Below, one piece after another: positions 1-64,000 of a DNA stretch of 64,000 nt (within the stretch, counting starts at the first letter, position 1; each line of letters starts with the position of its first letter). The notes under the pieces were generated by a model. That model saw only the letters and a program-made list of their open reading frames with translations. It made no database searches and was not told where the DNA came from. The DNA is from Candidatus Methanomethylophilaceae archaeon. Lineage in GTDB: Archaea; Thermoplasmatota; Thermoplasmata; Methanomassiliicoccales; Methanomethylophilaceae. Position numbers and translations under genes: made by a program. The stretch lies in NCBI GenBank assembly GCA_035271165.1, contig DATERX010000028.1, positions 1-64,000 of the forward strand. Direction: 5' to 3'.

Positions 1-18
1 GCAGGCGAAATAATAGCC

Positions 19-2295
19 TTGGCACCTGGTTATTCATCCACGGGAACTGGCGAAATCATGTTGCCGACCGTCGGAGACACGACATTCACCATCCTAAATG
101 ATGACAAGGTCAGAATCTATAATGCAACACTCAGTGCCGAAGAAAGTCTCGTTGAATACAATGCTACGCTAAACTCGAAGTCTGACAAGCCCATCTCCGG
201 AACGGTGACGTTCTTCGGTGCCGACGGTCTGACGTTGACCTATGCGGCCGGTGACGACGGAATATTGTCCGCGAAACTGCCTAAAGGCGAATACACCGCA
301 TACGCAGTGGGCGATGACGGATCTTGCGCCATTAAGGAGATAACCGTATCCGATACGCCCGAAGACAACGTGGGTGAGAGTTTCAAGACCGACGACGGTC
401 GCAAGCTGACGGTATCGTTAACGTTCGCATCAGGTGCGGACGGTACGAAGGGACTTCCATTCAGGCAAGTCTCTGTGAAGATCGGAGATGACACGATATT
501 CGGAACCACGGGAACAGACGGTAAATCCATCATCATAATACCTAGCAACAAGGAGGCGACAGTCAGTGTAGCTGACGTCACCGAAGGTCCGGTATCCTGG
601 ACGGATTTCGAAGAGAGCGTTACAGCCGGAACATCCAGTGTATCCAAGACATTCAACGTGAGCATCGGAAAGATCGCTGAGTCCGAAATCGCTGAGTCCA
701 AAATAACGGTACCGGATGAAACATGGCTCTGGAATTACGGAACAACCGATCCTCCGAGCTATCACTTCAAGACCGGCGAGACGAAGGTCGTCACGCCCGG
801 CAAGTACAAATGCGTCGTCAAAGTCGATGAGGAGACGTACACTTACAGCGAAGTCAAGGTGTTCATAGGACAAACCAAGCTGATTGTAGATTCAGGTACT
901 GAAGTTGGGAGTCTGATTCTTGTAACAATAGACGAGGGCGAAGCTAAGGTGACTGTCGAAACAGACCCGAATAATGAGGGCGATACCCATTACAAGGTAA
1001 AGATGGAATCCGAAAACGATGTAAACTATCTGCTTAAGAGCGGAGCATCATACCAATTCAAAGCTGTAAAAGACGACAAGATCGCGTACGTCACGTTTAA
1101 CGGCACCGTATTGGATGAAACTACTTTCGATTTCAAAGACAAAGTTACTCTGAAAGGATACGTCGGCGTCGACGGAGACGGTACTGCAAGGGTCACGATA
1201 GGCACTAAAATTCTGTTCACCGATGTGAAAGACGGCGAATATGAGATGGACGTGCCTTCGGCTCCAGGCTCGGTTAATATATCGTTTAAAGTCAACGCTA
1301 AGCCCTCGGGTGCGATAGGGGAATGTGAATACACCGGAGACTTAATCGCGACGATACCGGCAGAGCCTGTCGATGGCATCGTTGTAACGAACGCTCAACT
1401 CACCGGTAATGGGGACCTGATCCAAGTTACCGACAAACCCATCCTGACTGTGAAAAACGTCACATCTGTTGTCAATGGGGAATTCAAGTTTGACCTGGAA
1501 GTCGACCCGGTGGTTGATGTTGGTACGAAGACGTACGCGATAAAGGCTATAGGTCCGTGGCAATTGGATAGATATTACACCGTGACCCTTAGCGGAACCG
1601 CCATATCCACTCTGTCCGATATATCCGGAACATTCGATCCCGATAAGATCGGCGATGGGGACTCCGAGATGAAAGTCTCCATTGTCGATTTGAAGGGCAC
1701 TACCGTGGCCACAGGAGAAATAGGCCATGGCTACGTCACTGTCGATAGTTCGAATAACAAGGTGACCGTGATGATCGCCGGCGAAGGGGGAAGGCCCGAT
1801 GTCAAGACCGATGACGAATACCTTTATGCGATAACGATAAGGAACGATGCAAACTACCTGATGAATGCCAGCATAACATTGGATGGTGCGATGCCAGGGG
1901 GTTGGATCCATACGATATCCGATGAGAACGGCCGCGTGATCGGCGCAACGGATTTCGATGTCGCAGGTTATTCGGACACGGTGCTCTATGTTAAGGTGAT
2001 GAACATCACAGGCCATGCCGCAGAGATACCTGAATTAAGCATCGAAGTTGCCGTATCATCATTATCGGAATCGCCCGAACTTAAGGACGACGAGGGTGGA
2101 AACAAGGTCACAATAAATCTCATTCCAAAGGAGTTGACCCTTGACACGTCGTTAAACGTCGGAGGCAGCAACATCTACGGCGAAGGTAATGCGATGCAGC
2201 CCGCGTTCTGGGTACTAACCCTGCTGAGCGTGGTATTCATCGTGCTGATTGTTTGGCTAGGTTCCAAGAGGGGGGTGTTCACACGAAGAAAGTAA
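19..2295 (+). CDS. Large cell-surface protein with C-terminal TM anchor; beta-rich, repetitive (Ig/PKD-like) and probably 5'-truncated by the window edge (frame is open back to nt 1; TTG at 19 is unlikely to be the true start)
   Basis: 758-aa ORF, T/G/D/V-rich and low in Cys. Ends in a hydrophobic helix followed by a basic tail (AFWVLTLLSVVFIVLIVWLGSKRGVFTRRK). Confidence 0.6.
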   Translation: MAPGYSSTGTGEIMLPTVGDTTFTILNDDKVRIYNATLSAEESLVEYNATLNSKSDKPISGTVTFFGADGLTLTYAAGDDGILSAKLPKGEYTAYAVGDDGSCAIKEITVSDTPEDNVGESFKTDDGRKLTVSLTFASGADGTKGLPFRQVSVKIGDDTIFGTTGTDGKSIIIIPSNKEATVSVADVTEGPVSWTDFEESVTAGTSSVSKTFNVSIGKIAESEIAESKITVPDETWLWNYGTTDPPSYHFKTGETKVVTPGKYKCVVKVDEETYTYSEVKVFIGQTKLIVDSGTEVGSLILVTIDEGEAKVTVETDPNNEGDTHYKVKMESENDVNYLLKSGASYQFKAVKDDKIAYVTFNGTVLDETTFDFKDKVTLKGYVGVDGDGTARVTIGTKILFTDVKDGEYEMDVPSAPGSVNISFKVNAKPSGAIGECEYTGDLIATIPAEPVDGIVVTNAQLTGNGDLIQVTDKPILTVKNVTSVVNGEFKFDLEVDPVVDVGTKTYAIKAIGPWQLDRYYTVTLSGTAISTLSDISGTFDPDKIGDGDSEMKVSIVDLKGTTVATGEIGHGYVTVDSSNNKVTVMIAGEGGRPDVKTDDEYLYAITIRNDANYLMNASITLDGAMPGGWIHTISDENGRVIGATDFDVAGYSDTVLYVKVMNITGHAAEIPELSIEVAVSSLSESPELKDDEGGNKVTINLIPKELTLDTSLNVGGSNIYGEGNAMQPAFWVLTLLSVVFIVLIVWLGSKRGVFTRRK

Positions 2296-3065
2296 TGTCT
2301 GTTCTCAGCGTACTATCGCTGATACTGGTAGGGGGACTCTTCATGATGTCCGCCGTCGAGGAATCCTATGCTGAATACTTCAATGTGGAACCGGAGGACG
2401 ATTACATCGTCAAGACCGGAGGCAAGATAACCTATGTCGCGCCGTTCTACTACGAAGACGACTTTACGGCAGACGGTAGCGTCAAGTTCCAAGCATATCT
2501 CATCAATTCAAACGGTGATAAGTTATCTGGAGCAGTCACACCCTCGTCTTGGACGCTAAGTAAAAACGATTCCAAAACGCTTACGATAACGGCACCAGAT
2601 TCGGCCGGCACGTACAGGGTGGTCGTCGAATACGAAGGAACGGTCGGCATCGACAAAACCGAACTGAAAGGTTCAAGTCAGGCGGTCTTGAGGGTCGTCG
2701 TACCCATCACATTGACCGCAAACGTCACTAACAGCAGCGACGTCGCCGCAACGACCACGATTAGCTTCCTAGTGGACGGCGAACCCGTCGAGGGCAGCGA
2801 CACGGACGTGAGCAACCTTCAACCTGGTGGATCGAAGAAAGTCAGCTACGAATGGGTAACCTCCCTCAGTGAGGGAAGACACACCTACAAAGCGGTGACC
2901 GAGGACGGCGAAGTCATCAAAGAGGGGGAGTTCTACGTAGGACACAACGATTACCAATGGGCGACCATAATCATGGCGCTCCTGTTTGTGATCTTGATGT
3001 TGGTGCTGATATACATCATCCGCAAGCCTGTGAAGAACTACGGTAAGCCCAAAGGAAGACGTTAA
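2295..3065 (+). CDS. Secreted/cell-surface protein with N-terminal signal peptide, CARDB-like beta domain and C-terminal TM anchor
   Basis: ATG at 2295 overlaps the upstream stop (TAATG). Signal-like N-terminus MSVLSVLSLILVGGLFMMSAV; C-terminal TM helix plus basic tail (IIMALLFVILMLVLIYIIRKPVKNYGKPKGRR). Confidence 0.6.
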   Translation: MSVLSVLSLILVGGLFMMSAVEESYAEYFNVEPEDDYIVKTGGKITYVAPFYYEDDFTADGSVKFQAYLINSNGDKLSGAVTPSSWTLSKNDSKTLTITAPDSAGTYRVVVEYEGTVGIDKTELKGSSQAVLRVVVPITLTANVTNSSDVAATTTISFLVDGEPVEGSDTDVSNLQPGGSKKVSYEWVTSLSEGRHTYKAVTEDGEVIKEGEFYVGHNDYQWATIIMALLFVILMLVLIYIIRKPVKNYGKPKGRR

Positions 3066-3074
3066 AATTCTTAA

Positions 3075-3090
3075 CGGGGGGAAACCCCCG
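3075..3090. terminator. GC hairpin (CGGGGGG-AAA-CCCCCG) between convergent genes; probable bidirectional terminator
   Basis: Perfect 6-7 bp G/C stem with a 3-nt loop, 10 nt after the stop at 3065 and 8 nt before the minus-strand stop at 3098. Confidence 0.5.
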
Positions 3091-3097
3091 TATGATA

Positions 3098-3682
3098 TTA
3101 TTTTTTAGAGATCACGACAGCCGTGGTTATATCGGATCGGGTACGCTCGATGATCCCTCTTGCGATGTCCTGTTTCCTTCTTATCGGGACCACGGCGTCA
3201 GGTACGTCGAACATCAAGATGCCGTCGGCGATGTCCTCCATCATCTCGAATATGGATACGGCGCCATCCAGGTCGCCATCCATCAGGTTCTTCAGCACTA
3301 TGCGCCTCAGCTCCCCAACGGTATCAGCTAGACCTAGTACCCAGGATCTCTCGTCTATCCCAAGGTCGATGAACGAGGGGACCTTACCCGAAGATAGGAC
3401 GTCCTTCAGGATTATCGCCTCCGCATATTCAGATAACGCATCGGACGCAGGTCCCGAGCGCAGAAGACCGGCATCCATATCTATCTCGATTGTCAGTTTC
3501 TTGACAAGTTCCGATATGTTATCGACCTCGTCCCCGTCCAGTTTACCTTCGTGAATCGAGTGTATGATCTTCTTAGAGCTCCTGATGATCTCACGGGACG
3601 AGCGTATCACGTTCTCTCTGCTGTTTTCCGCTGCGGTAAAACGTTTTTCCACAACATCCAGTAATTCCTTGAGTCCTTTCAT
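3098..3682 (-). CDS. All-helical ~22 kDa protein, tentatively translin-family
   Basis: 194 aa. SEYAEAIILKDVL...GLADTVGELRRIVL resembles the archaeal translin core (Y.EA...YL.GL.D..GELRR). Confidence 0.4.
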   Translation of the reverse strand: MKGLKELLDVVEKRFTAAENSRENVIRSSREIIRSSKKIIHSIHEGKLDGDEVDNISELVKKLTIEIDMDAGLLRSGPASDALSEYAEAIILKDVLSSGKVPSFIDLGIDERSWVLGLADTVGELRRIVLKNLMDGDLDGAVSIFEMMEDIADGILMFDVPDAVVPIRRKQDIARGIIERTRSDITTAVVISKK

Positions 3683-3695
3683 GATACGGCATATG

Positions 3696-4484
3696 TCATC
3701 GGATGTTTAAAATTGAAGTGAAGAAGGAATCCCTGATCTTGTTGAGGTATAGCTCCTTCCTCATCGCCTTGTTGAAAACAGCCTTAGCCGGGACTATGAA
3801 CTCCGTATCCTTGTATTCGATATCCCAGAGTGTGAGGCCATCCGCCCTCGCGAGACCGAAACACCTATCTTCGCCTTTTAGGGCCCTTAACACATCCTCG
3901 TTCTCAGCCTCACCGCGACCGACGGATATTATCGCTGATGCCATGCGTCGGACCTGATTCCACAGGAACGCCCTCCCGCTACAATCGTACCATAGGTAGT
4001 CCCCGTCCTCTGTTATCTCTGATTTTCTAATCAGACCCAAGGTCTCCCTACCATCATATATACAGAAACGGGAGAAGTCGTGTTCCCCGACGAAAAGTGA
4101 TGCACAGCTACGTGCGCGTTCTATATCGATATCCTCCGCGGGCATCACATATCGGTATGTGCGGGAATGGGCGGTCCTTATTTTGAAATCATTCGGCACC
4201 AGGGCGTACGAATGATAGAACACCCCCCATGACACCGCGTTCAGAGCCTTCAACAGAGCCACCGGATCCTTGAAATCTGTATAGAATGCTATGACGTTCC
4301 CTGTGGCATTGACGCCCTTATCGGTTCTGCTGGCGAATCTTAAGAACACGTCATCTATCGAATTGTTACAGACATCCTCGATGGCTTTGGTGACCTCGCT
4401 CTCAACGGTCCTAAGTCCCGGCTGCCTCTGGGAGCCGTAGAATCCTTTGCCCATGTAGGCTATCTTGATGGCGATTCTTTTCAT
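3696..4484 (-). CDS. truA: tRNA pseudouridine(38-40) synthase TruA
   Basis: N-terminal IAYMGKGFYGSQRQP matches the TruA YDGT.F.GWQ.Q signature; 262 aa. Confidence 0.85.
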   Translation of the reverse strand: MKRIAIKIAYMGKGFYGSQRQPGLRTVESEVTKAIEDVCNNSIDDVFLRFASRTDKGVNATGNVIAFYTDFKDPVALLKALNAVSWGVFYHSYALVPNDFKIRTAHSRTYRYVMPAEDIDIERARSCASLFVGEHDFSRFCIYDGRETLGLIRKSEITEDGDYLWYDCSGRAFLWNQVRRMASAIISVGRGEAENEDVLRALKGEDRCFGLARADGLTLWDIEYKDTEFIVPAKAVFNKAMRKELYLNKIRDSFFTSILNIR

Positions 4485-5806
4485 GCTCCACGGATCTCTT
4501 TCATGCGGTCGACCTTTTTCTGAATCAAGTCCCGTCTTCCGATGTCATGCCTTACCCTTATGCCATCGCTCATCACAAATCTAAGAGCCGTCTCACAGTT
4601 CCAATCCGCACTTTCAAGTGAATTGTCTATGCCGACGATACCTATGGAACGTGATGTGCCGGTGACGACTATCGCCCTATTTTTGATGTCCACGTTGGCG
4701 TAATATATTCTCGAACCCGCCCTATGTATCTCGTCCTCGTCCACCCTGATCTCATGACCGGTCTCGGGCATCGTCCCGTATCCCTTGGGCACCACATATT
4801 TGCACACGGTGGCTTTTTTTGCGAACCTCACGTTCTCACCCAACGTACCGTTTGCCATGTCCCAACATATTTTCTCGAAGCTGTCCTCGAGTATCGGCAG
4901 GACGTTCATGGCCTCCGGGTCACCAAACCTTGCGTTGATCTCTATGATCTTGGGCCCGTCCTTTGTGAGCATGAACTGACCGTACATGACGCCATGATAT
5001 GGGCAACCCTCATCCGACATCGCCTTAACAATCTGTTTGAGTATATTCAGCGAGGCGTCCCTCTCCTCCTTCATGACGAATGGGAGGAGGTGATCCGCAT
5101 CGGAATAGGAGCCCATACCGCCGGTGTTCGGACCAGCATCACCCTCATACGCCCTCTTGTGGTCTTGCACCAAAGGCATCGGTGCGATGGTCTTCCCATC
5201 GCAGAACACCATCTGCGTATATTCCTCGCCGACAGCCTTCTCTTCGATGATCACGCCGGCGTTTCCTATGTTCTGATCGAATATCTCGTGGACGTAGCCC
5301 ATCATCTCATCGATCGTGTGAAGGTGCTCCCCTTCGACCTTCACTCCCTTGCCCCCGGTCAGACCGATGGGTTTGACGACCACCTCATAGTTCACGGATT
5401 CCAGGTATTCCCTCACCCCCTCGGGGCTGTTGAAGGACGCATATCCTAGATTACCATCGACATCGTACTTTTCCACAAGCTCCCTCATGAAGGATTTGGA
5501 CGTCTCAATCCTAGAGGCGGCCTTCGTAGGAGAGGCGCAAGTTATCCCCGCTGCCTCAAGGGCATCCACTATCCCGTTCTCCAGAGGAGCCTCGGGACCC
5601 ACGAACGCCAATTCGATCGCATTCATTTTAGCATATTCCAAGATCCTAGGAAAGTTGCTCTCATCCGTCAGTAGGAAATCCTCGGACATCTTCATTATGC
5701 CAGGATTCCTGTTCTTCATAACCGCATATACCTTGGAGCCTGCCCTGCAGAAAGCCTCCACGGCGGCGCACTCCCTGCCGCCCCCTCCGATCGTAAGGAC
5801 CCTCAT
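4481..5806 (-). CDS. purD: Phosphoribosylamine--glycine ligase (GAR synthetase)
   Basis: MRVLTIGGGGRECA start; ATP-grasp motifs; 441 aa; 4-nt overlap with truA. Confidence 0.9.
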   Translation of the reverse strand: MRVLTIGGGGRECAAVEAFCRAGSKVYAVMKNRNPGIMKMSEDFLLTDESNFPRILEYAKMNAIELAFVGPEAPLENGIVDALEAAGITCASPTKAASRIETSKSFMRELVEKYDVDGNLGYASFNSPEGVREYLESVNYEVVVKPIGLTGGKGVKVEGEHLHTIDEMMGYVHEIFDQNIGNAGVIIEEKAVGEEYTQMVFCDGKTIAPMPLVQDHKRAYEGDAGPNTGGMGSYSDADHLLPFVMKEERDASLNILKQIVKAMSDEGCPYHGVMYGQFMLTKDGPKIIEINARFGDPEAMNVLPILEDSFEKICWDMANGTLGENVRFAKKATVCKYVVPKGYGTMPETGHEIRVDEDEIHRAGSRIYYANVDIKNRAIVVTGTSRSIGIVGIDNSLESADWNCETALRFVMSDGIRVRHDIGRRDLIQKKVDRMKEIRGA

Positions 5807-5817
5807 TCAAAAACACC

Positions 5818-6468
5818 TCATAATTTCAGCTTTACGAGGATTTCGTCCACACCCTCGTCCTTCTTTACGCTGCATTTATAGAGATCCTTCAGACCGCCCA
5901 TGAGTTTATTGTAATCTTCCGCTATGACGGCCGGATTCACGCCGACGGCATCCGCGATATCCATCTTGTTCAGTATGGCGATGTCCGAATGCAGGAATAT
6001 GCTGTGATGCTTCCTAACCATGTCGTCCCCTTCCGTGGTGGATATGACGACAACCCTGTAATCCGTTCCCAGTGGGAAGTCCGCAGGACACACCAGATTA
6101 CCGACGTTCTCTATGAACAACACGTCGTAATCATCGAGATTCACCTTTGCCAGTGATCTGGCTATGAGGTTCGAGTCCAGATGACATTCCGACCCGGTGT
6201 TGCAGTTGATGACGTCCATACCGGACGCCTTCATCCTTGCGAAATCATCATCGCCCACGACGTCTCCCGCTATTCCGAGCACCCTTACGCCCTTGTCCCT
6301 CAGTTTCTCTGCCAATTTGATTATCAGCGACGTCTTCCCGGATCCTATTGAGCCCATGAAGTCCACCGATCTGATATCGTGCTCCTTCAGGAGACGGTAG
6401 TTCTTATGGGCTAATTTGGAATTCTCTTTGAGGACGTCGAATTCCATACCCACTTGTACGAAGTGCAT
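5818..6468 (-). CDS. hypB: Hydrogenase nickel-incorporation GTPase HypB
   Basis: P-loop MGSIGSGKTSLI and CH motif (ECHLD); length typical of HypB/UreG family. Confidence 0.8.
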   Translation of the reverse strand: MHFVQVGMEFDVLKENSKLAHKNYRLLKEHDIRSVDFMGSIGSGKTSLIIKLAEKLRDKGVRVLGIAGDVVGDDDFARMKASGMDVINCNTGSECHLDSNLIARSLAKVNLDDYDVLFIENVGNLVCPADFPLGTDYRVVVISTTEGDDMVRKHHSIFLHSDIAILNKMDIADAVGVNPAVIAEDYNKLMGGLKDLYKCSVKKDEGVDEILVKLKL

Positions 6469-6558
6469 GAAATAACTACATTGTTTACCTTAATAAATAC
6501 TAACTGCGTGCACCGCGGAAATAATCATAAACGGGTAGCATCATGAGGATGCATTCAA

Positions 6559-7851
6559 ATGAGCTATTCCGAGTCACTATCTAAACTTCTGGCATCTGCA
6601 GGTGCGGCCGAAGGCTGTAAACTATCAATCAAAAGCAAAGGACGCGAATATACGGGGATATTGATGCCCCGGCACGACCTTAGCGCACTGGATACGCTGT
6701 TGTTGAAACTCGACAGCGGATACAACGTGGGCATCAGGATGCACCAGGATTCTAAAATCGAGGTATTAGGGGAACCAACCAGAGTCAAACTGGAACCTGA
6801 GGCTGTGAAACCCAAGAAGGGGTTGAGGAACCTGGTGATGATCGGGACCGGCGGGACGATATCCTGTGTTGTGGATTTCAAGACCGGTAAGATTCAGCCC
6901 GCGCTTACTGCCGCAGAGATGATCGATGCCGTGCCCGAGATAACCGAGATAGCGAACTTCGATACACGCGTACTCTTCTCGATGTACTCGGAAGGTATGG
7001 GCGTCGAGCACTGGCAGAAGATCGCATCCGCCGTTGAGGAAGAGATTAACAACGGTGCCGATGGGGTCATAATCCCACACGGCACCGATACGATGGGCTA
7101 CACCGCCGCCGCCTTATCATTCATGCTCAATGATGTAACAAAACCCGTTGTATTGGTCGGGGCCCAGAGATCCTCTGACAGGCCGTCCACCGATGCTATT
7201 GGGAACCTAAAGGCCAGTGCCAGGTTCTGTGTTGATGGGGATAGGGCTGGGGTTTTCGTTGTGATGCAGGAAGGATTGGGAGACGACCGTTTCGCTGTAC
7301 ATTGCGGTACACGCGTAAGGAAAATGCACACATCACGTCGCGACGCCTTCCGCAGTATCAACGCATCACCCGTCGCCATCGTAGACATAGAAGGGAAGAT
7401 CGAACATCTCACCGAAGGGCGGAAGGTCTCCAAAGGAAAGATCGATTCCAAGACGGACATGGAGGAGAAATGCATACTCCTCCAATATTTCCCCGGGATG
7501 GATCCTGCGATGTTCAGGGATGCGATACTTGGGAGCAAAGGCGTCGTGATAGCAGGCACCGGACTCGGTCACGTCAACCGTGACTTGGTCCCTCTCCTTG
7601 AGGAGGCGACGAATTCTGGGACGATAGTGGTAATGACATCCCAGTGTCTGGGGGGCGCGACCAACCATAACATTTACGGCACCGGTCACGAACTATCTGA
7701 TGCAGGAGTCATCACAGTGGGTGACATGCTGCCCGAGACCGCCTATGTCAAGCTCATGTGGACGCTGGCAAATTCCAACAGTAGAGATCAAGCGATAGAG
7801 CTGATGAAGGCCCCGCTTGCAGGCGAGACCAGTGACAGGAGGACGAGATGA
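6559..7851 (+). CDS. gatD: Glutamyl-tRNA(Gln) amidotransferase subunit D (asparaginase-like)
   Basis: Asparaginase signature VMIGTGGTISC; 430 aa; 4-nt overlap with downstream gatE. Confidence 0.85.
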   Translation: MSYSESLSKLLASAGAAEGCKLSIKSKGREYTGILMPRHDLSALDTLLLKLDSGYNVGIRMHQDSKIEVLGEPTRVKLEPEAVKPKKGLRNLVMIGTGGTISCVVDFKTGKIQPALTAAEMIDAVPEITEIANFDTRVLFSMYSEGMGVEHWQKIASAVEEEINNGADGVIIPHGTDTMGYTAAALSFMLNDVTKPVVLVGAQRSSDRPSTDAIGNLKASARFCVDGDRAGVFVVMQEGLGDDRFAVHCGTRVRKMHTSRRDAFRSINASPVAIVDIEGKIEHLTEGRKVSKGKIDSKTDMEEKCILLQYFPGMDPAMFRDAILGSKGVVIAGTGLGHVNRDLVPLLEEATNSGTIVVMTSQCLGGATNHNIYGTGHELSDAGVITVGDMLPETAYVKLMWTLANSNSRDQAIELMKAPLAGETSDRRTR

Positions 7852-9716
7852 TGGAAGAGTTCGAGATGAAATGCGGGATCGAGATCCACCAACAGCTGAA
7901 CACCAAGAAGCTGTATTGCTCCTGTGACACCGAACTTTGCGATGATGGATCAGGCAACTATCGCCGCACACTCAGACCCACCGTCAGCGAGATGGGTGTC
8001 ATAGACCGTGCGGCTCTGGCACAATACAAGAGACAGATGATCTTCAGATACCAATGCTGTGAATCATCATGTCTTGTCGAACTGGACGAGGAAGCCCCCC
8101 ACGAAGTCGACAAGGACGCGATGGACACCGCGCTCACATTCTCAACCATGCTGAACGCGGATATAATCGACGAGATACACACGATGAGGAAAATCGTCGT
8201 GGACGGATCCAATACCGGCGGGTTTCAGAGGACCTCGCTAATATCCACGGGAGGGGAGGTGGAGGTCAACGGAAGGAAGATCTCCATACTATCCGTATGT
8301 CTCGAGGAGGACGCCGCCCGTAAGATAGAGACCAAGGGGAACGAGGTCACATACAGGACCGACCGTTTAGGGTTCCCGCTCATAGAGGTGGCCACCGGTC
8401 CCGATATGAGGACTCCCGAGGAAGTGATGGAGGTCGCAATGCGTCTCGGCTCGTTGATGCGTGCGACGAAGATGGTCAAACGCGGATTGGGAACGATACG
8501 TGAGGACATCAACATATCCATACCCGGCGGGGCACGCACCGAGATAAAAGGGGCACAGGACCTGAAGCTCATACCGGACTACGTTCGCAATGAGGTGAAC
8601 AGGCAGAGGATGCTCCTCAAGATCAGAGACATTCTGAACGAAAGATGTGTGAAGGCCGTTCCAGTCAAGACTGTCAACGTCACCGAGATATTCAAGGACT
8701 GCCCGTCAAAGATAATCTCCGGCGCACTGAAGGGCAAAGGCGCCGTGTTGGCAGTCAAACTACCCGGCTTCGCCGGAGTGCTGAACGGTGAATCCGGAAC
8801 ATTGAGGCTGGGATCGGAGATGGCCCAGCGTGCAATAACCCGAGGAGTAAAGGGCATATTCCATTCCGACGAACTACCCAATTACGGTATCGAGCAGGAG
8901 TACGTGGACGCCCTGAAGGAACATCTCGGATTCTCCGATGAGTTTGATGCGTTCGCGATATGCGCCGCGCCTGAGAATATCGCAGGCTCCGCACTCACCG
9001 CCGCCGCCGAACGTGCCAACGAAGCTTTGATAGGAGTCCCTGAAGAGACCAGGGACCCTCTGCCCGATGGCACCTCAAGATATTCCAGGCCTCTGCCGGG
9101 AGCGGCCAGGATGTATCCTGAGACCGATGTGCCGCCGACAATTATCACCGAGGATAAGCTTGCTCAGGTGATTGAGAACATGCCGGAGTTCCCCGAGGAG
9201 ATTGAAAAGAGGCTTGTGAAACAGTACGGTATCAACGCCCAGCAGGCACATCAGATGCTCAGGGAGAACAATGACGAGCTCTTCGAGAAGCTCGTGGTGA
9301 GATACTCTGACCTAACATCCGTTGTGGCAAGCACATTGACCAACACATGGGTCGAACTCGAGCGCGAAGGAGTACAGATGGACGATGTATCTGAAGACTC
9401 ATTCGTGGAGATCTTCGATATGCTGTCACAGAACAAATTTGCCAAAGAAGCCGTACCCGAGGTACTGCGTGAGGTATCAAAGGGTACCGAACCCTCCAAG
9501 GCACCCTCGAAGCTTGGACTTGAGGCCATCGACAGTTCCGAGGCCTCAGGGATAATAGCCTCGATCGTCAAGGAACGCGAGGAGTTCGTGCGCAGCAAGG
9601 GAATGGATGCGATAGGCCCGCTGATGGGCCCGGTCATGGGTGCACTCAGAGGAAAGGTCGACGGGAAAGAGGCCAACCGCCTTCTCGCCGAGGAGATCTC
9701 AAAGATCATCGGCTGA
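7848..9716 (+). CDS. gatE: Glutamyl-tRNA(Gln) amidotransferase subunit E
   Basis: N-terminal KCGIEIHQQLNTKKLYCSC typical of GatE (GatB paralog); 622 aa. Confidence 0.85.
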   Translation: MMEEFEMKCGIEIHQQLNTKKLYCSCDTELCDDGSGNYRRTLRPTVSEMGVIDRAALAQYKRQMIFRYQCCESSCLVELDEEAPHEVDKDAMDTALTFSTMLNADIIDEIHTMRKIVVDGSNTGGFQRTSLISTGGEVEVNGRKISILSVCLEEDAARKIETKGNEVTYRTDRLGFPLIEVATGPDMRTPEEVMEVAMRLGSLMRATKMVKRGLGTIREDINISIPGGARTEIKGAQDLKLIPDYVRNEVNRQRMLLKIRDILNERCVKAVPVKTVNVTEIFKDCPSKIISGALKGKGAVLAVKLPGFAGVLNGESGTLRLGSEMAQRAITRGVKGIFHSDELPNYGIEQEYVDALKEHLGFSDEFDAFAICAAPENIAGSALTAAAERANEALIGVPEETRDPLPDGTSRYSRPLPGAARMYPETDVPPTIITEDKLAQVIENMPEFPEEIEKRLVKQYGINAQQAHQMLRENNDELFEKLVVRYSDLTSVVASTLTNTWVELEREGVQMDDVSEDSFVEIFDMLSQNKFAKEAVPEVLREVSKGTEPSKAPSKLGLEAIDSSEASGIIASIVKEREEFVRSKGMDAIGPLMGPVMGALRGKVDGKEANRLLAEEISKIIG

Positions 9717-10298
9717 TATCTGAAGCACCCTCAATCTTTCAAAGAACAACGAAAGATCCCCTAGGACTTCGACACGATATGGTTCGAGTAGAGCATTCAA
9801 TCCCCCTTGGTCCATCAGGGATGAAACGACAACGACGACTCTCCAGCCCTCCTTCCCATGTTCGGAAGCCCCCTCTAGAAGTCTCGGTAGGGGACCGAGG
9901 CCATCCTCGCCGCCAGACCATGCCTCGGCAAGAGGGACATCATCGTCCACGGGGAGGTATGGAAGATTGAAGATCAAGGTGTCAAACCGACCATTTACGG
10001 AATTATAGACGTCAGTAAGTAAAACTTCGACATCTAGATTATTTTTCAAAGCGTTCCTTCTCGTCAGTTCCACGGCCGCGGGGTTGATATCTCCCGCAGT
10101 TACGGTGGCTCCCGCTTTGGCACAATGTAACGAAACAATCCCGGAACCACACCCTATCTCAAAAATCGACTCACCTGGTTGGACATCTAGACTTCTAATG
10201 AGGAGTAGACTGTCCTCGGACGGGGGATAGACGTTAGGATCCTCCTCCATCATTATCTCGGGGTCGTAATCCATAGAGTACATACTCCCAAAGCCCAT
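9699..10298 (-). CDS. HemK/Mtq2-type protein N5-glutamine methyltransferase (class I SAM MTase)
   Basis: SAM motif I EIGCGSGIVS, catalytic NLPY (NPPY variant), ~200 aa like archaeal Mtq2. Its 3' end overlaps the gatE 3' end by 18 nt (convergent). Confidence 0.7.
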   Translation of the reverse strand: MGFGSMYSMDYDPEIMMEEDPNVYPPSEDSLLLIRSLDVQPGESIFEIGCGSGIVSLHCAKAGATVTAGDINPAAVELTRRNALKNNLDVEVLLTDVYNSVNGRFDTLIFNLPYLPVDDDVPLAEAWSGGEDGLGPLPRLLEGASEHGKEGWRVVVVVSSLMDQGGLNALLEPYRVEVLGDLSLFFERLRVLQISADDL

Positions 10299-10346
10299 GA
10301 TAAATCCGACGGAAGAAGTATATCTTTCCGTGACCGATAAGGACGC

Positions 10347-10925
10347 ATGATCAAGTTGGACATATTAGCCGTGGGCCGTCTGGAAAAAGATGAACAGGGT
10401 ATGGTGGTGGTTGCCGATTCCACATGCACCCTCATAAACACCAATGACGGAATAATCGTGGTGGATCCCAGCACGGATTACATGAGGCCGATGATCAGGA
10501 AATCCTTCAGACAGATCGGCGTATACCCGAAGGACGTGAAACACATCGTACTCACACATTCCCACAGCGACCACGTCGGGAACCTTGACCTGTTCCAGAA
10601 GGCCAAGGTCTATATCCACAGTGGCGAGGAGAAGGAGATTCCAGGCGCCAAGGTGATAGAGGAGGATGAGTTCCAGCTAGTCCCAGGTGTACGTCTGATT
10701 CACACACCAGGACACACAAAAGGTTCGATGAGCGTATTCGTGGAAGCTGAAAAAAGGTACGTGATAGCAGGCGATGCCATACCCACAGAGAACAATTTCA
10801 GGAAGATGACCCCGCCTGCTTCTAATTACGATCCGGAAACCGCCTTACAAAGTATTAAAATGATAAAGAGATACGCGGACGTGGTCATACCGGGACATGG
10901 ACGCCCATTCATGACTAACATGTGA
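10347..10925 (+). CDS. MBL-fold metallo-hydrolase
   Basis: HSHSDHVGN metal-binding motif, downstream His residues and HGRP. Confidence 0.75.
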   Translation: MIKLDILAVGRLEKDEQGMVVVADSTCTLINTNDGIIVVDPSTDYMRPMIRKSFRQIGVYPKDVKHIVLTHSHSDHVGNLDLFQKAKVYIHSGEEKEIPGAKVIEEDEFQLVPGVRLIHTPGHTKGSMSVFVEAEKRYVIAGDAIPTENNFRKMTPPASNYDPETALQSIKMIKRYADVVIPGHGRPFMTNM

Positions 10926-10931
10926 AGAACC

Positions 10932-11564
10932 ATGAACGAAGAAGAACTCCCCGAGATAATCATTTACGAATGCGCCATATGCGATGATTATACAGAGCAT
11001 GAGATACTGAAAGGAAGATTCGGAAAGGCATCCGTCTCTGGGACATTCAAATGTATAGATTGCGGTACCGTAGAAGCCACGACCATCAGACTTCCTGAAG
11101 AACTACCGGTAAAGGTACTTTATAGCGATGGCGATGAGACCATCGTTACTCAGACGATACTGATGAGCAACGAAGTGATCGAGATTGGTGACGAATTCTT
11201 CCTCGACACTGGTGAACGCGTCCGCGTAACCAAGATAGAGGTAACGTCGGGCAGGACCACGAAGAGGATCCCTGCACCTAGGATAAAATCTCTCTGGGTG
11301 AAGCAGTTCGGAGTCATCAACGTCAAGTTCTCTATCAACGACAACCACCGCACGATCGCCAAGATGATAGAGGCGGAACCCGAAGACACGTTCACCGTCG
11401 GAATGATGGTTCCCTTCGAGGACTTCGATTGTTACGTTCATGCGATAAAGACCAAGGCACGTCTGATCCGCCACGGCTCCGCCGAGGCAAAGGAGATCAC
11501 CCGCATCTATGGAAAGATCCGTAAAAAGCAGTATGCCGTCATGGACTTCGACGACGACGAGTGA
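10932..11564 (+). CDS. Uncharacterised archaeal zinc-ribbon protein
   Basis: N-terminal CxxC-x27-CxxC (YECAICDD...KCIDCGT) followed by a ~150-aa domain I cannot assign; acidic tail DFDDDE. Confidence 0.45.
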   Translation: MNEEELPEIIIYECAICDDYTEHEILKGRFGKASVSGTFKCIDCGTVEATTIRLPEELPVKVLYSDGDETIVTQTILMSNEVIEIGDEFFLDTGERVRVTKIEVTSGRTTKRIPAPRIKSLWVKQFGVINVKFSINDNHRTIAKMIEAEPEDTFTVGMMVPFEDFDCYVHAIKTKARLIRHGSAEAKEITRIYGKIRKKQYAVMDFDDDE

Positions 11565-11565
11565 T

Positions 11566-12210
11566 TCACTCGAAGATAATATCCAGGACATCGGCCATAT
11601 TATTCGAACGGACCACGGCATCCGCCGCTTCGACGACCTCGTCATCGATGGGGTTGAACGCAATGGACAATGCACTGTTATCGAACATCGAGACGTCAAT
11701 GAATGAATTACCGATCGAGACCGTGTGCTCCTTGTCCGTCTTGTATTTCCTCTGAAACTCTCGGACACTAATCCCCTTGTCACGAAGATCCACGTTCATT
11801 ATCCCCTCGCCGGTAAGCTTCCCGGCCTCACAGGTCTCGAGGGAATCCGCGATATAATCATCGAAGCCGAACTCATCGGCTATCATCTTCGCGGCGAAGT
11901 CAATACCTCCGCTGACTATCACGCTCCTCGCACCCTCGAAACGGAGGGCGGCCACAGTCTCCTGTATTCCTCCAGTTAGAGGCATGGAGGTGAACGTCTT
12001 GGCAACATCGGTGGCAGTTATCCCGGGATGTTTCTCTATCCACATGCAGATGTCCCTGCGCATGAACTCCGGTTCGTCTATCTTCCCGGCACAGAAAAGA
12101 TCGTAGGAATCCGTGTTGTCGACCTCATAGTAATCGTGCACCCATCCCCAGGAGCTCCTGTGCTGTGTCAACGTACCGTCCATATCAAAGCAAACAAGTT
12201 CGTATTTCAC
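11566..12210 (-). CDS. HAD-superfamily hydrolase, phosphoserine-phosphatase-like (subfamily IB)
   Basis: Motif I FDMDGTLT; Rossmannoid core SVIVSGG; motif IV is degenerate (GNSFID instead of GDGAND). Confidence 0.65.
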   Translation of the reverse strand: MKYELVCFDMDGTLTQHRSSWGWVHDYYEVDNTDSYDLFCAGKIDEPEFMRRDICMWIEKHPGITATDVAKTFTSMPLTGGIQETVAALRFEGARSVIVSGGIDFAAKMIADEFGFDDYIADSLETCEAGKLTGEGIMNVDLRDKGISVREFQRKYKTDKEHTVSIGNSFIDVSMFDNSALSIAFNPIDDEVVEAADAVVRSNNMADVLDIIFE

Positions 12211-12245
12211 GCATCATTAATGCAAAGGGATGGTTAAAACGATAT

Positions 12246-13115
12246 TCATCCCCTTTTGCGCATTATCAATACCGTGAGCACGAAGAACAACACCCCCGAC
12301 AGGATCAGATAAAATACGCCGAACTCCGGTGTAGCCATCCAGTCCCCTATGTATATGTCGAAACCGAGCAATTCCCTGTATTCCTGAATATCTCCTGTAG
12401 CCGCGAAGGTGTTGTTCAGCACAGGAGCCCCTAAGATATCCCTGTACATCGCGGCGGAATGGTTCATCGGAAAAAGGTTAAAGGAAGATTGTACCCCACT
12501 CGAGAAATGACCGATGGGAATGAACGTACCGGTCATGAATCCTATCAACACGTTCACCAGCATAGCGAATCCGTTGAAGGACGCCCTCGTCCTAAGAAGT
12601 GATGTGAAGAAGAAGATAATGGTACATGACGAGAAGACAGAGGGAACCATCAGGGCCATGGCCTGACCCATAGCGACGGCGGAGAACCCGAAACCAGTCG
12701 CGAACATGTAGGACGCGGTTATCAACAGGAACACGAAAGATAGGAGGATCCCGATCACGAAGGCGGAAACCACATATCCGGCGGTTATGGACATCGAGCT
12801 CACAGGGGACGACTTAAAATCGTCCAGGACGCCCGTGGACCTATCCCTTACCACCAGCCCCATTGCCGCGATAGAGGAGGATATAGGTATCATGCTCATA
12901 AGCCCGCCTATCAACCAGGAATCGACCAGCACGGATGCGCCGGATTCGGAATCGAACCCAGATATGATGGAGCTTCTCAGTATTGTAACGTAAAGAACCA
13001 GGACGATCAGGACACTGAGCAGGGAGGCAATCACGGAACCCCTGTCCCTGAAGAACATCCTCATCGCCCTAATGGTCAGGATACCCGAGTTCCTACCCTC
13101 TTCCTTGAAATTCAC
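12246..13115 (-). CDS. ABC-2 family transporter permease
   Basis: Polytopic (6 TM) ABC-2-type permease profile; 4-nt overlap with the upstream permease paralog. Confidence 0.7.
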   Translation of the reverse strand: MNFKEEGRNSGILTIRAMRMFFRDRGSVIASLLSVLIVLVLYVTILRSSIISGFDSESGASVLVDSWLIGGLMSMIPISSSIAAMGLVVRDRSTGVLDDFKSSPVSSMSITAGYVVSAFVIGILLSFVFLLITASYMFATGFGFSAVAMGQAMALMVPSVFSSCTIIFFFTSLLRTRASFNGFAMLVNVLIGFMTGTFIPIGHFSSGVQSSFNLFPMNHSAAMYRDILGAPVLNNTFAATGDIQEYRELLGFDIYIGDWMATPEFGVFYLILSGVLFFVLTVLIMRKRG

Positions 13116-14002
13116 ACCCTGGACCTCCTATTCATAACTGCGACGGCCAGTAAGAAGAATATCGCCGCGCTGGCCACGATAATCACGACACTCGACCATT
13201 CGGGGAACATCCAATCTCCGAGATACAGGTCGTATCCGAGGTCGGCACGGAACGTCTCAAGGCTTCCCTGAGGTGAACCTAAGAACATATCCTCCGCCGA
13301 TGGTCCTGCCATTATATCCCTGAACAATGAGGCGGAATGGGTCATCGGTAACAATGAACAGAAGGACGCCACCGACGTGGGGAGAAGGCCTAATGGCACG
13401 TACACTCCCGTGATGAAGCCCGCCATTATGCCGACGGTGAGGGACAACCCGGTAAAACCGCCCTCGCTCCAGATCAGCGAGGTCAAAAAGAACATTATGG
13501 AGGTCGATGAAAGTATGGAAATCAGGAGAAGGCCCAATACCTTGGCCATCTGCATCAGGGACAGCATCTCCTCGCCGATGGCGACGATGTATACCATGCC
13601 CAATAGTAAGGTCAAAATGCTCAACAGCGACCCAACGATCAAAGTGGAAAGCATATAACCTCCAGTAAGGGAGTAGGACGAAGCGGGTGAGGAATTAAAA
13701 TCCCTGATTCTACCCGAATATCTATCGGATACCAATATCCCCAAGGCACCGCCAGTCGTTGTGACCGGTACTATGGCCATAAGACCTGCGACCAACCAGA
13801 GATCCGTGGTACGGGCCGCAATTCCTGAGTTTATCTCAGGAAGCCCGCTGATAAACGAGGCCCGGAGCATGAACACATACAACCCTATCACCACCAAAGC
13901 CCCGAGCAATGAGAATAGAACGGACATCCTGTCCCTGAAGAACATCAGCATGTTCCGTTTTGTCATCGCGGATAGCGAGGCAGGTATCTGGAGGCCGGGC
14001 AT
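13112..14002 (-). CDS. ABC-2 family transporter permease (paralog)
   Basis: Similar TM architecture and N-terminal KRNMLMFFRDR motif shared with the 12246..13115 product; 1-nt overlap with the ATPase gene. Confidence 0.7.
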   Translation of the reverse strand: MPGLQIPASLSAMTKRNMLMFFRDRMSVLFSLLGALVVIGLYVFMLRASFISGLPEINSGIAARTTDLWLVAGLMAIVPVTTTGGALGILVSDRYSGRIRDFNSSPASSYSLTGGYMLSTLIVGSLLSILTLLLGMVYIVAIGEEMLSLMQMAKVLGLLLISILSSTSIMFFLTSLIWSEGGFTGLSLTVGIMAGFITGVYVPLGLLPTSVASFCSLLPMTHSASLFRDIMAGPSAEDMFLGSPQGSLETFRADLGYDLYLGDWMFPEWSSVVIIVASAAIFFLLAVAVMNRRSRV

Positions 14003-14919
14003 CAGACGATCGTTCCTCCGGTGACGTTTATGAAAGCATCATCCATTGTGCCCATCCTTACCTCCAGGGAATCAATCAGGTCCCTGTGGCGAGAGATGAT
14101 ATCTATGGAATCCTTCGTGTTTCCAAGTTTAATGACAATCCTATCACTGCCGTTCTGTTCGTATGCGATGCCATCGGCGTCCAGGGCGTTCTTCAAATTC
14201 TCTATTTCACGGGATGACATGAACAGAAAGTCCGAGGTATAATTCTCCTTGAGCTCAGAGGGAGTGCCCTCAGCGGCTATCCTGCCCTCATTGATAATAA
14301 TCACATGGTCGGCACCCTCAGCCTCCTCCATGTAATGGGTGGTGAGGAACACGGTAATCCCATCATCCTCCCTCAGTCGGAGGATGGTGTCCCATACGTT
14401 ATTCCTAGTCTGCGGATCCAATCCGGTAGTAGGCTCGTCCAACATAAGTATGCGGGGTTTGTTGATCAGGGCACGGGCGATATCCGACCTTCTCCTCTGA
14501 CCTCCGGACAACCTACCGTAGTGACGGTCGAGGATTTCATCGATACCTGTGGCCTTGGACGCCCATACCATCCTCTCCTCAAGCTCCTTGCCACGGAGTC
14601 CGTAGAGCGCGCCTCTTGTACTGAGGTTCTCACGCACGGTCAGCAAAGGGTCCAACGTACCGGTCTGGAACACGATACCGAGCCTATTCCTGATCTCACT
14701 ATCATCCATACCAACGATGAATCCATCCACGGTTATCTCGCCCATATCAGGTTTCAGCAGAGTACATATCATGTTGATGGTCGTGCTTTTCCCTGCGCCG
14801 TTGGGACCTAAGAACGCGAACAGCTGCCCCCTCCCGACAGTGAACGAGATATCGTCAACAGCGCGTATCTCTCCGAAGCTCTTACTCAGATTGGCGACCT
14901 TAATCATCTCATTCATCAT
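14002..14919 (-). CDS. ABC transporter ATP-binding protein
   Basis: Walker A GPNGAGKST, signature LSGGQRRR, Walker B ILMLDEPT. Start chosen at MMNEMIKVANL (14919) rather than the ORF-track start at 15060, whose extension has no ABC homology. Confidence 0.8.
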   Translation of the reverse strand: MMNEMIKVANLSKSFGEIRAVDDISFTVGRGQLFAFLGPNGAGKSTTINMICTLLKPDMGEITVDGFIVGMDDSEIRNRLGIVFQTGTLDPLLTVRENLSTRGALYGLRGKELEERMVWASKATGIDEILDRHYGRLSGGQRRRSDIARALINKPRILMLDEPTTGLDPQTRNNVWDTILRLREDDGITVFLTTHYMEEAEGADHVIIINEGRIAAEGTPSELKENYTSDFLFMSSREIENLKNALDADGIAYEQNGSDRIVIKLGNTKDSIDIISRHRDLIDSLEVRMGTMDDAFINVTGGTIV

Positions 14920-14988
14920 AGGAATATCTACAGGACTAGATAAGATTGTTATCAAAGCAATATATCTATAAACCATCACTATCAGGAT

Positions 14989-15705
14989 ATGATGCTCCTC
15001 ATAATCGGCACTGGTCACGTCTTCAGGATAGAAGATCAGATACGCTTCATAATCAGACATTCCTGGCCTGATGCTGTCCTAGTGGAACTCGATGTGAAAA
15101 GGTATCAGGTCATGGACGGCACCTATGAACATCCAAAGGATGAGAAGCCGATCAAGATACCCAGGATGATAAAAAATATAGGAAAGAACCAGGACCGTAC
15201 GTCGAAACAGTTCGGTACCGGTACGGGCTTCGAACTTCTAGAAGCATGCAAGTCGGCGGAGACCGCAGGTGCCGACGTCATACTAATGGATGGCGATGCA
15301 ATCGAATATCTCGTGAGGATGTGGAACGAATCCTCCTTCATGGAGAAGATGCGCTGGCGCCTCTCAAGTATCAAGAATAGGTTCACCTCGAAAAAGCGCA
15401 CGGAAGAGGTTCAAAAGGGTTATTCGGACCACGAGGCGGAGAATAGAGAGGACCTCAGACGCCGTTATCCAACCATGATGCGCATACTGCACGATGAAAG
15501 GAACGAACTGATGGCTGACCATATAATCAGAGCATCAGAAAAATACGACAAGATGATAGCCGTTGTAGGAGATGCCCATGTACAAGGACTGATCGAACTT
15601 CTTCCAGAGGATGTGGAGGTAAAGACAATCCGTCTCGCTGAAATCATGGACCAGAAGAAGATAAGTAAAATTATGTCCGACATATGGTATCAACGGAGTG
15701 AGTGA
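14989..15705 (+). CDS. TraB/GumN-family protein
   Basis: N-terminal LIIGTGHVFRIEDQ resembles TraB GTAHVS; ~238 aa; 8-nt overlap with thyX. Confidence 0.55.
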   Translation: MMLLIIGTGHVFRIEDQIRFIIRHSWPDAVLVELDVKRYQVMDGTYEHPKDEKPIKIPRMIKNIGKNQDRTSKQFGTGTGFELLEACKSAETAGADVILMDGDAIEYLVRMWNESSFMEKMRWRLSSIKNRFTSKKRTEEVQKGYSDHEAENREDLRRRYPTMMRILHDERNELMADHIIRASEKYDKMIAVVGDAHVQGLIELLPEDVEVKTIRLAEIMDQKKISKIMSDIWYQRSE

Positions 15706-16369
15706 AATGAAGGTGGTCTTACTTTCCTATACAAAGAACGCCGACGAGATATGTGCGGCCGCGGGCAGGTCGTGTTATTCGGGAAAGCCCGCGGATGAGA
15801 TAATCGGTAAAGGGGACGCAAGGAGTACGTTGAGTTCCATAGTGGGGATGGGCCATCATTCTGTCATAGAACATGCGACGTTCACATTCTCAGTGTCCGG
15901 GGTATCACGAACCCTCACCCATCAACTGGTGAGGCACCGAATAGCCTCCTTCTCCCAGCAATCGCAAAGATACGTCTCCCTCGACCAGCCTACCTATGTG
16001 GTTCCACACACCATAGCAGAGGACCCAGAGGCTTTGGACATATACAAAAAAATGATGGAGCAGATCTGGAACACGTATTCCGAATTAAGCGAGAAAGTCC
16101 CCATCGAGGATGCAAGGTACATACTGCCCAACGGATGCACCACGAATATCACCATAACCATGAACGCACGTGAACTCCTACACTTCTTTTCGTTGAGGTG
16201 CTGCGAGCGGGCACAATGGGAGATACGGGAGATGGCCGAGGAGATGCTACGTCTTTGCAGGGAGGTTTCTCCGACGATATTCAAGGTTGCGGGCCCTCCA
16301 TGTGTCACAGGACCCTGTCCTGAGGGTGAAAAATCGTGCGGTCAACCGAAAACAATCAAAAAGCATTAA
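15698..16369 (+). CDS. thyX: FAD-dependent thymidylate synthase ThyX
   Basis: ThyX motif RHRIASFSQQSQRY (RHR...S..S.RY) and an IEHATFTF segment. Confidence 0.85.
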   Translation: MSEMKVVLLSYTKNADEICAAAGRSCYSGKPADEIIGKGDARSTLSSIVGMGHHSVIEHATFTFSVSGVSRTLTHQLVRHRIASFSQQSQRYVSLDQPTYVVPHTIAEDPEALDIYKKMMEQIWNTYSELSEKVPIEDARYILPNGCTTNITITMNARELLHFFSLRCCERAQWEIREMAEEMLRLCREVSPTIFKVAGPPCVTGPCPEGEKSCGQPKTIKKH

Positions 16370-16406
16370 ATAGGGAATCTACTTAATCGGACTATTCGGT
16401 GAACTT

Positions 16407-16598
16407 ATGGGAAGAATCAGACCCACATATATCAAGAGGGTGTCCATTGAACTCGTTGAAAAGTATCCTCAGGCCTTCAGCAAGGACTTCGAGAGCAACA
16501 AGGAGATGGTCAGCACCCTAACAGACGTAACCTCAATTCCAATGAGGAACAGGATCGCGGGATACATAGTCCGCTATATGTCGCGCCCTGAGATCTAA
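16407..16598 (+). CDS. rps17e: 30S ribosomal protein S17e
   Basis: MGRIRPTYIKRVSIELVEKYP matches eS17 N-terminus; 63 aa. Confidence 0.85.
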   Translation: MGRIRPTYIKRVSIELVEKYPQAFSKDFESNKEMVSTLTDVTSIPMRNRIAGYIVRYMSRPEI

Positions 16599-16633
16599 AC
16601 ATCTTAGTCGCAAGACTTTTTCCGCACTTTTAG

Positions 16634-16707
16634 CTCGCGTAGGGTAGCCTGGATATCCTGAGAGATTGCGGATCTCTTGACCCGGATTCGAATTCCGGCG
16701 CGAGCGC
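16634..16707 (+). tRNA. tRNA, most likely Arg(GCG); alternative fold gives Ala(TGC)
   Basis: Acceptor GCTCGCG/CGCGAGC + G + CCA, perfect T-arm CCGGA-TTCGAAT-TCCGG. Anticodon stem AGAGA/TCTCT with loop TTGCGGA gives GCG. D-arm region is 1 nt longer than canonical. Confidence 0.65.
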
Positions 16708-16717
16708 CAATTTCGAT

Positions 16718-18649
16718 TCACTCTTCGGTATCTTCCGGCCAGACCTTCTTTGTTATCTCTGAATCCCCGGGTGGCAAGATCCTTGATATCTCTTCCTCTG
16801 GAACGTCAAATGCTTTCGCAATCGTGTTCGGAGTGCCCTTATTCTTACCCCTACCGGGAATTATCAGGAAATATTTCTCCGAGGCCTTTTTTATAACACT
16901 GACCGGGGCGCACATTATCTTACGACTGCCGAGATACTCGATCTCACCGACCGCCATCTCCGCTTGGATATGGAATTCGTAATTCCTCTTGCCTCTGATT
17001 ATAAACGCACCGCGGGGAACGAATTCACCGGGGTTCGGGGTCTTGCTGACCTGGTCGGGATAAACCCAATACGCACTTCCCTCGGATAACGCGGATACCC
17101 ACGCCTTGGAATGACAATATGCGAAGGCGCAGACATCCGCTATCTCCGTCTTATCAGATCCTAGCCCTTCCTTGAATATTACCGATGGAGCGCCGTGTAT
17201 GTCGGCGTGGATGTACAGGTCGTTGTCCTTCATGTGTTTCTTGACGACCCTGTCGTTTGTATGGGCGTTCTTACCTGCTATAACGAGCTTACCAGAATCA
17301 GTTATGAACCATTTGTAGCGTTCGAACCAGAACTGCTTTGTAGGCTCTGCACGAGTAAGCGCCAGATGTCTCTCCTTCTGGAATCCCTTCTCCCTTTGCT
17401 GGAGTTCGGCAAGACTGGTCTTCAAGGCATCCTCGGCCCTCTTACCCTTGCTGCCTATATCCTTACCCTTTTGATATATTATCGAGGCGTTGGTATCAAG
17501 GCCCTTGGTGTAATCAAGGACGATCTTGCGCTCTCCGAGCACGATGGTGACATTGTTCTTCGCTGGGTCCATGGATGAGACGTAAGGGACCTTCATCGCA
17601 CCCTCCTTGAGTTTCTCCCATGTCAGTTTCCCCGACTGTTCCTTGAGGACCTTCAGAAGTGTTTCGACCTTTGGATATTCGGTATAAAGCGAGTCAGCCT
17701 GCAGACGGTATTCCTCTGCATCGGTCTCGTATTCGGATATGGTGTCCTGCTGCTTCTCAATCCTTCGTTTTAATTTGACGATTACGGGATCGACATATTC
17801 CTCTATCTCGGTCTTATCCTCCTGCTTGAGCAGGGCATCGATCGCCAGAGATATGGATTCGTACTGTTCGGATTCAGCATCGCCGTATGAAAATAACGGG
17901 ACGGGAGCGAGGTCTACGATCTTCCCATCCTCTAAGTATGCTGTAGGTTCCGATTTCGCCTCTGCGGCCAAAACGAGTTCTTCGACCTTCTCGAATATCT
18001 TCTTGAGATCATCCTCGGTAACGGCGACCGCAGGTGTCTCTTTGTCAATACCTGCACGGACGCAGACCTCCTCCGCGTATTGTCCGCCTAGGTTCACGGA
18101 TGTTGCTAACGTCCTGACGGTATCCGATTTGGATGAACGGAAAAGCGCGGTGAAATCCTCGTATGAGGATTCGCCCGGGTCGAACCTGGGCTGCGGCATG
18201 ATGTATTCCTCTCCCGGTCTTGTCGCCCTGTTCCTGTATGTTTTATGTATGAGGCAGTTGACGATCTTCCCTTCGGATATTAGGAGCACGTTGCCTCCGC
18301 CGAATATCTCGAATATCAATTGATATTCTATGTCGCCCTTCCTGAGCTCGGTGATGACGACACGGTCGAAACCCGCCTGTCTCGTCTTGCCTATCCTGGC
18401 ATTGTCTAAACGTTTGCGCATGAAAGAAGCAAACGACGTCGGCAACGCAGGCGTCTCTGGTTTAACGGGAGGTAAGAACAACCATCTCTTGTCCTTGAAG
18501 AACAGTTCCTTTTTACCGCCTGGGACTGTTACTCTAAAAAGTACGTTCCCTGCTCCCCATTGGAAGATCTTGTCCATGTGACCGTCCTCCAGGACAGCCA
18601 TCTCCGATACAATGGAACGGACGTCCAGGGAGCTCATTTCTTTCTTCAT
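16718..18649 (-). CDS. NFACT/FbpA-family protein (Rqc2/Tae2 homolog, ribosome quality control)
   Basis: ~640 aa with NFACT-N-like N-terminus, coiled-coil middle and C-terminal NFACT-R-like domain (GKNAHTNDRVVKKHMKDNDLYIHADIHGAPSVIFK). Start placed at MKKEM. Confidence 0.7.
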   Translation of the reverse strand: MKKEMSSLDVRSIVSEMAVLEDGHMDKIFQWGAGNVLFRVTVPGGKKELFFKDKRWLFLPPVKPETPALPTSFASFMRKRLDNARIGKTRQAGFDRVVITELRKGDIEYQLIFEIFGGGNVLLISEGKIVNCLIHKTYRNRATRPGEEYIMPQPRFDPGESSYEDFTALFRSSKSDTVRTLATSVNLGGQYAEEVCVRAGIDKETPAVAVTEDDLKKIFEKVEELVLAAEAKSEPTAYLEDGKIVDLAPVPLFSYGDAESEQYESISLAIDALLKQEDKTEIEEYVDPVIVKLKRRIEKQQDTISEYETDAEEYRLQADSLYTEYPKVETLLKVLKEQSGKLTWEKLKEGAMKVPYVSSMDPAKNNVTIVLGERKIVLDYTKGLDTNASIIYQKGKDIGSKGKRAEDALKTSLAELQQREKGFQKERHLALTRAEPTKQFWFERYKWFITDSGKLVIAGKNAHTNDRVVKKHMKDNDLYIHADIHGAPSVIFKEGLGSDKTEIADVCAFAYCHSKAWVSALSEGSAYWVYPDQVSKTPNPGEFVPRGAFIIRGKRNYEFHIQAEMAVGEIEYLGSRKIMCAPVSVIKKASEKYFLIIPGRGKNKGTPNTIAKAFDVPEEEISRILPPGDSEITKKVWPEDTEE

Positions 18650-18767
18650 ATGATTATGATAAACATACACGTATGATTTAGTTTAATCGCTTGCCCGATA
18701 ACGTGAGATGTAAAACATCAAAGCCAGAAACCTTTATCAATGACATGACGATTAGCCCACCCTACAG

Positions 18768-18842
18768 GCCGCTGTGGCTAAGGGGTATAGCGGCGCCTTG
18801 GTAAGGCGCAGGTCGAGGGTTCAATTCCCCCCAGCGGCTCCA
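18768..18842 (+). tRNA. tRNA-Thr(GGT)
   Basis: Cloverleaf: acceptor GCCGCTG/CAGCGGC, anticodon stem GCGCC/GGCGC, loop TTGGTAA, genomically encoded CCA. Confidence 0.8.
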
Positions 18843-18889
18843 TTCACTCTTCTTCACCGTATACCTCATCATGATTTTTTGCGTTCGCA

Positions 18890-19255
18890 ATGGAGATTCA
18901 CAACGATTATTTATCCAAATCATCATCCAAACCCATGGAATTGACGGTTGGAAAGATTACCATTGTACTACTGATTGTATTCGCGGCCATGCTCACAATC
19001 TCCGTAGGGATAAGGATGCGACGTGAGAAAGTTCACATCCGTCCGAAAGATGGAGGTTCCGAAGCCGATGTGGATCCAGCGTTCAGAGCTTATTTCGAAC
19101 ATAAGCGTGAAATGAACTCATTGGAACTTTTTGCTGTTGGTATAGGGTTTATGGCATCGGCTATCCTAATACTGATGAATCATGTGTGGATTGGGGTGAC
19201 CGTTGCGATTCTGATACCAGCGGTCACCCTGTTATACACTCGAACCCGTAGGTGA
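18890..19255 (+). CDS. Small membrane protein (2 TM), uncharacterised
   Basis: 121 aa with two hydrophobic helices (ITIVLLIVFAAMLTISVGI; AVGIGFMASAILILMNHVWIGVTVAILIPAV). Confidence 0.4.
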   Translation: MEIHNDYLSKSSSKPMELTVGKITIVLLIVFAAMLTISVGIRMRREKVHIRPKDGGSEADVDPAFRAYFEHKREMNSLELFAVGIGFMASAILILMNHVWIGVTVAILIPAVTLLYTRTRR

Positions 19256-19258
19256 TGT

Positions 19259-20473
19259 TCAGACCATTCTGTATATCACAAAACCGGACCAGATTTTCGG
19301 GAAGAAGAACGTAGACTTCTTGGGCATAAGCTTTCCATCCGCAGATAGACCCCACACATCGCGGAGCCTCGGATCGTTTAGCAGGATTGCAAGATCATAT
19401 TGCCCGTCGTCCATCTTGCTGATGGATGAGAGAATACTGGAATCGTAATCCACGACGGCCTTGTCCTCATCCCACTTGTACACACCCTTCAGGATTTTCT
19501 CCTGTACCACGTAGGTATCCAGCGCCATAAGTCCCTCTCCTCCCTCGTATTTTCCAAGGTAGGTCTTACCGGAGCGGAATCTGAGGCCCATCATCCAGTT
19601 GCCGAGACCGTTGAGCATCTCCTTCTCCGTACATTCCTGGACCTTAATGGCCTGGTAGATCTTACTGATCGCACTCTTCTCAGAGATGTTAGTGGTCTTG
19701 ACCAAACGATGTGTCGGTAGTATGACCAATCCCGGATCCTCCGTTGCAACGAGTGTGGCTAGCACGTAACCTTTCTTCTCGTCGTCCGGGTTCTCCTGAG
19801 AGTATGCCAACGCGGTCTCGTATCTGTGGTGACCGTCGGCGATCAGGACCCTCTGCTCCTCCATCGAGCTTGTGATCTCGTTACAGACCTTCTCATCGTC
19901 CAACACGGAGTATTTGTGTTCCACGCCTTCGTCGTCGATGTATTCGTAGACCAACTTCGAATGGTCGTTGATCTTGCGGTAAAGTTCATTATCGAAGGAA
20001 TCATGGATGCCCATTATGGATTCAAGATGTGCCTCCATATCCCTAAGGAGGTTGAGTCTGTCCGCCTTGACCTTCGAGAATGTCTCCTCATGAGGGATGA
20101 CCGTTCCATTCTCATAAGGTTCTGTCTTAAGCAGTCCGACGACACCGGTACGTGTCTTTTTCACACCGCCGTCATCGAATGTCTGTTGGTAGACGTAGAA
20201 TGATTTACTATCCTGCACCAAGGAACCATCCTTGATCCAGTTATCGAGTTCCCTCCTCGATCCACGATATCTCCTATCATCATCAGGTTTCAAAGTAAGC
20301 CTTGTGATGTTATGATAATTACTTTGAAGCTCCTCCAAGTACTCCGCGCCTATCACGTCGTAGGGGGGACTGATGCGATTTTCTACTGTTTCTCCAGCCT
20401 TTAGGGCTGGCCTGAATCCCGGAAAGGGTACGAAAGTAACCATAGCGCTCGTGGAGAAGACCGAATTACGCAT
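19259..20473 (-). CDS. DUF1015-family protein
   Basis: N-terminal VPFPGFRPALKAGE...ISPPYDVI matches the DUF1015 hallmark. Start may be the internal Met at 20443. Confidence 0.6.
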   Translation of the reverse strand: MRNSVFSTSAMVTFVPFPGFRPALKAGETVENRISPPYDVIGAEYLEELQSNYHNITRLTLKPDDDRRYRGSRRELDNWIKDGSLVQDSKSFYVYQQTFDDGGVKKTRTGVVGLLKTEPYENGTVIPHEETFSKVKADRLNLLRDMEAHLESIMGIHDSFDNELYRKINDHSKLVYEYIDDEGVEHKYSVLDDEKVCNEITSSMEEQRVLIADGHHRYETALAYSQENPDDEKKGYVLATLVATEDPGLVILPTHRLVKTTNISEKSAISKIYQAIKVQECTEKEMLNGLGNWMMGLRFRSGKTYLGKYEGGEGLMALDTYVVQEKILKGVYKWDEDKAVVDYDSSILSSISKMDDGQYDLAILLNDPRLRDVWGLSADGKLMPKKSTFFFPKIWSGFVIYRMV

Positions 20474-20493
20474 ATATCAAATGAACGAGCCTA

Positions 20494-21540
20494 TCAGCAT
20501 ATCCTGGGTACAGGGTCTCCGATCGGCGGTTCCAATATCCTTTTTCCTCCGACCTCGGTCCTGAGGATAACTCTCTTTGGTCCATCGTTCGCATACCCTA
20601 TCAACGCGGCATCCTTTCCTTCCGGCGTCGATCTCAAAACCTTCAATATCTCGTCAGCCATCTCAGGGACGCATGCGATGACGCACTTACCCTCGTTACC
20701 TATACTCAAAGGATCGAGACCCAATAGATCGCAGGCGTTGACCACACCGTCCCTCAGAGGTATAGAAGCATACTCTATCTCCATGCCAACATGTGATTTC
20801 GAAGCAAGTTCGTTCAAGGTGTTGGCCAACCCTCCGCGGGTGGAGTCTTTCATCGAAGCGATACCGCCGACCTTCAATGCCTTCTCGATCATCATGTTCA
20901 GCGGAGCGACGTCACTCTGTATCTCGCTTTCAAATCCGTAACCTTCACGGAAGGACATCAGCGCTATGCCGTGATCTCCAAAGTATCCAGAGGCGATTAT
21001 CGCGTCACCAGGTGCTATGTTGGAATCCGTGCACCAGTTGTGTGTGACCTTCCTGTATTCCTTAGCCTTATCAAAATTTGAATCAAGGTATTTCGACCTG
21101 CGGCCGATGGCCGATGTAGACATGAACATCTTGTCCACCGCGCCCGCCTCGACAACTTTCGTATCGCCGGTCTCTATCGGCACACCGCATTCCTTGCTGG
21201 TCCTTCCGGCACTGGACATTATCAAGTCCACGATATCAGTATCGAGTCCCTCCTCGATTATCGCGGAACATCCCAATGCCAGGGGTTCAGCGCCCATGAC
21301 GGCGATATCGTTCACGGTACCTGCGACCGAGATCCTCCCAAGGTCTCCGCCTGGGAATATAATCGGCTTCACCGTATGTCCGTCTATAGTGAACACAATC
21401 CCGTCTACCACGGCGGAATCATCCATCGAATCCAGTGATACCTCGGATTTAGCCTTGGGGAAGTGGCACACGATGTGCTTCGACAGGAACTCCTGCATGG
21501 CCTCCCCGCCGGCCCCGTCACTCATTACGACCTTTGCCAT
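20494..21540 (-). CDS. hypE: Hydrogenase maturation protein HypE (PurM-like)
   Basis: N-terminal MSDGAGG and C-terminal PRIC motif, both HypE hallmarks. Confidence 0.85.
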   Translation of the reverse strand: MAKVVMSDGAGGEAMQEFLSKHIVCHFPKAKSEVSLDSMDDSAVVDGIVFTIDGHTVKPIIFPGGDLGRISVAGTVNDIAVMGAEPLALGCSAIIEEGLDTDIVDLIMSSAGRTSKECGVPIETGDTKVVEAGAVDKMFMSTSAIGRRSKYLDSNFDKAKEYRKVTHNWCTDSNIAPGDAIIASGYFGDHGIALMSFREGYGFESEIQSDVAPLNMMIEKALKVGGIASMKDSTRGGLANTLNELASKSHVGMEIEYASIPLRDGVVNACDLLGLDPLSIGNEGKCVIACVPEMADEILKVLRSTPEGKDAALIGYANDGPKRVILRTEVGGKRILEPPIGDPVPRIC

Positions 21541-21633
21541 TTTTGGTTGATGAGTGAACACGGATAAAGACTTGTCTTAATTTTCAAAGTCGGCAGATAT
21601 TTAAAATAAACCCTCGTGTGTAACAGCGACGTT

Positions 21634-21708
21634 GGGCCCTTGGGGTAGCGGATATCCTGTCGGCCTTCGAAGCCGAGGACTCGGGTTCGAATCCCGGAGG
21701 GCCCACCA
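21634..21708 (+). tRNA. tRNA-Arg(TCG)
   Basis: Acceptor GGGCCCT/AGGGCCC, anticodon stem TCGGC/GCCGA, loop CTTCGAA, T-arm TCGGG-TTCGAAT-CCCGG, CCA encoded. TATA-like TATTTAAAATAAA lies ~30 nt upstream. Confidence 0.8.
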
Positions 21709-21860
21709 CTTCCTTTTTCATGGAATTGAGAAAGCCTCGCCTTTTCATATCTTGCTCCAAAAGCTACCTTTGACCGTCTTCAGATATCGACTCTTGCAAA
21801 CCATCTAGCTCGTAATGTGACACAAATTCAACAAACAACCGCGTTTGTCCTCATCGATAA

Positions 21861-22354
21861 GGTTCTTGCATTCGCCAGTACAACATTTGTTACAGAACGC
21901 AAAGGAGATTACCGAACACATCATTTCCTCAATCTGATTACCAGATTGAGCTTGAATATCAAATCACCATCGATGGTCTTCTCGATCTTCGCGTATTCCG
22001 ATCTGGTCGTACTATAGGTATCCAGATAGGATCTGTTGAAGAGGTACTTCTCGAACTCGTTCCTGTTATTGAGGTGAAGGCGCCAGGGAGACCTGACATA
22101 TGCTACCCCGGGAGAGGGATAGCGACATTCGTCAATGGTTGTTTCTGGTACCGGTGCCCAAAATGTGACCTCCCATTATAAGGGTCAATATTGATTTTTG
22201 GACGGCCAAATTCCAGGGTAACGTGGAACGTGACATCAGGAACACCATGGAGCTCGAATCCTCTGGATGGGCCGTCATCACAATCTGGGAATGTGAGATA
22301 AAGGAAGATAATGATGCGGTTTTGGACAGATTACTGTCTGTCCTTGTGTTTTGA
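21861..22354 (+). pseudogene. vsr: Decayed very-short-patch-repair (Vsr) endonuclease gene: no start codon, one frameshift, catalytic His residues replaced
   Basis: Frame A to the stop at 22179: APGRPDICYPGRGIATFVNGCFWYRCPKCDLPL*. Frame B to the stop at 22354: NIDFWTAKFQGNVERDIRNTMELESSGWAVITIWECEI...; E. coli Vsr has ...FVHGCFWHGHHC...EFWLEKIGKNVERD...GWRVLIVWECAL. Confidence 0.7.
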
Positions 22355-22362
22355 CTCCTTGT

Positions 22363-22932
22363 TCAGTTCCCAGGATAGGTCACCAGGGATTCCACGTCAT
22401 ATCCCTTCAATTTGTCGCGCCCATTCAGCCCGGCGAGCTCTATGACGAAGCATATCTTCACAATCTTTCCGCCGAGCCTCTCGATCATCTTGATCATGGC
22501 TTCAGTCGTACCGCCGGTGGCGATGAGATCGTCAACGATCACCACCCTCTGTCCGGGTTTGATACAATCTACATGAAGTTCCAATTCCGCTGTGCCGTAT
22601 TCCAGGTCGTACTCCTGGGAGATGGTCTCACGCGGAAGCTTTCCCTTCTTCCTTACGATGATGAAACCCTTGTTCATGGCGTATGCAACGGGAGCTCCGA
22701 AGATGAATCCCCTGGATTCGGATCCGGCCACAAGGTCGTAATCTATCCCGTCGAGCATCTCTACTATGCCGTCTATGGATTTTGCAAAACCATCCTTATC
22801 CTGTAAAACGGTTGTAATGTCTCTGAACATTATCCCTTTGGAAGGGAAATCCGGTATGGTCTCGATATAGTCTTCAACGGTCTTCATGTGGTAACCATCA
22901 CACAGGACTACCTGAACAGTATAAAAAGACAA
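22363..22932 (-). CDS. Purine phosphoribosyltransferase (adenine PRTase-like)
   Basis: PRPP-binding motif VVIVDDLIATGGT; 189 aa. Confidence 0.7.
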   Translation of the reverse strand: MSFYTVQVVLCDGYHMKTVEDYIETIPDFPSKGIMFRDITTVLQDKDGFAKSIDGIVEMLDGIDYDLVAGSESRGFIFGAPVAYAMNKGFIIVRKKGKLPRETISQEYDLEYGTAELELHVDCIKPGQRVVIVDDLIATGGTTEAMIKMIERLGGKIVKICFVIELAGLNGRDKLKGYDVESLVTYPGN

Positions 22933-23329
22933 TTATGTTAGAAGTTGCCCCCCTTGAAAAGGGGGTAAGGGGCTGGCAAACGCCAGTGTTATTGCGGTCA
23001 TCATTAGCGTCTTGCAGACCGTTCAGGTATGGTCAATCAGAGTAAAGCGCCATCAGGCCCGTCTTATGCTCTTTGTTACCGTAGTACCTTGTTGAACTTT
23101 CTTCGCCGCAGATCTTTGTGTATTTTCGTTTACCGATAGCCACTTACCTCCAGAATATACACGGAATTACTACTATTTATAGCAATCGTTCAACGAATTA
23201 CGTTGATTATCGAATATTACCTACGAATATCGTAATTAATTAGTTGAAAAGTATAGAAAACAGGGTTTTGAACAAAAACCCCTCGGTAGTGCATCATTGA
23301 TGATAGTATAAGGAAAAGAAAAAGAAAGA

Positions 23330-23345
23330 AGCCGGCCGTGGCCGG
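23330..23345 (-). terminator. Hairpin GCCGGCC-ACG-GCCGGC followed on the transcript by an oligo-U tract
   Basis: Lies 10 nt after the stop of 23356..24459; the minus-strand transcript then reads UUCUUUCUUUUUCUUUUCC. Confidence 0.6.
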
Positions 23346-23355
23346 CGTGATGGTT

Positions 23356-24459
23356 TCAGCCCAACTGTTCGGAGCAGTACGGACAGAACTTTGGCGTCTT
23401 CTTCAGACCCTTTAAGCTCTCCCCGCAGTAAGGGCACACGTTGAACACCTTGATGTCACCGGATCCCGAGGCCCCCTTCTGCATCGCAGGCGGCGGTAGC
23501 GGGTCTCTAAACTCCTCGAGCGCCTGTTGCTGAGGTGAGGGTTTTCCGCAGTCGTTGCAGTATTTGTACGGATAATCGTTAGGTGATCCGCAGTACGGAC
23601 ACAGGACCTTGGGAGCCTGCCCTTTATGACTCTGTTCCGTGGCCTGCTGCTGTTGCAGCTGTTGATACATCTGCGGGAAAAGCAACATACCGGTACCGAT
23701 CGCGGCACCTCCCTCGGAGTTACCTATCGCATCTGCCATGCGGTCCATGACTGAGTATCTCTTGAACGCCTCTCCCCTCTGGGAGCTGAACTGAAGATAT
23801 TCGAAGATCTTCTCCTGGTCCTCGTCGGTGGTCCTGAGCTCTGAAATCTTGAATGCCAATAGCTCGATACCCCTCTGGCGGAAGTACGGGTCGATCAACG
23901 CCCTCGTCGCGGACGATGCAAGCTCAAGACTCGAATAGACCTCCATGAAGTACTGTTTCGTGAGCTGCTGGGTGATCTGTTCGTTTATGAAGCTCTTCAT
24001 GAAGGCATTGACGTCACCGGTGCTGTAGGCGCTCATACCCCCAAGTATCTGAGTGTAGAATATCGCCACGTCGTTGATGCGGAACTGATAATCGCCGTTC
24101 GCCATCAAAGTGATCGGAACATCGTAATCGGGTGCGGCCTTGATCATACCCCTTATGCCCCACTTCCCGTTGAACATCTTAAGCGAGACGAATATGACCT
24201 GGACCTTGAACGGGGTCTCCTTATATCCCAGGGCAAGGTTGTAGAGTCTTGTCAGCCAGGGTATGTTGGACGTCGTCAACGTATGCCTTCCAGGCTCCAA
24301 AACACCGGTCAGCTGACCATCCCTCACGAACAACGCCACCGCATGTTCAGGTACTGTAACAGAGGTGACGGTCCTGAGGTCGTCCCTCTCGTACACATAA
24401 ACCATGTCGTCCTGGCCTTGGTTCTTCCATGATATGACATTGGTCTTTTCAACGACCAT
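23356..24459 (-). CDS. YdjI-type SPFH/Band-7-like protein with Q-rich linker and two C-terminal zinc ribbons
   Basis: N-terminal domain resembles B. subtilis YdjI (VISWKNQGQDDMVYVY...FVSLKMFNGKWGIRG). Q-rich linker QMYQQLQQQQ; Cx2C-x9-Cx2C and Cx2C-x12-Cx2C at the C-terminus. Confidence 0.6.
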   Translation of the reverse strand: MVVEKTNVISWKNQGQDDMVYVYERDDLRTVTSVTVPEHAVALFVRDGQLTGVLEPGRHTLTTSNIPWLTRLYNLALGYKETPFKVQVIFVSLKMFNGKWGIRGMIKAAPDYDVPITLMANGDYQFRINDVAIFYTQILGGMSAYSTGDVNAFMKSFINEQITQQLTKQYFMEVYSSLELASSATRALIDPYFRQRGIELLAFKISELRTTDEDQEKIFEYLQFSSQRGEAFKRYSVMDRMADAIGNSEGGAAIGTGMLLFPQMYQQLQQQQATEQSHKGQAPKVLCPYCGSPNDYPYKYCNDCGKPSPQQQALEEFRDPLPPPAMQKGASGSGDIKVFNVCPYCGESLKGLKKTPKFCPYCSEQLG

Positions 24460-24464
24460 TCAAA

Positions 24465-25007
24465 TCACTCCTTCGCCAGGAATCCCTTCATGACGGTTTC
24501 CCTTTCGTTATAGTCCTCGATCAATCTGTCGATGGTCCTCTCGACATCTCTGAGAGGAGTCTTGATGGCGTATTCACCCTGGTCAATCTTCTGTATCAGG
24601 TTGCCGATCTCCTTCCTCAGTAGGACGGTGCCGCCTATCAACTTGGCATCCCATGATATCAGGTCGTCCAGCTCCTCTTCCAGTATCTTGACCGAGGCAT
24701 GCCATCCGCTATAACCGTTCACGGCCTTCTTCACAGATATGTAATACTTGTCCACCTTCGAGGCTATCCTCTCGACATCCCTCATGAGGTCCAGGTTCTC
24801 TATGGCGACCCTGTGTACGGTTGCGAGATCGTTCTTTGCCCCCTCAAGGGTACGGGCGACCTCCTGTCTTATGGCACGGTCCTCGTCCCTACGGAGGTTT
24901 TTCTCTTTGTATCCCCTGTAGATGGGGATGTAAAGACCTACGCGTTCGATGAGTGACGTTGTGCCCTCCATCTTTTCGCTAACTGTCTCTTCCAACGGCA
25001 TTTTCAA
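24465..25007 (-). CDS. Soluble helical/coiled-coil protein of unknown family (operon member)
   Basis: 180 aa, no TM helix, charged heptad-like stretches; 4-nt overlap with the upstream 4-TM gene. Confidence 0.4.
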   Translation of the reverse strand: MKMPLEETVSEKMEGTTSLIERVGLYIPIYRGYKEKNLRRDEDRAIRQEVARTLEGAKNDLATVHRVAIENLDLMRDVERIASKVDKYYISVKKAVNGYSGWHASVKILEEELDDLISWDAKLIGGTVLLRKEIGNLIQKIDQGEYAIKTPLRDVERTIDRLIEDYNERETVMKGFLAKE

Positions 25008-25387
25008 TCACTCCTTATATCACGATTTTTAACAGCCAATACTATCACGAGTATGGCGATGATCAGGACTATCATTGCCACGGGGGCAATCCAGTCAAGG
25101 TCGGTGAACATGTACATGTAACCGGCCAGTCCGATAACCAGCATAAGCACGCCCATCACAAGGCTGTAGTCCGCCTCACTAGGTCCGAAGTTTGTACTCC
25201 GCCCCTTCTGCAACGGTGCCAACACTGCTACGGTCACCCCCATCATAATTAGTATCACCCAGAGGATGATGCTAGCTCCCATATCGGTTGCGTAGTATAA
25301 CACCAGGCCCACCACCAGCGATATAAGGAACATCGCCCCCGATATGGCTGAAAGGGTCCTGTTAGCCCTTCTGTCTCTGCTTTTCAT
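25004..25387 (-). CDS. Small integral membrane protein (4 TM)
   Basis: 127 aa, four hydrophobic helices, basic N-terminus MKSRDRRANR. Confidence 0.5.
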   Translation of the reverse strand: MKSRDRRANRTLSAISGAMFLISLVVGLVLYYATDMGASIILWVILIMMGVTVAVLAPLQKGRSTNFGPSEADYSLVMGVLMLVIGLAGYMYMFTDLDWIAPVAMIVLIIAILVIVLAVKNRDIRSD

Positions 25388-25406
25388 CTTTTCGCCTCCC
25401 TATATA

Positions 25407-26945
25407 TCATATCATTATGAGTTGATCCGTGTTTACTCTTTTCATCCTCTCGGGCAAGAGCTTGCCGAAGCCGTCGATCACTACCATACCGTTCGAGATC
25501 CTGCAAGGAATATAGAGCAGGCCTTTGACATAAGGCTTGCTAAGTTTCAACTTGTTATCGTTCTTAGTGCTTTGCACGAGATAGTTATTGGTAAGGTGTT
25601 CGGCCTCCTTCTTTGTGCTCAGGGGAATCATTATCCTGCGTGCACCGGGACTGCCCGGTCTCGCCGCCTCTGAAATCATCCCTATACCCTCTCCGCCACT
25701 GATGCTCTTTTCCATTCCGCGCAGTCCTGCGAGGATGCTCTTCGGCGGTGAGAGGGAGAATATGTCTGTAAGTCCCGATGAAGGGTTGGTGAGACATCCA
25801 CGGTCTATGGTGAAGTCTGCAGGTATCAGCAGATCCTCAAGTACCTCAACGCTCTTCTTAGACCACAAGGCACCGGTGACGAAGCTGTATCTCAGATTCA
25901 CATACCAGAAGGGGAACAGATGGTCCCCACCTCCAGGTGCGATCATTATCGTATCGTTACCGCTCCTGGAGCTGAGCGCGGCGGAGAGATGGTCGAAGAG
26001 TTCCTTGTTACGGTCCTTGTTCCTTAGGATCCCCCAACCGCTCACGTTGGGATACTGTATCGAATATATTCTGGATAAAGTGGAAAGTGTCTTCACGGCA
26101 TCCCCGCCTGTGGATGCGGCGTTCTTCACAGTCTCGGTGAGCACGGTTATCTTAGAAAGCTCCCTACCCACTCCCTGATACATGACCGCTAGGGAGGGGA
26201 TCGCCAACAATTCGTTTCTAGCCTCCTCTAGCCCGGCAACGCTCTTCTCAAGATAGGATATGCTTCCCAAGGTGTCCCCGTTCAGCATCTTCTCGCATCC
26301 CTCGCACGCCTTTGCGAGGGAATCGAAGCGTTTTGCAACAGGGGCATAGTTAGCCGTACCCCTCAACAGCTCCGCGGCCTGGGAGAAGTTGTTTCCCATA
26401 AGGACGTACCTTCCAGGTTTGTCCTCCTGCAGGAGTTTAACATTGTTAAGCATAAGTGCGTAGGAGTTCACGATCCCCTCTGCATCGGAAAGCTCCTTTT
26501 TATCATCAATGTCCACCGCCAGGGACGATAGGCTTTTTATCTTGGCGTCGAACTCGAAAGCGGATGCCGGCGAATGTACAGGTCTCACGGTAACGTCGAA
26601 GGAGAAGGGCATTACGAAGAGCGAGTTGGTCATAAGGGTGTTCGCCGCGAACCTGTATTCCGTTATCTCGGCGTTCATCCTCGGTTTGACGTTGGTGACG
26701 TAGATGTTGTGCCTCGCCACCGAGTCTACATTCTCCGCCTGTGACATGGAGAACCCTCTGGGCATCGCGTTGCTGACCCATGATCGGACCTGACCCATCA
26801 ATTGGTCGAGGTATGCCTTGGCATCCATCCGCTGCTGTGTGGTACCGCAGCTCTTGCATGAGATGTACGGAGTATCCGCCTCCACGTCCTTCGCGTCGAA
26901 CGGCGCTCCGCAATATTTACATCGTAAAAGCACAAGGTCGTCCAT
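25407..26945 (-). CDS. 512-aa uncharacterised protein with N-terminal zinc ribbon
   Basis: LRCKYCGAPF-x17-CKSCGT at the N-terminus; the rest is soluble alpha/beta with no motif I recognise. Confidence 0.4.
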   Translation of the reverse strand: MDDLVLLRCKYCGAPFDAKDVEADTPYISCKSCGTTQQRMDAKAYLDQLMGQVRSWVSNAMPRGFSMSQAENVDSVARHNIYVTNVKPRMNAEITEYRFAANTLMTNSLFVMPFSFDVTVRPVHSPASAFEFDAKIKSLSSLAVDIDDKKELSDAEGIVNSYALMLNNVKLLQEDKPGRYVLMGNNFSQAAELLRGTANYAPVAKRFDSLAKACEGCEKMLNGDTLGSISYLEKSVAGLEEARNELLAIPSLAVMYQGVGRELSKITVLTETVKNAASTGGDAVKTLSTLSRIYSIQYPNVSGWGILRNKDRNKELFDHLSAALSSRSGNDTIMIAPGGGDHLFPFWYVNLRYSFVTGALWSKKSVEVLEDLLIPADFTIDRGCLTNPSSGLTDIFSLSPPKSILAGLRGMEKSISGGEGIGMISEAARPGSPGARRIMIPLSTKKEAEHLTNNYLVQSTKNDNKLKLSKPYVKGLLYIPCRISNGMVVIDGFGKLLPERMKRVNTDQLIMI

Positions 26946-26949
26946 GGGG

Positions 26950-27888
26950 TCACCTCCTGAGATAGCTCAGCTGTGAATGTATAGCATACAGTTCCGCCTG
27001 CATCCTGGCCTCGGTCGCCCTTATCTCAGACATGGCGTTCTCGTGATAGCGTTGTGCTATCTCGTCCGCCTTCTTGGTGATGCTGGAATGACACGCCCTG
27101 CAGGCATAGATTGCCTCGTGGTCCTCCGTCTCGGAGGTAAGGGGCTCCCTGCCCGGCGGCGTACGGAGCGCTGGCGATATGTCGCTGGGGAGTGCGAAGA
27201 AATGTATACCAAGGCCGGAGACGACCCTGCCGCAATACCAGCATTTGCATGTCTTCGCATAATCGTTGATCAACCGGAGGTTCTCCTCCCCGGTATCGCC
27301 CATCTGTTTCCGGTATCCGTAAGCTATCTGTTGGTACTCGGCGGCCTTTCGCGGATCTTCCCAGACGGTACCAGTGGCATAGGCCTCATATCCCATGGCC
27401 ATAAGCATGGCACCTTCCTTCATACCGGTCCTTGTCGTATCGTTGTTGTAAATCTCGCTTAATTTCAAAGTCTCTTCGCCGACCTCGGTCTGATACCTCT
27501 GCGCTAATTCGACGAGCTTCTGGCCCTTGTCGACGAGATCCCTTCCGGAGCCGCGCATATTGGTGATTCTTATCTCCTCGATGGCAAGCTCCGATTGTTT
27601 GATCATGGTCTCGGTATTCACCATCGTCAGGCCGAACTCGAACTCCTTGGCATCGGTATTCTTAAGCGATGTGATGAGATTCCTATATGCTCCGACGTCC
27701 CCCATGTTGCCACGTAGATCAATCATGCCGACCACGACGGCCGAAAGGTCGTCTGGACCGCCATCCTTCCTTATCGATAGGAGGAGCCTTTCCCGTGCCT
27801 TGGCGAATTCCCCCTGCCGTATCAGGTCCATTCCCTGAATGTGCAGGTCATCTGCTTTCTTGAATCTGGAGAAAACCATCTGCTTCAT
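26950..27888 (-). CDS. 312-aa helical (TPR-like N-terminus) protein with C-terminal Cys-rich zinc-ribbon-like region; first gene of operon
   Basis: DLIRQGEFAKARERLLLSI helical-repeat-like N-terminus; CKCWYCG...CRACH cysteine cluster; C-terminal coiled coil. Confidence 0.4.
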   Translation of the reverse strand: MKQMVFSRFKKADDLHIQGMDLIRQGEFAKARERLLLSIRKDGGPDDLSAVVVGMIDLRGNMGDVGAYRNLITSLKNTDAKEFEFGLTMVNTETMIKQSELAIEEIRITNMRGSGRDLVDKGQKLVELAQRYQTEVGEETLKLSEIYNNDTTRTGMKEGAMLMAMGYEAYATGTVWEDPRKAAEYQQIAYGYRKQMGDTGEENLRLINDYAKTCKCWYCGRVVSGLGIHFFALPSDISPALRTPPGREPLTSETEDHEAIYACRACHSSITKKADEIAQRYHENAMSEIRATEARMQAELYAIHSQLSYLRR

Positions 27889-28123
27889 CCCAATATGGGA
27901 TTATTAAGTTAAAAACTATCTGACATGGATCGCACATAAAGAAAGAGGACGAAGTGTTAATGATAGGTTCAGAACGGAACCGCCCCCTCACCGTCTGAAT
28001 ATTCCACAGCTGTTAATGATTCAATCTCCATGTGCAATCCAGAGGTATGACGGGTGACCTGCAAACACGTGCCTTACTGTTCTAATCATTACTTTGTCCG
28101 CGTAATGGTATAAAATGATAGAT

Positions 28124-28131
28124 TTATATAG
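28124..28131 (+). promoter_or_regulatory. TATA box (TTTATATA) of thermosome gene; GGAGG RBS at 28181-28185
   Basis: AT-rich box 63 nt upstream of ATG 28194; the position fits an archaeal promoter with a ~35-nt leader. Confidence 0.5.
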
Positions 28132-28193
28132 AAGAACAAACTTTAACCACTATAATCCACAGAAATGGAATATTGTATTGGAGGATAAAAAAC

Positions 28194-29816
28194 ATGGGTA
28201 TGGGTAACGCACCTATTTTGATTCTTAGAGAAGGAACCAAGAGGAATAAAGGAAAGGACGCTCAATACAACAACATCTCGGCGGCAAGGGCCATCGCAGA
28301 TTCAGTAAAGAGCAGCCTAGGACCCAGGGGTATGGACAAGATGCTTGTCGACTCACTGGGAGACGTCGTCATTACGAATGACGGAGTTACAATTTTGAAA
28401 GAGATGGATGTGCAACATCCCGCGGCAAAGATGCTCGTAGAGGTTGCAAAGGCACAAGATGCAGAGGTAGGGGACGGAACAACATCCTCCGTCATAATAA
28501 CAGGCGAACTCCTGAAGAAGGCGGTCGACCTGATCGAATCCAACGTTCACCCCACCATCATCACAGCAGGATACAAGCTTGCCAACGATGAGGCACAGAA
28601 GGTATTGTTGGACATCGCGAAAAAGGTCACCATCGATGATGAGGAGATCCTAAGGAAGGTCGCCGAGATCGCTATGATAAGCAAACAGGCGAGCGGTGCG
28701 AAGGAATACTTTGCCAAACTGACCGTTGATGCCGTCAGGACCGTCGCGGAGAAGGGCGAGGACGGAAAATACACCGTTGACCTTAGCAACATCCAGACAG
28801 TCAAGAAGGCTGGTGCAAGGATGGAGGAGACCAAGCTCTACAAGGGATTGGTCATCGACAAGGAACCCGTACAGCCCAGCATGCCTAAGGTCGTAAAGGA
28901 CGCGAAGATCGCTCTCATCGATGCTGCTTTCGAGGTCAAGAAGACCGAGATGGAGGCAAAGATCCAGATCACAGACCCCTCCCAGATGGCAGGTTTCATC
29001 GCAGAGGAAGAGAACATGCTCAGAAGGATGGTCGACTCAGTCAAGGCATCCGGAGCCAACGTGGTGTTCTGCCAGAAAGGTATCGACGACGTAGCACAGC
29101 ACATGTTCGCCAGCGCGGGGATATTCGCATGCAGGCGTGTCAAGAAGAGTGATATGGACAGGCTAGCTAAGTCCACCGGTGCATCCGTCATCAACAAGGT
29201 GAGGGACATAAGCGCCGAGGACCTCGGATTTGCGGGCAAGGTCGAAGTGAAGAAGGTCGAGAACGAAGAGATGACCTTCATCACAGAGGTCAAAGACCCC
29301 AAGACTGTCTCCGTGCTCGTAAGGGGCGGAACCCAACATGTCGCAGACGAGATCGAGAGATCCCTTGTGGACGCATGGTCCGCAGTAAAGGCCACAGTAG
29401 AGGACGGCCTTATCGAGACCGGCGGTGGATCCAAGGAGATGGAGATCGCAATGCGCCTCAGGGACCACGCATCATCCATCGGTGGAAGGACACAGATCGC
29501 TCTCGAAGCGTTTGCATCCGCCATGGAGGTAATCCCGGCGACACTCGCCGAGAACGCAGGTCTAGACCCCATCGACATGCTCATCGAGATGAGGAAACAG
29601 CACAAGGAGGGCAAGATAACGGCTGGAATCAACCCCTTCACCGGAAAGGTGGAGGACATGATGAAATCCAATGTCATCGAACCCTATAGAGTCGGTAAAC
29701 AGGCCATCAACGCCGCTACCGACACCGCTGTGATGATCCTCAGGATCGACGATGTCATAGCATCCTCCAGTAGCGGAGAGATGGACATGGGCGATCTCGA
29801 CGACTACGACGAGTGA
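28194..29816 (+). CDS. ths: Thermosome subunit (group II chaperonin)
   Basis: N-terminal [14 protein letters not shown] motif GDGTTS, acidic MGDLDDYDE tail. Start at ATG 28194 after the RBS, not the ORF-track 28173. Confidence 0.9.
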
Positions 29817-29834
29817 AACGGTAAATCAAACACA

Positions 29835-29853
29835 GGGGGGGGTTTTACCCCCT
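29835..29853 (+). terminator. Hairpin GGGGGGGG-TTTTA-CCCCCC after thermosome stop
   Basis: Strong G/C stem 19 nt after the stop codon. Confidence 0.45.
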
Positions 29854-29885
29854 CCCGACCTTACAAAAACCTGAGATGATCGCAG

Positions 29886-30455
29886 ATGACTGATAAGTCC
29901 AGAAAGGGAAAAGAGCTGAAAAAAAAAGGTCTGGAAGAGGAGGTTGTGTACCACACAGAATCCGTGAAGGACGAGCTCACAGAAGCGATGGCACTGGCCG
30001 ATCAATATCTCGATGCGGCCAAACGAATACAGGCGGACTTCGACAATTATAGAAAAAGGTCCGTCAAAGAGATGAATGATTTCAAGAGAAAGGCCACGGA
30101 TGACCTGATCACCGAACTACTGAGCACTGTCGACGACCTAGACAGAGCGCTCGAGAACACGGATGAGGACACAGAGTTCATTCGCGGAATAAAGGGCGTA
30201 CGGCAAAACCTGATGAAGGCGCTGGCGTCCTACGGGCTCGAAGAGATCCCGACCAATTGCAAATTCAATCCCGAATACCATGAGGCACTGAGTGTCGCGG
30301 AAGGGAAAGAGGACGGGGAGATAGCTGAGGTGTACCAGAAAGGGTACGTCTGCGGCGACCGCGTCCTTAGATATTCAAAGGTCAAAGTGAATAAGGCTCT
30401 CGAGAAAGAGGGTCAGACAGCCGGAGAGACGGCAGAACAAAACAGAGAGGAATGA
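29886..30455 (+). CDS. grpE: Nucleotide exchange factor GrpE
   Basis: Coiled-coil N-terminus, DFDNYRKR motif, ~190 aa. Confidence 0.85.
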
Positions 30456-30463
30456 GAGATATG

Positions 30464-32323
30464 TCAAGAATAATAGGAATCGATCTGGGGACCAGCAACT
30501 CAGCTGCGGCGGCGATGGAGGGCGGCAGGCCGACCATCATCCCCAGCGCCGAAGGAACAAGCGTGGGCGGAAAATCATTCCCGTCCTACGTGGCATTCAC
30601 AAAAGAAGGCGAACTGCTGGTTGGAGAACCGGCAAGGAGACAGGCGGTAACAAACCCTGAGGGTACCATAAAGAACGTAAAGAGGAAGATGGGGTCCAAT
30701 GAGAAGATCACCATATTCGGTAAGGATTACACACCCCAGCAGATTTCCGCATTCATACTTCAGAAGATTAAGAGGGATTCAGAGTCCTTCCTAGGAGAGA
30801 CGATAAACAAGGCGGTCATCACGGTGCCCGCATACTTCGACGATAACCAGAGGCAGGCCACCAAGGATGCCGGGGCGATTGCCGGACTTGAAGTCGTACG
30901 TATGATCAACGAGCCCACATCCGCCGCTTTGGCGTTCGGTCTCGACAAGAGTGACACAGAACAGAAGATAATGGTCTTCGACTTCGGAGGAGGAACCCTC
31001 GATGTCACGATCATGGACCTTAGCGACGGGGTCTTTGAGGTCCTTTCGACGAAAGGGGACACCAAGCTCGGCGGATCGGACATGGATGAGAACATCACCA
31101 AGTACGTCACCGACGAGTTCAAGAAACAGACCGGTGTCGACCTAACCACGGACAAGATGGCGTTCTGGAGAGTGAGGGAAGCATGTGAGAAGGCGAAGAT
31201 CGAACTCTCGACAACCATGCAGACCGAGATAAACCTCCCCTTCATATCATCCGACGCCTCGGGACCCAAGCACCTTGTGCAGACGCTAACTCGCTCCAAG
31301 CTCGAGGAACTTGTGGAACCCATCATCGTAAGATGCAAGGAAAGCATAACCGGAGCCGTCAAGGATGCTAAGATCAAGATGGACGACATCGACAAGATCA
31401 TAATGGTGGGAGGTCCGACAAGGATGCCCTCCGTCCAGAACTACGTCGAGAGCGTCGTAGGACCCAAGATTCAGCGCGGAATAGACCCGATGGAATGTGT
31501 TTCCATGGGAGCCGCGGTCCAGGGAGCCGTACTTTCAGGGGACGTCAAGGACGTCCTCCTGCTGGACGTAACGCCCCTGACCCTCGGTATCGAGACCCTC
31601 GGCGGTGTGGCGACCCCGCTCATCGAGAGGAACACCACCATACCCACCAAGAAATCACAGATATTCTCCACCGCGGCCGATAACCAGCCCTCGGTCGAGA
31701 TCAACGTGGTTCAGGGTGAGAGAAAGATGGCCGCGGACAACACGTCGCTCGGTCGCTTCATACTAGACGGTATACCTCCAGCACCCCGCGGGATACCTCA
31801 GATAGAGGTCACATTTGACATCGATGCCAACGGTATCGTGACGGTGACTGCTAAGGACACGGGAACCGGCAAGGTACAGAAGATAACAATCGCATCATCA
31901 AGCAAGCTCAATGACGACGAGATTGAACAGATGATCAAGGACGCGGAGAAGTTCGCGGACGCAGACAAGAAGAAGGTCGAGGTTATCGAAGTCCACAACC
32001 AGGCGGAATCCAACATTCATATGGTCCGTAAGTCACTGGACGAGCTCGGGGACAAGGTCTCACAGGAAGAGAGGTCATCCGTGGAAGCGGCGATCACCGA
32101 CCTTGAGACCGCGAACAAGACCGAGGACATCGACCAGATCAAGGGCAAGATAGATGCACTGATGAAGGCCTTCGAACCCATATCCACAAGGATATACCAG
32201 GAGGCCTCACAGGCACAGGCCGAAACCGGAGGACCCAAAGGACAGAAGTCCCACGAGAACCCCGAGGACGACGTCGTCGATGCGGACTTCAAGATAGTCG
32301 ATGACGACGAAGAAAAGAACTGA
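30464..32323 (+). CDS. dnaK: Chaperone DnaK (Hsp70)
   Basis: [18 protein letters not shown] and other Hsp70 signatures; acidic C-terminus. Confidence 0.95.
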
Positions 32324-32336
32324 GGCGTGACTGTAG

Positions 32337-33476
32337 ATGGGTAAAGACTACTATGAGACGCTCGGAGTCACTAAAGATTCCACACCCGACGAGGTAAAGA
32401 AGGCATACCGTAAGCTCGCCAAGAAATATCATCCGGACGTGACCTCGGAGCCCAAAGATGTGGCCGAGGCCAAGTTCAAGGATATATCCGAGGCTTACGA
32501 GGTGCTCTCAGACCCCGAGAAGAAGGAGACATACGACAGGTTCGGTAGCGATGCCGTCAACAGTCATTTCTCCGGAGGCGGGTTCTCATGGGAAGATTTC
32601 ACCCACGCAGACGACATCAACGACATCTTCGGAGACATCTTCGGAGACATCTTCGGAGGTTTCGGAAGAGGCTCCGGGTCCAGGAACAGGGGTCCCCACC
32701 AGGGGAGCTCCCTGCGCATGGACGTGGAGATCACCCTCAACGATGTCCTCAAGGGCGTCAAAAAGAACCTTGAGGTCCCCCACACCGCAAAGTGCGGGGA
32801 CTGTGAGGGTACCGGCGCCAAGGACGGGAAGACCGAGACATGCACACAGTGTAAGGGTAGCGGTCAGACCCGTACCGTACGTCAGACCATGTTCGGCAAC
32901 ATGGTCTCCGTATCCGATTGTCCCAAATGCCGCGGTAAAGGACAGTCCTTCGAGGACAAATGTCCCAAATGCCGCGGTTCGGGATACATTCAGAAGACCA
33001 CAAAGGTCGAGGTGAACATCCCCAAGGGAGTTCATGACGGCTCCACCGTCAGCCTCAGGGGGATGGGGGACGCCAGTCCCGACGGTGGTCCGTCCGGCGA
33101 CCTGTTCGTGTTCGTACACGTGAAGAAGCACGACTCCTTCGAACGCGACGGTGCGAACCTATGGACAGGTATAACGACGACATATCCGAGACTGGTTCTC
33201 GGAGGGGAAGAGGAGGTCCGTACACTGGAAGGTGAAAGGGTCATGCTCAAGATACCCAAGGGGACACAGGTGGGCTCCGTGCTCAGGATAAACGGAAAGG
33301 GTCTGCCCCGTTCGACGAATTCACCCTCGCGTGGCGATATGCTCGTCCGTGTGAAAATCGAAGTCCCGAAGAAGGTGTCCAAGGAGGATACCGAGCTGCT
33401 TAAGAAGCTGGACGAAGGGTCCGGCAGGAAGAAGCCTAAGCAGACACTCCGGGACAAGATCGAGGATATTTTTTAA
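32337..33476 (+). CDS. dnaJ: Chaperone DnaJ (Hsp40), type I
   Basis: J-domain with HPD; G/F region including a 3x DIFG repeat; four CxxCxGxG zinc-finger repeats. Confidence 0.9.
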   Translation: MGKDYYETLGVTKDSTPDEVKKAYRKLAKKYHPDVTSEPKDVAEAKFKDISEAYEVLSDPEKKETYDRFGSDAVNSHFSGGGFSWEDFTHADDINDIFGDIFGDIFGGFGRGSGSRNRGPHQGSSLRMDVEITLNDVLKGVKKNLEVPHTAKCGDCEGTGAKDGKTETCTQCKGSGQTRTVRQTMFGNMVSVSDCPKCRGKGQSFEDKCPKCRGSGYIQKTTKVEVNIPKGVHDGSTVSLRGMGDASPDGGPSGDLFVFVHVKKHDSFERDGANLWTGITTTYPRLVLGGEEEVRTLEGERVMLKIPKGTQVGSVLRINGKGLPRSTNSPSRGDMLVRVKIEVPKKVSKEDTELLKKLDEGSGRKKPKQTLRDKIEDIF

Positions 33477-33490
33477 GAATTAGGTGAAAG

Positions 33491-33577
33491 TGGCGCCGAG
33501 AGGGAGATTCGAACTCCCGAGGCCTTGCGGCCAGCGGTTTTCGAGACCGCCACCCTACCGGACTAGATTACCTCGGC
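33491..33577 (-). tRNA. tRNA-Ser(CGA), class II with long variable arm
   Basis: Reverse complement reads GCCGAGG...GCGGT-CTCGAAA-ACCGC...variable arm TGGCCGCAAGGCCTC...GGGAG-TTCGAAT-CTCCC-TCTCGGC-G-CCA. Confidence 0.8.
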
Positions 33578-33664
33578 TTGGCGATAGAATCCTGTCCGCA
33601 TATTATTAAATTTCGTATTCATATACGGTTCCACGGCACCCCTATAGGTTGCAATGAGAATAAC

Positions 33665-34999
33665 ATGACAGGAAAAATTACGTCAAACGATATCACAAAG
33701 CAGATAATCGAAGCAAAATCAGCCGCGGTAAGGCTCTCTGCCTTAGACAACGATACCAAGAACAAGGCATTGAAGGCGATGACCGATGCCCTTGACAAGA
33801 ACAGGGACAAGATATTGGAAGCGAACGCCAAGGATATGGAAGCGGCGGAATCCCTTGTAAAGGCAGGGAAGCTGACTAGGGCCATGGTGGACAGGCTCTA
33901 CGTGGATGACAATAAGATCTCAGGCATGATAGCAGGGATCGAGGACGTGGCATCCTTCGAGGATCCCGTCGGAGAGATCATGTCCGCGATCGAGCTGGAC
34001 GACAACCTCACACTATTCCAAGTCCGTTGTCCTATAGGCCTTCTGGGAGTGATATTCGAATCACGCCCTGATGTCATCCCACAGATAATGTCATTATGTC
34101 TCAAGAGCGGCAACGCCGTCACATTCAAAGGAGGGTCCGAGGCAGCCAATTCCAACAGGGCGATTTTCAAGATCCTATCGAAAGCCATCGGCACAACCGA
34201 TGTGCCCGAGAAGGCCTTTGTCCTCATGGAGACCCGCGAGGATATAGGCATAATACTCGAAATGGACGAGTACATAGATCTTTTGATACCTAGAGGTTCG
34301 AACTCCTTCGTGAGATACATAGAGGACAACACAAGGATCCCGGTGTTGGGTCATTCCGAAGGGATATGCAACATTTTTGTCGATAAGACAGCGGACCTCG
34401 AGAAGGCATACCGCGTGACCCTGGATTCAAAGATACAGTATCCCGCCGCATGCAATACAGTGGAGAACCTTCTGGTTCACAGCGCCATCGCCGACGCGTT
34501 CCTTCCGAACATGTGCAAACTGTTCAAGGATAACGACGTAGAGGTACGTGCGGACGACAGGGCGGCGGCCGTGATGGGATCCGGAGTCCTCCAAGCGACC
34601 GAGGAGGATTGGGCAACGGAATACGGCGACCGCGTCATATCGATAAAGACCGTCGATTCCATCGAAGAGGCAGTTGAGTTCATTGAGAAATACGGATCAT
34701 GTCACACGGACTCCATAGTCACCGAGAGCCAAGGAAACATGTCATACTTCGTCAAGATGGTGGACTCGGCCGACGTGTTCATAAACGCGTCCACTAGATT
34801 TGCCGATGGATACAGATTCGGCAAAGGTGCGGAGGTAGGGATAAGCACCGGAAAGGTACACTCCAGAGGCCCTGTCGGGATGGAGGGACTGATGATCTAC
34901 AAATACGTCCTAATCGGGGACGGACAGGTTGTGAAGGATTACGCTGGTGGCGATAAGAAGTTCAAACACAAACGTGTGAAAGAGGAATACCCTCTTTGA
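33665..34999 (+). CDS. proA: Gamma-glutamyl phosphate reductase ProA
   Basis: Aldehyde-dehydrogenase-family ProA profile. Start at MTGKITS (33665); the ORF-track start at 33578 would overlap tRNA-Ser. Confidence 0.85.
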   Translation: MTGKITSNDITKQIIEAKSAAVRLSALDNDTKNKALKAMTDALDKNRDKILEANAKDMEAAESLVKAGKLTRAMVDRLYVDDNKISGMIAGIEDVASFEDPVGEIMSAIELDDNLTLFQVRCPIGLLGVIFESRPDVIPQIMSLCLKSGNAVTFKGGSEAANSNRAIFKILSKAIGTTDVPEKAFVLMETREDIGIILEMDEYIDLLIPRGSNSFVRYIEDNTRIPVLGHSEGICNIFVDKTADLEKAYRVTLDSKIQYPAACNTVENLLVHSAIADAFLPNMCKLFKDNDVEVRADDRAAAVMGSGVLQATEEDWATEYGDRVISIKTVDSIEEAVEFIEKYGSCHTDSIVTESQGNMSYFVKMVDSADVFINASTRFADGYRFGKGAEVGISTGKVHSRGPVGMEGLMIYKYVLIGDGQVVKDYAGGDKKFKHKRVKEEYPL

Positions 35000-35179
35000 A
35001 CGTTAAAAGCGAGTCTCTGAATTCCGATATCCAAGGATCAAACCATATATCGGGCCCCGTGCCCACATAATATTTTTCCAATCAACAACCCAATGGATCC
35101 CCAGCACAGTTCCAGTAACAAAGGGGAGGAGGCTGTACGCGAAGCGTCTGAATCCATAATATCTTTAAAGACTGCCGAT

Positions 35180-35345
35180 ACTACAGAAAACAAGGAAGTT
35201 CATTGAAAAATATGACTCGAACCATACGGACTCGACAATCACCGGGAATGAGGACAAAATGATATGTTTCATCAGAACGGAGGATTCAGACGACGTGTTC
35301 AACAACACATCCGCTAGATTCGCCAAAGGTGCATAGATCAGGAAA
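35180..35345 (+). pseudogene. Decayed partial duplicate of the proA 3' end (~55 codons) in the proA-proB spacer
   Basis: ~70% nt identity to 34660-34830. Translation reads KYDSNHTDSTITGNEDKMICFIRTEDSDDVFNNTSARFAKGA* against the ProA C-terminus EKYGSCHTDSIVTESQGNMSYFVKMVDSADVFINASTRFADGYRFGKGAEV, with internal stops and a 15-nt deletion. Confidence 0.7.
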
Positions 35346-35475
35346 AGTGTAAAACAAACGATGGAAGGCAGATGGGAAGCTGGTGCCTCATGATATGTGA
35401 ACATGTTCCTTTTGGATGCTCAAATGGCAAAACCGTTGGTAACTGTACTTTTAATCACATTAAAACAGAAAGGAC

Positions 35476-36603
35476 GTGCCTTCTTTGAGTGAAAGAAAAG
35501 AATTACTCGGAGAGGTAAAACGCATAGTCGTAAAGGTCGGAACCTCATCCATATCAAGGAATTCCCGTGAGGAATCGATGAAATTCTTAGAGGATGTCGC
35601 AAGTCAGATCAAGACCCTTAGGGATTCAGGCATCGAGGTGTTGCTCGTATCCTCTGGTGCGATAGGCATAGGTTTGGACATCATGGGAGTCGAGGCCCAC
35701 CCGAAGGATATCCCCCTGAGACAGGCTGCCGCTTCTGTAGGACAGTCAGTCCTTATGTACAGGTGGAACGCGGCCTTTGATAAATATTACCTGACGGGAG
35801 CGCAGATCCTACTAACTATGGACGCCTACTCCGTGAGGGAGACGGCCAACAATCTGGATAACACCATAGAGACTCTGCTTGAGAACGGCGTCGTCCCAAT
35901 CTTCAATGAGAACGATGCGATCTGTACGAGGGAGATAGACGCCATGTTTGGCGATAACGATAAACTATCGGCCATCATCGCAAGTAATACAGAATCGGAT
36001 CTCCTCATCATACTTTCGGATGTCGACGGTCTTTACGATAAGAACCCGAAGTTATACTCGGATGCAAAGATGATCAAGACGGTTAGTTCCATAGATGAGG
36101 TGAAACACATGGCCGGTGACCCGACCACCCGTGTGGGCGTCGGAGGCATGAAGGCCAAGCTCAAGGCGGCCCGCATCTGTGCCGATGCCGGATGTAGGAT
36201 GATAATCGCATCCGGTTTCGAAAGGAACACGATCGTGGATGCGGCCATGGGAGAGGAAATAGGAACGATATTCATCTCCAACTCCGAAATACCCAAGAAG
36301 AGACGGTGGCTCAAGTTAGCCCATCCCCAAGGTACGATAACCATCGATGAGGGGGCGGCGAAGGCTTTGAGGAAGCACAGATCGCTTCTACCCGTCGGAG
36401 TGACGAGCGTGTCGGGTTTCTTTGAAGAGGGTGACATGGTCGACGTAGTCCATGGAGGCACGGTCGTAGCCCATGGCATGTCCAACTACAATTCCGAAGA
36501 CATCATAACGATTATCGGCATGAGGTCCAGAGAAGTGGAAAAGATCATGGGCAAGGACCGTCAGACCGACGTCATAAATCGAGAGAACATGGTCATGATG
36601 TGA
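35476..36603 (+). CDS. proB: Glutamate 5-kinase ProB with C-terminal PUA domain
   Basis: VVKVGTSSIS, amino-acid-kinase fold and C-terminal PUA (GTITIDEGAAKAL...VVAHG). No ATG at the 5' end; GTG/TTG start likely. Confidence 0.85.
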   Translation: MPSLSERKELLGEVKRIVVKVGTSSISRNSREESMKFLEDVASQIKTLRDSGIEVLLVSSGAIGIGLDIMGVEAHPKDIPLRQAAASVGQSVLMYRWNAAFDKYYLTGAQILLTMDAYSVRETANNLDNTIETLLENGVVPIFNENDAICTREIDAMFGDNDKLSAIIASNTESDLLIILSDVDGLYDKNPKLYSDAKMIKTVSSIDEVKHMAGDPTTRVGVGGMKAKLKAARICADAGCRMIIASGFERNTIVDAAMGEEIGTIFISNSEIPKKRRWLKLAHPQGTITIDEGAAKALRKHRSLLPVGVTSVSGFFEEGDMVDVVHGGTVVAHGMSNYNSEDIITIIGMRSREVEKIMGKDRQTDVINRENMVMM

Positions 36604-38055
36604 TCAGGTCTCTGGTTCCTTCTTAATCTCAACATCGGTACGTTCCCCCCACATGGTTATACCTTCGACGTCCAGTGTGATCCTGCTCTTGTTGAACTCG
36701 GGGACCTTGTCTGCAGCCCGTTGGCGGTTGTAGTCCTTCAGGGCCTCTATGACATAGTCCTTCAGCAGTATCACCGCGGTGATGTTCATGATACCCAATG
36801 CAGCCATCATGATATCCGAGATGGACCAGATCAGGTTCGAGGGTACGAATCCAAAAAAGAACACGACCGCGACCATGGAGATCTTCAACAATAGCGAATA
36901 TACGGGCTTTTCAGTGAGATATTTCAGATTGACCTCGCATATGGAGTATGAACTCACTATACTGACTGTTACGAAAAGCAAGATGATGAATGAAAGTAGG
37001 GCCGGGGCTAAAGTTCCGAAAGGTCCGGCCGCAAGGGAGGCTGACACCAACTGGACTCCGTCCTCCATGCCTATGAGAGAGGTCGCGATCGGGCTGGCCA
37101 GGATTATCAGCGCGGTCCCGGTACATATAAAAATATCCAACACTACCCCGAAGGACTGGGAAAGACCTTGTTCGATGGGATGGCGGACATCCGCCGCCGA
37201 GGAGACGTTGGGGATGGCCCCTATTCCCGCAGTGTTTGAGAAGACACTCCTCTTAAGCCCCCAAATCATCGCGGCGGCCATACCCCATAGCATACTTTTC
37301 ATGTTGAACGCCTCAACGAATATCATCCTGAAGGCATCGCCAACGTAACTCCAGTTGAAGACTACCGTTAGTATGACCATCCCGAACCAGATCACGGATA
37401 TTATTGGCACGATCTTAGCCAGAGTTTTGGCCACACCCTTGACACCGCGGAACATTACGAAACCGACGATGGACGAAAGCAACATAATGAACAACAGGGC
37501 ATTCCCCTGGAAATCAAATGCGGTGGTGAAGGCCACCGTGGCGCTGGAGGATTGGATCCCTGTGAAGCCGAAGGCGTATGTCGCGATCAGGAGAATCGCT
37601 ATGACTGCCCCGAACTTCGGACTCTTAAGTCCATCCCTGATGTAATATGCAGGCCCTCCGTGGAACAGACCATCGGATTTCTTATCCTTGAATATCTGTC
37701 CCAGAGTACATTCAGCGAAACAACTGGCACATGATATAAGAGAGAAGATCCATAACCAGAATATGGCTCCTGGGCCTCCGAATATTATGGCGGTGGCCAC
37801 TCCGGCGATCTTCCCTATGCCGATACGTGCACCGATACCTACCCAGAACGCCTCGCCCGATGAGACCGACTGGTCACTCGTACTCTTCGTACCGGAGAAC
37901 GAGAGCTTGAAAGAATCGACGATATGCGTGAACTGTACGCCCTTGAACTTATAGGTTAGATAAATCCCACCGCCTAGAAGGAAGATGGATGCGACATACC
38001 AGATATACGTATCAGCGAGAGCTATCAATCCGTTCAAAGAAAGGTCCAGCGACAT
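36604..38055 (-). CDS. Sodium:alanine symporter (AGCS family) amino-acid carrier
   Basis: ~11 TM protein with an AGCS-like profile (GGPGAIFWLW etc.); 483 aa. Confidence 0.75.
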   Translation of the reverse strand: MSLDLSLNGLIALADTYIWYVASIFLLGGGIYLTYKFKGVQFTHIVDSFKLSFSGTKSTSDQSVSSGEAFWVGIGARIGIGKIAGVATAIIFGGPGAIFWLWIFSLISCASCFAECTLGQIFKDKKSDGLFHGGPAYYIRDGLKSPKFGAVIAILLIATYAFGFTGIQSSSATVAFTTAFDFQGNALLFIMLLSSIVGFVMFRGVKGVAKTLAKIVPIISVIWFGMVILTVVFNWSYVGDAFRMIFVEAFNMKSMLWGMAAAMIWGLKRSVFSNTAGIGAIPNVSSAADVRHPIEQGLSQSFGVVLDIFICTGTALIILASPIATSLIGMEDGVQLVSASLAAGPFGTLAPALLSFIILLFVTVSIVSSYSICEVNLKYLTEKPVYSLLLKISMVAVVFFFGFVPSNLIWSISDIMMAALGIMNITAVILLKDYVIEALKDYNRQRAADKVPEFNKSRITLDVEGITMWGERTDVEIKKEPET

Positions 38056-38110
38056 ATTATCGGTAATCGTTTATTTTTAACATTTTAGACATGGACCATT
38101 TATAACCGTA

Positions 38111-38131
38111 GGTCACATTTTCTTGGTGACC
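38111..38131. promoter_or_regulatory. Palindrome GGTCAC-N9-GTGACC upstream of the symporter gene, next to a TATA-like TTATAAA (38097-38104, minus orientation)
   Basis: Perfect 6-bp inverted repeat 56-76 nt upstream of the start codon at 38055. Confidence 0.35.
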
Positions 38132-38252
38132 TCAGCTTATTCGATTCTGCGTGTTTTCAACATCCTCAGAACCACAATCGTAGATTAAGTAACTATTTCT
38201 TAAATTCAAGGTCCAAAGACCCCCATTCCTGAAAAGTCAAGGGATTTGAAAG

Positions 38253-38328
38253 CTGGTGGGCCCGGCCGGATTTGAACCGGCGACCTTCGCAATGTCAATG
38301 CGACGTCATAACCCCTAGACCACGAGCC
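38253..38328 (-). tRNA. tRNA-Val(GAC)
   Basis: Reverse complement reads GGGCTCG...TCGCA-TTGACAT-TGCGA...GCCGG-TTCAAAT-CCGGC-CGGGCCC-A-CCA. Confidence 0.8.
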
Positions 38329-38456
38329 CAGCATAATGTCGATACCATCAAAGTAATTATATCTTTTCATATAGGGATCAATAGCCAGCACATCCATACT
38401 TTATTCTGGCACTCTCACACGATAAGCTTTAATCGTGAAAAGTTTTCCCTTGTAAC

Positions 38457-38699
38457 ATGACAGGACTCAAACTGTTCACCAAAGACGATTGCACAAAATG
38501 CGATTATGTGCAGGAAAGGTTACCCAAGGGCATCGAGATGGAAATACTGAACGTCGACACCGTCGATGGAATGGCCGAGGGGGCGTTCTACGGCATTCTG
38601 GACAAGACCTTTCCCGTACTGGTTTTGGATGACGAGTATGTCGCCGACGGTTCGATCAAGGTCTTGGAAAAGCTTATTGAACTCTCCGGTACACAATGA
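38457..38699 (+). CDS. Small thioredoxin-fold (glutaredoxin-like) protein with CxxC
   Basis: 80 aa, CTKC active-site-like motif near the N-terminus, Trx-like beta-alpha-beta pattern; 4-nt overlap with kae1. Confidence 0.55.
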
Positions 38700-39685
38700 T
38701 AACTTTAGGCCTCGAAAGCACCGCCCACACGCTGGGGGTCGGGATAACGGATTCCAAGGATGAGCGCATCGTACTGGCCAACATCATAGACATGTACAGG
38801 CCCCCATCCGATGGCGGACTCCATCCCAGGGAGGCTGCCAACCATCATGCGGAGAACGTAGCGATGGACATCCAGAAGGCGCTGGACGAGGCCAACATAA
38901 CCATAGGCGAGGTAGATCTGATATCATTCTCGATGGGTCCGGGACTAGGGCCGTGCCTCAAGACATCGGCCACCGCCGCGCGTGCACTATCCCATCGTTT
39001 GAACATACCGATAATCGGAACAAACCATTGCATCGCACACATAGAGATAGGCCGTGTGATGGAAGGCTGCGATGATCCCGTGCTTTTATACGCGTCGGGA
39101 GGGAACACGCAGGTCATAGCATTCTCTGAAGGGAGGTACAGGATATTCGGTGAGACGGAGGACATAGGCATAGGGAACATGTTCGACAAGATCGGCAGGG
39201 AACTGGGCCTAGGATTTTACGCAGGACCTAAGATTGAAGAGCTCGCCCGCGAGGGCAAAAGGCTCTTGGAACTGCCCTATTCCGTCAAAGGTATGGACGT
39301 ATCCTTCTCCGGGATCATGACCGCCGCTTTGGCGTTATACAAGAAAGGGTTCAAGCTCGAGGATATAGCAATGTCCATTCAGGAGACGACATTTGCGATG
39401 CTCACCGAGGTCACTGAGAGGGCGATGGCCCATACGGGCAAGGACGAGGTCTTGATGGGCGGCGGTGTCGCACAGAATAACCGTCTGAGGGAGATGGTCA
39501 AGGATATGGCCGAGGAACGAGGTGCCGAGATGTTCGTGCCCGATAGGAGATTATGTGTTGATAACGGCGCAATGATAGCGTGGCTCGGACACCTCATGTA
39601 TGAATCCGGCGTCAGGATGGATATATCCGACACCGTTGTAAGACAGAGGTTCAGGACCGACGAGGTCGAGGTCACTTGGCGCTGA
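38696..39685 (+). CDS. kae1: tRNA N6-adenosine threonylcarbamoyltransferase Kae1 (KEOPS)
   Basis: [17 protein letters not shown] start and ASKHA-fold motifs typical of Kae1/TsaD; 329 aa, so no Bud32 fusion. Confidence 0.85.
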
Positions 39686-41006
39686 ACTGGGATCCGACCT
39701 TATCATCCAGTCTCTTCAGGAACTCATCCCTCTTCTCGGAGAGGAAGGATCCGCCACTGGCGATCCTGTGGCCTCCGCCAGAACCACCGACGGACGCACA
39801 AGTCTCGTTCAACGCGGTGGATAGATTCACACCTTTTGAAAGTAATTTGTTCGTTGCCCTGCCGGAAACCTTGGACATCTCATCCCCGGAGTTGATGCCG
39901 AAAGTCGGCTTCGACGGGTCGGAGAAGTAATTCATGGCGATGCCGCACAACACTCCGGTGTAACCCGAACGGCTACTGTCGAACCATTGGATGTTTTCCT
40001 CTGCGGTAAGGCCTCTCCCGTCTAGTTCTGTCGCACCAAGCACAACCTCGCGTCTATAGCCCTTCTCGATCTCCTTCGCGGCCTTGATGCTCTCCTCGTC
40101 ACCACATGCCGCGGCGACCCCGAGCCCTGTCAACATGTTGCGTCCGCAACTGTCCAGGAGGGACGCGAGACCTGAGGAATCCACATCCCAGTCCTTAAGC
40201 AGGTATCGTGCGTCGGAAACGTCTTCGATTGTGTTCTTCGACACCCCTTGTTCAATTAGTTGTAATATTATCAATGAGGAAAGCTTCCTCCTCTCCCCAT
40301 CGGTAAGGTCCTTGCTGTCCGCGCTTCTGGATATCCCTGCATCTGTGAGGAGTTTGGCGACACCCTCCGCATCGCCACTGACCCCTCTTATGTAGGGGCT
40401 GGTTGTGAGGAACAACACATCGGTAAGTCTCCCGAAGGGTATTGCCGAACCATCCTCCACCTCGATATATCCCCGTTCGACGCCCCCCCTCAAGAGGTGG
40501 CCGTTCAGTCCCTCCATCAATTGCTTGTCCCCAGACATCCCTGCGAAGGCAATCTGCACCAGGTCCCAATTCCCCTCGTTCATCTGGATGGCGAAAAGAC
40601 AGGCCATCGTCGAACCACAACCGTAGCTCATCCCATCTATCCCATAGAGGTGGGGATTCATGTAGCTTATGCGTTCGGCCTTATCCGTCACGGTGTGATG
40701 GTCAAGAACTATGATGTCCGCCTTCAGAGCATCAAGTTCCTTGATGTATGACGCTCCGAGGTCGGTGATGATGATACAGTCAGCATCGCTCCGAGAGATC
40801 TCTTGGAACGTATCGTCGTCCAATGTCGTGAGCAATGTCACACAGAACTCCTTTCCTTCACGCAACAAGGTCTTCGCTATTATGGCGGCAGAGGACAGCC
40901 CATCGGCATCGTAGTGTGAAAATATGTGAATAAATTCATGGCCGCGGACGAGGTCCGCAGCCGTTGAAAGATTATCAAGAAGTTTGATTGGGACGCTATG
41001 GTCCAT
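39672..41006 (-). CDS. DHH-family phosphoesterase, archaeal RecJ/Cdc45-like (GAN-type)
   Basis: DHH motif HYDADG and a DHHA1-like C-terminus GGGHRIASG; 444 aa. Confidence 0.7.
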
Positions 41007-41013
41007 GGTAGTC

Positions 41014-41469
41014 TCACTTGAGCATTAGCTCTGCTTTGCTCAGAGAATACTTCCAATCCTTGGGAAGGACGTCGTTCGCCTTGTAATATCTCTCTAGCCT
41101 TCTGATTTTGGCCTCGATAAGGTTGAGTCCTCTCCGATTTGCCACGTCACCCTTGTGTCCCTTAAGGTGGGAGTTGAGCGATATGGCGCTTGTCATGAGG
41201 TTTGCCATGTCTTCGGGTATGGATGACATTACTCCCTCGTCTTTCATTATCTGAGTGATGGTCCTTCCCGTAGCGAGCTTCACACTAGGTACACCGTACT
41301 GGTCCCTGAGTATGAGCCCGATCCTGGCAGAACCGACTCCGTTCTTAGTGTGTTTTACTATAAGGTCCACTATCTCTGCCTCTTCGATGGGGACCCATGA
41401 AGGGTTCTCGGTAACCAGCGGACGGCTGGATCCGGATTTTCCTTTTCTCCTGGTATGCATTCTTGCCAT
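41014..41469 (-). CDS. rps15: 30S ribosomal protein S15 (uS15; S15P/S13e)
   Basis: MARMHTRRKGKSGS matches the archaeal uS15 N-terminus. Start moved to this Met from the ORF-track start at 41517. Confidence 0.8.
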   Translation of the reverse strand: MARMHTRRKGKSGSSRPLVTENPSWVPIEEAEIVDLIVKHTKNGVGSARIGLILRDQYGVPSVKLATGRTITQIMKDEGVMSSIPEDMANLMTSAISLNSHLKGHKGDVANRRGLNLIEAKIRRLERYYKANDVLPKDWKYSLSKAELMLK

Positions 41470-41572
41470 GATATTGATACTCCGAATAGGTTTGGCGGCT
41501 TTGGTTGCTGTCTTCATTCAACAACCACTATTAAAATGTTGACTAAATCTCGCACCCCTACATAATGCGCGA

Positions 41573-41923
41573 TTAATCTGTATACCTATCAAGCTCCCTC
41601 GATGCCCAGGGCACGGTATCCTCGTATTCATCCCTATCAAAAGAAAGGTCAGCGGGTAACGAATCGAATAATTCACACTCCATCTCCCCGTCCTGTAAAT
41701 CATCACCCAGTTTCGCCGAGCATACCCAACAATGGCCGAGGTCCCGTATGGAGACGATCTCGATATCATATCCCACTTCCTCCAGGTATTCCCTCTTCGC
41801 GGCTTCCGAAACTCCCTCGCCCTCCTCTATCTTGCCGCCCGGCATCTCCCAACCTTCCCTGTTTGGGTTAAACGCCATAAGGAATCTTCCGTCGCGGAAC
41901 GCTATCACGTACACGGTACTCAT
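41573..41923 (-). CDS. NUDIX hydrolase
   Basis: Nudix box GGKIEEGEGVSEAAKREYLEEVG. Confidence 0.8.
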   Translation of the reverse strand: MSTVYVIAFRDGRFLMAFNPNREGWEMPGGKIEEGEGVSEAAKREYLEEVGYDIEIVSIRDLGHCWVCSAKLGDDLQDGEMECELFDSLPADLSFDRDEYEDTVPWASRELDRYTD

Positions 41924-41926
41924 CGT

Positions 41927-42580
41927 TCACACCTCGAAGACAATCATTGCATGGTCCTTCTCGTATGGATCCAGCGAGAGGATATCCAGTATCTTGAACC
42001 CTCTATCCCTCAACACCCTTTCCGATGATTTGAAAACCTGTCCAGGCGATGCGGTGACATCCTCCGATCTGGACTTAATCGCAATCATGCCGTATTCGGC
42101 ACCGACAGCCTCCATGTTATCCGCGGCTATAACTGCCTGGTTCTTCTGCGCCACGTCCTGGTATACGACGTTGATATCATCTGAGACGAAGCTGTATTCC
42201 TCGGGGCGGGTCGCATCGCCTAGTATGGGCATCATGTTAGCCCTGTTCTCACAAACGGCGACAAGATCCCGGAACATCCTGGGTGAGAATTCGACGCATA
42301 TGACGGAACCTTCGTGACATACATCTGATAAATGTGATGCGGTCGTTCCGCCTGATGCTCCGAGGTAAAGCACGTTACTGGACTCTTCGAAGGGAAAGCA
42401 TCTGCCCCCTTTGGTGAGGTAAGCGGACAGCTTACTGCGTCTGGGCGACCACTCCCTGAACTCAATATCATTGGATTTAAAAAGACGTTCGCCGTAGACT
42501 CTCTTGCCCGGGCTAAGGGACAAAGTGTATAGCTTGCCCATTTCTGTAAAAACCCCAGTCAGGCCGTCCAACGGATTCAT
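41927..42580 (-). CDS. flpA: Fibrillarin-like rRNA/tRNA 2'-O-methyltransferase
   Basis: VLYLGASGGTTASHLSDV SAM motif, EFREWSP, ~217 aa; no nop5 neighbour in the window. Confidence 0.85.
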   Translation of the reverse strand: MNPLDGLTGVFTEMGKLYTLSLSPGKRVYGERLFKSNDIEFREWSPRRSKLSAYLTKGGRCFPFEESSNVLYLGASGGTTASHLSDVCHEGSVICVEFSPRMFRDLVAVCENRANMMPILGDATRPEEYSFVSDDINVVYQDVAQKNQAVIAADNMEAVGAEYGMIAIKSRSEDVTASPGQVFKSSERVLRDRGFKILDILSLDPYEKDHAMIVFEV

Positions 42581-42663
42581 ATCTTCCCAATATCCCTCGT
42601 TCTAAAAATATGTGTGCAGGATAATTGCAAACCCTAAATAGGGTATCAGACTCATAAGGGTGT

Positions 42664-44271
42664 ATGGATTTGAAGACTCTTCGTGAGATAGCCGACGTTG
42701 TGCAGGAGGCGGTATCGCTGATTCCCAAGCCATGCGACCGCGGGAACGAGATATGCATCGGCGACGACGGTACTCCCACATCGGAGATCGACAAGATAGC
42801 AGAGAATACGGTTTTGAACTATCTGGAATCTAACAAGATAAAGATAAACGTTCTAAGCGAGGAGATAGGGTTCGTAGATAACGGAGGATCAGAGATCCTA
42901 GTACTTGATCCGATAGACGGGACCAGCAACTCGATCGCGGAGATCCCGTTCTTTGCAATATCAATGGCCGTTGGAAAGGATTCCATGAACGGGATGCACA
43001 CAGCCCTAGTACGCAACCTTGCCACAGGAGACGAGTTCTGGGCCATCAAGGGCGAGGGCGCGTTCTTCAACGGAAGGAAAATACGAGTTAGAGAACCGGA
43101 TTTCATGGAATTATTCGCACTTATATACATGGGGAATGCGGCCCCCAACGAAGCGTTCATGATGGCCAAGAAGGTAAAGTCATCCCGTTCCTTGGGATGC
43201 GCATCATTGGAGATGTCGTTACTGGCCCTTGGAAGCGTTGATCTGTATTACATGAACACGACTCGTTACAACCGCGGAGTGCGCACGGTGGACATCGCAG
43301 CAAGTTCACTGATACTCAGAGAGGCGGGAGGGGAGGTTTATGATCTCGGAGGAAACAAACTGGACATGCCCTTGGACAACAGGGCGCATGCGAACTTCGT
43401 TGCATGTTCGGGCAAAGAAGTCTACGACCATGTGATGCGGCCTTACATACGGGAGCACGGGTCCGCTCGTTTCGCGATATATGCGAACGAGTACATCGAG
43501 AAGGCTGGCGAGTACACGCGCAGAGTATTCGATGCCCTCAAAGGAGAGACTGTCTCCTTGGACACGTCCGCGGCAAAACTACTGAACATGGAAGGAACGG
43601 TTCTCGATGATATTGATGCCGACATAGTAATAGTGATAGGGGGCGACGGTACGATACTCAGGGCTTTCCAGCATACTGATGCCGCTGTGATCGGAGTGAA
43701 CGCTGGAGGTGTCGGGTTCCTGGCGGAGATAGAACCTGACGAGATCGAGGAGAGCATAGCCCGCATATGCCGCGGAGAGTATACGGTGGAAAGAAGGTCG
43801 AAGCTCAAGACATGGTACAAGGGGGAATATCTGGTCGACGCGGTGAACGAGGCCGTCGTGCATACCGATTCGGTTGCAAAGATAAGACAGTACAAGATTT
43901 ATGTCAACGAACATCTAGCCACCGAGGTAAGGGCAGACGGAGTGATTGTATCGACCACAACGGGATCGACCTGTTACGCCATGAGCTTGGGAGCCCCCAT
44001 AACGGATCCCAATGTAGAGGCGTTCCTGATAGTACCCATGGCTGCGTTCAAGTTCGCATCCAGGCCATTCGTCGTACCTTCTACTGCCAAGATAACCATA
44101 GAGGCGGTAATGGACAAGGGATGTCTGATGGTAATTGACGGCCAACACGAATACGATATGGAAGGCGGGTCTATCGTGGAGTTCTCCAAGGCAGAGGATT
44201 ATGCACGCTTTATCAAACTGGATAAGGACTTCTATTCCCATGTTAGGGAAAAACTGGTGAATGCGATATGA
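42664..44271 (+). CDS. Bifunctional inositol-monophosphatase-family / NAD kinase fusion (NADP phosphatase::NAD kinase)
   Basis: N-terminal half has IMPase motifs (LDPIDGTSN). C-terminal half has NAD-kinase GGDGT, NE/D and DGVIVSTTTGSTCYAMSLGAPI motifs. Confidence 0.8.
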   Translation: MDLKTLREIADVVQEAVSLIPKPCDRGNEICIGDDGTPTSEIDKIAENTVLNYLESNKIKINVLSEEIGFVDNGGSEILVLDPIDGTSNSIAEIPFFAISMAVGKDSMNGMHTALVRNLATGDEFWAIKGEGAFFNGRKIRVREPDFMELFALIYMGNAAPNEAFMMAKKVKSSRSLGCASLEMSLLALGSVDLYYMNTTRYNRGVRTVDIAASSLILREAGGEVYDLGGNKLDMPLDNRAHANFVACSGKEVYDHVMRPYIREHGSARFAIYANEYIEKAGEYTRRVFDALKGETVSLDTSAAKLLNMEGTVLDDIDADIVIVIGGDGTILRAFQHTDAAVIGVNAGGVGFLAEIEPDEIEESIARICRGEYTVERRSKLKTWYKGEYLVDAVNEAVVHTDSVAKIRQYKIYVNEHLATEVRADGVIVSTTTGSTCYAMSLGAPITDPNVEAFLIVPMAAFKFASRPFVVPSTAKITIEAVMDKGCLMVIDGQHEYDMEGGSIVEFSKAEDYARFIKLDKDFYSHVREKLVNAI

Positions 44272-44654
44272 ATAGGAAGAAGATTTACGGGATACACATC
44301 GAATTGATAGACTCCTTTAACGAAGCCGCCAGATCCACATATCCTGACGAATTCCTCTGCATGCTGAGAGCTGACGAAGGAGTGATATCGGAGATGATAT
44401 TCATCCCCGGTACCGTATATGGCGATTCGCACAGTTTCATGAACGAATGGATGGCCCCGGTGGATTTCAGCCTGATAGGCTCCATCCATTCACATCCAGG
44501 GCATTCGAACGAACCCTCCGATGCGGACCTGAACTATTTCTCAAATTATGGAGGCGTGCATGTCATAACATGCAGGCCTTATGACCGTAACAGCTGGAAG
44601 GCCTACAACTCCAGAGGAGAGGTCCTAGATCTAGAGATAATCACTGACTTCTGA
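44268..44654 (+). CDS. JAB/MPN (JAMM) metalloprotease-domain protein
   Basis: HSHPGHSNEPSDAD matches the JAMM motif HxHx7Sx2D; 128 aa; 4-nt overlap with the upstream fusion gene. Confidence 0.75.
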   Translation: MNRKKIYGIHIELIDSFNEAARSTYPDEFLCMLRADEGVISEMIFIPGTVYGDSHSFMNEWMAPVDFSLIGSIHSHPGHSNEPSDADLNYFSNYGGVHVITCRPYDRNSWKAYNSRGEVLDLEIITDF

Positions 44655-45963
44655 GACCCTTGTTCACGATTTCCTTAGCTATCTCCAACAGACCTACGGC
44701 ATAGGCCTTGTCGCCTGCTTCGATCTTGATGTTGATTACCCCCTCATGATCGGGACGCTCCACCAGGAACCAGCCGCCGTCCATATCCACGCGCCATCCT
44801 CCAGCGTGCACAGCATTCTTGTAATCCAGGTCCTCGATCTCATTGGAGATTTTTCTGGACAGGGCCTCGACGCTTCCTTTACTCTGTATCCGAGTTTCAT
44901 CCGTAACGTAACTGGGCATCTCATCCAGAATACGCCTAAGGCTATCGGTGCCGGCAATCTTGGCAAGCATGCATCCAGCATATATCCCGTCCGGGCATCT
45001 CGTCATACCAGGCATTATGACGGTTCCGTTGCTCAAAGCACCGAAATCCGCCTGTTGCTCCTTCATGACCTCCGCCAAGGAGATAGAGTCCGGCTCACAT
45101 CTTATTATGCTTCTGCCCGCGGTCAAACCATCCTCACCCCAGAAGGCCGCATCCACCGCAGAGGACATATCTATGGGCACGACCAGTTTCTTCGGTTGCA
45201 TATGTTTCACTAGAAGCGCAAGCATGTCACTTCCCGACACGTATCTGGCCTCCTCGTCGATAAGTGCTACACGAGTCCCGTCCCCGTTGAGGAGTATGCC
45301 TATGCTACCTGGCATGGAACTTGTCGCTGCCTGCACATCCTTCGCCTCGGAAGGTCCGATATCAGATGATCTCGGAGAATAATTACGGTCCAAATGAGAG
45401 TTCACGCTCATCACGTCCGCGCCCGCGGCAGCCAACGCTTGGGGCGCGGCAAGGGACGCACTTCCGCATCCGCAATCAACCACGACGGGACAGTCTATAT
45501 CGCCGCACGCGTCCGCCACCCTCTCTATATAGCGTCTAACAACACCATCTACTCGGTGTATTTTATCGATTGATAAGTAGTTGGGAAGGGCCGCATTCTT
45601 ACTGTATTTTTCCAAAGACCTGATCTGTTCGTGATCGAACAGGGACCCGTCGGGATTACGTAGCAATATATCGCTGAAACTGCCGTAGACATCGGGTTCT
45701 CCTGCAATCGCACAACAATCCGACCTATTGGCTACCATTGCAATTGCCGGGGCAGGGGCATAACTCGCGTCGTATACCCTCGCCCCTACTGAGAGGAGGC
45801 CAGATACAAAAGCGTCCCGGATCATCCTACCGCTCCGGCTAAGGTCCATCCCTACAGTAACGTTGTTGTATGATGAGCCGACCGCCCTTCCCCTGAACAA
45901 AGCCCTCTCGGGAGTCATCATCTGTTCAGCTACGGAATCGTTCGCAATCTTGTTTACAGGCAT
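44641..45963 (-). CDS. Phosphohexomutase (PGM/PMM/GlmM) superfamily protein with all four catalytic motifs degenerate; probable pseudoenzyme
   Basis: Collinear with archaeal PMM (GLLSVG, APAPAI, VVVDCGCG conserved). Motifs changed: TASHNP to AGEPDV, DGDADR to NGDGTR, GEENGG to ALSNGT, RASGTEP to ERPDHEG. Confidence 0.65.
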   Translation of the reverse strand: MPVNKIANDSVAEQMMTPERALFRGRAVGSSYNNVTVGMDLSRSGRMIRDAFVSGLLSVGARVYDASYAPAPAIAMVANRSDCCAIAGEPDVYGSFSDILLRNPDGSLFDHEQIRSLEKYSKNAALPNYLSIDKIHRVDGVVRRYIERVADACGDIDCPVVVDCGCGSASLAAPQALAAAGADVMSVNSHLDRNYSPRSSDIGPSEAKDVQAATSSMPGSIGILLNGDGTRVALIDEEARYVSGSDMLALLVKHMQPKKLVVPIDMSSAVDAAFWGEDGLTAGRSIIRCEPDSISLAEVMKEQQADFGALSNGTVIMPGMTRCPDGIYAGCMLAKIAGTDSLRRILDEMPSYVTDETRIQSKGSVEALSRKISNEIEDLDYKNAVHAGGWRVDMDGGWFLVERPDHEGVINIKIEAGDKAYAVGLLEIAKEIVNKGLRSQ

Positions 45964-46135
45964 TGGAAAGTGATGGCGTTTCGTCGTTCATATTCCTTGT
46001 CATTGTTTTGTTTTCAAACAAAATAAATGTCCCAGACTGCCATTTCAACCCAAAAAATCAAGAATCTTTAAATACAATCAACGTAGATAATTCCCCAGGC
46101 GGGTAAGTCTGGCTTATCTGACGGAAGGGAAAAAA

Positions 46136-46369
46136 ATGGCTATGGAAAAAATTGATTTTGCAAAGGCACAGATGATTGCTAAGTCCAAGGGCCTTCAGCC
46201 CGGGCGGGTTAAGGGAACCCAAGGCGTTCAGTTCACAAAGGGCACCAATGACCGTCTATCGGTCATCTCATGGGAAGAGTTCGAGGCGTCACTCAGACAG
46301 AGAGGCCTCGCGATCTATGAGTCCGGTGGCTGGATGAAGATAATGAAGGATCAGCCTGTAAGTTGCTGA
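46136..46369 (+). CDS. Small hypothetical protein (77 aa)
   Basis: ORF with an upstream AT-rich region; no family recognised. Confidence 0.35.
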   Translation: MAMEKIDFAKAQMIAKSKGLQPGRVKGTQGVQFTKGTNDRLSVISWEEFEASLRQRGLAIYESGGWMKIMKDQPVSC

Positions 46370-46438
46370 TAAAAACGGCCACATTAAATTGTGGTCGCAC
46401 TTCTTTTTATACAACTACATGATACTCTCGGGCTGTAG

Positions 46439-46526
46439 CGCGGGGGTTGCCGAGCCTGGTTAAAGGCGATAGGTTCAGGGCCTATTCGTGTAGGCGTTCG
46501 TGGGTTCAAATCCCATCCCCCGCACC
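46439..46526 (+). tRNA. tRNA-Leu(CAG), class II
   Basis: Acceptor GCGGGGG/CCCCCGC, anticodon stem ATAGG/CCTAT with loop TTCAGGG, long variable arm, T-loop TTCAAAT, CCA encoded. Confidence 0.8.
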
Positions 46527-46714
46527 ACTCTGGATTTTTCTCGATAATTGAGTAATCCAATTATAATTCTATATAAAAAAATCATATCGGGCTCCGATGG
46601 AGATTTAAAATGACCCAGCGATGAAACTCGGTATGTTCTCATGTTAATAAAAACAATAGGTTTGAGAGACACTGCCTGATTAAATAGCCTTATTTCCGTA
46701 CAACTTCGATAAAT

Positions 46715-47143
46715 ATGATATGTACAAGATGCGGTTTTTCCAATCCAGACGGCACCAGGTATTGCACGTCATGCGGGAACGAGATGACGGACCGGCAAGG
46801 CGGGCCCAGATTCACAGAAGGCTACATTGACAATCAAATCTCACCTCAGAAGAGCATCGGTTTCGGGATTGTCTTTTCAGCATTGATCGTAGGATTGGGA
46901 CATCTTTACGCTGAAAAGATAGGCAAGGGGATCGCCCTATCCATCATATTCGGTGTCTTGATGATTATCACGATGACCTTCTACATGGAATGGATGTATT
47001 ACGGTTACCCATCGGGTGCTCTGTTTGCACTGATTTTCGGGATACCAGCGTTACTCCTGTGGATATGGACATTGTACGACGTAAGGGACACCATCAAGGA
47101 ATACAATCAACATCTACGTACGAGGGGCACACCTCCCTGGTGA
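46715..47143 (+). CDS. Zinc-ribbon + 2-3 TM membrane protein
   Basis: N-terminal CTRCGF-x9-CTSCG zinc ribbon, then hydrophobic helices. Confidence 0.5.
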   Translation: MICTRCGFSNPDGTRYCTSCGNEMTDRQGGPRFTEGYIDNQISPQKSIGFGIVFSALIVGLGHLYAEKIGKGIALSIIFGVLMIITMTFYMEWMYYGYPSGALFALIFGIPALLLWIWTLYDVRDTIKEYNQHLRTRGTPPW

Positions 47144-47196
47144 GGGAACGCCCTAACAAACCATTTACCTTATTTCTAAAAAGAATGTGCCAGATA

Positions 47197-47466
47197 TCAG
47201 ATAAATGCTGTAACGACGATGGATATCGCTGATATGGCAATTAGCGATAAAGCTACGCATACCCATTTCATATCCTTCTTTATGATCAATGATATCGTCG
47301 TAGTGATAATTCCGAAAGTAGGCGATATTATAAGGATCAGGAGTCCGACCCAAAGCAACATCTCCCCGTAACCGAGGAACGCTACAACGAGGCCCGTGGC
47401 AGTTAGCAGTATTCCTACAATCGCCCCGCCCCACAAGGCTTTGGCGGTGGAACTGTACATGTTCAT
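47197..47466 (-). CDS. Small membrane protein (3 TM)
   Basis: 89 aa, entirely hydrophobic helices; 4-nt overlap with the TauE/SafE gene. Confidence 0.4.
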   Translation of the reverse strand: MNMYSSTAKALWGGAIVGILLTATGLVVAFLGYGEMLLWVGLLILIISPTFGIITTTISLIIKKDMKWVCVALSLIAISAISIVVTAFI

Positions 47467-48284
47467 AGGTACCCACCCACCTCTAAGACCATGATGACCG
47501 CGATGAAGAATAGCAACACCGAGAAATATCTCTTAAGCGGCCCACCGTCGATATAGGATGCGAGCTTGGTACCTAACACCGAACCTACAAATCCTCCCAC
47601 TGCTATGGCGCCTGCGAACATGAGGTCGACATCGCCCATCACGAAATACAATATCGCGCCAGTGAATGCCGTAATGCTTATCATGTAATTACTGGTGGCG
47701 GTAGCCGCCTTGATGGGCACTCCCATATGCATGTTCATTATGGGGATCTTGATCGTACCGCCGCCCATACCCGTCATCGAGGAGATGGTTCCCGCCAAAG
47801 TACTGGCCGCGGCCCCAGTACCGAGGTTCTTGACCTCATATCTCACCGTCTCGTCATTAACTTCGTCATAATATTCAGAAATGCGTCTCCCTTCCTCCTC
47901 GACGGGTTCGATAGAACGTTCCGGATTGGCCAACATCCTGTATCCGGAGATCACCAACACTATGGCGAAAACGATAGTCAATGCGAAATTACTGATATGA
48001 CTCGCAATCAAAACCCCGATGATGGCGCCGATGACCGTCGTGATCTCAAGGAATAATCCCAATCTTATGTTCGCGATACGTTTTCTGATGTATACCGAGG
48101 AGGCTCCGACCGAGGTGGCCACTATGCCCACCAGACTGATGGCCGCCGCATCCTTGGTAGTGAGCCCATATATGATAGTCAAGATGGGAACGATGATGAT
48201 CCCTCCTCCTATACCGAATATGGCGCCCATCACACCTGCCAGTAAGCCCACCAGTATCAATGAAGTCATCAGGACGGGGTCCAT
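47463..48284 (-). CDS. TauE/SafE (DUF81) family anion exporter
   Basis: Duplicated 4-TM halves with GIGGGIIIVP / GMGGGTIKIP motifs. Confidence 0.75.
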   Translation of the reverse strand: MDPVLMTSLILVGLLAGVMGAIFGIGGGIIIVPILTIIYGLTTKDAAAISLVGIVATSVGASSVYIRKRIANIRLGLFLEITTVIGAIIGVLIASHISNFALTIVFAIVLVISGYRMLANPERSIEPVEEEGRRISEYYDEVNDETVRYEVKNLGTGAAASTLAGTISSMTGMGGGTIKIPIMNMHMGVPIKAATATSNYMISITAFTGAILYFVMGDVDLMFAGAIAVGGFVGSVLGTKLASYIDGGPLKRYFSVLLFFIAVIMVLEVGGYL

Positions 48285-48367
48285 GGTGTCCGATTGGCAA
48301 TATCATATTAAGAATATGGCAAAGGATTATTATCGCGCCGTGTGTAATCCCCACCGTGTCATTGATA

Positions 48368-49204
48368 ATGGTCCGTTACTCTGAGATAGGTCTCAAGAGC
48401 ACGCCCGTGAGAATGAGGTTCGAAAACCAACTCAGGGATGCAATCCTCTCTATGCTGGCTGCCGATGGCGTCGAAGCCCTCGTCGATAAGGGGGATGCCC
48501 GTTTCTACGTCAGGACATCGGACAAGGACAAGGCGATAAGATCGCTCAAGAAGGTCTTCGGCATAGCCTCGCTTTCCGTCGCTAAGGTCACATCCTCCTC
48601 GATGGAGGACATATGTGATGCGGCCGCCGAATATTCAAAGGGACGCATATCCAAAGGTGAATCCTTCGCCGTCAAACCCCGGAGGGAAGGTTCCCAGCCG
48701 TACAAGAGCACGGACGTCGGAAGGGAGGCGGGTTCCGCGATATTCACTGCAAATGAACATCTGGGTACCTATGTGGACCTGACAAATCCTGACAAGATAT
48801 TCTTCATCGAGGTCAGGGAGAACAAGGCCTACATCTTCGACGAGTACATACGCTGTCACGGAGGCCTGCCCGTAGGGACGCAAGGCCGTGTCGTAGCAAT
48901 ACTTGGTGATGACAGGTCGTCATTATCCGCTTGGCTGATGATGAAGCGAGGATGCAGGATATCCGCGAAGGGCGAGGACACATCTGGAGTACTGATTTAT
49001 TACGACCCGGGAATTAGGTTCCTGGAGAAAGGTCAGGAAGACCATCGCGCGTTGGGATACGTTTTAGGGACTCCCTTGAAAGACCTGGATGGTGTGGACG
49101 TCTCGAAATACGATCTCCCAGTATATTTCCCGACGATAGGGATGTCCGATTCCAAGGTATCCGAAAAAATAGAGGAATTGAAAAAAGAAAGTAATTTGTT
49201 TTAA
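48368..49204 (+). CDS. ThiI-like THUMP-domain protein with degenerate PP-loop and short C-terminal domain
   Basis: IMVRYSEIGLKS start, then ferredoxin-like and THUMP regions (GGLPVGTQGRV). The expected SGGIDSPVA PP-loop is replaced by LGDDRSSLSA ahead of the conserved WLMMKRG; only ~95 aa follow. Confidence 0.55.
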   Translation: MVRYSEIGLKSTPVRMRFENQLRDAILSMLAADGVEALVDKGDARFYVRTSDKDKAIRSLKKVFGIASLSVAKVTSSSMEDICDAAAEYSKGRISKGESFAVKPRREGSQPYKSTDVGREAGSAIFTANEHLGTYVDLTNPDKIFFIEVRENKAYIFDEYIRCHGGLPVGTQGRVVAILGDDRSSLSAWLMMKRGCRISAKGEDTSGVLIYYDPGIRFLEKGQEDHRALGYVLGTPLKDLDGVDVSKYDLPVYFPTIGMSDSKVSEKIEELKKESNLF

Positions 49205-49233
49205 AGGGTTTGGATAAGGGATAAAATATCCCT

Positions 49234-49845
49234 TCAGTGTCTCATCGGGTCCTGCAAGCGTTTTCTCTCGCTTCTGCTGGCCCTGTGAGCCCTGACCGAC
49301 GGCCTCGCGTTCTCGGCACCCTTTCCGGTGTGCCTCATACCGCGGCCCTTCTGTCCCGCGGAAGTCTTTCCACGATACACACGGCCGGTGCTGCTGTTCT
49401 TGCAGATCCAGTTGATCTTGTTGTCCGCCATGATCACGGGGTGCGAAGGGTCAACGAGTATTACCTCATACCATTCGTACTGTCCATCGGCACCGACCCA
49501 ATAAGAGTTCAGTACCTCCATGTTGGGGAACCTCTTTGCGGACCTCTCCTCAGCTATGCGCTGTTGACTCTTTCCGCCAGTGATCTTGTTCATACCCATC
49601 CTTTTGGCCCTTCTTCCAGCCTTGATGGCCCTTTTGCCGGCGTTACCCTTCCTGACGCGGCCCCTTACGACAACGTATCCCTGCTTGGCCTTGAATCCTA
49701 GAGCTCTTGCCCTGTCAAGACGTGTAGGTCTCTCGATCCTGACGAAGTTCTCTTCCCTTCTCCAGAGGATCTTCCTTTCATAATTCAACTGTTTTACGTA
49801 GGATTTCTCGGGCACGTTCCATGCGTCGCCGATGTAGCTGTACAT
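49234..49845 (-). CDS. rpl15e: 50S ribosomal protein L15e
   Basis: MYSYIGDAW...[14 protein letters not shown] matches the eL15 N-terminus. Start placed at the internal Met (49845). Confidence 0.85.
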
Positions 49846-50024
49846 GCTCTTTCCATTGACCGGACGTGCATTTTCCTGAATATTGTCAACCATTTGTATC
49901 ACCTTTTCGGATTCACCTTGTTACAGGCACATTTCCGCAGAGCAAATAATGCTCTATGTTTTCGTTATTGTCATTTACTATTTAATCATTGATGAAAACG
50001 GTTGCCAAAAATACATCACGTAAG

Positions 50025-50138
50025 ATGACCGACAGATGGGATATACCCTACTGTACCAATTGCGGATACGATATACCTAAGGATGTTTCCAACTGTCCTA
50101 GTTGCGGAGTTGACGATGAACTCACCCCTCAGGCGTAA
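50025..50138 (+). CDS. 37-aa zinc-ribbon mini-protein
   Basis: MTDRWDIPYCTNCGYDIPKDVSNCPSCGVDDELTPQA: CxxC-x10-CxxC. Lies divergent from polB, and the ORF track omits it because it is under 60 aa. Confidence 0.4.
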   Translation: MTDRWDIPYCTNCGYDIPKDVSNCPSCGVDDELTPQA

Positions 50139-50211
50139 CAACCGTTCTGTCGGTCATATCAATGATAATTTACGCGATTATCCGTTCTCGACGGCTCCAG
50201 CGTGGGAATCA

Positions 50212-52647
50212 TCAGAAGAAATCGTCCAGGACGGTCTTCTTGTTCCTTTTCGGCTGTTCGGAGGTTTTAGTAACATTCCTCTTCTTAGGTGCAGCGTCGG
50301 CATCAGGCTCGAAATCCATATCAAAGGTTGCCTGTTGACTGCCCATCATGAGATCCCGCTCGCTCCATCCGAAGACCTCCGTGATCCTTGAGGCGGTTTG
50401 TGCCAGACGTTCAGCATAATAGCGATAATCGGGGCGATACTCGAACTTCTTCCCGCTTATGAAGGGCTCCACCTGCTGAGGTACTATCGACCCATCGGTG
50501 ACAATCCATGACACCTTCATACCAGGTATGAACTCGTACCCTAGGGCCATCATCTTCCGTGCCGCCTGCACGTTGGCCATCCTATCAGGGTTCGCATAGG
50601 CGTCGACCCCCTTACAGGTTCTCGATATCACAAGTTCCCTGGGATCCACATTACCGCTCTGCGCGTTCTCCACGACCCCTCTGACATACGCAACCGCACC
50701 CTCGTTATCCTCGTCCAATATCTTCTCGAACAGGTTCTCGAGGAGCTCGCTCTGTAGGTCGAAGGAATCCGAACGGCGAATCTCATATCCGCGCACAAGA
50801 AGGTCGTCCTCCTTGTTCGGCCACACCACGCGACCGACGTATCTCTTTTTCTTACCGTGGGAGAACAGAGGTTCGATCAGTTTCTCGAACTCAAGTATCG
50901 CGCCCTCGGTAGTGAACTTCTCCGCCAGGGATTTTCCGAACGTGACGGAACCTTCAAGGTCGTTGGTGGGGGACTGTATGAACAGCGAGTCCGTATCCGA
51001 ATAGATCACGCCGATGTCGTCAACCTCTAATTCACGGATTATGCCTTTGACGTTACCTCTGGCGAAAGATGTGATGGCGGATCCGATGTTCTTGTCGGTG
51101 AATCTGTAGAACGAGGATGCAAAAACCCCGTAGAAGGTGTTCATAATGATCTTCACGGCCTCCTGGAGACCGTCAAGATAGTGGTACTCATGAGCGTCCT
51201 TTGTCAATTTCATCGAGGACCTGATCTCGTCCCTATGGGTCATCAGGTCCAAGAGGATGGCTGGAAGTAAGCCTTCGCGATGTTCCTTGGACAAGAATCT
51301 GGCTCCCGAAGGGCTTATTATTTCTCCGTCATCGGAAAGGGTGGTGAAACAAATGTTCTTGGAGATTATCAGGGAAGGGTACATGGATTTAAAGTCAAGG
51401 ACTACAACCCAGTGATAAAGTCCTGGTTTCATCATGTGGACATATCCACCTTCTATCTGGTCCCCCCTTGCACTTCTCCCACCCATCATAGGTATGCCGA
51501 CCTTATGCCGGTCGGCGGAACGGATCAGCAAGGAATCCACAAGCTGTGAGGATCCCGACGTCAGCACATCCTCCACGGGAAGTCTCGAAACGGCCGCCAG
51601 GTCCATGTTCTTCCTTATAGAATCGATCTCATGCAATATCCGGTATGCAAGTTCCGCGTCCTTGGTGCAGTATTCCAGGACCTTCTCTCTGTTGTCCCTC
51701 CATTCGGCGTCCATCTCCGAGGGGTTTACATCCATCTTGCCCTCGCCCAACAGTTGCATCGCAACGGCGTTGAGGGTCTCCTGCTTAGGTCGGAGCTCCA
51801 TCTTGGCAGCCCACCAGGCATCCACCACGAGCCTTCCGTTGACGCGCCAGAACCTGTTGCTTATCAGTTTGGGCTGACTGCCGTCCCTTCCCCAGGGCAT
51901 GGCATCGATGAAACCAATAGCATCCGCGCGTTCCTTTATCTTCTTTATATCGTAATTATCGATGTTGTATCCAGTCAGCACGTCCGGATCCTCTTTCCTT
52001 ATGAGGTCCGCAAACTTCTCGATGATCTCATGCTCGGAACCGGTGATGGGTTCGCACTCTCTCAACGGCCCGTCCTCGGATATGACCGCGCAGATACAAT
52101 ATAGATAATCATGTTCGATGCTGTTCTCCAGATCGAAGGACATGACCTTGATTGGAGGGGTGAACGGTTCAAGGTCCTCATGGTGGTCCATCTCCACGAT
52201 CAGGTCGGTAAAGTATCTGCCTGTGACCTCTTTACCTATGACTTTGAAACATGCCCCTAGGTCAAGATCGTATATGAATCTGAGATGGAACGGTATGTCC
52301 GCGGACAATATGGTGAAGCCGTCCTTTCTGGCCTTGTTCCTGTAGTCGGACATTTTGAAAGGATATTTCACCGTGATCTTCAACACGTCCTTCTGTTCGC
52401 CGAGGTACAAGAGTGTGTCGCGTTCTGTGGATATGACTTCCCTATCCAGCTTGATCTTGGTTTCAGCGGCAGGCGTGGGATCGATTATGTAGAAATATGG
52501 TTTGAAACCTCTTGAAAGGATCGTGATGGATTTCCCTTCACGGGTCCTCCCGTACAGTTCCATGACCGTATCTTCGCCTTCCTGTACGTAGGTGGCGGCC
52601 AATAATCTGACATCCCATGTTTTCATATTATCACTTGTTCGCAACAA
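50212..52647 (-). CDS. polB: Family B DNA polymerase
   Basis: Exo I FDLE(N), Pol motifs incl. YSDTDS; 811 aa, continuous, so no intein. Confidence 0.9.
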   Translation of the reverse strand: MLRTSDNMKTWDVRLLAATYVQEGEDTVMELYGRTREGKSITILSRGFKPYFYIIDPTPAAETKIKLDREVISTERDTLLYLGEQKDVLKITVKYPFKMSDYRNKARKDGFTILSADIPFHLRFIYDLDLGACFKVIGKEVTGRYFTDLIVEMDHHEDLEPFTPPIKVMSFDLENSIEHDYLYCICAVISEDGPLRECEPITGSEHEIIEKFADLIRKEDPDVLTGYNIDNYDIKKIKERADAIGFIDAMPWGRDGSQPKLISNRFWRVNGRLVVDAWWAAKMELRPKQETLNAVAMQLLGEGKMDVNPSEMDAEWRDNREKVLEYCTKDAELAYRILHEIDSIRKNMDLAAVSRLPVEDVLTSGSSQLVDSLLIRSADRHKVGIPMMGGRSARGDQIEGGYVHMMKPGLYHWVVVLDFKSMYPSLIISKNICFTTLSDDGEIISPSGARFLSKEHREGLLPAILLDLMTHRDEIRSSMKLTKDAHEYHYLDGLQEAVKIIMNTFYGVFASSFYRFTDKNIGSAITSFARGNVKGIIRELEVDDIGVIYSDTDSLFIQSPTNDLEGSVTFGKSLAEKFTTEGAILEFEKLIEPLFSHGKKKRYVGRVVWPNKEDDLLVRGYEIRRSDSFDLQSELLENLFEKILDEDNEGAVAYVRGVVENAQSGNVDPRELVISRTCKGVDAYANPDRMANVQAARKMMALGYEFIPGMKVSWIVTDGSIVPQQVEPFISGKKFEYRPDYRYYAERLAQTASRITEVFGWSERDLMMGSQQATFDMDFEPDADAAPKKRNVTKTSEQPKRNKKTVLDDFF

Positions 52648-53848
52648 TTTTTATGACGTCCCCGTCCTGCAGTATGTAATCTGCTCCGACGGTACGTTTT
52701 GTTTTCGCATTCACCGCTCTTATGAACTTGTCCCCCAAGTCTGAATGCACTTTGTAGGCGAGGTCCTTGGCATTGGAACCCCTAGGCATTAGGAAGGCAT
52801 CCGGTAGTATCCTTCCGAAATGGTCGGTGTATCTTCCATCGTCCTCTACAGGATAGACGGTGATCTGGTCCAACATCTCGAAGGTCGCATTCTCAAGGCA
52901 GTTCTGTATCCCAGTGCCTCCGAACCCTGATAACTTGTCGTTCATGAAATCGAGGGCTTTCCTCTGTGCATCGTTTAGCTTGGCGCCCTCTTTGATGGTG
53001 AATTGTTCATCTCCTGGAAGATATTCTATGAGACCGCCCGCGGCCGCCTTCTTCAGGGCCAGTTCCGTCTCCGCCATCGTAGGCGTGGAATTCTTGACGG
53101 AATCCCCGACTCTTTTTATGTTATCCTCGGAGGCTATGTCCGCTTTGTTCATGGCAATCATCGTCGGTCTGCTCAACACTCTGAGCTTGGCGCAGAACGG
53201 GAGTAGGAGCTCATCGTCCCAAAGCAACGGATCCTCGGGGAGGTTCGAGCTTCTGACGGCATCCTTTATCTGTCCCTCGGTGACCTTGAGACCGGTAAGC
53301 CTGTCCGCAAGGATCTCTTCCGGTTTCGTACCCTTCATCTTCGCCTGCCGGGCTATCCTCGAGAGTCCGTTCTTTATGATCTCCAGCATCCATCTATCAA
53401 TCTCCCTCTGAAGGAACGTCACGTCCTCCATAGGGTCGTGTGAGCCCAGGTCCACTGGATTTCCCTCTATGTCGGTGGAGCCGCTTACGTCTATAACATT
53501 GATTAAAGCGTCCGCCTGTCTGAGATCGTCCAAGAATCTGTTGCCTAGACCTTTTCCATCCCATGCATCAGGCACGAGCCCGGCCACATCCAGAAGTTCT
53601 ACAGGGATGAGACGTACCCCGTCAACACACTCGGAGTTATGGGGGGTACATTTCACGCCAAGTTCCTTGCAAGGGCAGGGAGACCTAACGTAACCCACTC
53701 CTTTGTTGGGTTCTATGGTCGTGAACGGATAATTGGCGATCTCCACGGGCGCCATAGTGGCTGCGCTGAAGAAGGTCGACTTGCCCACATTGGGTTTACC
53801 TACAATTCCGATTAACATTAAATCGATCCTGTATCCTCTCGCCGACAT
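52631..53848 (-). CDS. YchF/Ola1-type ribosome-binding ATPase with C-terminal TGS domain and a 4-Cys insertion in the G domain
   Basis: GIVGKPNVGKST, NYPFTTIEPN, GLGNRFLDDLRQADALINVIDV and C-terminal TGS (DGDVIKIV). Insert SPCPCKELGVKCTPHNSEC. Confidence 0.75.
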   Translation of the reverse strand: MSARGYRIDLMLIGIVGKPNVGKSTFFSAATMAPVEIANYPFTTIEPNKGVGYVRSPCPCKELGVKCTPHNSECVDGVRLIPVELLDVAGLVPDAWDGKGLGNRFLDDLRQADALINVIDVSGSTDIEGNPVDLGSHDPMEDVTFLQREIDRWMLEIIKNGLSRIARQAKMKGTKPEEILADRLTGLKVTEGQIKDAVRSSNLPEDPLLWDDELLLPFCAKLRVLSRPTMIAMNKADIASEDNIKRVGDSVKNSTPTMAETELALKKAAAGGLIEYLPGDEQFTIKEGAKLNDAQRKALDFMNDKLSGFGGTGIQNCLENATFEMLDQITVYPVEDDGRYTDHFGRILPDAFLMPRGSNAKDLAYKVHSDLGDKFIRAVNAKTKRTVGADYILQDGDVIKIVANK

Positions 53849-54636
53849 TTTACATTTGTCGTATATGAGTGCACACAGTTAGAAAGTTCGGCGATCATCT
53901 CAGGCGATAAATCCTCTATCCTGTTGTCTAAATATGGGAGTTCGGCGTCCTTTTCTATGATCCTCGCGTTTTTTAGGGAAGTACCGATCTTCTTCCGCCT
54001 GTGGGTAAAACATAAGTCTACGATCTTGAAGAACAGCCTCTCGTCCTCGAGGGAATAAGGCGGCGCGCGTGGTGTCAAAGTGACTATCGCGGAATCGACC
54101 TTTGGCCTCGGATCGAAACGTGATGCCGAAACGGTCTCTATAATCTCGCAGTCGGCCTTGTGATATATCCCAATCGTGAGTCTGGAGTAATCCTTGGTGT
54201 TCGGCACAGCGTCCATGCGGTCCGCGAACTCCTTCTGGACCATAACGACCGCCCTTCTGAAATCATGTTCCAGAAGTTTGAATATTATGGGGGTGGATAC
54301 GCTGTACGGAAGATTGCTCACGAAGACGTCGAACTCAGGCCATTCGACCTTCAGCGCATCCCCGTGTATGAGCGTAAGCCCATCCTTGAACTCCTTACCG
54401 ATGTAATCGGCTAGTTTATTGTCAAGCTCGATGCATGTGACACTATCACTGACATCAACGAGTCTCTTTGTTAGGATGCCGAAACCAGGACCTACTTCCA
54501 GTACCCTGTCATCCCTTGAGATTCCAGCATATTCGATCTGACGGTCGGCCGTGTCCACGTCCGTAAGGAAATTCTGTCCCTTCTCCTTCTTGGGGATGAG
54601 GCGTGTTTCGTTAATCAGACGTCTGGTTTCGCTCAT
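53818..54636 (-). CDS. ksgA: 16S rRNA (adenine1518/1519-N6)-dimethyltransferase KsgA/Dim1
   Basis: QNFLTD start motif, SAM motif EVGPGFGILT and catalytic NLPY. Confidence 0.85.
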   Translation of the reverse strand: MSETRRLINETRLIPKKEKGQNFLTDVDTADRQIEYAGISRDDRVLEVGPGFGILTKRLVDVSDSVTCIELDNKLADYIGKEFKDGLTLIHGDALKVEWPEFDVFVSNLPYSVSTPIIFKLLEHDFRRAVVMVQKEFADRMDAVPNTKDYSRLTIGIYHKADCEIIETVSASRFDPRPKVDSAIVTLTPRAPPYSLEDERLFFKIVDLCFTHRRKKIGTSLKNARIIEKDAELPYLDNRIEDLSPEMIAELSNCVHSYTTNVKCRREDTGSI

Positions 54637-55181
54637 TTTGAAACGAAGATATAGCGCTTCATGTCGCGTTCAGAGATTTCCATGACTATCCGTGCAGCCA
54701 GCATTTCAGCTGGGTTCTTAACTAAGGGGACTCTCTTGGCCAGGTCCTCGTAACTTTTGAACTTCTCTATGTTGCGCTCTTTCAATACTGCATCCAGGCT
54801 CTTCTTGCCTAGACCGGGTAATTCCTCAAGTGCGTGTTTGCGCATGGATATGGGCCCCGCCTCGTTATAGAAGCGCAGGAACCTATCAGGTGCGGATTTC
54901 ACGATATCCTCCACAGCATAAACGAGTTCGGTCTGAGCGGTATTGGTCAGCTCCTCGTATCCGATACGCCTTTTGATGTGATCGACTTGCGTACGCTTGG
55001 ACTTATTCTCTCCGACGTAGACCCGATCACCCATGGTGATGGGTTCTTTAGCCTTAGGCACTATCTCGAAAATCTTGAATTCAGATTCGCCGATACCGAA
55101 ACATATCGACTCTTTTTTAGAATAACCTCCGCTAGGCATACCCTGCGGTAGATAATCAATTATGCGTACGTATTCTTCCAC
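54633..55181 (-). CDS. DUF655-family RNA-binding protein (conserved partner in L21e-Rpo4-DUF655-KsgA operon)
   Basis: N-terminal OB-like region plus helix-hairpin-helix (LEELPGLGKKSLDAV); the operon position is conserved across archaea. Confidence 0.65.
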   Translation of the reverse strand: MEEYVRIIDYLPQGMPSGGYSKKESICFGIGESEFKIFEIVPKAKEPITMGDRVYVGENKSKRTQVDHIKRRIGYEELTNTAQTELVYAVEDIVKSAPDRFLRFYNEAGPISMRKHALEELPGLGKKSLDAVLKERNIEKFKSYEDLAKRVPLVKNPAEMLAARIVMEISERDMKRYIFVSK

Positions 55182-55205
55182 GGTGATCCCTGACAGAGTA
55201 CCTGG

Positions 55206-55544
55206 TTACAGGTATTTAGCGACTATCTCTAAGATCTGGTTGATAGACTCCAGTTCTAGATTGACTCTCTCTTTAGAGAAGATCGCACGAAGGTCCACCG
55301 GATATCTGGGAAGCACGTCCGCTATTTTAACGGCTGTATAATCAGTGACCACAGAAATCTCTCTCAATTCCTCGATGAGATTATCCGTATCATCTGCGGT
55401 GAGACTGGTAACGGCCTGAGCATGCTCAAGCGCGGCGTTCTGCGTCACAAGGAGTCCTCTAGCCTCTTTATCATTCTCTAAAAGTTCTCCGACCCTTGCT
55501 AAACTAACGTAATTTTCAACCATCATTCTCACCTGTTGTCTCAT
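55206..55544 (-). CDS. rpoF: DNA-directed RNA polymerase subunit Rpo4 (F)
   Basis: ~112 aa helical protein at the conserved position after L21e. Confidence 0.65.
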   Translation of the reverse strand: MRQQVRMMVENYVSLARVGELLENDKEARGLLVTQNAALEHAQAVTSLTADDTDNLIEELREISVVTDYTAVKIADVLPRYPVDLRAIFSKERVNLELESINQILEIVAKYL

Positions 55545-55548
55545 CCGT

Positions 55549-55851
55549 TTACAAAACGTTCCTTACGAGGTGCTCGGGCCTGGCTACAACCATCTTCATC
55601 TTGTTGCCTGACATCACATTCACTTCGTATGCGGCTCCTCTGGAACCGACGACGATTCCTGTAAGGCCGTGGAACCTTGAGTAAGGCATGCCCTTGTGTA
55701 CACTGGGATCTATCACAATATTGACCCTTTCACCGGACTCGAAGATCTGGAGGCCCTTTGTGATAGGCGAAAGACCGCGGGCTCTACTTTTCTTCTGGAG
55801 TTTATGCCGGGTCTTTGTCCTTGTTCCTTTGGATGCTTTCATCTCATTCAC
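55549..55851 (-). CDS. rpl21e: 50S ribosomal protein L21e
   Basis: KGTRTKTRHKLQKK...FHGLTGIVVG matches eL21. Confidence 0.85.
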   Translation of the reverse strand: MNEMKASKGTRTKTRHKLQKKSRARGLSPITKGLQIFESGERVNIVIDPSVHKGMPYSRFHGLTGIVVGSRGAAYEVNVMSGNKMKMVVARPEHLVRNVL

Positions 55852-55859
55852 ACTCTGAT

Positions 55860-57080
55860 TTATTCATATTTGATTGCCAACACGTCCAATTCTTGGACAA
55901 CGCAAGGGACTCCGAGGGAATCTGAGAAGTTAGGCACACTCCTCCCCCCGTCTCCAGATACAAACTCTTTGACGTATGTTCCGGATTCCGTCTCAAGCGT
56001 AAGGTCGAAGGTATATTCATCGACCAGTTCAACCTCGACCCAGCGGATCCCCCTGTTTCTAACCAGGTCGGCACGTCTGTGCGCAACTCGGACGGGAGTC
56101 CTCTGATCAACGCGAACATCCTTGAACGTTAATGCTACCTCAATTAGTTTATCCATATTAACTTTACTCTCAGCCCTTACTCGTGCAAGATACACCTTGT
56201 CGGGGTCCGAGCCTTTGTAAAGCTTGACCGTATCGCGTTCGGTGAACTGTAATGAGTTATACTGTGCCAGCTCTGATTGGTTAGCCCTGTTCTGTAGCTC
56301 TTCAAGATCTATTTTCCTGACCTTGGGGCTGCTGATTTCAAGGACAAAGGGCCTTCCGTCGCCCAACATGAGCGCATCTATGTCCTCGCGACCCATCCCG
56401 TGGAAGAAATGTTCCTCCCCGCCAGCCATCTCGAGGGCGATATCCCCTATTATCTCCTGTACGGATGTGTGATACATCTTGCCCACACCATCGCAACGGG
56501 GACAACCTTTGCCCCTGCAGGATCTACACGGCCATATGGTCTGAGGTATCTCCCTGCTTAACTTGTTGTAACGTCCTGATATGAATATCGGTTTGATATC
56601 GAGTTCCACGTCGGCGAACCTCGTGTCGATACATGCGACGACCTGGGGGTCCGAGAACTCCACCCTGCGCTGCACCAAAGGTCCCGAAAGTTTACCGATC
56701 TCCCTGTTCAGCTCGGTTTTGATACTCTCACTCTTCTCCAATCCAAACTCCTCGACAAGTTCCTTCTCCATCGAGATTATGATGGGATCCACCTTGGTCC
56801 CGATCAGGAAATCGTCCGATTCCACCGTATGCACGATATCGGATACGGCCTCCGCGAAGCGTGGTAGCAGGTCGAAGATGTTCCCGCACAGCGGACACAC
56901 CTCCTTAGGTGGCAGGTCCATATCCTTTGATATCAGCGTACCGCGGAGCATGTCGCCGCGTACGTCATTGGTCATGCCGGTCCCTTCCTTCCCGAACATC
57001 CGTCCGAGGCAGCGGTTACAGAGACCGCGTTCAGCCAGTCTTTCCGCCTTTTCTATATTGATTTCTATCCAGTCGTCCAT
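55860..57080 (-). CDS. pus10: tRNA pseudouridine(54/55) synthase Pus10
   Basis: N-terminal CxxC zinc/THUMP region (CNRCLGRMFG...CPLCG) plus a catalytic pseudouridine-synthase domain; 406 aa. Confidence 0.75.
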   Translation of the reverse strand: MDDWIEINIEKAERLAERGLCNRCLGRMFGKEGTGMTNDVRGDMLRGTLISKDMDLPPKEVCPLCGNIFDLLPRFAEAVSDIVHTVESDDFLIGTKVDPIIISMEKELVEEFGLEKSESIKTELNREIGKLSGPLVQRRVEFSDPQVVACIDTRFADVELDIKPIFISGRYNKLSREIPQTIWPCRSCRGKGCPRCDGVGKMYHTSVQEIIGDIALEMAGGEEHFFHGMGREDIDALMLGDGRPFVLEISSPKVRKIDLEELQNRANQSELAQYNSLQFTERDTVKLYKGSDPDKVYLARVRAESKVNMDKLIEVALTFKDVRVDQRTPVRVAHRRADLVRNRGIRWVEVELVDEYTFDLTLETESGTYVKEFVSGDGGRSVPNFSDSLGVPCVVQELDVLAIKYE

Positions 57081-57089
57081 TTCAAAGCC

Positions 57090-57626
57090 TCACAGGTCGA
57101 ATCCCATCTCCGATATCCTGAGACGGGGCCTCTGACCTTCCAGATAGCTATAGACGCTGGAGTGCTCGCTTCCGTTGACTATCATCTCCACGGCGTGTTT
57201 GGCCACAGGTAGACTGATGGAGTTACCGATAAGGCCTACGGTGTTCCCGTAGACTATCATGTCACATAACGTAAGGTCCTCGATGATTTCCTTGGTCTTT
57301 CCGCCCCTTCCGATCAACCTTCCCCTTACTCGACTCATCTGTTTGTCGGCGACCGATTCCTTAAGATCTATAATCTCCAGATACTCATCATCATCCAGTA
57401 GGCGTAGGGCATCTTCCGGGTTGAACCCTCTGCCTATCGCCCTGACGACCTCTACGAGTTTCAGTGCCATCAGTGGGTCATCCGTCTTCTCATCATCGAT
57501 TGTGACCGTACCGTCCTTTGAGATTCTCATGGGCAGCCCAGATACTTTCTGGAGCATCTTCTTCGTCTCGCCCGATTTTCCTATGAGCACGCCGATCCTA
57601 TCGACTGTAATCCTAACAACCCTCAT
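57090..57626 (-). CDS. KH-domain RNA-binding protein (Dim2/Pno1-like)
   Basis: Two KH GxxG motifs (IGKSGET, IGRGGKT). Confidence 0.7.
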   Translation of the reverse strand: MRVVRITVDRIGVLIGKSGETKKMLQKVSGLPMRISKDGTVTIDDEKTDDPLMALKLVEVVRAIGRGFNPEDALRLLDDDEYLEIIDLKESVADKQMSRVRGRLIGRGGKTKEIIEDLTLCDMIVYGNTVGLIGNSISLPVAKHAVEMIVNGSEHSSVYSYLEGQRPRLRISEMGFDL

Positions 57627-58414
57627 TCCTCTTCCTCCTCTTTTTCTGTGCTCAAGGTCTCTTCCATAATAATTTCCGGTGCGATCAGATCCGCCCCACG
57701 GTTGCCGAAGAACCGGTTCACATTTTTAATATCGCGTTCCAGAAGCTCCCTCGCCCCATAGGATTCGACGGTCATCGCCTGTCCACAGTCGATCAGCACG
57801 GGACCATCCTCGGGCATAAGTACATTATATTCGCTCAGATCCCCGTGGACCAGACGTGCGTCCCTCCATCCGTCGATTATGAATGATACGATCTCGTCGT
57901 AAGTATCGTTCGGATCATCCAGTTCCACATCCTTGAGCTGGGGGGCGGGTCCGTTCTCGTCACCTATGAACTCTTCGACCAGGCAGTTTTTGCTGTAGGC
58001 TATAGGTTCCGGTACCGGTATCCCCGCATCATAATATCGGTACAGATTCTTGAACTCCTTCTGGGTCCAGGCGTATATCATCTTGACACGGTTCCTGGAG
58101 GTCCCCTTGAACCTGGGATCCCCGTCGATGTACCTGGCCATCCCTTTAAACGTTGCCGTGGCGGTTCTGAAAATTTTAAGTGCGAGAGGTCCGCCATCTG
58201 GATCCTCAGCATAGAAGACGTTACCCTCCTTGCCTGTGGATATGGGATATTGTACCGTATCGACTATACCGGAGGTCATGAACTCGTAAAGAGTCATCAG
58301 GGTCCTTTTATCGAAGACCTGCTCCTCAGTCTGTCTCTCGTCACCTGTCCTATCAGTCTTTAACGCGTCGACATGTTTCTCCATATAGGAGTAGATCTCA
58401 TCATAGGAGGACAT
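57623..58414 (-). CDS. rio1: RIO-type serine/threonine kinase (Rio1)
   Basis: STGKEGNVF flexible loop, catalytic LVHGDLSEYNVL; 4-nt overlap with the KH-domain gene. Confidence 0.8.
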   Translation of the reverse strand: MSSYDEIYSYMEKHVDALKTDRTGDERQTEEQVFDKRTLMTLYEFMTSGIVDTVQYPISTGKEGNVFYAEDPDGGPLALKIFRTATATFKGMARYIDGDPRFKGTSRNRVKMIYAWTQKEFKNLYRYYDAGIPVPEPIAYSKNCLVEEFIGDENGPAPQLKDVELDDPNDTYDEIVSFIIDGWRDARLVHGDLSEYNVLMPEDGPVLIDCGQAMTVESYGARELLERDIKNVNRFFGNRGADLIAPEIIMEETLSTEKEEEEE

Positions 58415-58426
58415 GTCACATCAGCC

Positions 58427-58753
58427 TCAGAATATGTCGATGGACTTAGGGACCCTGTTCCTCTTGCTGAGGTTGTTGGCCTGCGTCCTTGTGTATCTGA
58501 ACTTAATGTCGCACTTATCGGGCTGGAAGTCCCAAATAGATACGATAAGAAGGTCGCCTTCTCTTATCCACATTCGTTTTTTGATCTTGCCCGGAATGCG
58601 TCCCAGCCGGGATACGCCGTCCTCGCACATGACCCGGATCTTGGAAGCGCCCAAGAGCTGGTCCGCTATTCCGAACATCTCTCCCTCTTTTATGTTGGGC
58701 ATGCGTATACGGGATACGTCTTCCTCACCGGTGATCGGTCCTTTCTCTGCCAT
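58427..58753 (-). CDS. eif1a: Translation initiation factor aIF-1A
   Basis: OB-fold S1-like region (GEMFGIADQLLGASKIRVMCEDG...); 108 aa. Confidence 0.85.
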   Translation of the reverse strand: MAEKGPITGEEDVSRIRMPNIKEGEMFGIADQLLGASKIRVMCEDGVSRLGRIPGKIKKRMWIREGDLLIVSIWDFQPDKCDIKFRYTRTQANNLSKRNRVPKSIDIF

Positions 58754-58871
58754 ACCCGTCTTATGTTCACAGACTTATATTAATAATCTCTCATTAGGGG
58801 GTATTAAGAGCGCTGAAACAGTCAGTTCATACGCAAACTATTTTAATCATCCTCAAATATGGACGCAGTAC

Positions 58872-58947
58872 GCTCCGGTAGTGTAGCGGCCAATCATTCG
58901 GCCCTTTCGAGGCCGACACTCGGGTTCGAATCCCGACCGGAGCACCA
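58872..58947 (+). tRNA. tRNA-Glu(TTC)
   Basis: Acceptor GCTCCGG/CCGGAGC, anticodon stem CGGCC/GGCCG with loop CTTTCGA, T-arm TCGGG-TTCGAAT-CCCGA, CCA encoded. Confidence 0.8.
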
Positions 58948-58952
58948 TTCTT

Positions 58953-60089
58953 TTATGACCTGTAATCGTTTTGAGAAGCGGACCTGAATCCAAGTATTCG
59001 TTTTCTGTAGGCAGAGCTCTTCTCAGCAATCTCGTTCACGTTGTCCCTATCGACTATGAACACTTCCGGGAGCTTGCGCGAGTTCACCTTGAGCATAGCA
59101 TTCACGAGATGGGGGTCCGAGAAGGTCCGCTCCTTGAGGTATTTCCTGTTCCAGTTCTCCACAAGATCGGTAACGGCCTCTATGCCGCTGTTGTAGAATT
59201 CCTGTAGAAGAACACCGGCGACGGTACAATCGTTCGATAGTACGGCGATGGTGCTTCCGCGTACTGCGAAGTCGTCCCCGTTGAACGATATGGACAGACC
59301 ACCGCTCTCGTTGACCAATTCCATCGCCTGATAGTCCGAGGCATGACTTCCGACGTATGCGGTCCCGTCGAGGTCTATCGAGGTCCTTCTTCTGATTTCC
59401 AAAAGGGTGTATGCCTTCTCGTTGGATCCGATCGACGACATGGAACGCATCATGGCCTGTGTCGATTCCAGGGACTTCATGTCCTCGACGACCTTGTCCA
59501 TGATCTTCAGAACCCTCACGTCCAGAGGGTCCAGTTCCATAGGCACGTTGAGCGGGTATTCTGTCCTCGGTAGCCTGAGGGAGGTGATATCGGAGGCCAG
59601 GTCCCTCAGGATACGACCCTCCGGTCTCGTCATGTCCTCGGAATCGAGGCTCAGATCGGTGTATGAGATGTTGCCCATCGGGATCCCGAGGGCGTCGCAT
59701 ATGTTCATGACGTCATGTTCGTAAAGTCCAGTCGTGATGAAGCCAGGCATCACGTTCATCGCATGACGGATCGTGTGCCCCGCCTCCGGCATCAGCTCCA
59801 AGGATTCGGCACTGGTGTTATGGACTTGTAAATCGCTGGCACCGAAAGCCTTCAGGAAGGGGGCAATGATCTTTATCAGGTTCCCTGAACGTCCCTCCTC
59901 ACGGCTGAGGACGTAAGCGCATAACGAATCGTATCGTGAGACTATATCGTAGAAATGTCCGCCGTTGCGTATGAAACGGTCACAGATGTCCCGGGTTCCG
60001 TTGTTCCTCGTAAGGAATCCCCAGCAACTACATATGAATTGTTTGTCGCTTACGAAACCTAGCTCGTCCAATGTATCGAATTCCGCCAT
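58953..60089 (-). CDS. Uncharacterised 378-aa protein
   Basis: No family recognised by eye; contains DLDGT and NGDDF HAD-like fragments ~35 aa apart. Lies 5' of the purN-like gene. Confidence 0.35.
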   Translation of the reverse strand: MAEFDTLDELGFVSDKQFICSCWGFLTRNNGTRDICDRFIRNGGHFYDIVSRYDSLCAYVLSREEGRSGNLIKIIAPFLKAFGASDLQVHNTSAESLELMPEAGHTIRHAMNVMPGFITTGLYEHDVMNICDALGIPMGNISYTDLSLDSEDMTRPEGRILRDLASDITSLRLPRTEYPLNVPMELDPLDVRVLKIMDKVVEDMKSLESTQAMMRSMSSIGSNEKAYTLLEIRRRTSIDLDGTAYVGSHASDYQAMELVNESGGLSISFNGDDFAVRGSTIAVLSNDCTVAGVLLQEFYNSGIEAVTDLVENWNRKYLKERTFSDPHLVNAMLKVNSRKLPEVFIVDRDNVNEIAEKSSAYRKRILGFRSASQNDYRS

Positions 60090-60093
60090 TGTG

Positions 60094-60915
60094 TCACCTT
60101 AAGGAAGCATCAACCTCTTTAGTGAGGTCGTACGGTCCTTCAAGTCTCTTTGGACCATTGTACAGAGTCTTATCCCTTATGGATACCTTTCCTTGGGCAA
60201 ACGCCCTTATCGTGGAGACTACCAGCGGCAGCTCCCTCCTTGCACCTTCGGCCCTTATCTTCTTGAACAGGGGTTCCTCGGTGTTCTCTGTCTTCTTGAT
60301 GTTTTCAAAACCCTTTGCCTTGACCTTGTCGGAGAATTCATGCCATAGTGCATCATATTTCGGCCCTTTGAGTGGGAATTCACAATACGTCACAGGAGAT
60401 CCCCTATCCCATTCTTCTGTGGTCAGATGCATCATGCATCCCTGTTTGTCCGCACGGTGTTCCAAAAGCTCCCATATGACTTGTTCCCAGGTTCCCTTAG
60501 GTCCGTCTGGAAGGGCAGGATGTAGATTCAGTAGATTATAGGCTTCACAAGTCGCGTCGTCCATCCAAAGCATGTATCCGGCGAGTATACCGATGTCGAA
60601 GTCATAGATGCCCGTCTTCTCCCTGAGGACATTCCCGTATTCGATTCTCCAGCTTGCCTCGTCCTCATTCCTCAGCCCTGGTCTGAACTTCTTCCAAGAG
60701 CTGGTAATCAAAGGTATATTGTAACTGTGGACCAGGTCGAAGAACATGCTCCTCTGATCCTTTCTGGGATTGTCTTCTTCGGTATTGTCCCAATTGCAGA
60801 ACACGAAAACAATCTCGATGTCCAATTCTCCTTTGGCCTTCTCATCCATGACGGCTTTCAAGAGATTTCTGGAGCCGGGGCCCCTGCCTGTCGAGAACCA
60901 GCCTATTCGTAGCAT
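60094..60915 (-). CDS. Formyltransferase, PurN (GAR transformylase)-like
   Basis: Formyl-transferase core NLHPALPDGPKG...GCMMHLTTEEWDRGSPV (PurN LNIHPSLLP...GCTVH...D.GPI); 273 aa, longer than the canonical PurN. Confidence 0.65.
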   Translation of the reverse strand: MLRIGWFSTGRGPGSRNLLKAVMDEKAKGELDIEIVFVFCNWDNTEEDNPRKDQRSMFFDLVHSYNIPLITSSWKKFRPGLRNEDEASWRIEYGNVLREKTGIYDFDIGILAGYMLWMDDATCEAYNLLNLHPALPDGPKGTWEQVIWELLEHRADKQGCMMHLTTEEWDRGSPVTYCEFPLKGPKYDALWHEFSDKVKAKGFENIKKTENTEEPLFKKIRAEGARRELPLVVSTIRAFAQGKVSIRDKTLYNGPKRLEGPYDLTKEVDASLR

Positions 60916-60944
60916 CAGGCTTGTACCTCAATCTGTGTATTTTA

Positions 60945-61403
60945 TTATATGTCGAAAAGCACGGTGACACTAGGCTCCTCCTCATCCACCGTTAGCATGT
61001 GATATGTCACAGCTTTGACTTCTGTCCGGGCCTTGTGGCGTTCCAGGTCCAATATCTCGCCTTTGGCGTCGCATATGACCTTGTCACCTTCGAATCTCAC
61101 CTTGAACTCACACAGGATCATGAACTCCGTCTGTTCCAAAAACAACAGTTCAGATAGGAAATTATACAGACGATGTTCCGAGGTATCCCCCTTCGCCTCG
61201 ACATGCACGTCCTCCTTCGCCGAGACTCCTTTGAGGTCCACGGTCTGGTCGAATAATGCGTACGCGGCGTTGGCGAAACATTCCTCCAGAGTGTCACCTG
61301 TACATCTGACAAAGGCGTCCGCGGTGTGTTCAAGTCTCTCGTACGAATGCACAATTGTGCTATATCCGTCAAGGTTAAAGGACTCATCGGAACGTTTTAT
61401 CAA
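60945..61403 (-). CDS. Archease (RtcB tRNA-ligase cofactor)
   Basis: YERLEHTADAFV motif; ~150 aa. Confidence 0.8.
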   Translation of the reverse strand: MIKRSDESFNLDGYSTIVHSYERLEHTADAFVRCTGDTLEECFANAAYALFDQTVDLKGVSAKEDVHVEAKGDTSEHRLYNFLSELLFLEQTEFMILCEFKVRFEGDKVICDAKGEILDLERHKARTEVKAVTYHMLTVDEEEPSVTVLFDI

Positions 61404-61529
61404 GGTATTTATTTCGATTTTCGAATTTTTATTGCGAAAGTCGTATTATTTGACGTCAATATTTCGAAACGTGGAATATCGGACGGTCTATGCGTAAGTT
61501 CTTAATACCTCTTTATAATTGCCTGATTC

Positions 61530-62336
61530 ATGAGGATCATAGTGATCGGATGCGGGTCGATAGGCACGGCCCTGGCTTTAGCGGCAGACCGTCTGCCCGA
61601 GGTAAAGAACGTATATCTTTTTGATACCAAACCAGAAGCATCCAAATTAGTCTCATCAGTGATGGCAAAGGGAACAGTCATAGATTCCGTAGAAGAGGAA
61701 CTATATCACGCCGACATGGTCATAGAGGCAGCATCCCAGGATGCCGCCAGGGAATATCTGCCCATTGTCATCGAGAGAGGCGTGAGCATGATGGTAATGT
61801 CCGTTGGGGCATTGGTGGATGATGAATTCAGGAGAGAGATCTTTGAAAAGGCATCCACAACCGAATCATGCATCTACATACCATCGGGCGCTCTCTGTGG
61901 TCTCGATGGACTGAGGGCCGCCACGGAGAGTGGCGTGGATTACGTGGAACTGATCACTATCAAGAACCCGAAGAGCATAGAGGACGTTCAATACGTTCTG
62001 GACAAGGGTATAGTCGTCGACGATCTGACCGAGAGGACCGAGGTTTATCGCGGTACGGCCAGGGAAGCAGTCAAACTGTTCCCTAAGAACATCAACGTCG
62101 CAGCGACCGTCAGTATATTCGGTATCGGATTCGATAACACCATGGTGACCATCATAGTCGACCCGGGAACCACTAGCAACTCCCACGAGCTAAGGTATGG
62201 CGGAGACTTCGGAGAGGCGGTCTGCCATACGTACAACGTACCTTCACCGCTCAATCCCAGGACCTCGCACCTTTCCGCCCTGTCGGCGACCCAGGCCCTT
62301 AAGAGCCTCGTCAAGAACATCTGGATTGCGATTTGA
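61530..62336 (+). CDS. nadX: L-aspartate dehydrogenase NadX
   Basis: Rossmann N-terminus MRIIVIGCGSIG, DUF108/AspDH C-terminal domain; 268 aa. Confidence 0.75.
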   Translation: MRIIVIGCGSIGTALALAADRLPEVKNVYLFDTKPEASKLVSSVMAKGTVIDSVEEELYHADMVIEAASQDAAREYLPIVIERGVSMMVMSVGALVDDEFRREIFEKASTTESCIYIPSGALCGLDGLRAATESGVDYVELITIKNPKSIEDVQYVLDKGIVVDDLTERTEVYRGTAREAVKLFPKNINVAATVSIFGIGFDNTMVTIIVDPGTTSNSHELRYGGDFGEAVCHTYNVPSPLNPRTSHLSALSATQALKSLVKNIWIAI

Positions 62337-62371
62337 GAACCTATTCATAGGTCTGCACACATCAACGAGGC

Positions 62372-63454
62372 ATGAATCCGTCCAGAGCAGAGAGGCTTTT
62401 TTCAAACGTGTCCGACATGGATGCGGTGGTGATCTTGAACGGTCAGGCACCATTCCTTGATACCACTTACTGGTATCTCACCGAACAGACGTCCGGGACA
62501 TTCGAAGGCGGGATCGCCGTCGTAAGGGACGGGAAGCTGGATGTGATAGTCAGCCCCCTGGAGGCCGAGGGAGCCAGGAACGGCGAGGGGACGATCCACG
62601 AATATGAGGGTCGTGAACACAGGAATGAACTTCTCAGGAAACTCCTCAACGGATGCAAGCGCGTCGGATTTAACATCGATAATGTCACCTACTCAGGAGT
62701 GGAATTTGTACGCAAGATAGCGGATATCGAGGTCGTGGATGCTTCTGGAAGCATAAGCAAAACAATGTCCGTCAAGGATGAGAAGGAGATAGGGGCGATA
62801 AGGAAGGCCTGTAAGATATCTTCAAAGGTCGCGGAGGAGATCCCGGGGATGCTGAATGAGGGCATCACCGAGAAGGAGGCTGCCAATCTACTCGATGGAA
62901 GAATGAGGGAACTCGGAGGAGAAGGTAACGCGTTCGAAACGATAGCGGCCTTCGGACCGAACGCCTCGATGCCACATCATTCGCCGACTTACAGAAAGCT
63001 CGAAAAGGGCGATACCGCACTGTTCGACTTCGGTACCAAGTATTCGATGTACTGCTCCGACACCACACGCACCGTGTTCTTCGGGGAACCCTCGGATGTT
63101 CTAAAGAGAGCATACGAGACCGTGAAGGAGGCCCAGGAAGTGGGATTCCAATGCTACAGGGACGGAGCCCCCGCCTCGGAGGCGGATATAGAGGCCCGTA
63201 AGATAATAGACGCGGGGGAGTTCAAAGGCAGGATGATACACACATTCGGCCACGGCCTGGGAATGAACATCCACGAAGGGATATCGATCTACAGTAAATC
63301 GCAACAGACGCTCCGTGAAGGTAACGTGATCTCCGCCGAACCCGGGATATATCTCCCAGGAGTCGGAGGAATACGCATAGAGGACACATGTCTTGTGAAA
63401 AAGAACGGTGCGGAAAGACTGACGTCCTTCGATCGTTCATTGACGATTGTCTGA
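62372..63454 (+). CDS. M24-family Xaa-Pro aminopeptidase/dipeptidase
   Basis: Pita-bread fold metal ligands (HGLGMNIHE, GGIRIED); creatinase-like N-domain. Confidence 0.8.
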   Translation: MNPSRAERLFSNVSDMDAVVILNGQAPFLDTTYWYLTEQTSGTFEGGIAVVRDGKLDVIVSPLEAEGARNGEGTIHEYEGREHRNELLRKLLNGCKRVGFNIDNVTYSGVEFVRKIADIEVVDASGSISKTMSVKDEKEIGAIRKACKISSKVAEEIPGMLNEGITEKEAANLLDGRMRELGGEGNAFETIAAFGPNASMPHHSPTYRKLEKGDTALFDFGTKYSMYCSDTTRTVFFGEPSDVLKRAYETVKEAQEVGFQCYRDGAPASEADIEARKIIDAGEFKGRMIHTFGHGLGMNIHEGISIYSKSQQTLREGNVISAEPGIYLPGVGGIRIEDTCLVKKNGAERLTSFDRSLTIV

Positions 63455-63832
63455 TCAGAACGCCTTATCCATCAGTATGCGCTGTCTGTCGCCGGCATCA
63501 TCCAGACCTTCACATTCATCCATCCTACCTATTCTGATGACAGGATGGGGTGATATCGGCCTACTGTCATCGCCACTGAGCGGTGTCGGACCATAGAATA
63601 TACAAAGCGCCCGGGGACCCGGCCACCAACATACGTCACCTTTCTCGACATCGGTGACGCGTTCCATGCCCTCCACATCGGGGTTTATGGGCATTTCGAA
63701 ATAGATCTCGCCGCCGATCATATTGATCACAGGCTTAAAAGGTAAAGAAAGCCAGATGGCGTTGGAAACGTCAGAATCGTCCAGTTCAGCGAAGAATTCC
63801 CCGCTCCTTGTAACGATCTTGAACCTGCTCAC
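63455..63832 (-). CDS. Cyclophilin-like superfamily protein (PF04126-type)
   Basis: GEIYFE...GDVCWWPGPRALCIFYG matches the cyclophilin-like family signature; 125 aa. Confidence 0.6.
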   Translation of the reverse strand: MSRFKIVTRSGEFFAELDDSDVSNAIWLSLPFKPVINMIGGEIYFEMPINPDVEGMERVTDVEKGDVCWWPGPRALCIFYGPTPLSGDDSRPISPHPVIRIGRMDECEGLDDAGDRQRILMDKAF

Positions 63833-63855
63833 AACACCACCCGGCCCGAATAGAT

Positions 63856-64000
63856 TTAGTTCTTCCTTTCGAAGAGTTTTCTGATATCCCTTCCGGTCAC
63901 TTCGATCTGGAGGGATTTCTCCTTCTCTTCCATGTCCTTCAGATCCTTCAGGTCATTCGCCCACTCGCCGGTCCATTCATCCCTGAACTTACCGGATTCG
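63856..64000 (-). CDS. 3' end of a minus-strand gene truncated by the window edge
   Basis: Open frame into the window end; C-terminus ...EWANDLKDLKDMEEKEKSLQIEVTGRDIRKLFERKN*. Confidence 0.4.
   Translation of the reverse strand, partial: ESGKFRDEWTGEWANDLKDLKDMEEKEKSLQIEVTGRDIRKLFERKN

Follow-up and report, generated by a model that had tools for sequence, protein, structure and literature searches.

A truncated and frameshifted vsr remnant, probably of horizontal origin, between tRNA-Arg(TCG) and apt in a Methanomethylophilaceae archaeon

The interval 21709-22362 of the window (the whole 64-kb stretch of DNA that was analysed) very probably holds an ordinary pseudogene, namely the remnant of a horizontally transferred vsr gene that is truncated at its 5' end, frameshifted, and mutated in its active site. 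The fragment is predicted to be without repair function. We propose that a vsr gene would have been acquired horizontally by a Methanomethylophilaceae lineage and would have landed between tRNA-Arg(TCG) and apt, in a spacer that varies naturally. Most likely it arrived together with a C5 DNA methyltransferase or in a restriction-modification cassette, as its intact relatives are found. Subsequently, loss of the DNA before vsr codon ~50 would have removed the start codon and the N-terminal third and, presumably, the partner genes as well, if these lay upstream as in E. coli dcm-vsr. The surviving 278 nt would then have lost a single base, and the codon of the essential histidine would have changed from CAC to TAC. 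We infer the former presence of a partner, the order of these events, and the means of arrival from the comparisons given below. No new mechanism or family is involved; the remnant would be a minor trace of an earlier horizontal transfer to a host-associated (gut) methanogen, and the incoming DNA was probably bacterial and associated with cytosine methylation. Features of the locus are listed in Table 1.

Table 1. Position, strand, and basis of assignment of the features at the locus (coordinates of the window)
Feature	Position	Strand	Basis
HypE/AIR-synthase-related gene, conserved left flank	20494-21561	-	Pfam AIRS and AIRS_C
tRNA-Arg, anticodon TCG, intact	21634-21708	+	ARAGORN; Rfam RF00005, 60.6 bits
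Orphan non-coding spacer, 368 nt, from tRNA to first Vsr-homologous codon	21709-22076		No profile or similarity match
vsr remnant, segment A, frame 3, KAPGRPDICYPGRGIATFVNGCFWYRCPKCDLPL	22077-22178	+	Profile positions 52-85 of 145, E 1.2e-19
TAC (Tyr) codon aligned with His69 of E. coli Vsr	22149-22151	+	Alignment to 1CW0 and 1VSR
Frameshift patch, 8 nt, TAAGGGTC	22179-22186	+	9 nt in relatives, Pro-Lys-Ser
vsr remnant, segment B, frame 2, NIDFWTAKFQGNVERDIRNTMELESSGWAVITIWECEIKEDNDAVLDRLLSVLVF	22187-22354	+	Profile positions 85-140, E 7.6e-22
apt-like phosphoribosyltransferase gene, conserved right flank	22363-22932	-	Pfam Pribosyltran

Homology to Vsr and the lesions of the remnant

Two reading frames, 22077-22178 and 22175-22354, jointly match Vsr. 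On a subfamily profile of 145 positions, built from 42 full-length relatives, the two segments abut exactly at position 85 while the frame passes from 3 to 2, which is the pattern of a frameshifted gene. Segment A is 85% identical to protein P0001 over 34 aa and runs into a TAA stop (22179-22181), and segment B closes with a TGA stop (22352-22354). When joined, their translation matched the vsr model TIGR00632 with an E value of 2.8e-19 and 69.6 bits; since only positions 46-119 of 119 match, this score lies below the full-length cutoff of 97.85. Pfam Vsr was matched at 26-27 bits, along with DUF559, and the E. coli Vsr structures 1VSR, 1CW0, and 1ODG were matched at E ~3e-13. A database search returned 49 Vsr proteins (E 5e-36 to 1e-19, identity up to 70%) and one 54-aa protein that is the C-terminal fragment itself, differing only at its annotated start; the named relatives of the remnant protein are bacterial. 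Judged from these alignments, the homology to Vsr is far beyond chance. The original prediction, that two frames here together spell a Vsr endonuclease, is thus borne out by profile matches over both of them. It had placed the gene about 150 nt past the tRNA; a stop-free frame does run from 21861, but the homology begins at 22068-22077, ~360 nt after the tRNA.

The first lesion is at the 5' end. Nothing in the six frames of 21709-22076 corresponds to profile positions 1-51 of 145, and the N-terminal third of vsr was not recovered on either strand by tblastn with eight relatives (E up to 50) or by a profile search with all filters off (E up to 100). Since the surviving part is 57-85% identical to its relatives, an N-terminus that had merely decayed would have shown in these searches, and we conclude that it is absent. 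The earlier picture of a decayed vsr gene therefore holds as regards loss of function and fails as regards the kind of damage, which is a 5' truncation and not the decay of a full-length gene. Similarly, the N-terminal half had been described as having no ATG or GTG start. It is correct that there is no start upstream; the sole in-frame start is a GTG at 22074, right at the edge of the homology. The missing N-terminal ~50 residues would have included the helix and strand that bear the equivalents of Glu25 and Gln42 of E. coli Vsr (PMC4081097, PMC2677866).

Where the two segments meet, a DNA alignment with three intact genes gave a single-base gap and several substitutions, among them the loss of a Pro that is kept in 41 of 42 relatives. 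The alignment gap and the switch of frame on the profile both fall within 22179-22186, in good agreement with the 1-nt frameshift predicted near 22170-22180, and the patch contains no homopolymer run. The 1-nt deletion thus appears to be real in the assembled sequence. Together with the TAA at 22179-22181, it leaves no single uninterrupted ORF with a start codon.

The third lesion lies in the active site. His69 of E. coli Vsr is reported to be essential and to contact the cleaved phosphate (PMC4081097); its equivalent is Tyr in the remnant versus His in all 42 relatives. The equivalents of Asp51 (in PGRPD) and Asp97 (in NVERD), also invariant among the 42, are present. Replacement of the catalytic and structural histidines had been noted earlier, and for the His69 equivalent this is right. 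The Asn of FVNG and the Arg-Cys of WHRC, however, are normal for this type of protein (FVNGCFW..RCPKC), as the intact relatives all read FVNGCFWHRCPKC. Among the strongly conserved positions (≥85%) in the surviving part, 33 of 36 are kept, so the fragment is not heavily eroded, and its inactivation is either recent or undatable. From the three lesions, we predict that nicking at T:G mismatches is absent.

Compared with E. coli Vsr, the remnant retains the stretch from PGRPD (Asp51) through FxxGCFW, NVERD (Asp97), and WEC (Cys117), including the equivalents of the intercalating Phe67 and Trp68 and four Cys placed to bind zinc. It differs in having nothing that precedes E. coli residue ~46, in the change of His69 to Tyr, in its broken frame and lack of a start for a full-length protein, and in having no dcm partner in the window. 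These features indicate that the remnant derives from a vsr gene and is not a working Vsr.

Two readings would make the locus, or part of it, a functional gene. If one base is added in 22179-22186, a frame of 93 codons results, from GTG 22074 to 22354, and the frameshift might then be a sequencing or assembly error in an intact gene. We consider this very improbable, since the repaired frame would still be without profile positions 1-51 and an upstream start, and would still encode Tyr at the invariant catalytic His. An error is further at odds with the several substitutions in the patch, including the conserved Pro, with its not being a homopolymer run, and with the GenBank annotation of the same sequence, which gives only a 54-aa C-terminal piece; with the N-terminus missing, an intact gene is ruled out. 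That annotation (HKM09660.1, corresponding to our P0033) covers 22190-22354 from an ATT and is named 'DUF559 domain-containing protein', in line with a match of Pfam DUF559 (PF04480) to segment B at 25.4 bits (cutoff 20.6); MTES_1575 is matched as well. On these grounds, the C-terminal fragment might be a genuine small gene (43-54 aa) that has its own function, and a TATA-like TTATAA (22176-22181) lies upstream of GTG 22223. However, the match covers only positions 61-108 of 109 of the DUF559 model, the end of the nuclease fold, which contains neither Asp51 nor His69, the annotated ATT start is non-canonical, and no homologous stand-alone mini-protein occurs among the 50 matches; a genuine small gene is therefore highly improbable. 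Since Vsr is by far the better match for the remnant as a whole (the TIGR00632 score given above), the DUF559 label appears to be a by-product of annotating a fragment. The public annotation can accordingly be corrected, HKM09660.1 being the tail of a vsr pseudogene. Its protein cluster has a single member, an exact-sequence look-up of HKM09660.1 led to no contig, and in a metagenome scan for another assembly with this pseudogene no match exceeded 65% identity.

The TTATAA was created by the frameshift patch, ~45 nt upstream of GTG 22223, and might allow spurious transcription of the C-terminal fragment. That it drives transcription of the C-terminal piece (22190 or 22223 to 22354), and that this piece has been kept as a 43-54-aa protein or as an RNA with a new role, is a speculation to which we attach hardly any probability. 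If true, it might, for example, bind DNA or a partner without cutting, or affect 3'-end formation in the convergent transcripts of apt and the tRNA, and the retention of 33 of 36 conserved positions could reflect selection and not youth.

Intact relatives and the methyltransferase partner

Members of the Vsr subfamily with FVNGCFWHRCPKC (P0001-P0050) are 57-70% identical to the remnant over its surviving 91 residues, and share with it the RCPKC motif and, where E. coli has His64, a subfamily-specific Asn. They come mostly from bacterial contigs and from contigs of gut or rumen metagenomes. Unlike the remnant, intact members are 138-157 aa long, and a C5-methyltransferase lies no more than 3 kb away in ~90% of informative cases, often together with an integrase or a restriction enzyme of the NgoFVII-like or MutH/Sau3AI-like kind. 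These frequencies were obtained by grouping the subfamily loci into 57 clusters at 90% identity, of which 18 have contigs too short to tell. A C5-methyltransferase lay within 3 kb in 35 of 39 informative clusters, which supports the earlier statement that Vsr usually travels with a Dcm-type methyltransferase. The other four clusters indicate that solitary vsr genes exist; in three of them, including the groups of locus L097 (65% identity) and L107 (55%), there was none within 10 kb either.

No such partner accompanies the remnant in the window, as had been predicted. With an HMM built from 46 vsr-linked C5-methyltransferases, a six-frame search of the 64-kb window for intact or fragmentary enzymes (fragments ≥25 aa) gave a best E value of 2.2, and the PCQ motif does not occur in the six-frame translation of the window. 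In E. coli, dcm lies upstream of vsr. The same arrangement, with the methyltransferase upstream on the same strand, is found in 9 of the 35 linked clusters. At the present locus, the apt-like gene is convergent with the remnant, its C-terminus is intact, and the two stop codons are 8 nt apart; an upstream, same-strand methyltransferase is the arrangement that is easiest to reconcile with the locus. We regard it as fairly probable that the remnant was once accompanied by a C5-methyltransferase or a restriction-modification cassette.

Several related loci have a mobile or defence setting. In L002, the order is tRNA-Lys, integrase, small ORF, ORF of unknown function, vsr, NgoFVII-like restriction enzyme, and C5-methyltransferase, and in L165 it is integrase, small ORF, 181-aa ORF, and vsr; the two integrases are homologous (E 2e-12). 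L168 has vsr between genes for an NgoFVII-like enzyme and AIPR abortive-infection genes. In L003, the closest relative (70% identity), the 181-aa ORF has a homologue, which is followed by a predicted tRNA-Ala, vsr, and a convergent MutH/Sau3AI-like nuclease. It was considered as an orthologous locus and rejected, as the convergent 188-aa gene downstream is this nuclease and not apt, and its tRNA, which is tRNA-Ala, is situated inside the module between the ORF of unknown function and vsr. The ORFs of ~181 aa directly upstream of vsr in L165 (1333-1878) and L003 (218-772) are 29% identical (E 9e-20), and the L003 copy has no Pfam match; in L002, an ORF of 119 aa (1365-1724) has a similar place in the gene order to that in L165. 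Further relatives of vsr, found on plasmids (195) and phages (31), have less than 60% identity throughout and are uninformative as to the donor.

The tRNA-Arg to apt spacer and the arrival of vsr

The remnant lies in a conserved gene order. A hypE-like gene adjoins tRNA-Arg in at least 30 Methanomassiliicoccales loci; the HypE-related protein is 83-90% identical across twelve Methanomethylophilaceae/Methanomassiliicoccales loci (L004-L015), and the apt-like gene occurs in the same position, with 80-87% identity, in L004-L007, L010, L012, and L013. These seven relatives keep the order hypE, tRNA-Arg, apt. Their tRNA-Arg to apt spacers measure 42 bp (L006), 135 bp (L005), 193 bp (L004), 195 bp (L010), 1527 bp (L007), 2329 bp (L012), and 7523 bp (L013); in the window, the distance from tRNA-Arg to the apt stop codon is 654 nt, and there is no long ORF in it. 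No vsr was found by blastn or tblastn in the spacer of any of the seven, so the orthologous tRNA-Arg locus offers no intact vsr-dcm pair, and the fragment appears to be a lineage-specific insertion remnant, i.e., foreign DNA at this site.

The content of this spacer is shown to vary among Methanomethylophilaceae. L012 (6560-8888) has only MarR and PEBP genes, and L013 (2329-9851) has genes for MarR, PEBP, MttB, MtbB (Dimeth_Pyl), and two B12-binding corrinoid proteins. The spacer is thus naturally variable, but the large inserts in relatives are methylamine-methyltransferase genes and not mobile elements, and it would seem not to be simply a landing pad for the latter. L012 and L013 are UBA Methanomassiliicoccaceae MAGs, and the MttB and MtbB ORFs of L013 break at ~322 and ~356 aa, as would be expected for in-frame amber (pyrrolysine) codons. 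The 1.5-kb insert of L007 (8326-9852) encodes a weakly DUF3800-like protein (E 0.0016), apparently split into overlapping ORFs of 190 and 72 aa, and this may be another decaying accessory gene.

The 368 nt between the tRNA and the remnant matched nothing in the comparisons. Searches with tblastn and blastn against 163 related loci and the rest of the window gave a best E value of 0.05, Pfam gave no match, and an Rfam scan of the locus found the tRNA alone and nothing in this spacer. Its folding z-scores were -0.70 and -0.68 for the two strands. At 21928-21950, it contains a perfect 9-bp hairpin, CTCAATCTG-ATTAC-CAGATTGAG; by a rough estimate, fewer than 0.01 such stems would be expected by chance in 368 nt. 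The hairpin might be what is left of a regulatory or recombination site that belonged to the lost element.

In the window, the tRNA-Arg has an encoded CCA (21706-21708) preceded by the discriminator A73, and a run of five T (21714-21718) follows; six relatives have G73 and CCA. In L007, the genome whose tRNA is most similar to that of the window, the discriminator is G73 and CCA is lacking; the two tRNAs are 100% identical over 71 nt aligned (blastn), the identity stopping exactly where the acceptor stem ends.

How vsr reached the spacer bears on a narrower form of the preferred explanation, in which a tRNA-targeted integrative element with vsr and restriction-modification genes was inserted by a tyrosine integrase into the 3' end of tRNA-Arg and nearly all of it was then deleted. 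The element L002, which unites tRNA-Lys, integrase, vsr, restriction enzyme, and methyltransferase, is a model for this, as is the same order of integrase and vsr in L165 with its homologous integrase (E 2e-12), and the A73 of the window versus G73 in relatives, together with the end of the L007 tRNA identity at that point, is consistent with an event at the tRNA 3' end. However, the final 32 nt of the tRNA are not repeated elsewhere in the window (≤3 mismatches), and direct repeats in 21560-22420 are at chance level only, so the att-like repeats of the tRNA 3' end that such an insertion might leave were not found. A tblastn search of the window for an integrase remnant, with the L002 integrase as single query, gave a best E value of 1.0, away from the locus. 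Moreover, the fragment does not adjoin the tRNA, with 368 nt of unrelated DNA in between, and a tRNA lies within 1 kb of vsr at only 1 of 83 loci, namely L003, where it sits inside the module and not at its end. We therefore regard the element as a tentative reading. Integrase-mediated integration at the tRNA is plausible, if rather doubtful; with neither an att repeat nor an integrase remnant, it is something that we infer. The earlier description of the locus as the fossil of an integrated module at a tRNA gene is thus upheld in that a foreign vsr remnant is present, and goes further than the data in that no att site, integrase, or methyltransferase remnant was detected.

Alternatively, illegitimate recombination would have brought in a vsr gene on its own, or only part of one, which was never accompanied by a methyltransferase at this site. 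Solitary genes are known from the four informative clusters without a C5-methyltransferase within 3 kb, three of which also have none within 10 kb, and the window holds no remnant of a partner gene. Since no piece of a cassette besides vsr (methyltransferase, restriction enzyme, integrase, or att site) was recovered, the gene may indeed have come alone or as a fragment. Against this, ~90% of informative clusters are methyltransferase-linked, and at least one deletion on the upstream side is evident from the 5' truncation. A solitary origin is accordingly judged unlikely.

Neighbouring genes and other observations

Beyond apt, a cluster of five genes on the minus strand (23356-27888) encodes an SPFH/Band-7 protein with C-terminal zinc ribbons, a weakly DUF3784-like protein, and three proteins (180, 512, and 312 aa) without a Pfam match. 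It had been taken for an accessory operon lying immediately downstream of the vsr remnant and marking the region as an insertion hot spot. This was not sustained, as apt lies between the remnant and the cluster, and the gene order is kept in L006, L010, L012, and partly L013, with 60-80% identity, like the housekeeping neighbours, and also in the more distant L027, with 38-51% identity. An accessory island was rejected on this ground; since relatives have the same gene order, the cluster appears not to be accessory and would not mark a hot spot, and the spacer inserts of relatives are not mobile elements either.

An archaeal pair of hypE and DUF1015 genes was also encountered on two contigs with bacterial titles, L016 (CAVFUJ010000058.1, titled Anaerovoracaceae bacterium) with 73-74% identity to the window and L020 (CAVGUW010000008.1, titled Bacteroides salyersiae) with 61-63%. 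Both contigs are probably mis-binned Methanomethylophilaceae.

Follow-up and report, generated by a model that had tools for sequence, protein, structure and literature searches.

Five minus-strand open reading frames, which we denote A to E, run from 27888 to 23356 in the window, by which we mean the whole 64,000-nt stretch of DNA that was analysed. The ORF call on the window placed all five at the coordinates claimed in the initial annotation, tightly spaced and with the junctions claimed there (4, 19, -4 and 5 nt, in the order A to E). Homologues of D begin at an ATG two codons in, at 25001, which is probably the start of D here as well. With this start the overlap of 4 nt becomes a gap of 2 nt, and the junctions range from 2 to 19 nt. 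Homologues of A similarly begin with MVFS, and an ATG lies three codons into A at 27879. Inspection of the sequence revealed a Shine-Dalgarno motif of the GGAGG type before each of B, C, D and E and none upstream of A. An AT-rich TATA-like box read from the sequence upstream of A (TTTTTAACTTAATAA, 27901..27915, minus strand) is probably the archaeal promoter of the operon, and similar AT-rich boxes lie 20-40 nt 5' of the A start in the homologous loci L003, L005 and L086. Given the position of this putative promoter, the transcript is predicted to start close to the ATG at 27879 and to have a very short leader or none. At the other end, a terminator-like hairpin GCCGGCCACGGCCGGC followed by a T-rich tract TTCTTTCTTT was found by inspection at 23321..23346 (minus strand). 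The hairpin itself (23346-23331) begins 10 nt past the stop codon of E and has a 6-bp stem that is all GC (GCCGGC CACG GCCGGC). A terminator had been claimed after E, and transcription may indeed end at this element. With its tight junctions, ribosome-binding motifs, TATA-like box and hairpin, the A-E unit looks like one operon, in agreement with the single transcript proposed earlier.

The unit is bounded by two spacers, 22933-23355 (423 nt, GC 0.42) and 27889-28172 (284 nt, GC 0.39), which are AT-rich, as had been noted, relative to the window mean GC of 0.51. Their description as the two longest non-coding stretches was roughly right, but they rank second and fourth among the non-coding gaps of a crude gene call. 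The GC content of the cassette matches that of its surroundings, and the flanking genes in the window include the housekeeping genes for thermosome, GrpE and DnaK, identified from sequence. We found both a tRNA-Arg(TCG) gene (21634-21708) and a frameshifted vsr remnant (about 22060-22350), the context on which the suggestion of a defence locus had drawn, and an apt-like gene (22363-22932) lies between them and the cassette. The defence-island reading is unsupported.

In order to assign the products, we performed profile searches of all five against Pfam, NCBIfam and PADLOC. E was the sole product to match a curated family above threshold; A, B, C and D matched none. Gene E (23356..24459, minus strand) encodes 367 aa with an SPFH domain of the Band_7_1 type (PF13421, 92.6 bits against a cutoff of 24, E 3.5e-26, residues 27-220), a Gln-rich linker and two C-terminal zinc ribbons. 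It also matches PF01145 at 4e-9, while the DZR model gives 26.1 bits, just below its cutoff of 27.3, and several other zinc-ribbon models match. The ribbons consist of four CxxC pairs (C287/290/301/304 and C342/345/359/362). No hydrophobic 19-mer of E exceeds the threshold for a transmembrane (TM) segment. A Band_7_1 domain with two zinc ribbons is the family-level architecture reported for YdjI, which bears out the initial comparison with that protein, and it recurs in loci L001, L002, L003, L086, L088 and L089. Gene C (25004..25387, minus strand) encodes 127 aa whose hydropathy pattern predicts four TM helices, as claimed initially, and by the same measure it is the only integral membrane component among the five products. 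No consistent Pfam family was obtained for C.

Genes A and B both encode soluble products in which hydropathy indicates no TM segment. A (26950..27888, minus strand; 312 aa, probably 309 from the ATG at 27879) comprises an N-terminal TPR-like helical region, a zinc ribbon of the form CWxCG...GIHF...YxCRxC and a C-terminal coiled-coil helix. The ribbon is formed by C216xxC219...C263xxC266, and C216, W217, C219, G220, H229, C263, R264 and C266 are invariant in 20 homologues. A profile search of PDB sequences matched A to the consensus TPR over residues 8-45 alone, at E 1.4e-13 on a many-repeat design and 2.6e-6 to 1e-3 on designs of 2-4 repeats; Pfam TPR models gave no match to A at E<=1. B (25407..26945, minus strand; 512 aa) carries an N-terminal zinc ribbon (C9xxC12...C30xxC33, invariant in homologues), a TPR-like alpha-solenoid of about 290 residues (about 42-328) and a C-terminal alpha/beta domain (333-512). 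Among its invariant residues there is no recognisable catalytic set. Foldseek of B against the PDB returned nothing at E<=0.001 (best 0.23), and its sequence matched no PDB chain. A, B and E all carry CxxC pairs, so that the earlier count of zinc ribbons in three of the five products holds.

Gene D (24465..25007, minus strand) encodes a soluble protein of 180 aa from a TTG, or 178 from the ATG at 25001, with no TM segment by hydropathy. It has an N-terminal helix, only moderately amphipathic (muH <= 0.42), and a near-invariant loop P-x-Y-x-G-Y-K-x-K-N/E-L-R-R-x-x-D-R; its predicted fold is a compact four-helix bundle. The initial annotation had proposed D as a PspA/ESCRT-III analogue. Like PspA, Vipp1 and ESCRT-III, D is all-helical, soluble, about 180 aa long and encoded beside a Band-7 protein, sometimes together with PspA. 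We nevertheless rejected this assignment: D gave no Pfam match to PF04012 or PF03357 at E<=1, hhalign of a 54-sequence D-family alignment against two PspA sequences returned a probability of 0.4%, and the predicted fold lacks the long alpha1-alpha2 hairpin. Moreover, in the bacterial loci L089 and L076 D accompanies PspA and does not replace it. A profile search of the PDB with D retrieved only designed coiled coils, and its structural matches to four-helix bundles are generic, with designed proteins scoring alike. Judged from profile scores, D is a distant relative of NCBIfam NF047596 (Leptospira LIMLP_15305, function unknown), a kinship at the level of a superfamily. D itself scores 32 bits (1e-7) and ten diverse relatives 35-64 bits (E down to 1e-17), and the alignments of the family cover almost all 175 positions of the profile; membership in the equivalog was rejected, as all these scores are far under the curated cutoff of 210 bits. 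The D family is large and uncurated (1157 clusters at 50% identity), and some members are fused to DUF4178 and adjoin PspA, so that the DUF4178 lead given earlier was relevant. What had been overlooked is the family itself, a very large one and a regular neighbour of the Band_7_1 SPFH subfamily in both bacteria and archaea.

All full-length Methanomassiliicoccales loci that were examined contain these five genes, with differing flanks. Examples are L001 (a 1.66-Mb contig), L002 and L005, in each of which the 4-TM C homologue is collinear. More than 30 matches to B and D agree in the length of their longest contig, and NCBI locus tags of the homologues are consecutive (e.g. GX224_00955/00960/00970). 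The five genes, whose co-occurrence had been named as a check, are found together in other genomes too. A placement in a defence island is not supported: the cassette is present across Methanomassiliicoccales with both housekeeping and variable flanks. Rearranged versions were also found, namely A-B-D-E in L086, D-E-A-B in L173, mini-B-D-E-C in L088 and 80 further metagenome loci, and A-B-E in L003, where no recognisable D is present and a 225-aa protein with about four predicted TM segments and then a helical tail accompanies the set. Wherever A is present it sits directly upstream of B, even in L173, in which both genes come after D-E. In the second archaeal lineage, to which the 81-locus set belongs, a 112-aa version of C follows E; the C HMM scored 3e-8 on L088 and matched 35 ORFs in that set, and a cluster of C-like ORFs is present in 44 of the 81 loci. 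Within the stretch examined, L086 and L173 have no C-like gene. The D-E pair also occurs in other phyla. A D-like gene lies directly 5' of the Band_7_1 gene in 75 of 76 informative Chloroflexota loci and in 75 of 81 loci of the second archaeal lineage, and at one locus of a Lokiarchaeota MAG a fusion of a zinc ribbon to D adjoins Band_7_1 on its upstream side. Chloroflexota D-E modules are entirely without A and B; in 43/80 loci the gene immediately before them encodes a protein with two TM segments and a zinc ribbon, and in 37/80 a gene for a DUF2207 membrane protein is located farther upstream. The bacterial locus L089 has the order D-DUF4178, PspA_IM30, Band_7_1+DZR, and L076 has D, D-DUF4178, PspA, E. 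From these gene neighbourhoods, D-E is apparently an undescribed two-gene module of Chloroflexota, Asgard and other archaea.

We therefore favour, with a probability of roughly 0.55, the reading that the five genes specify one membrane-associated complex, which would have an SPFH (Band_7_1) protein as scaffold and the D-E pair as its basis. Its starting points are the directly supported operon-like architecture, domain content, co-occurrence in several gene orders, cross-phylum pairing of D with E and absence of a PspA-like fold in D. Since none of A, B, C and D has a characterised homologue, the roles suggested for them rest on context and fold. E, having no membrane segment of its own, would oligomerise as SPFH proteins do and be held at the cytoplasmic face of the membrane. 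The small 4-TM protein C is the presumed anchor and would correspond in this role to YdjG and YdjH, the membrane proteins that serve YdjI in Bacillus subtilis; the absence of a C-like gene from L086 and L173 means that it cannot be the universal anchor. D, a soluble four-helix bundle that carries its conserved basic/aromatic loop at one end, is the regular partner of this SPFH subfamily and may bind or regulate the E assembly. A and B, always an adjacent pair, could be soluble adaptors with TPR-like surfaces and zinc ribbons, a lineage-specific addition that would recruit clients or couple the scaffold to other factors. The ribbons of A, B and E are likely modules for protein-protein contact. 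The parts fit the initial description of a membrane-associated system.

The closest comparison is the B. subtilis pspA-ydjGHI operon, which likewise encodes a Band_7_1 SPFH protein without a TM segment and with C-terminal zinc ribbon(s), together with a zinc-ribbon partner and integral membrane protein(s) as potential anchor. YdjI localisation requires the membrane proteins YdjG/H, and YdjI recruits PspA (PMC8581546); DUF4178 and Band-7 are catalogued as PspA partners (PMC11237479). However, a PspA_IM30 gene is absent from both the cassette and the window: none of the five products matched PF04012 at E<=1, and the PspA of L089 used as a phmmer query found no match among the window ORFs. The PspA link is shared only by some D-E loci (L089, L076). 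Nor did any cassette product match a YdjH-like TPM_phosphatase domain or a PepSY/YpeB domain. The cassette has no TPM-domain protein, C being a bare 4-TM protein. YdjG is described as having zinc ribbons, a YpeB/NTF2-like domain and a TM segment; set against this description, B shares a zinc ribbon but lacks the TM segment. The ydj operon, in turn, has no described counterpart of the four-helix D or of the A-B pair. The cassette is best read as an archaeal relative of the YdjI-type module, and neither it nor the window contains a PspA gene.

An alternative that we regard as unlikely is that the B solenoid is a true Bro1/MIT-type domain binding ESCRT-III tails, and that the complex recruits a PspA/ESCRT-III-like protein encoded elsewhere to sites marked by the D-E scaffold. 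The recruitment of PspA by YdjI in B. subtilis (PMC8581546) and the PspA gene that in L089 and L076 stands between the D-type genes and E would be consistent with this. The solenoid itself shows 5-14% identity to Bro1/MIT domains, not significant by Foldseek, and scores almost as high were obtained with generic TPR proteins and with designed repeat proteins; B also has, beyond those domains, a zinc ribbon at its N-terminus and an unrelated alpha/beta domain at its C-terminus. Against this alternative are the lack of significant PDB matches to B described above, the absence of PspA and Snf7 from the cassette and window, the lack of A and B in Chloroflexota D-E modules, and the finding that Psp domains are wholly missing in more than half of archaeal genomes (PMC9239133).

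Assembly into cages that control membrane proteases is common among SPFH proteins. The E assembly could accordingly be a quality-control cage that encloses and regulates a membrane protease or other client encoded elsewhere, as in HflK/C-FtsH and stomatin-NfeD/STOPP, with A, B and D as substrate or regulator adaptors. Both stomatin-NfeD and HflK/C-FtsH operons do combine an SPFH scaffold with a dedicated membrane partner, and the TPR-like surfaces on A and B are typical of client binding. However, E has no TM segment or hairpin and the partners are entirely different. Pfam and NCBIfam searches of the five products detected neither NfeD nor any peptidase or AAA domain, the loci examined contain no conserved neighbour with a protease, NfeD or AAA+ domain, and the invariant residues of B, as noted, include no recognisable catalytic set. 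We consider such a cage improbable.

The least probable alternative, a defence or abortive-infection module in which D would be a membrane-disrupting four-helix effector (cf. plant NLR CC and HeLo-type domains) restrained by the SPFH assembly until infection, can draw on a weak Pfam match of D to the NACHT N-terminal helical domain NNH1 (E 0.011), on the vsr remnant and tRNA gene about 1 kb away and on L173, where the cassette is followed by a 253-aa RxxxxH protein (HEPN-like by motif reading alone) and an AAA_15/SMC_N ATPase, but PADLOC-DB v2 recognised no defence-system component among the five products (best E 0.0033, PDC-M14A to the B zinc ribbon, then 0.084 and 0.25; none for A and D), the cassette is order-wide and not patchy, with housekeeping flanks here and in other genomes (Gln-synt/Glu_synthase, RuBisCO) and a GC content like its surroundings, no relatives were found in viral contigs, phage records or plasmid records, and neither the generic four-helix matches of D, equalled by designed proteins, nor the modest amphipathicity of its N-terminal helix points to such an effector.

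The cassette resembles a housekeeping membrane complex whose SPFH scaffold has new partners, rather than a defence island. The complex would probably act constitutively, organising or maintaining the cell membrane or protecting it against stress, where membrane maintenance is meant broadly and by analogy with distant SPFH relatives. It is doubtful that B is a genuine prokaryotic Bro1/MIT-type adaptor which, with the D-E scaffold, would constitute an unrecognised membrane-remodelling pathway in Thermoplasmatota and relatives that recruits a PspA/ESCRT-III-like polymer. If true, this reading of B would take ESCRT-style adaptor logic to archaea beyond the Cdv and Asgard systems.

All five minus-strand open reading frames of the cassette were found at the positions of the initial annotation: A (312 aa) at 26950-27888, B (512 aa) at 25407-26945, C (127 aa) at 25004-25387, D (180 aa) at 24465-25007 and E (367 aa) at 23356-24459. 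We also obtained the same values for the junctions between them (4, 19, -4 and 5 nt). Homologues point to later start codons as the more likely ones: the ATG at 25001 for D, leaving a 2-nt gap after C, and the ATG at 27879 for A, which would then begin MVFS. GGAGG-type Shine-Dalgarno sequences were located ahead of each of B, C, D and E, and none ahead of A. An AT-rich TATA-like box lies upstream of A at 27901-27915; if the usual archaeal spacing holds, transcription would start near the second ATG of A, so that A would be leaderless and the internal genes after it would be led by Shine-Dalgarno sequences. A 6-bp all-GC hairpin is found 10 nt past the stop codon of E, followed by TTCTTTCTTT, and we infer that A to E are co-transcribed. 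The zinc ribbons reported for three of the products held up, with the cysteines of A and B being invariant among homologues and E having four CxxC pairs. Among the five products, only C has transmembrane (TM) segments and only E matches a curated family (Pfam, NCBIfam and PADLOC).

The cassette had been described as flanked by the two longest non-coding stretches of the window. The flanking spacers are indeed long, and by a crude gene call they rank second and fourth among the gaps rather than first and second (423 nt with GC of 0.42 and 284 nt with GC of 0.39, the GC of the window being 0.51). An Rfam search of the whole window returned tRNAs only, hence no known RNA in these spacers. The spacer downstream of E (22933-23355, 423 nt) contains a second hairpin with a T-run at 23282-23262, a minus-strand 36-aa open reading frame from a GTG at 23143 to a stop at 23033 with a GGAGG Shine-Dalgarno sequence, and, after this frame, a CCCCTT/AAGGGG hairpin with a T-run at approximately 22925-22960. 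The spacer may hold a small protein gene, an sRNA or the promoter region of apt. Between tRNA-Arg(TCG) at 21634-21708 and the apt-like gene lies a frameshifted plus-strand remnant at 22060-22350, with 'GRPDI...FVNGCFW' in one frame and 'FWTAKFQGNVERDIRNTMELESSGWAVITIWECEI' in another. From its sequence motifs we take it to be a vsr-type very-short-patch-repair endonuclease, which bears out the decayed vsr gene proposed for this place.

In order to assess conservation of the cassette, homologues were collected from other genomes. We detected 220 homologues of B and 250 of D, of the same length throughout, with named matches in Methanomethylophilaceae, Methanomassiliicoccaceae, Methanoplasma, Methanogranum and 'Thermoplasmatales' MAGs. 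A diverges faster than B and D, and only 20 of its homologues were detected. Co-occurrence of the five genes as a unit elsewhere, a check suggested by the initial annotation, was seen in identical order on three long contigs, namely L001 (1.66 Mb), L002 and L005 (a Methanomassiliicoccaceae MAG). In addition, more than 30 matches of B and D agree in the size of the longest contig, and their NCBI locus tags are consecutive. The upstream neighbours differ, being Gln-synt and Glu_synthase genes in two of the three contigs and a RuBisCO-containing cluster in one, unlike the window, where the upstream neighbour is a thermosome gene. This gene belongs to a plus-strand set divergent from the cassette (28173-33476) whose sequence motifs denote a thermosome subunit (GDGTTS), GrpE, DnaK and probably DnaJ. 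We rejected a conserved link between the cassette and heat-shock genes; since the three contigs have different neighbours, the adjacency is probably coincidental.

Gene order varies in other loci; L087, L090 and L091, whose contigs are too short to inform on context, are left aside. Locus L086 has the order A-B-D-E and no C, while L003 and L004 have A-B-E followed by a 225-aa protein, with neither D nor a homologue of C being recognisable. The 225-aa protein (L003 4685-5362, also in L004) is predicted to have about four TM segments before a cytoplasmic, helical tail of about 95 aa, and might do the work of both C and D. In L173 the pairs are reversed, giving D, E, A (4e-35) and B (4e-82), and its E is a Band_7_1 protein with a faint SHOCT match. 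Past these genes, at 12673-14531 of L173, lie a 253-aa protein with 'RLRNEVSH', which we take to be HEPN-like on our own reading of its RxxxxH pattern only, and an AAA_15/AAA_23/SMC_N ATPase; among the loci examined, L173 alone has defence-like neighbours. The preservation of the association through shuffled gene order is the strongest evidence that A, B, D, E and usually C work together.

The proposed resemblance of E to YdjI was borne out by a Band_7_1 (PF13421) match of 92.6 bits and by double zinc-ribbon models on the tail; YdjI of B. subtilis is reported to have the same Band_7_1 and zinc-ribbon architecture (PMC11237479). D matches NCBIfam NF047596 (LIMLP_15305), a Leptospira family of no assigned function, over nearly its full length at 32 bits, below the cutoff of 210. 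The sole paper naming LIMLP_15305 gives it as a neighbour entry in a table of non-coding RNAs. When the D profile was searched exhaustively, 1157 clusters (50% identity) passed E<=1e-3 and 475 passed E<=1e-10. Nearly all members measure 165-185 aa and show the signature IPGYxGYKEKExRRExD...YGYxGFFD, and no Pfam family was found for them. The model of D (pLDDT 85.7, pTM 0.82) is a compact four-helix bundle after an N-terminal helix. Near-invariant residues occupy two loops, one joining the N-terminal helix to helix 1 (P28, Y30, G32, Y33, then N37-R47) and the other joining helices 2 and 3 (G98, S100), and given the up-down topology of the model both loops should be at the same end of the bundle. 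D had been suggested as a possible functional PspA/ESCRT-III analogue. It is unlike these proteins in both sequence and predicted fold, because hhalign of the D family to two PspA sequences gave a probability of 0.4% and the modelled bundle is compact and four-helical.

A genome scan with the narrower D alignment A5 gave at least 536 confirmed loci among the 600 stretches returned. The best 80 of these are all from Chloroflexota, since the ranking follows the first sequence of the alignment. In 75 of the 80, HMMs from the window family detected an E-like Band_7_1 gene immediately after the D-like one and in the same orientation, four of the five exceptions being at a contig edge; A, B and C were found in none of the 80. 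Upstream of the D-like gene in these loci (L006-L085) are a 172-aa protein that has two TM helices and ends in a zinc ribbon (about 0.6 kb, 43/80) and a 636-aa DUF2207 membrane protein (about 2.6 kb, 37/80). A zinc-ribbon partner and a membrane partner thus seem to recur in D-E loci, with the parts that supply them being non-homologous. The E of Chloroflexota has a short helical tail that we read as SHOCT-like, with no Pfam confirmation in the one example scanned. In a second archaeal lineage (L088 and 80 metagenome loci), D is present in 81/81, a zinc-ribbon E in 75/81, a 247-aa protein (mini-B) in 71/81 and a 112-aa 4-TM protein, collinear with C and matching its HMM, in 44/81. We rejected mini-B as a shortened B, as the alignment was limited to the zinc ribbon and the following helix (93-94% probability) and the C-terminal domains reached 2%; a Pfam search for its suspected PepSY/YpeB-like ending was empty. 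In Lokiarchaeota, a zinc-ribbon-D fusion adjoins a Band_7_1 gene. We take the D-E pair to be the core of the module, with a range extending well outside Methanomassiliicoccales.

Some members of the D family carry a C-terminal DUF4178 domain. Locus L089 has such a fusion ahead of PspA_IM30, with Band_7_1+DZR coming next, and an Anaerolineae locus (L076 2864-6302) has D, D-DUF4178, PspA and E in order; the two together represent the clearest link of the family to the Psp network. DUF4178 and Band-7 are catalogued partners of PspA (PMC11237479), and in B. subtilis YdjI recruits PspA and owes its own localisation to two membrane proteins, YdjG and YdjH (PMC8581546). These observations place the D-E pair in the Psp functional neighbourhood, where D accompanies PspA and does not replace it. 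PspA was found neither in the archaeal cassette nor elsewhere in the 64-kb window, and a survey of archaeal genomes found over half of them to lack Psp domains (PMC9239133). As for C, Pfam gave no consistent family across 11 members, and we rejected a relation to PspM/Rv2743c, the weak matches (E 0.09-0.28) being at noise level.

We consider the following mechanism as a whole most likely, with a probability of roughly 0.55. E would oligomerise as a scaffold on the cytoplasmic face of the membrane, with C as its presumed anchor, and D may bind E or regulate its assembly via the conserved loop surface. The always-adjacent A-B pair would be a lineage-specific adaptor recruiting clients by TPR-like surfaces and zinc ribbons. 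In these archaea the complex would likely serve to organise or protect the membrane constitutively. PDB sequences were searched using the single sequence of E and profiles of the A, B and D families; the one useful result was a consensus TPR motif at residues 8-45 of the A profile, and nothing informative came up for the other three. In the model of B (pLDDT 82.9, pTM 0.77), a zinc ribbon at the N-terminus is followed by an alpha-solenoid of some 290 residues and then by an alpha/beta domain at the C-terminus. We refer to the helical region as a TPR-like solenoid because Foldseek of the model to the PDB gave no match at E<=0.001. The third CxxC of B (C214/C217, residues 214-217) is in the family consensus and is not invariant; a conserved Gly-rich loop (SISGGEGIG, residues 414-421) falls in a lower-confidence region of the model and is absent from the L173 homologue.

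An ESCRT/PspA-coupled adaptor system, in which B has a true Bro1/MIT domain, draws on the likeness of the modelled solenoid to ESCRT-III-binding modules, which we treat as a lead and not a finding; with no Foldseek match of B at E<=0.001, we regard it as unlikely. That the cassette encodes a protease or client cage is likewise improbable. Most doubtful is the defence module, with D as a membrane-disrupting bundle. The reading as a defence island is not supported, given the conserved five-gene order with differing flanks, the GC content in line with the surroundings, the lack of any meaningful PADLOC match to the cassette proteins and the lack of relatives in viral contigs, phage records and plasmid records.

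The scaffold reading concerns a kind of system that is already known, in which an SPFH scaffold has dedicated partners encoded alongside it. SPFH proteins organise membranes universally and, to our knowledge, their prokaryotic partners are known in only a few systems (HflK/C-FtsH, stomatin-NfeD, flotillin-YqiJ/NfeD and YdjI-YdjGH-PspA). Our search of the literature outside subscription journals found no description of the cassette, the D family or the partner set. New in this searchable literature are the A-B pair and the regular placement of the widespread D family beside one subfamily of Band_7_1 proteins. Large and uncurated, with more than 1,000 clusters at 50% identity, the D family accompanies this SPFH subfamily in Lokiarchaeota, in at least two further lineages of archaea and in Chloroflexota, and certain bacteria tie it to PspA and DUF4178. 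D thus offers a specific partner with which to test how SPFH proteins lacking a TM segment work, and four uncharacterised families, A, B and C among them, gain a functional context. The five-gene version is widespread across Methanomassiliicoccales. Methanogens from the guts of humans and animals belong to this order, many of whose members have no rigid wall, so that a complex dedicated to membrane maintenance plausibly matters for their physiology.

Follow-up and report, generated by a model that had tools for sequence, protein, structure and literature searches.

Proteins of the SPFH group (stomatin, prohibitin, flotillin, HflK/C, YdjI) are membrane organisers found in every domain of life. 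To our knowledge, the membrane targeting and scaffold clients of their soluble, YdjI-type representatives are only beginning to be understood, and in Bacillus only. A 64,000-nucleotide stretch of DNA (the window) from a Candidatus Methanomethylophilaceae archaeon encodes such a protein, E, together with four neighbours, A to D. Its source belongs to the Methanomassiliicoccales, methyl-reducing methanogens of human and animal guts. The locus raises the question of what the 512-residue product of gene B contributes to an archaeal SPFH system, and whether the resemblance of the gene neighbourhood to a Bacillus module extends to B itself.

An archaeal protein family

The reading frame of gene B runs uninterrupted through 512 residues on the minus strand, and the plus-strand translation is riddled with stop codons. 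A frame of this length and position had been reported in the original prediction, although its strand was not given there. The product had also been described as soluble beyond its N-terminus, which hydropathy bears out: the maximal Kyte-Doolittle mean over 19 residues is 1.07, and no segment resembles a transmembrane (TM) helix. Searches against Pfam, NCBIfam, PADLOC and PHROGs recognised no domain, save for sub-threshold zinc-ribbon matches, and B had no match among PDB sequences. Narrow and wide alignments of B, used as profiles against the same PDB sequences, retrieved nothing, or noise only (a U1A RRM segment at E 0.027; TPR proteins).

The description of B as an orphan was mistaken. Its relatives comprise 220 matches in a database clustered at 90% identity, which are full-length homologues of ~510 aa, and 130 representatives at 50% identity in a profile search of 1.84 billion proteins. 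Those 130 matches are proteins of ~470–600 aa with the architecture of B, or fragments thereof, and archaea account for every named member (Methanomassiliicoccales, Thermogladius and one Nitrososphaerota MAG). A homologue search of this kind had been suggested in the original prediction. Judged by sequence, B founds an archaea-only protein family, and the suggestion that it might represent a new one, with no recognisable catalytic motif, was sound. Some members are named RNA-polymerase or RNA-binding zinc-ribbon proteins in their source annotations because of the zinc ribbon alone. By eye, distant relatives of ~590 aa appeared to carry a SHOCT-like N-terminal extension; Pfam reports no SHOCT there at E ≤0.1.

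Domain anatomy and conservation

A confident AlphaFold model of full-length B (pLDDT 86.1, pTM 0.83) has a zinc ribbon at the N-terminus, followed by a helical solenoid and then an alpha/beta domain (Table 1). In the ribbon, CKYCG occupies residues 9–13 and CKSCG residues 30–34; both motifs had been noted previously, with a spacer of 17 residues that is in fact 16. An alignment of 59 homologues reaching down to 20% identity shows no substitution at C30 or C33 and retains C9 and C12 in at least 90% of its members. This near-invariance of four cysteines indicates a real ribbon and no chance pattern; of the eight cysteines in B, the four outside the ribbon are absent from the invariant columns. 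Sub-threshold Pfam zinc-ribbon matches, including Zn_ribbon_3, DZR and Zn_Ribbon_TF, recur in up to 24 of the 59 members, and the model has short strands at the ribbon (residues 27–29 and 36–38). With two conserved CxxC knuckles and a short beta-hairpin spacer, the element fits the definition of a C4 zinc ribbon, and metal binding is predicted.

The central part is built of stacked antiparallel helix pairs forming a solenoid, as in the TPR-like superfamily, and is most conserved at residues 160–187 (AYALLINN..KLL.EDKPGRY.LM.NNF). The C-terminal alpha/beta domain comprises a long beta-hairpin (PFW.V.L.YSF.TG....KK..V.E), an SISGG loop, a PLST..EA helix and a KLKLS.P strand, and it has no fold match in the PDB. 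A Foldseek comparison of the full model with the PDB, also among the checks initially suggested, gave no match below E 0.8.

Besides the zinc ligands, only D74, R78, R206 and Y455 are invariant in the wide alignment of 59 homologues. B therefore lacks a nucleotide-binding, protease or nuclease signature, as had been read from its sequence, and the HMM libraries and the PDB concur. The four residues could nevertheless form a putative chemical site, and the C-terminal domain, having no PDB neighbour to compare with, may yet be catalytic.

The operon and its products

Genes A-B-C-D-E follow one another in this order in a tight minus-strand operon, with junctions that are either gaps of 4–19 nt or overlaps of 4 nt.

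Table 1. Features of the five-gene operon in the window, with positions counted from its first nucleotide.
Feature	Position	Strand	Basis
Putative promoter: A/T-rich TATA-like box (AGTTTTTAACTTAATAA) upstream of gene A	27901..27917	-	read from sequence
Gene A, 312 aa; N-terminal TPR, invariant CWxCGR...CxxC zinc ribbon, C-terminal helix	26950..27888	-	alignment, profile
Gene B, 512 aa	25407..26945	-	ORF list; stop codon 25407-25409
B residues 9-34, predicted C4 zinc ribbon (CKYCG...CKSCG)	26844..26921	-	conservation, sub-threshold Pfam matches, short strands in model
B residues 39-327, all-helical TPR-like solenoid of about ten helices	25965..26831	-	
B residues 333-512, conserved alpha/beta domain	25410..25949	-	
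Gene C, 127-aa membrane protein with roughly four hydrophobic segments	25004..25387	-	hydropathy
Gene D, soluble helical protein of about 178-180 aa	24465..25007	-	alignments
Gene E, 367-aa soluble SPFH protein (Band_7_1, YdjI type) with two C-terminal zinc ribbons	23356..24459	-	Pfam
Terminator-like GC hairpin followed by a T-rich run	23321..23346	-	pattern scan, consensus match only

The true start of A is probably M4, at 27879, and that of D is probably the ATG at 25001. The TATA-like box lies in the divergent intergenic region that gene A has in common with a thermosome gene. At the other end, the hairpin with its T-rich run lies 10 nt past the stop codon of gene E and marks the probable end of the operon.

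A, B and D represent three uncharacterised families without a Pfam model. The profile of A matches consensus TPR proteins. Since both A and B combine TPR-like helices with a zinc ribbon, they were considered as paralogues, an idea rejected because the hhalign probability is 0.9%. By hydropathy, C is the sole product with TM segments among the five, and E has none. E matches Band_7_1 (E 3.5e-26) and Band_7 (E 4e-9) in Pfam, with DZR and DUF7577 near threshold. D has the invariant motifs P.Y.GY....RR..D...R, GYS and L..L..WDA and weakly matches NCBIfam LIMLP_15305 (E 1e-7). None of its 43 members matches PspA_IM30 or Snf7, and searches of PDB sequences with D gave no PspA, Vipp1 or ESCRT-III match, only coiled-coil noise; a PspA/ESCRT-III-like nature of D is thus unsupported by sequence. 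In Pfam and NCBIfam searches the five operon proteins gave no nuclease, ATPase or HTH domain and no match to PspA_IM30 or TPM (YdjH), and Vps4, ESCRT-III and adaptin-appendage proteins were undetectable at the locus.

Conservation of the gene set across archaea

That B acts in a module with its SPFH neighbour had been proposed from the window alone, and the distribution of the genes agrees with it. All 82 Methanomassiliicoccales loci are strictly colinear in the order A-B-C-D-E, with differing flanks; D is present in 76 and E in 73, the remainder being cut by contig ends, and C occupies its conserved position in 68. Gene A lies directly upstream of B in all 82 and in all 22 loci from other clades (L083–L104), and the stop and start codons of the pair often overlap. 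A second, Thermoproteota-like clade has the same families in the order D-E-A-B(-C) in 12/12 loci with enough upstream DNA (L083, L087 and ten from a metagenome scan that used an alignment of three distant sequences); some loci of this clade have a small TM protein after B. The central position ascribed to B accordingly holds only in the Methanomassiliicoccales, whereas in the other clade B is last or second to last.

Within this second clade, identities of B to the Thermogladius protein fall to 28%. BLASTP links A to its Thermogladius-like and Nitrososphaerota versions (1e-16 and 1e-15). In the Thermogladius-like locus, the protein encoded just before the SPFH gene is related to D by hhalign (probability 97.6%, E 4.7e-12). 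A cross-phylum D profile in a large homologue search had only close Methanomassiliicoccales members among the matches listed. In three clades (the Nitrososphaerota MAG, L088 and L089) SPFH and D are absent beside A-B, which argues that the core function of the A-B pair is independent of SPFH. In the Nitrososphaerota MAG, the 160-aa protein encoded before A was considered as a candidate D and is not D-like.

Co-variation of B with its SPFH partner, a further suggestion of the original prediction, is present and weaker than that with A or D. The distance matrix of B correlates best with that of A (r 0.91; 0.79 after the APRT signal is removed), followed by D (0.87; 0.76), while the value for E is 0.68 (0.50), shared phylogeny being a confounder of all such mirror-tree correlations.

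Proposed role of B

We propose, with moderate confidence, that B has no enzymatic role and serves as a soluble adaptor or scaffold within a membrane module associated with SPFH. A non-catalytic adaptor is the most likely role because B has no recognisable enzyme fold, a constant TPR/zinc-ribbon partner and frequent membership in a five-gene set with SPFH. Both an effector and a scaffold had been envisaged for B; the latter describes it better, given its make-up of one zinc ribbon, a TPR-like solenoid and a small alpha/beta domain.

As an adaptor, B would pair obligately with the product of the immediately upstream gene A. In the Methanomassiliicoccales and the Thermoproteota-like clade, this pair may work with the cytosolic, YdjI-type SPFH protein E, its helical dyad partner D and the small polytopic membrane protein C. 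YdjI is soluble and needs membrane partners for its recruitment, and E has the architecture of YdjI (PMC8581546, PMC11237479); here C would anchor the complex in the membrane and E would oligomerise into an SPFH assembly. The zinc ribbons and TPR-like grooves of A and B might dock helical or peptide segments of their partners, and the conserved C-terminal domain of B might serve as an extra partner-binding or oligomerisation surface. The output we infer is membrane-proximal scaffolding, in the form of membrane surveillance or repair, or of microdomain control, which is likely to be analogous to, and not homologous with, that of the B. subtilis YdjGHI (SamGHI) system.

The locus shows archaea combining a YdjI-type SPFH protein with a completely different partner set, one that is kept across two phyla despite shuffled gene order. 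A to E constitute a defined small set suited, through its soluble proteins, to biochemical reconstitution, and a 'hypothetical protein' widespread in the Methanomassiliicoccales now has a genomic context.

Related systems show some of the same elements in other combinations. The archaeal 'Meth_adaptin' loci (PMC11188069) likewise place a zinc-ribbon SPFH protein in a multi-gene, membrane-associated locus with other zinc-ribbon proteins. They hold ESCRT-associated SPFH, coiled-coil and zinc-ribbon proteins together with Vps4, ESCRT-III and adaptin-appendage proteins, the last three of which are undetected at the A-E locus, and their lineage is Methanobacteriales, as against the Methanomassiliicoccales and the Thermoproteota-like clade. 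Generic TPR and zinc-ribbon scaffolds share with A and B a C4 zinc ribbon and TPR-like helical repeats, but B adds an alpha/beta domain without known relatives.

Alternative interpretations

An adaptor could also be of a more specific kind. B may be a Bro1/MIT-like adaptor for an ESCRT-III/PspA-type membrane remodeller, its solenoid binding a helix of D and coupling D to the SPFH assembly; D would then be a highly diverged ESCRT-III/PspA analogue, in parallel with ALIX-CHMP4 in eukaryotes and YdjI-PspA in Bacillus. Consistent with such a role, generic TPR proteins score 2–3 Z units lower over comparable lengths, a small helical D always precedes the SPFH gene, and BRO1 is the top Pfam match, albeit a sub-threshold one (13.9 bits against a cut-off of 35.1; E 0.025), of the Thermogladius homologue P0207. 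The CHMP4 helix that binds Bro1 has the form [MLI]xxLxxW, and the invariant L-D-x-L-x-x-W-D-A of Methanomassiliicoccales D fits it. However, the tryptophan is F or H in the Thermoproteota-like clade, and chance alone should place a motif this short in a few percent of similarly sized proteins; we downgraded the Bro1-binding reading of the motif for both reasons. The BRO1 match, too, can be treated as a lead only, as it does not recur across the family: at most one or two of the 59 members match, far under the gathering score, and the B of the window has no Pfam BRO1 match and does not reach that score.

The identity of B to Bro1 domains (ALIX, BROX, HD-PTP, yeast Bro1; PF03097) and to the MIT domains of Vps4/CdvC is 8–11%, B covers only about 55% of the Bro1 domain, and Foldseek against the PDB yields nothing significant, with the Bro1 domain of HD-PTP at rank 47 (E 3.3). 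The searches with D described above, for PspA_IM30 and Snf7 in its members and for PspA, Vipp1 and ESCRT-III among PDB sequences, also weigh against this role, and no recognisable ESCRT-III or Vps4 is encoded near B. In both bacteria and archaea, SPFH proteins have documented links to ESCRT-III/PspA (PMC8581546, PMC11188069). Makarova et al. report that orthologues of Bro1/ALIX escape identification even in the Asgard archaea (PMC11188069). We consider a Bro1/MIT-like B unlikely.

Were the resemblance extended to all five genes, they would constitute a previously undescribed archaeal membrane-remodelling or repair machine, in which a Bro1/MIT-like B and its TPR partner A bridge a C-anchored SPFH cage of E to a highly diverged ESCRT-III/PspA-like filament of D. 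This seems improbable to us. If true, B would be the first prokaryotic Bro1-like ESCRT-III adaptor, and the SPFH-ESCRT and ALIX-CHMP4 connections of eukaryotes would have their roots in non-Asgard archaea; a Bro1/MIT resemblance that reflects function would have implications for how ESCRT accessory factors arose.

The original prediction raised a relationship to YdjG as one of two possibilities. B would then be the archaeal counterpart of B. subtilis YdjG/SamG, a partner that starts with a zinc ribbon and assists the recruitment of a YdjI-type SPFH protein. Both proteins start with a zinc ribbon giving weak TFIIB-type matches (for YdjG, PMC9239133), both are encoded with a Band_7_1 SPFH protein bearing C-terminal zinc ribbons (for YdjI, PMC11237479), and both operons include a membrane protein. 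The pspA-ydjGHI (samGHI) module (PMC8581546, PMC11237479, bioRxiv 10.64898/2026.02.06.704340) resembles the A-E operon further in that its soluble SPFH protein is central and is accompanied by a zinc-ribbon-led partner, a membrane protein and a small helical protein. Homology is supported for none of these partners, however. YdjG is membrane-integral (PMC8581546) and combines a pair of zinc ribbons with an NTF2-like (YpeB-related) domain and a TM segment (PMC11237479), whereas B has a single N-terminal ribbon, a 290-aa solenoid and a novel alpha/beta domain without a PDB match, and neither an NTF2-like domain nor a TM segment. YdjH is a TPM-domain protein, in contrast to the small four-TM protein C; D has no PspA signal; and the archaeal operon has an extra TPR and zinc-ribbon subunit in A. 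Of the PspA, YdjH and YdjI signatures of a YdjG-type operon, Band_7_1 alone is present. The exhaustive profile search with B retrieved only proteins of its own architecture or fragments, and all named members of the family are archaeal, unlike the B. subtilis module. We give a YdjG counterpart little credence: B is at most its positional analogue, homology being unsupported, and a functional analogy is possible.

A different possibility is that B is an enzyme or effector, with a catalytic alpha/beta domain for which the ribbon and solenoid act as targeting modules. This domain is the most conserved part of B, with PFW...Y.F.TG, TD.F, SISGG and PLST..EA invariant within the Methanomassiliicoccales; Y455 is invariant and D394 nearly so across all clades, and the domain has no structural neighbour from which a binding role could be assigned. 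Yet the wide alignment retains no catalytic constellation of the His, Ser, Cys or Lys type, SISGG and most of the other motifs are not kept outside the Methanomassiliicoccales, and neither nucleotide-binding motifs nor an enzyme-family match appeared in four HMM libraries or the PDB. A catalytic role is, in our estimation, quite doubtful.

Least probable is that A-B serve in stress or defence as a mobile module, or regulate by binding nucleic acids, with a secondary SPFH link. In favour are a weak PADLOC match of the ribbon region only to the defence candidate PDC-M14A (E 0.0033), the PIN/MazE, DpnI, DUF3800 and AAA_14/DUF4143 genes around A-B in L088 and L089 and the RNA-related names of some B members. 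Against it, those names stem from the ribbon alone, the five proteins are devoid of nuclease, ATPase and HTH domains and the operon occupies a syntenic, housekeeping-like site in the Methanomassiliicoccales. This site lies by APRT, AIR-synthase-like and chaperone or GS/GOGAT genes. Adjacency to thermosome, grpE, dnaK and dnaJ genes, considered as a possible functional link, was taken as local synteny because only 20–26 of the 82 loci have it.

Sequence and phyletic range of the B family

The 512 codons of gene B, which encodes the zinc-ribbon protein under study, form an uninterrupted minus-strand reading frame in the ORF list, and the plus-strand translation of the same interval contains many stops. 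The protein begins MDDLVLLRCKYCGAPFDAKDVEADTPYISCKSCGTTQQ, with CKYCG at residues 9-13 and CKSCG at 30-34; the spacer between them is 16 residues long, not 17 as originally counted. All four ribbon cysteines are invariant among 45 aligned homologues; when the alignment is widened to 59 sequences, reaching down to 20% identity, C30 and C33 remain invariant while C9 and C12 are kept in at least 90%. This conservation indicates that the ribbon is a real, selected feature. No hydrophobic stretch was found in B, the maximum 19-residue Kyte-Doolittle mean being 1.07. Searches against Pfam, NCBIfam, PADLOC and PHROGs gave no match except sub-threshold zinc-ribbon models, and PDB sequences gave none with either a single-sequence or a profile query. 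Besides the zinc ligands, only D74, R78, R206 and Y455 are invariant across all clades, and the cross-clade alignment retains nothing resembling a P-loop, a catalytic triad, or an HxH or DxD-type motif. The original observation of an N-terminal ribbon, followed by soluble sequence with no recognisable catalytic motif, is borne out except for the strand and the length of the spacer. Its description of B as an orphan is not, as two database searches returned 220 and 130 homologues.

The word-indexed search behind the 220 matches covered 5.8 billion cluster representatives. Essentially all of the matches are full length, at about 510 aa, and 45-100% identical; those with names belong to Methanomethylophilaceae, Methanomassiliicoccaceae, Methanoplasma and 'Thermoplasmata' MAGs. 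The 130 (E ≤0.001) were all that HMMER retrieved in an exhaustive profile search against 1.84 billion representatives clustered at 50% identity. The family is therefore narrow, yet it extends well beyond the order Methanomassiliicoccales: cluster look-up identified a member of 469 aa in Thermogladius (Thermoproteota) and one of 521 aa in a 'Thaumarchaeota/Nitrososphaerota archaeon' MAG. Other members are metagenomic proteins without an organism name. The closest named relatives are from Methanomethylophilaceae MAGs (72-74% identity), which places the window in an uncultured member of this family.

No credible bacterial carrier occurred among the matches. A few records of the genome scan are labelled 'bacterial', but these are short contigs of archaeal origin that were mis-binned into bacterial MAGs; they carry the same archaeal operon. 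Such contigs (loci L038, L042, L043, L053, L060, L062, L067, L079 and L082) were deposited in MAGs labelled Lachnospiraceae, Firmicutes CAG:194, Bacteroides ovatus, Bifidobacteriaceae, Ruminococcus, Bacteroidaceae, Faecalibacterium and Dialister. Since their gene content matches Methanomassiliicoccales, these 'cleanbin' bacterial MAGs hold archaeal contamination.

The operon and its conservation

Five closely spaced genes, A to E, make up the operon, with B in second place; their junctions comprise gaps of 4, 19 and 5 nt and one overlap of 4 nt. An A/T-rich box lies upstream of A, and a GC hairpin with a T-run downstream of E.

Features of the operon, of homologues of gene D, and of the AlphaFold2 model of B
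Feature	Position	Strand	Description
Gene A	26950-27888	-	312 aa
Gene B	25407-26945	-	512 aa
Gene C	25004-25387	-	127 aa
Gene D	24465-25007	-	180 aa
Gene E	23356-24459	-	367 aa
D homologue	L083:5473-5982		locus outside Methanomassiliicoccales
D homologue	L087:4438-4953		locus outside Methanomassiliicoccales
B, zinc ribbon	residues 1-38		
B, helical part	residues 39-327		about ten long helices
B, alpha/beta domain	residues 333-512		long beta-hairpin 342-357 + 364-375, helix 445-459, third long strand 472-484

No enzymatic domain can be recognised in any of the five products, and all but one are soluble. Zinc ribbons occur in three of them and TPR-like solenoids in two. The SPFH protein of the set, which belongs to the soluble YdjI type, is E (Band_7_1, E 3.5e-26); it ends in two zinc ribbons. 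A combines an N-terminal TPR, recognised by profile matches to consensus TPR proteins, with an invariant CWxCGR...CxxC ribbon and a C-terminal helix, and only C has hydrophobic segments (about four). D is soluble and helical, with invariant motifs of unusual specificity: P-x-Y-x-G-Y, RR-x-x-D-x-x-x-R, G-Y-S and L-x-x-L-x-x-W-D-A. Its weak full-length match to the Leptospira family LIMLP_15305 of NCBIfam (E 1e-7) hints at bacterial relatives; no PspA_IM30 or Snf7 signal was detected in 43 members, nor a PspA/Snf7 signal among PDB sequences. D represents an uncharacterised family; in two archaeal phyla its gene always immediately precedes one for a Band_7_1 SPFH protein. For A and D the listed starts probably lie too far upstream: M4 of A (ATG 27879) aligns with the first residue of its homologues, and most homologues of D start two codons after the listed TTG (ATG 25001).

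A genome scan with one genome per GTDB species gave 117 relatives, with 80 loci kept, and the operon content of related loci was assessed by tblastn with the window proteins. A adjoins B in all 82 loci. Of the other genes, D was found in 76 loci, C in 68 and E in 73, and the order is A-B-C-D-E throughout; absences are explained by contig ends or, in the case of C, by divergence. Distance matrices from 39 loci correlate with that of B at r 0.91 for A, 0.87 for D and 0.68 for E (0.79, 0.76 and 0.50 with APRT regressed out), although shared phylogeny confounds these values and they offer soft support.

The flanks differ among loci, with thermosome/grpE/dnaK on one side in only 20-26 of the 82 and GS/GOGAT in others. 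In the window, a thermosome gene (Cpn60_TCP1, E 4e-177) followed by grpE-dnaK-dnaJ (28173-33476, +) diverges from the operon across a shared 284-nt intergenic region. Downstream lie genes for a 650-aa NFACT protein (16718-18670, -; NFACT_N + NFACT-R_1, an Rqc2/FbpA-type ribosome quality-control factor), a DUF1015 protein (19259-20473, -) and an AIR-synthase-related protein (20494-21561, -; HypE/SelD/ThiL-like), which are syntenic in some relatives only.

Rearrangement in other archaea

On a Thermogladius-type contig, a 170-aa D homologue (hhalign 97.6%, E 4.7e-12), a Band_7_1+SHOCT protein, a 336-aa A homologue (BLASTP 1e-16 over the ribbon and C-terminal helix) and the B homologue follow one another; a second contig of this clade reads D-E-A-B and then a 125-aa membrane protein. 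A metagenome scan seeded with three clade members added 14 loci. The D-E-A-B order holds in 12 of 12 loci with enough upstream DNA (L083 and L087 included), sometimes with a C-like gene next, in a clade where B identity to the Thermogladius protein falls as low as 28%. In three further clades, namely the Nitrososphaerota MAG (BLASTP 1e-15 for its A homologue), proteins of about 590 aa (locus L088) and proteins of 538 aa (locus L089), A-B stands alone with no SPFH gene nearby. The genes thus form two dyads, A-B being universal and D-E joined to it in two phyla and two arrangements. Membership kept despite rearrangement is strong evidence that A-E is a functional module.

A 160-aa protein upstream of A in the Nitrososphaerota MAG was considered as D and rejected, not being D-like. 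In the Thermoproteota-like clade, the C-terminus of the SPFH partner has SHOCT in place of zinc ribbons. The distant homologues of about 590 aa (proteins P0238, P0240 and P0243; L088:4069-5799) have a SHOCT-looking N-terminal extension of about 55 residues, e.g. EIQQILNGLDKRLALGEIDMATYRELKKKY, in which Pfam reports no SHOCT at E ≤0.1. The A-B surroundings at L088:7645-8297 and 8626-9954 and L089:1-220 and 5048-5779 include PIN/MazE toxin-antitoxin, ATPase_2/DUF234, AAA_14/DUF4143, DpnI and a weak DUF3800 match, a setting that looks variable or defence-island-like, whereas the Methanomassiliicoccales context is stable.

Predicted structure of B

The AlphaFold2 model of B, built from the 45-sequence alignment, is confident (mean pLDDT 86.1, pTM 0.83). 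The top structural matches of the helical part are, without exception, ESCRT-III-binding modules, which is suggestive. Other results weaken the resemblance: designed three-helix bundles score much as MIT domains do, and Foldseek against the PDB found nothing with E <0.8, with HD-PTP Bro1 at rank 47. The sole sequence echo, a sub-threshold BRO1 match in the Thermogladius homologue (Pfam, E 0.025, 13.9 bits), does not recur across 59 members. For these reasons we withhold the label 'Bro1 domain' and call residues 39-327 a predicted TPR-like solenoid with a Bro1-like arrangement. Conservation in the solenoid peaks at AYALLINN-KLL-EDKPGRY-LM-NNF (residues 160-187). The peptide-binding grooves of TPR and ARM proteins typically have paired asparagines on successive helices, and the asparagines of this segment may, by analogy, line a similar groove.

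Proposed function and comparison with known systems

Our best-supported reading, to which we give an even chance, makes B a non-catalytic adaptor that would form an obligate complex with A. In loci that also have C, D and E, B would tie the SPFH assembly, together with D as the other half of its dyad, to C as a small membrane anchor, and so build a membrane-proximal scaffold. Ligands would occupy the solenoid groove and the C-terminal domain, and the scaffold, once recruited near the membrane, may help to monitor or repair the membrane or to control its microdomains. Of this, the data show how B is divided into domains, that no enzyme signature is found and that the gene set is conserved; the remainder is inferred.

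The module resembles YdjGHI/SamGHI of Firmicutes in setting a YdjI-type SPFH protein amid zinc-ribbon and membrane partners, but no archaeal partner belongs to the corresponding Firmicute families. B. subtilis YdjI has the architecture of E, SPFH with C-terminal zinc ribbons (PMC11237479), and reaches the membrane only with the membrane proteins YdjG and YdjH, then stabilising PspA foci (PMC8581546; bioRxiv 10.64898/2026.02.06.704340). The suggestion that B is a distant YdjG counterpart nevertheless fails on architecture, each testable architectural feature of YdjG being absent from B, and even purely functional analogy to YdjG appears improbable. The ESCRT survey of Makarova et al. describes an SPFH-containing archaeal locus different from A-E and found Bro1/ALIX orthologues not identifiable in archaea (PMC11188069). 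Neither Pfam nor NCBIfam has a family for A, B or D, and a full-text literature search on SPFH (archaea, zinc-ribbon, SHOCT) found no description of the A-E gene set. We classify A-E as a putative SPFH-associated membrane module made of new families; the finding is solid and reproducible, and offers a clear handle for experiments.

Two other readings compete with the adaptor. That B is a novel enzyme, as its domain without structural relatives might allow, seems to us about as doubtful as the YdjG analogy, for B has no conserved catalytic-type residue pattern. Least probable is a defence or regulatory role for A-B, which draws on a weak PADLOC match that covers only the ribbon of B and on the defence-island-like surroundings of the pair in two clades, but sits poorly with the housekeeping-like synteny of the operon in Methanomassiliicoccales.

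Follow-up and report, generated by a model that had tools for sequence, protein, structure and literature searches.

The question raised by this locus is how an archaeal gene can retain the full length and fold of a phosphohexomutase after the active-site motifs of the family have been replaced, and for what such a protein would be kept. The gene lies in a 64-kb stretch of DNA (64,000 nucleotides, hereafter the window) from a Candidatus Methanomethylophilaceae archaeon, and a protein of identical sequence is found in a Candidatus Methanomethylophilaceae MAG.

44641..45963, minus strand: dead GlmM ortholog, 440 aa, ATG start (domain and profile matches, AlphaFold model, Foldseek, synteny)

Fold and family assignment

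An initial sequence-only reading described the product as a full-length 440-residue protein collinear with archaeal phosphomannomutase/GlmM, and this description holds. In HMMER alignments, residues 11–437 are collinear with the T. kodakarensis PGM 9du5 (E = 2e-35) and the P. horikoshii PMM/PGM 1wqa, the two closest solved structures. Pfam domains PGM_PMM_I and PGM_PMM_II score above threshold (33.9 and 37.8 bits), PGM_PMM_III is borderline (20.6 bits against a threshold of 20.7) and there is no Pfam match to PGM_PMM_IV. The top NCBIfam match is TIGR03990 (Arch_GlmM), which aligns over its full length with 199.8 bits, below the cutoff of 439.

An AlphaFold model constructed from a 43-sequence alignment (pLDDT 89, pTM 0.88) shows four α/β domains surrounding a central cleft, as in the α-D-phosphohexomutase superfamily. 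The comparison with PGM and PMM structures that had been suggested as a check was carried out using this model, and the fold is kept: Foldseek aligns it with 9du5 and 1wqa at a TM-score of 0.86 and ~26% identity, with the whole chain collinear. The search returned 89 PDB matches at E ≤ 1e-3, and the best 50 of these 89 are all phosphohexomutase-fold proteins.

Replacement of the active-site motifs

The 9du5 and 1wqa enzymes are active with the motifs TASHNP, DGDADR, GEENGG and RASGTEP, none of which is intact in the window protein. The following replacements were located in alignments, with motif registers checked using both HMMER and MAFFT:

45928..45963, minus strand: N-terminus MPVNKIANDSVA in place of the canonical FG(T/S)SGIRG; invariant Arg lost
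45685..45702, minus strand: former phosphoserine loop, TASHNP to GEPDVY, residues 88–93; Ser to Pro90, His to Asp91
45271..45288, minus strand: former Mg2+ loop, DGDADR to NGDGTR, residues 226–231
45025..45042, minus strand: former sugar-binding loop, GGE(P/E)(S/N)G to GALSNG, residues 308–313; Glu to Leu310
44740..44760, minus strand: former phosphate-binding loop of domain 4, RxSGTEP to ERPDHEG, residues 402–408

These alignments agree with the earlier claims that all four active-site motifs are replaced and that the N-terminal GIRG motif is gone, and the strings GLLSVG, APAPAI and VVVDCGCGSASLAAP, cited as conserved, are all present. One assignment requires correction: the catalytic Ser was thought to have become Gly, but the Ser-loop register was off and the Ser aligns to Pro90 in both the HMMER and MAFFT alignments. 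The Lys that follows this loop is replaced by Leu. In the Mg2+ loop, the middle Asp is the only one of the three Asp ligands that is kept, and the Arg also survives.

The pattern extends well beyond the window. Pro occupies the catalytic Ser position in 43 of 43 tabulated sequences, where the Mg2+ loop reads N-G-D-G-T-R or a near variant and the sugar loop reads G-A-[LM]-x-[DN]-G. Among these 43 orthologs, NGDGTR is nearly invariant within the Methanomethylophilaceae and G-x-P-[DN/E] at the old Ser loop is kept down to 32% identity; the phosphate loop, ERPDHEG in the window protein, is variable. Because the degenerate pattern recurs in all of the tabulated orthologs and in 45 further metagenome loci, the loss of motifs is not a matter of chance. 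The residues for phosphohexomutase chemistry are absent, and loss of that activity is therefore the expected consequence.

Orthology with glmM and loss of glmU

The gene had been interpreted as a phosphohexomutase paralog. The neighborhood of the gene leads to a different conclusion, and its relevant features are:

42664..44271, plus strand: bifunctional inositol-monophosphatase (IMPase)/NAD-kinase gene, syntenic marker (ORF and synteny)
44268..44654, plus strand: Prok-JAB (JAMM) gene, convergent, 3′ end overlapping the dead glmM by 14 nt (Pfam and ORF)
45964..46135, no strand: divergent intergenic region, 172 nt, with A/T-rich TATA-like stretches (read from the letters only)
46136..46369, plus strand: conserved small protein gene (72–77 aa, no Pfam family), divergent neighbor of the dead glmM (locus anchor)

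The order small gene (divergent), dead glmM, Prok-JAB (convergent), IMPase/NAD kinase, fibrillarin, NUDIX, S15 and DHH is conserved, and synteny is kept down to 26% identity of the dead glmM. The small gene is highly conserved and was used as an anchor for metagenome contigs, which led to recovery of 80 loci. A near-full-length degenerate gene is present in 45 of these. In six others, a fully canonical enzyme occupies the same position, with LFGSSGIRG, TASHNP, DGDGDR, GGEPSG and RxSGTEP motifs, and three of the six loci reach far enough to show JAB and NAD kinase downstream. The arrangement in L096, L114 and L126 is a divergent small gene, then glmM(-glmU), then JAB and NAD kinase pointing toward them, and, as in the window, TauE, THUMP and L15e lie upstream. 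Since related lineages carry an intact glmM in this position, a duplication is not needed, and the window gene is best described as a positional ortholog of archaeal glmM; the evidence does not establish it as a paralog.

What differs between the intact and degenerate loci is the gene that sits between JAB and glmM. In the intact lineages, an archaeal glmU (TIGR03992, 522.7 bits against a cutoff of 292) follows glmM and is in turn followed by JAB and NAD kinase; this 1.23-kb insertion is seen only in the three intact loci that reach JAB. In 89 loci, the 3′ end of the degenerate gene lies ≤150 nt from the 3′ end of JAB and no glmU is present. Neither a GlmU nor a GlmS homolog was found in the 64-kb window or at any degenerate locus examined. 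A dead active site thus always coincides with the absence of glmU from the locus. Chloroflexota and a further Thermoplasmata genome likewise pair glmM with glmU, indicating that this adjacency is a general ancestral arrangement.

Relative to Arch_GlmM as defined by TIGR03990, the window gene shares the gene lineage, locus, length and four-domain fold, but the protein falls below the cutoff and lacks the catalytic and ligand residues, and the adjacent glmU is missing. An intermediate form can be recognized. The three canonical positional orthologs that were scanned pass the TIGR03990 cutoff with 443–462 bits, followed by P0181 at 362, the window protein at 200 and other degenerate proteins at 120–160 bits. 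P0181, whose gene occupies this locus in the absence of glmU, is half-degenerate, with TAPNNP and DGNGSR in the first two loops, but with GGEPSG and R-I-S-G-S-E kept. In a distance tree, the sequences form a ladder from the outgroups through the intact orthologs, P0181 and P0180/P0185 to the full set of degenerate forms; bootstrap values in favor of a single loss are modest (67% and 52%).

No second phosphohexomutase homolog was found in the 64-kb window by tblastn, and searches from canonical relatives and, within the limits of a word index, with the degenerate-family profile recovered no intact phosphohexomutase attributable to Methanomethylophilaceae. The nearest canonical match (P0020), used as a query, leads to Chloroflexota/Dehalococcoidia GlmMs and is uninformative for this lineage; among the cluster names of the ten nearest canonical representatives, one is 'Thermoplasmata archaeon' and none is a Methanomassiliicoccales name.

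The dead glmM is monocistronic and the surrounding block is housekeeping, so the context gives no functional clue. Genes for sugar-nucleotide enzymes, glycosyltransferases or DAC-domain proteins were not found among the annotated ORFs of the window. The divergent small gene accompanies both intact and dead glmM; its product has no Pfam or PDB sequence match, and a single-sequence AlphaFold model (pLDDT 51) is too poor for use. We considered whether this product could be a ubiquitin-like partner of the JAB protease and rejected the idea, as it has no C-terminal Gly-Gly and its gene is found with both forms of glmM.

Selection on the degenerate gene

For genome pairs with unsaturated dS, the dN/dS ratio of the dead glmM is 0.036–0.11; between the window gene and its closest ortholog (L048), dN is 0.100 and dS is 1.12, giving ω = 0.09. 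In the same genome pairs, ω is 0.02–0.07 for fibrillarin, 0.03–0.07 for IMPase/NAD kinase, 0.05–0.15 for DHH and 0.03–0.05 for JAB, whereas spurious antisense ORFs used as controls give values >1. The dN/dS analysis that had been suggested as a check thus places the gene in the range of fibrillarin, NAD kinase and DHH. Given this match to housekeeping neighbors and the antisense values above 1, the reading frame of the dead glmM is maintained by purifying selection of ordinary strength.

Constraint on the frame is accompanied by rapid divergence over longer distances. The dead glmM is the fastest-diverging gene in the syntenic block, with 26–36% identity where its neighbors retain 50–66%; its rate of divergence since the loss has been about double theirs. 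The intact orthologs are 49–60% identical to one another, in step with their own neighbors.

Distribution and residue conservation

About 130 relatives with degenerate motifs were identified in Methanomassiliicoccales-type genomes and metagenomes, nearly all of them as intact ORFs. Scanning a single genome for each GTDB species yielded 38 loci, nearly all labelled Methanomethylophilaceae, Methanomethylophilus, Methanoplasma, Methanogranum or similar. The ORF is intact in 41 of 42 extracted orthologs, the sole exception (L022) having a single frameshift in a long-read chromosome. These counts, together with dN/dS ratios of 0.04–0.11, support the earlier view that the gene is not in recent decay. 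In a HMMER search that was exhaustive over 1.84 billion representatives, the top 129 full-length matches include ~42 additional clusters (50% identity) whose sites are degenerate. The degenerate clusters group together in a distance tree, and their named members are all Methanomethylophilaceae or 'Methanomassiliicoccaceae' MAGs.

Residue conservation was compared between 69 non-redundant degenerate sequences and canonical enzymes. Positions involved in catalysis or ligand binding that are 90–100% invariant in the canonical enzymes are all lost or variable in the degenerate set. Mean conservation relative to canonical ranges from 80% for domain 1 to 96% for domain 4. Positions conserved specifically in the degenerate set are few: N226, G229, G219, P257, P263, D418 and Y421. 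The last two fall within a short C-terminal segment:

44701..44721, minus strand: EAGDKAY, opening the C-terminal helix; strongest clade-specific residues D418 (100%) and Y421 (99%) (conservation)

N226, G229 and T230 are among the most conserved positions of the wider degenerate set. Across the order, the old Mg2+ loop nevertheless reads NGDGTR, DRIGSR, NRTGTA, NSDGTK or SHDGGR, with nothing shared order-wide, and the old Ser loop of the wider ortholog set varies as well (SECPTY, TEYRGY, AGR--). Such differences between subclades in the former active-site loops argue against a conserved new catalytic site. We also note that the degenerate proteins are more acidic, with a median pI of 4.9 versus 5.7.

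Complete loss of the gene

Three states of the locus can be distinguished: intact glmM–glmU, dead glmM alone and neither gene. The last is represented by five anchor loci that lack the dead glmM, with JAB and the small gene as immediate neighbors. One such locus comes from an organism closely related to that of the window (NAD kinase identity 84%); the remaining four are from more distant relatives. Several independent complete deletions, probably at least three, would account for this distribution. As the gene has been deleted in at least five lineages, its role is dispensable in some backgrounds and is not essential.

A model for retention of the dead GlmM, and its alternatives

With catalytic residues gone and purifying selection present, the window protein is, as judged from its sequence, a pseudoenzyme. 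Our model for its origin begins with an ancestral Methanomassiliicoccales locus in which the small gene would have been divergent from glmM–glmU, with JAB and IMPase/NAD kinase converging from the other side. The window gene descends directly, and at an unchanged position, from the archaeal phosphoglucosamine mutase gene (glmM). On the way to Methanomethylophilaceae, glmU would have been deleted from the locus, and GlmM would have been stripped, apparently stepwise, of the phosphoserine, of all but one of the three Mg2+ ligands, and of the sugar-binding Glu, the phosphate-binding loop and the N-terminal Arg. The surviving protein is envisaged as a pseudoenzyme that acts through its fold rather than through catalysis, in an accessory and non-essential role that may have stayed useful once the amino-sugar module was gone. 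We think it probable that an accessory non-catalytic role of this kind is why the protein has been kept since the glmM–glmU module was lost from the locus. By analogy with bacterial GlmM, discussed below, this would most likely be a protein–protein binding or regulatory role that ancestral GlmM already had beside catalysis. The published shedding of nucleotide-sugar and glycosyltransferase genes by host-associated methanogens (PMC9723798) fits the loss of the enzymatic role.

The series formed by the locus states can also be read as degradation in progress, from intact glmM–glmU through dead glmM alone to nothing. The gene would then be a relic on its way out with no specific function, its low dN/dS reflecting selection against misfolded or toxic product while deletion proceeds slowly. 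The complete deletions, of which there are probably at least three, the status of the dead glmM as the fastest-diverging gene in the block and the one frameshifted copy (L022) all fit such a view. However, dN/dS ratios of 0.04–0.11 equal those that the same pairs of genomes give for fibrillarin, NAD kinase and DHH, the clade-specific D418 and Y421 are about 100% conserved and ~130 ORFs of 1.3 kb are intact at divergences where the neighbors are only 50–60% identical. Over such a span a neutral ORF would be expected to close in compact archaeal genomes, and the persistence of ~130 long ones argues against neutrality. We consider a functionless relic unlikely, and note that the accessory role we favor could be weak enough to fit a slow route to loss.

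The replacement loops are strongly conserved within Methanomethylophilaceae, and this may reflect a ligand site peculiar to the lineage instead of structure alone. G-x-P-[DN], N-G-D-G-T-R and G-A-[LM]-x-[DN]-G would in that case form an active or ligand site specific to Methanomethylophilaceae, and the protein would remain an enzyme whose chemistry or substrate is new. The near invariance of NGDGTR and the persistence of G-x-P-[DN/E] among the 43 orthologs are what such a site predicts, as is the high conservation of N226, G229 and T230 in the wider set. The loops of the wider set are unrelated to these, however, leaving no catalytic constellation in common; the protein retains neither a nucleophile nor a complete metal site, and its phosphate-binding loop is gone; and the loop structure of the domain core would account equally well for the conserved Gly, Asn and Pro residues. 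We regard a new enzymatic function as very unlikely. Many pseudoenzymes regulate active paralogs, and a sub-case of the accessory role is that the dead subunit is a prozyme, heterodimerizing with and tuning an intact phosphohexomutase encoded elsewhere. Retention of the fold would preserve potential oligomer interfaces. Domain 1 forms the dimer interface in related enzymes, but is the domain least conserved relative to canonical (ratio 0.80). Methanosarcinales reportedly have two glmM copies (PMC9723798), suggesting that multiple phosphohexomutases per archaeal genome are common, but our searches found neither a second homolog in the 64-kb window nor an intact one attributable to Methanomethylophilaceae. 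We regard this sub-case as very unlikely. That archaeal GlmM has an ancestral second, non-catalytic function, such as control of a partner in signaling or biosynthesis much as bacterial GlmM inhibits the c-di-AMP cyclase, with the Methanomethylophilaceae protein as a natural separation-of-function allele keeping only that job once UDP-GlcNAc synthesis had been given up, is a proposal to which we give slight credence.

Comparison with known systems

Vertebrate PGM5 (aciculin) has the phosphohexomutase fold and is reported to be without mutase activity and to serve as a structural or adhesion protein. The PGM5 structures 6Y8X–6Y8Z are distant fold matches of the window model. Both proteins belong to the same superfamily and both are retained for a non-catalytic role, putatively so for the window protein. 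PGM5 is a eukaryotic paralog of PGM1 that arose by duplication and keeps most active-site motifs; in contrast, the window protein is an archaeal ortholog in which all motifs were lost, presumably after loss of the pathway.

Complexes of GlmM with CdaA (PDB 7OLH, 7OJS and 9G69) are also among the fold matches of the window model. We know of no archaeal GlmM–cyclase interaction. Bacterial GlmM is described as an inhibitor of the c-di-AMP cyclase CdaA/DacA (PMC6368335). The GlmM fold can thus carry protein-binding regulation that is independent of catalysis, which provides a precedent for the window protein. Bacterial GlmM stays fully active, however, whereas the window protein has no catalytic residues and no cyclase gene is linked to it in the window.

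Host-associated Methanomassiliicoccales have fewer glycosyltransferases, and Methanimicrococcus blatticola has lost glmS, glmU and many glycosyltransferases while retaining a glmM homolog (PMC9723798). The window lineage is similar in having lost glmU, in this case at the locus, and in having retained a glmM homolog. The M. blatticola protein is described as a likely working enzyme that converts Glc-6-P to Glc-1-P, and no active-site loss is reported for it (PMC9723798).

Implications

Nothing directly addressing a dead phosphohexomutase in archaea, or glm genes in Methanomassiliicoccales, was found in the literature searched. Pseudoenzymes, and a non-catalytic phosphohexomutase homolog in PGM5, are known already; what is unusual here is the evolutionary series, and that the protein is an ortholog rather than a duplicate. 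A single syntenic locus displays the origin of a pseudoenzyme in four states (intact operon, half-degenerate, dead and deleted), all of them in a single archaeal order, to which methanogens of the human gut and rumen belong.

The degenerate proteins are annotated as 'phosphoglucosamine mutase' by IMG-type pipelines and as hypothetical by PGAP. Metabolic reconstructions of Methanomethylophilaceae that credit these proteins with the GlmM step are probably wrong. That selection maintains a folded yet inert GlmM across most of the family suggests that the archaeal GlmM scaffold has a second function. If such an ancestral second function is real, the dead protein would be a ready tool for the study of GlmM moonlighting in archaea.

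A small conserved gene beside glmM

The most conserved member of the glmM block encodes a protein of only 72–77 aa, with 56–89% identity compared with 50–66% for the neighbouring genes, and it adjoins the gene for the intact enzyme as well as its degenerate positional ortholog (dead glmM). At least 539 relatives of the small protein are present among metagenome contigs, and searches of Pfam and the PDB gave zero matches to it. Its consensus sequence is MxMEKID..KA..IA..KGL.PG.VKGT.GVQFTKG.N.RL.VI.W.EFE..L..R.LAIYESGGWMKIMKA. A tRNA gene follows; the window also carries six further tRNAs at scattered positions.

46136–46369, +, small conserved protein gene
46440–46527, +, tRNA-Leu(CAG)
46715–47143, zinc-ribbon membrane protein gene

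Reading frames and fusions among relatives

Among the dead-glmM orthologs the frame is disrupted only in L022 (OY781044.1, a complete chromosome), by a frameshift near residue 370 (locus coordinates about 7116–7155). Either an error of long-read assembly or a genuine, recent pseudogenisation could account for this. The near-identical relative L020 has an intact reading frame. Two contigs bear bacterial labels in their records, 'Eggerthellaceae bacterium' for the one with the archaeal locus L038 (CAVGRR010000056.1) and 'Gammaproteobacteria bacterium' for the one with the archaeal protein of cluster member P0368 (NCA73918.1), and both are probably mis-binned MAG contigs.

Fibrillarin and NUDIX are separate adjoining genes in the window and most relatives; in the lineage of L049 (GCA_016283255.1, 8407–9396) gene calling gives one fusion protein of 329 aa that combines fibrillarin with the NUDIX gene downstream of it. 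Some relatives from the search of representatives are fusion proteins in which a long N-terminal extension precedes the phosphohexomutase module: P0210 and P0434, of 611 aa, and P0269 and P0273, of about 830 aa. The motifs of P0210 are canonical, and it is 51% identical to intact Methanomassiliicoccales-type GlmM.

Other window features and the flanks of the block

For four large ORFs, Pfam gave no hit at E ≤ 1e-5. The 758-aa one is followed by an ORF with a CARDB domain, which suggests surface proteins.

19–2295, +, 758-aa ORF
25407–26945, −, 512-aa ORF
26950–27888, −, 312-aa ORF
58953–60089, −, 378-aa ORF
50212–52647, DNA polymerase B
44641–44654, convergent 14-nt overlap of the stop-proximal ends of dead glmM (−) and Prok-JAB (+)

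The strain L001 (contig ERR1193289 k127_233323) encodes a dead-GlmM protein 100% identical to that of the window. Its L15e gene is adjoined by MoxR-like AAA/MCM-VWA genes and a SIR2_2 gene (470–5216), in place of which the window has DNA polymerase B; this L001 gene set may be a strain-variable, defence-like island. At the junction between glmM and Prok-JAB, intact lineages carry glmU, and because glmU occupies this very position the 14-nt overlap looks like a scar left by a tight deletion.
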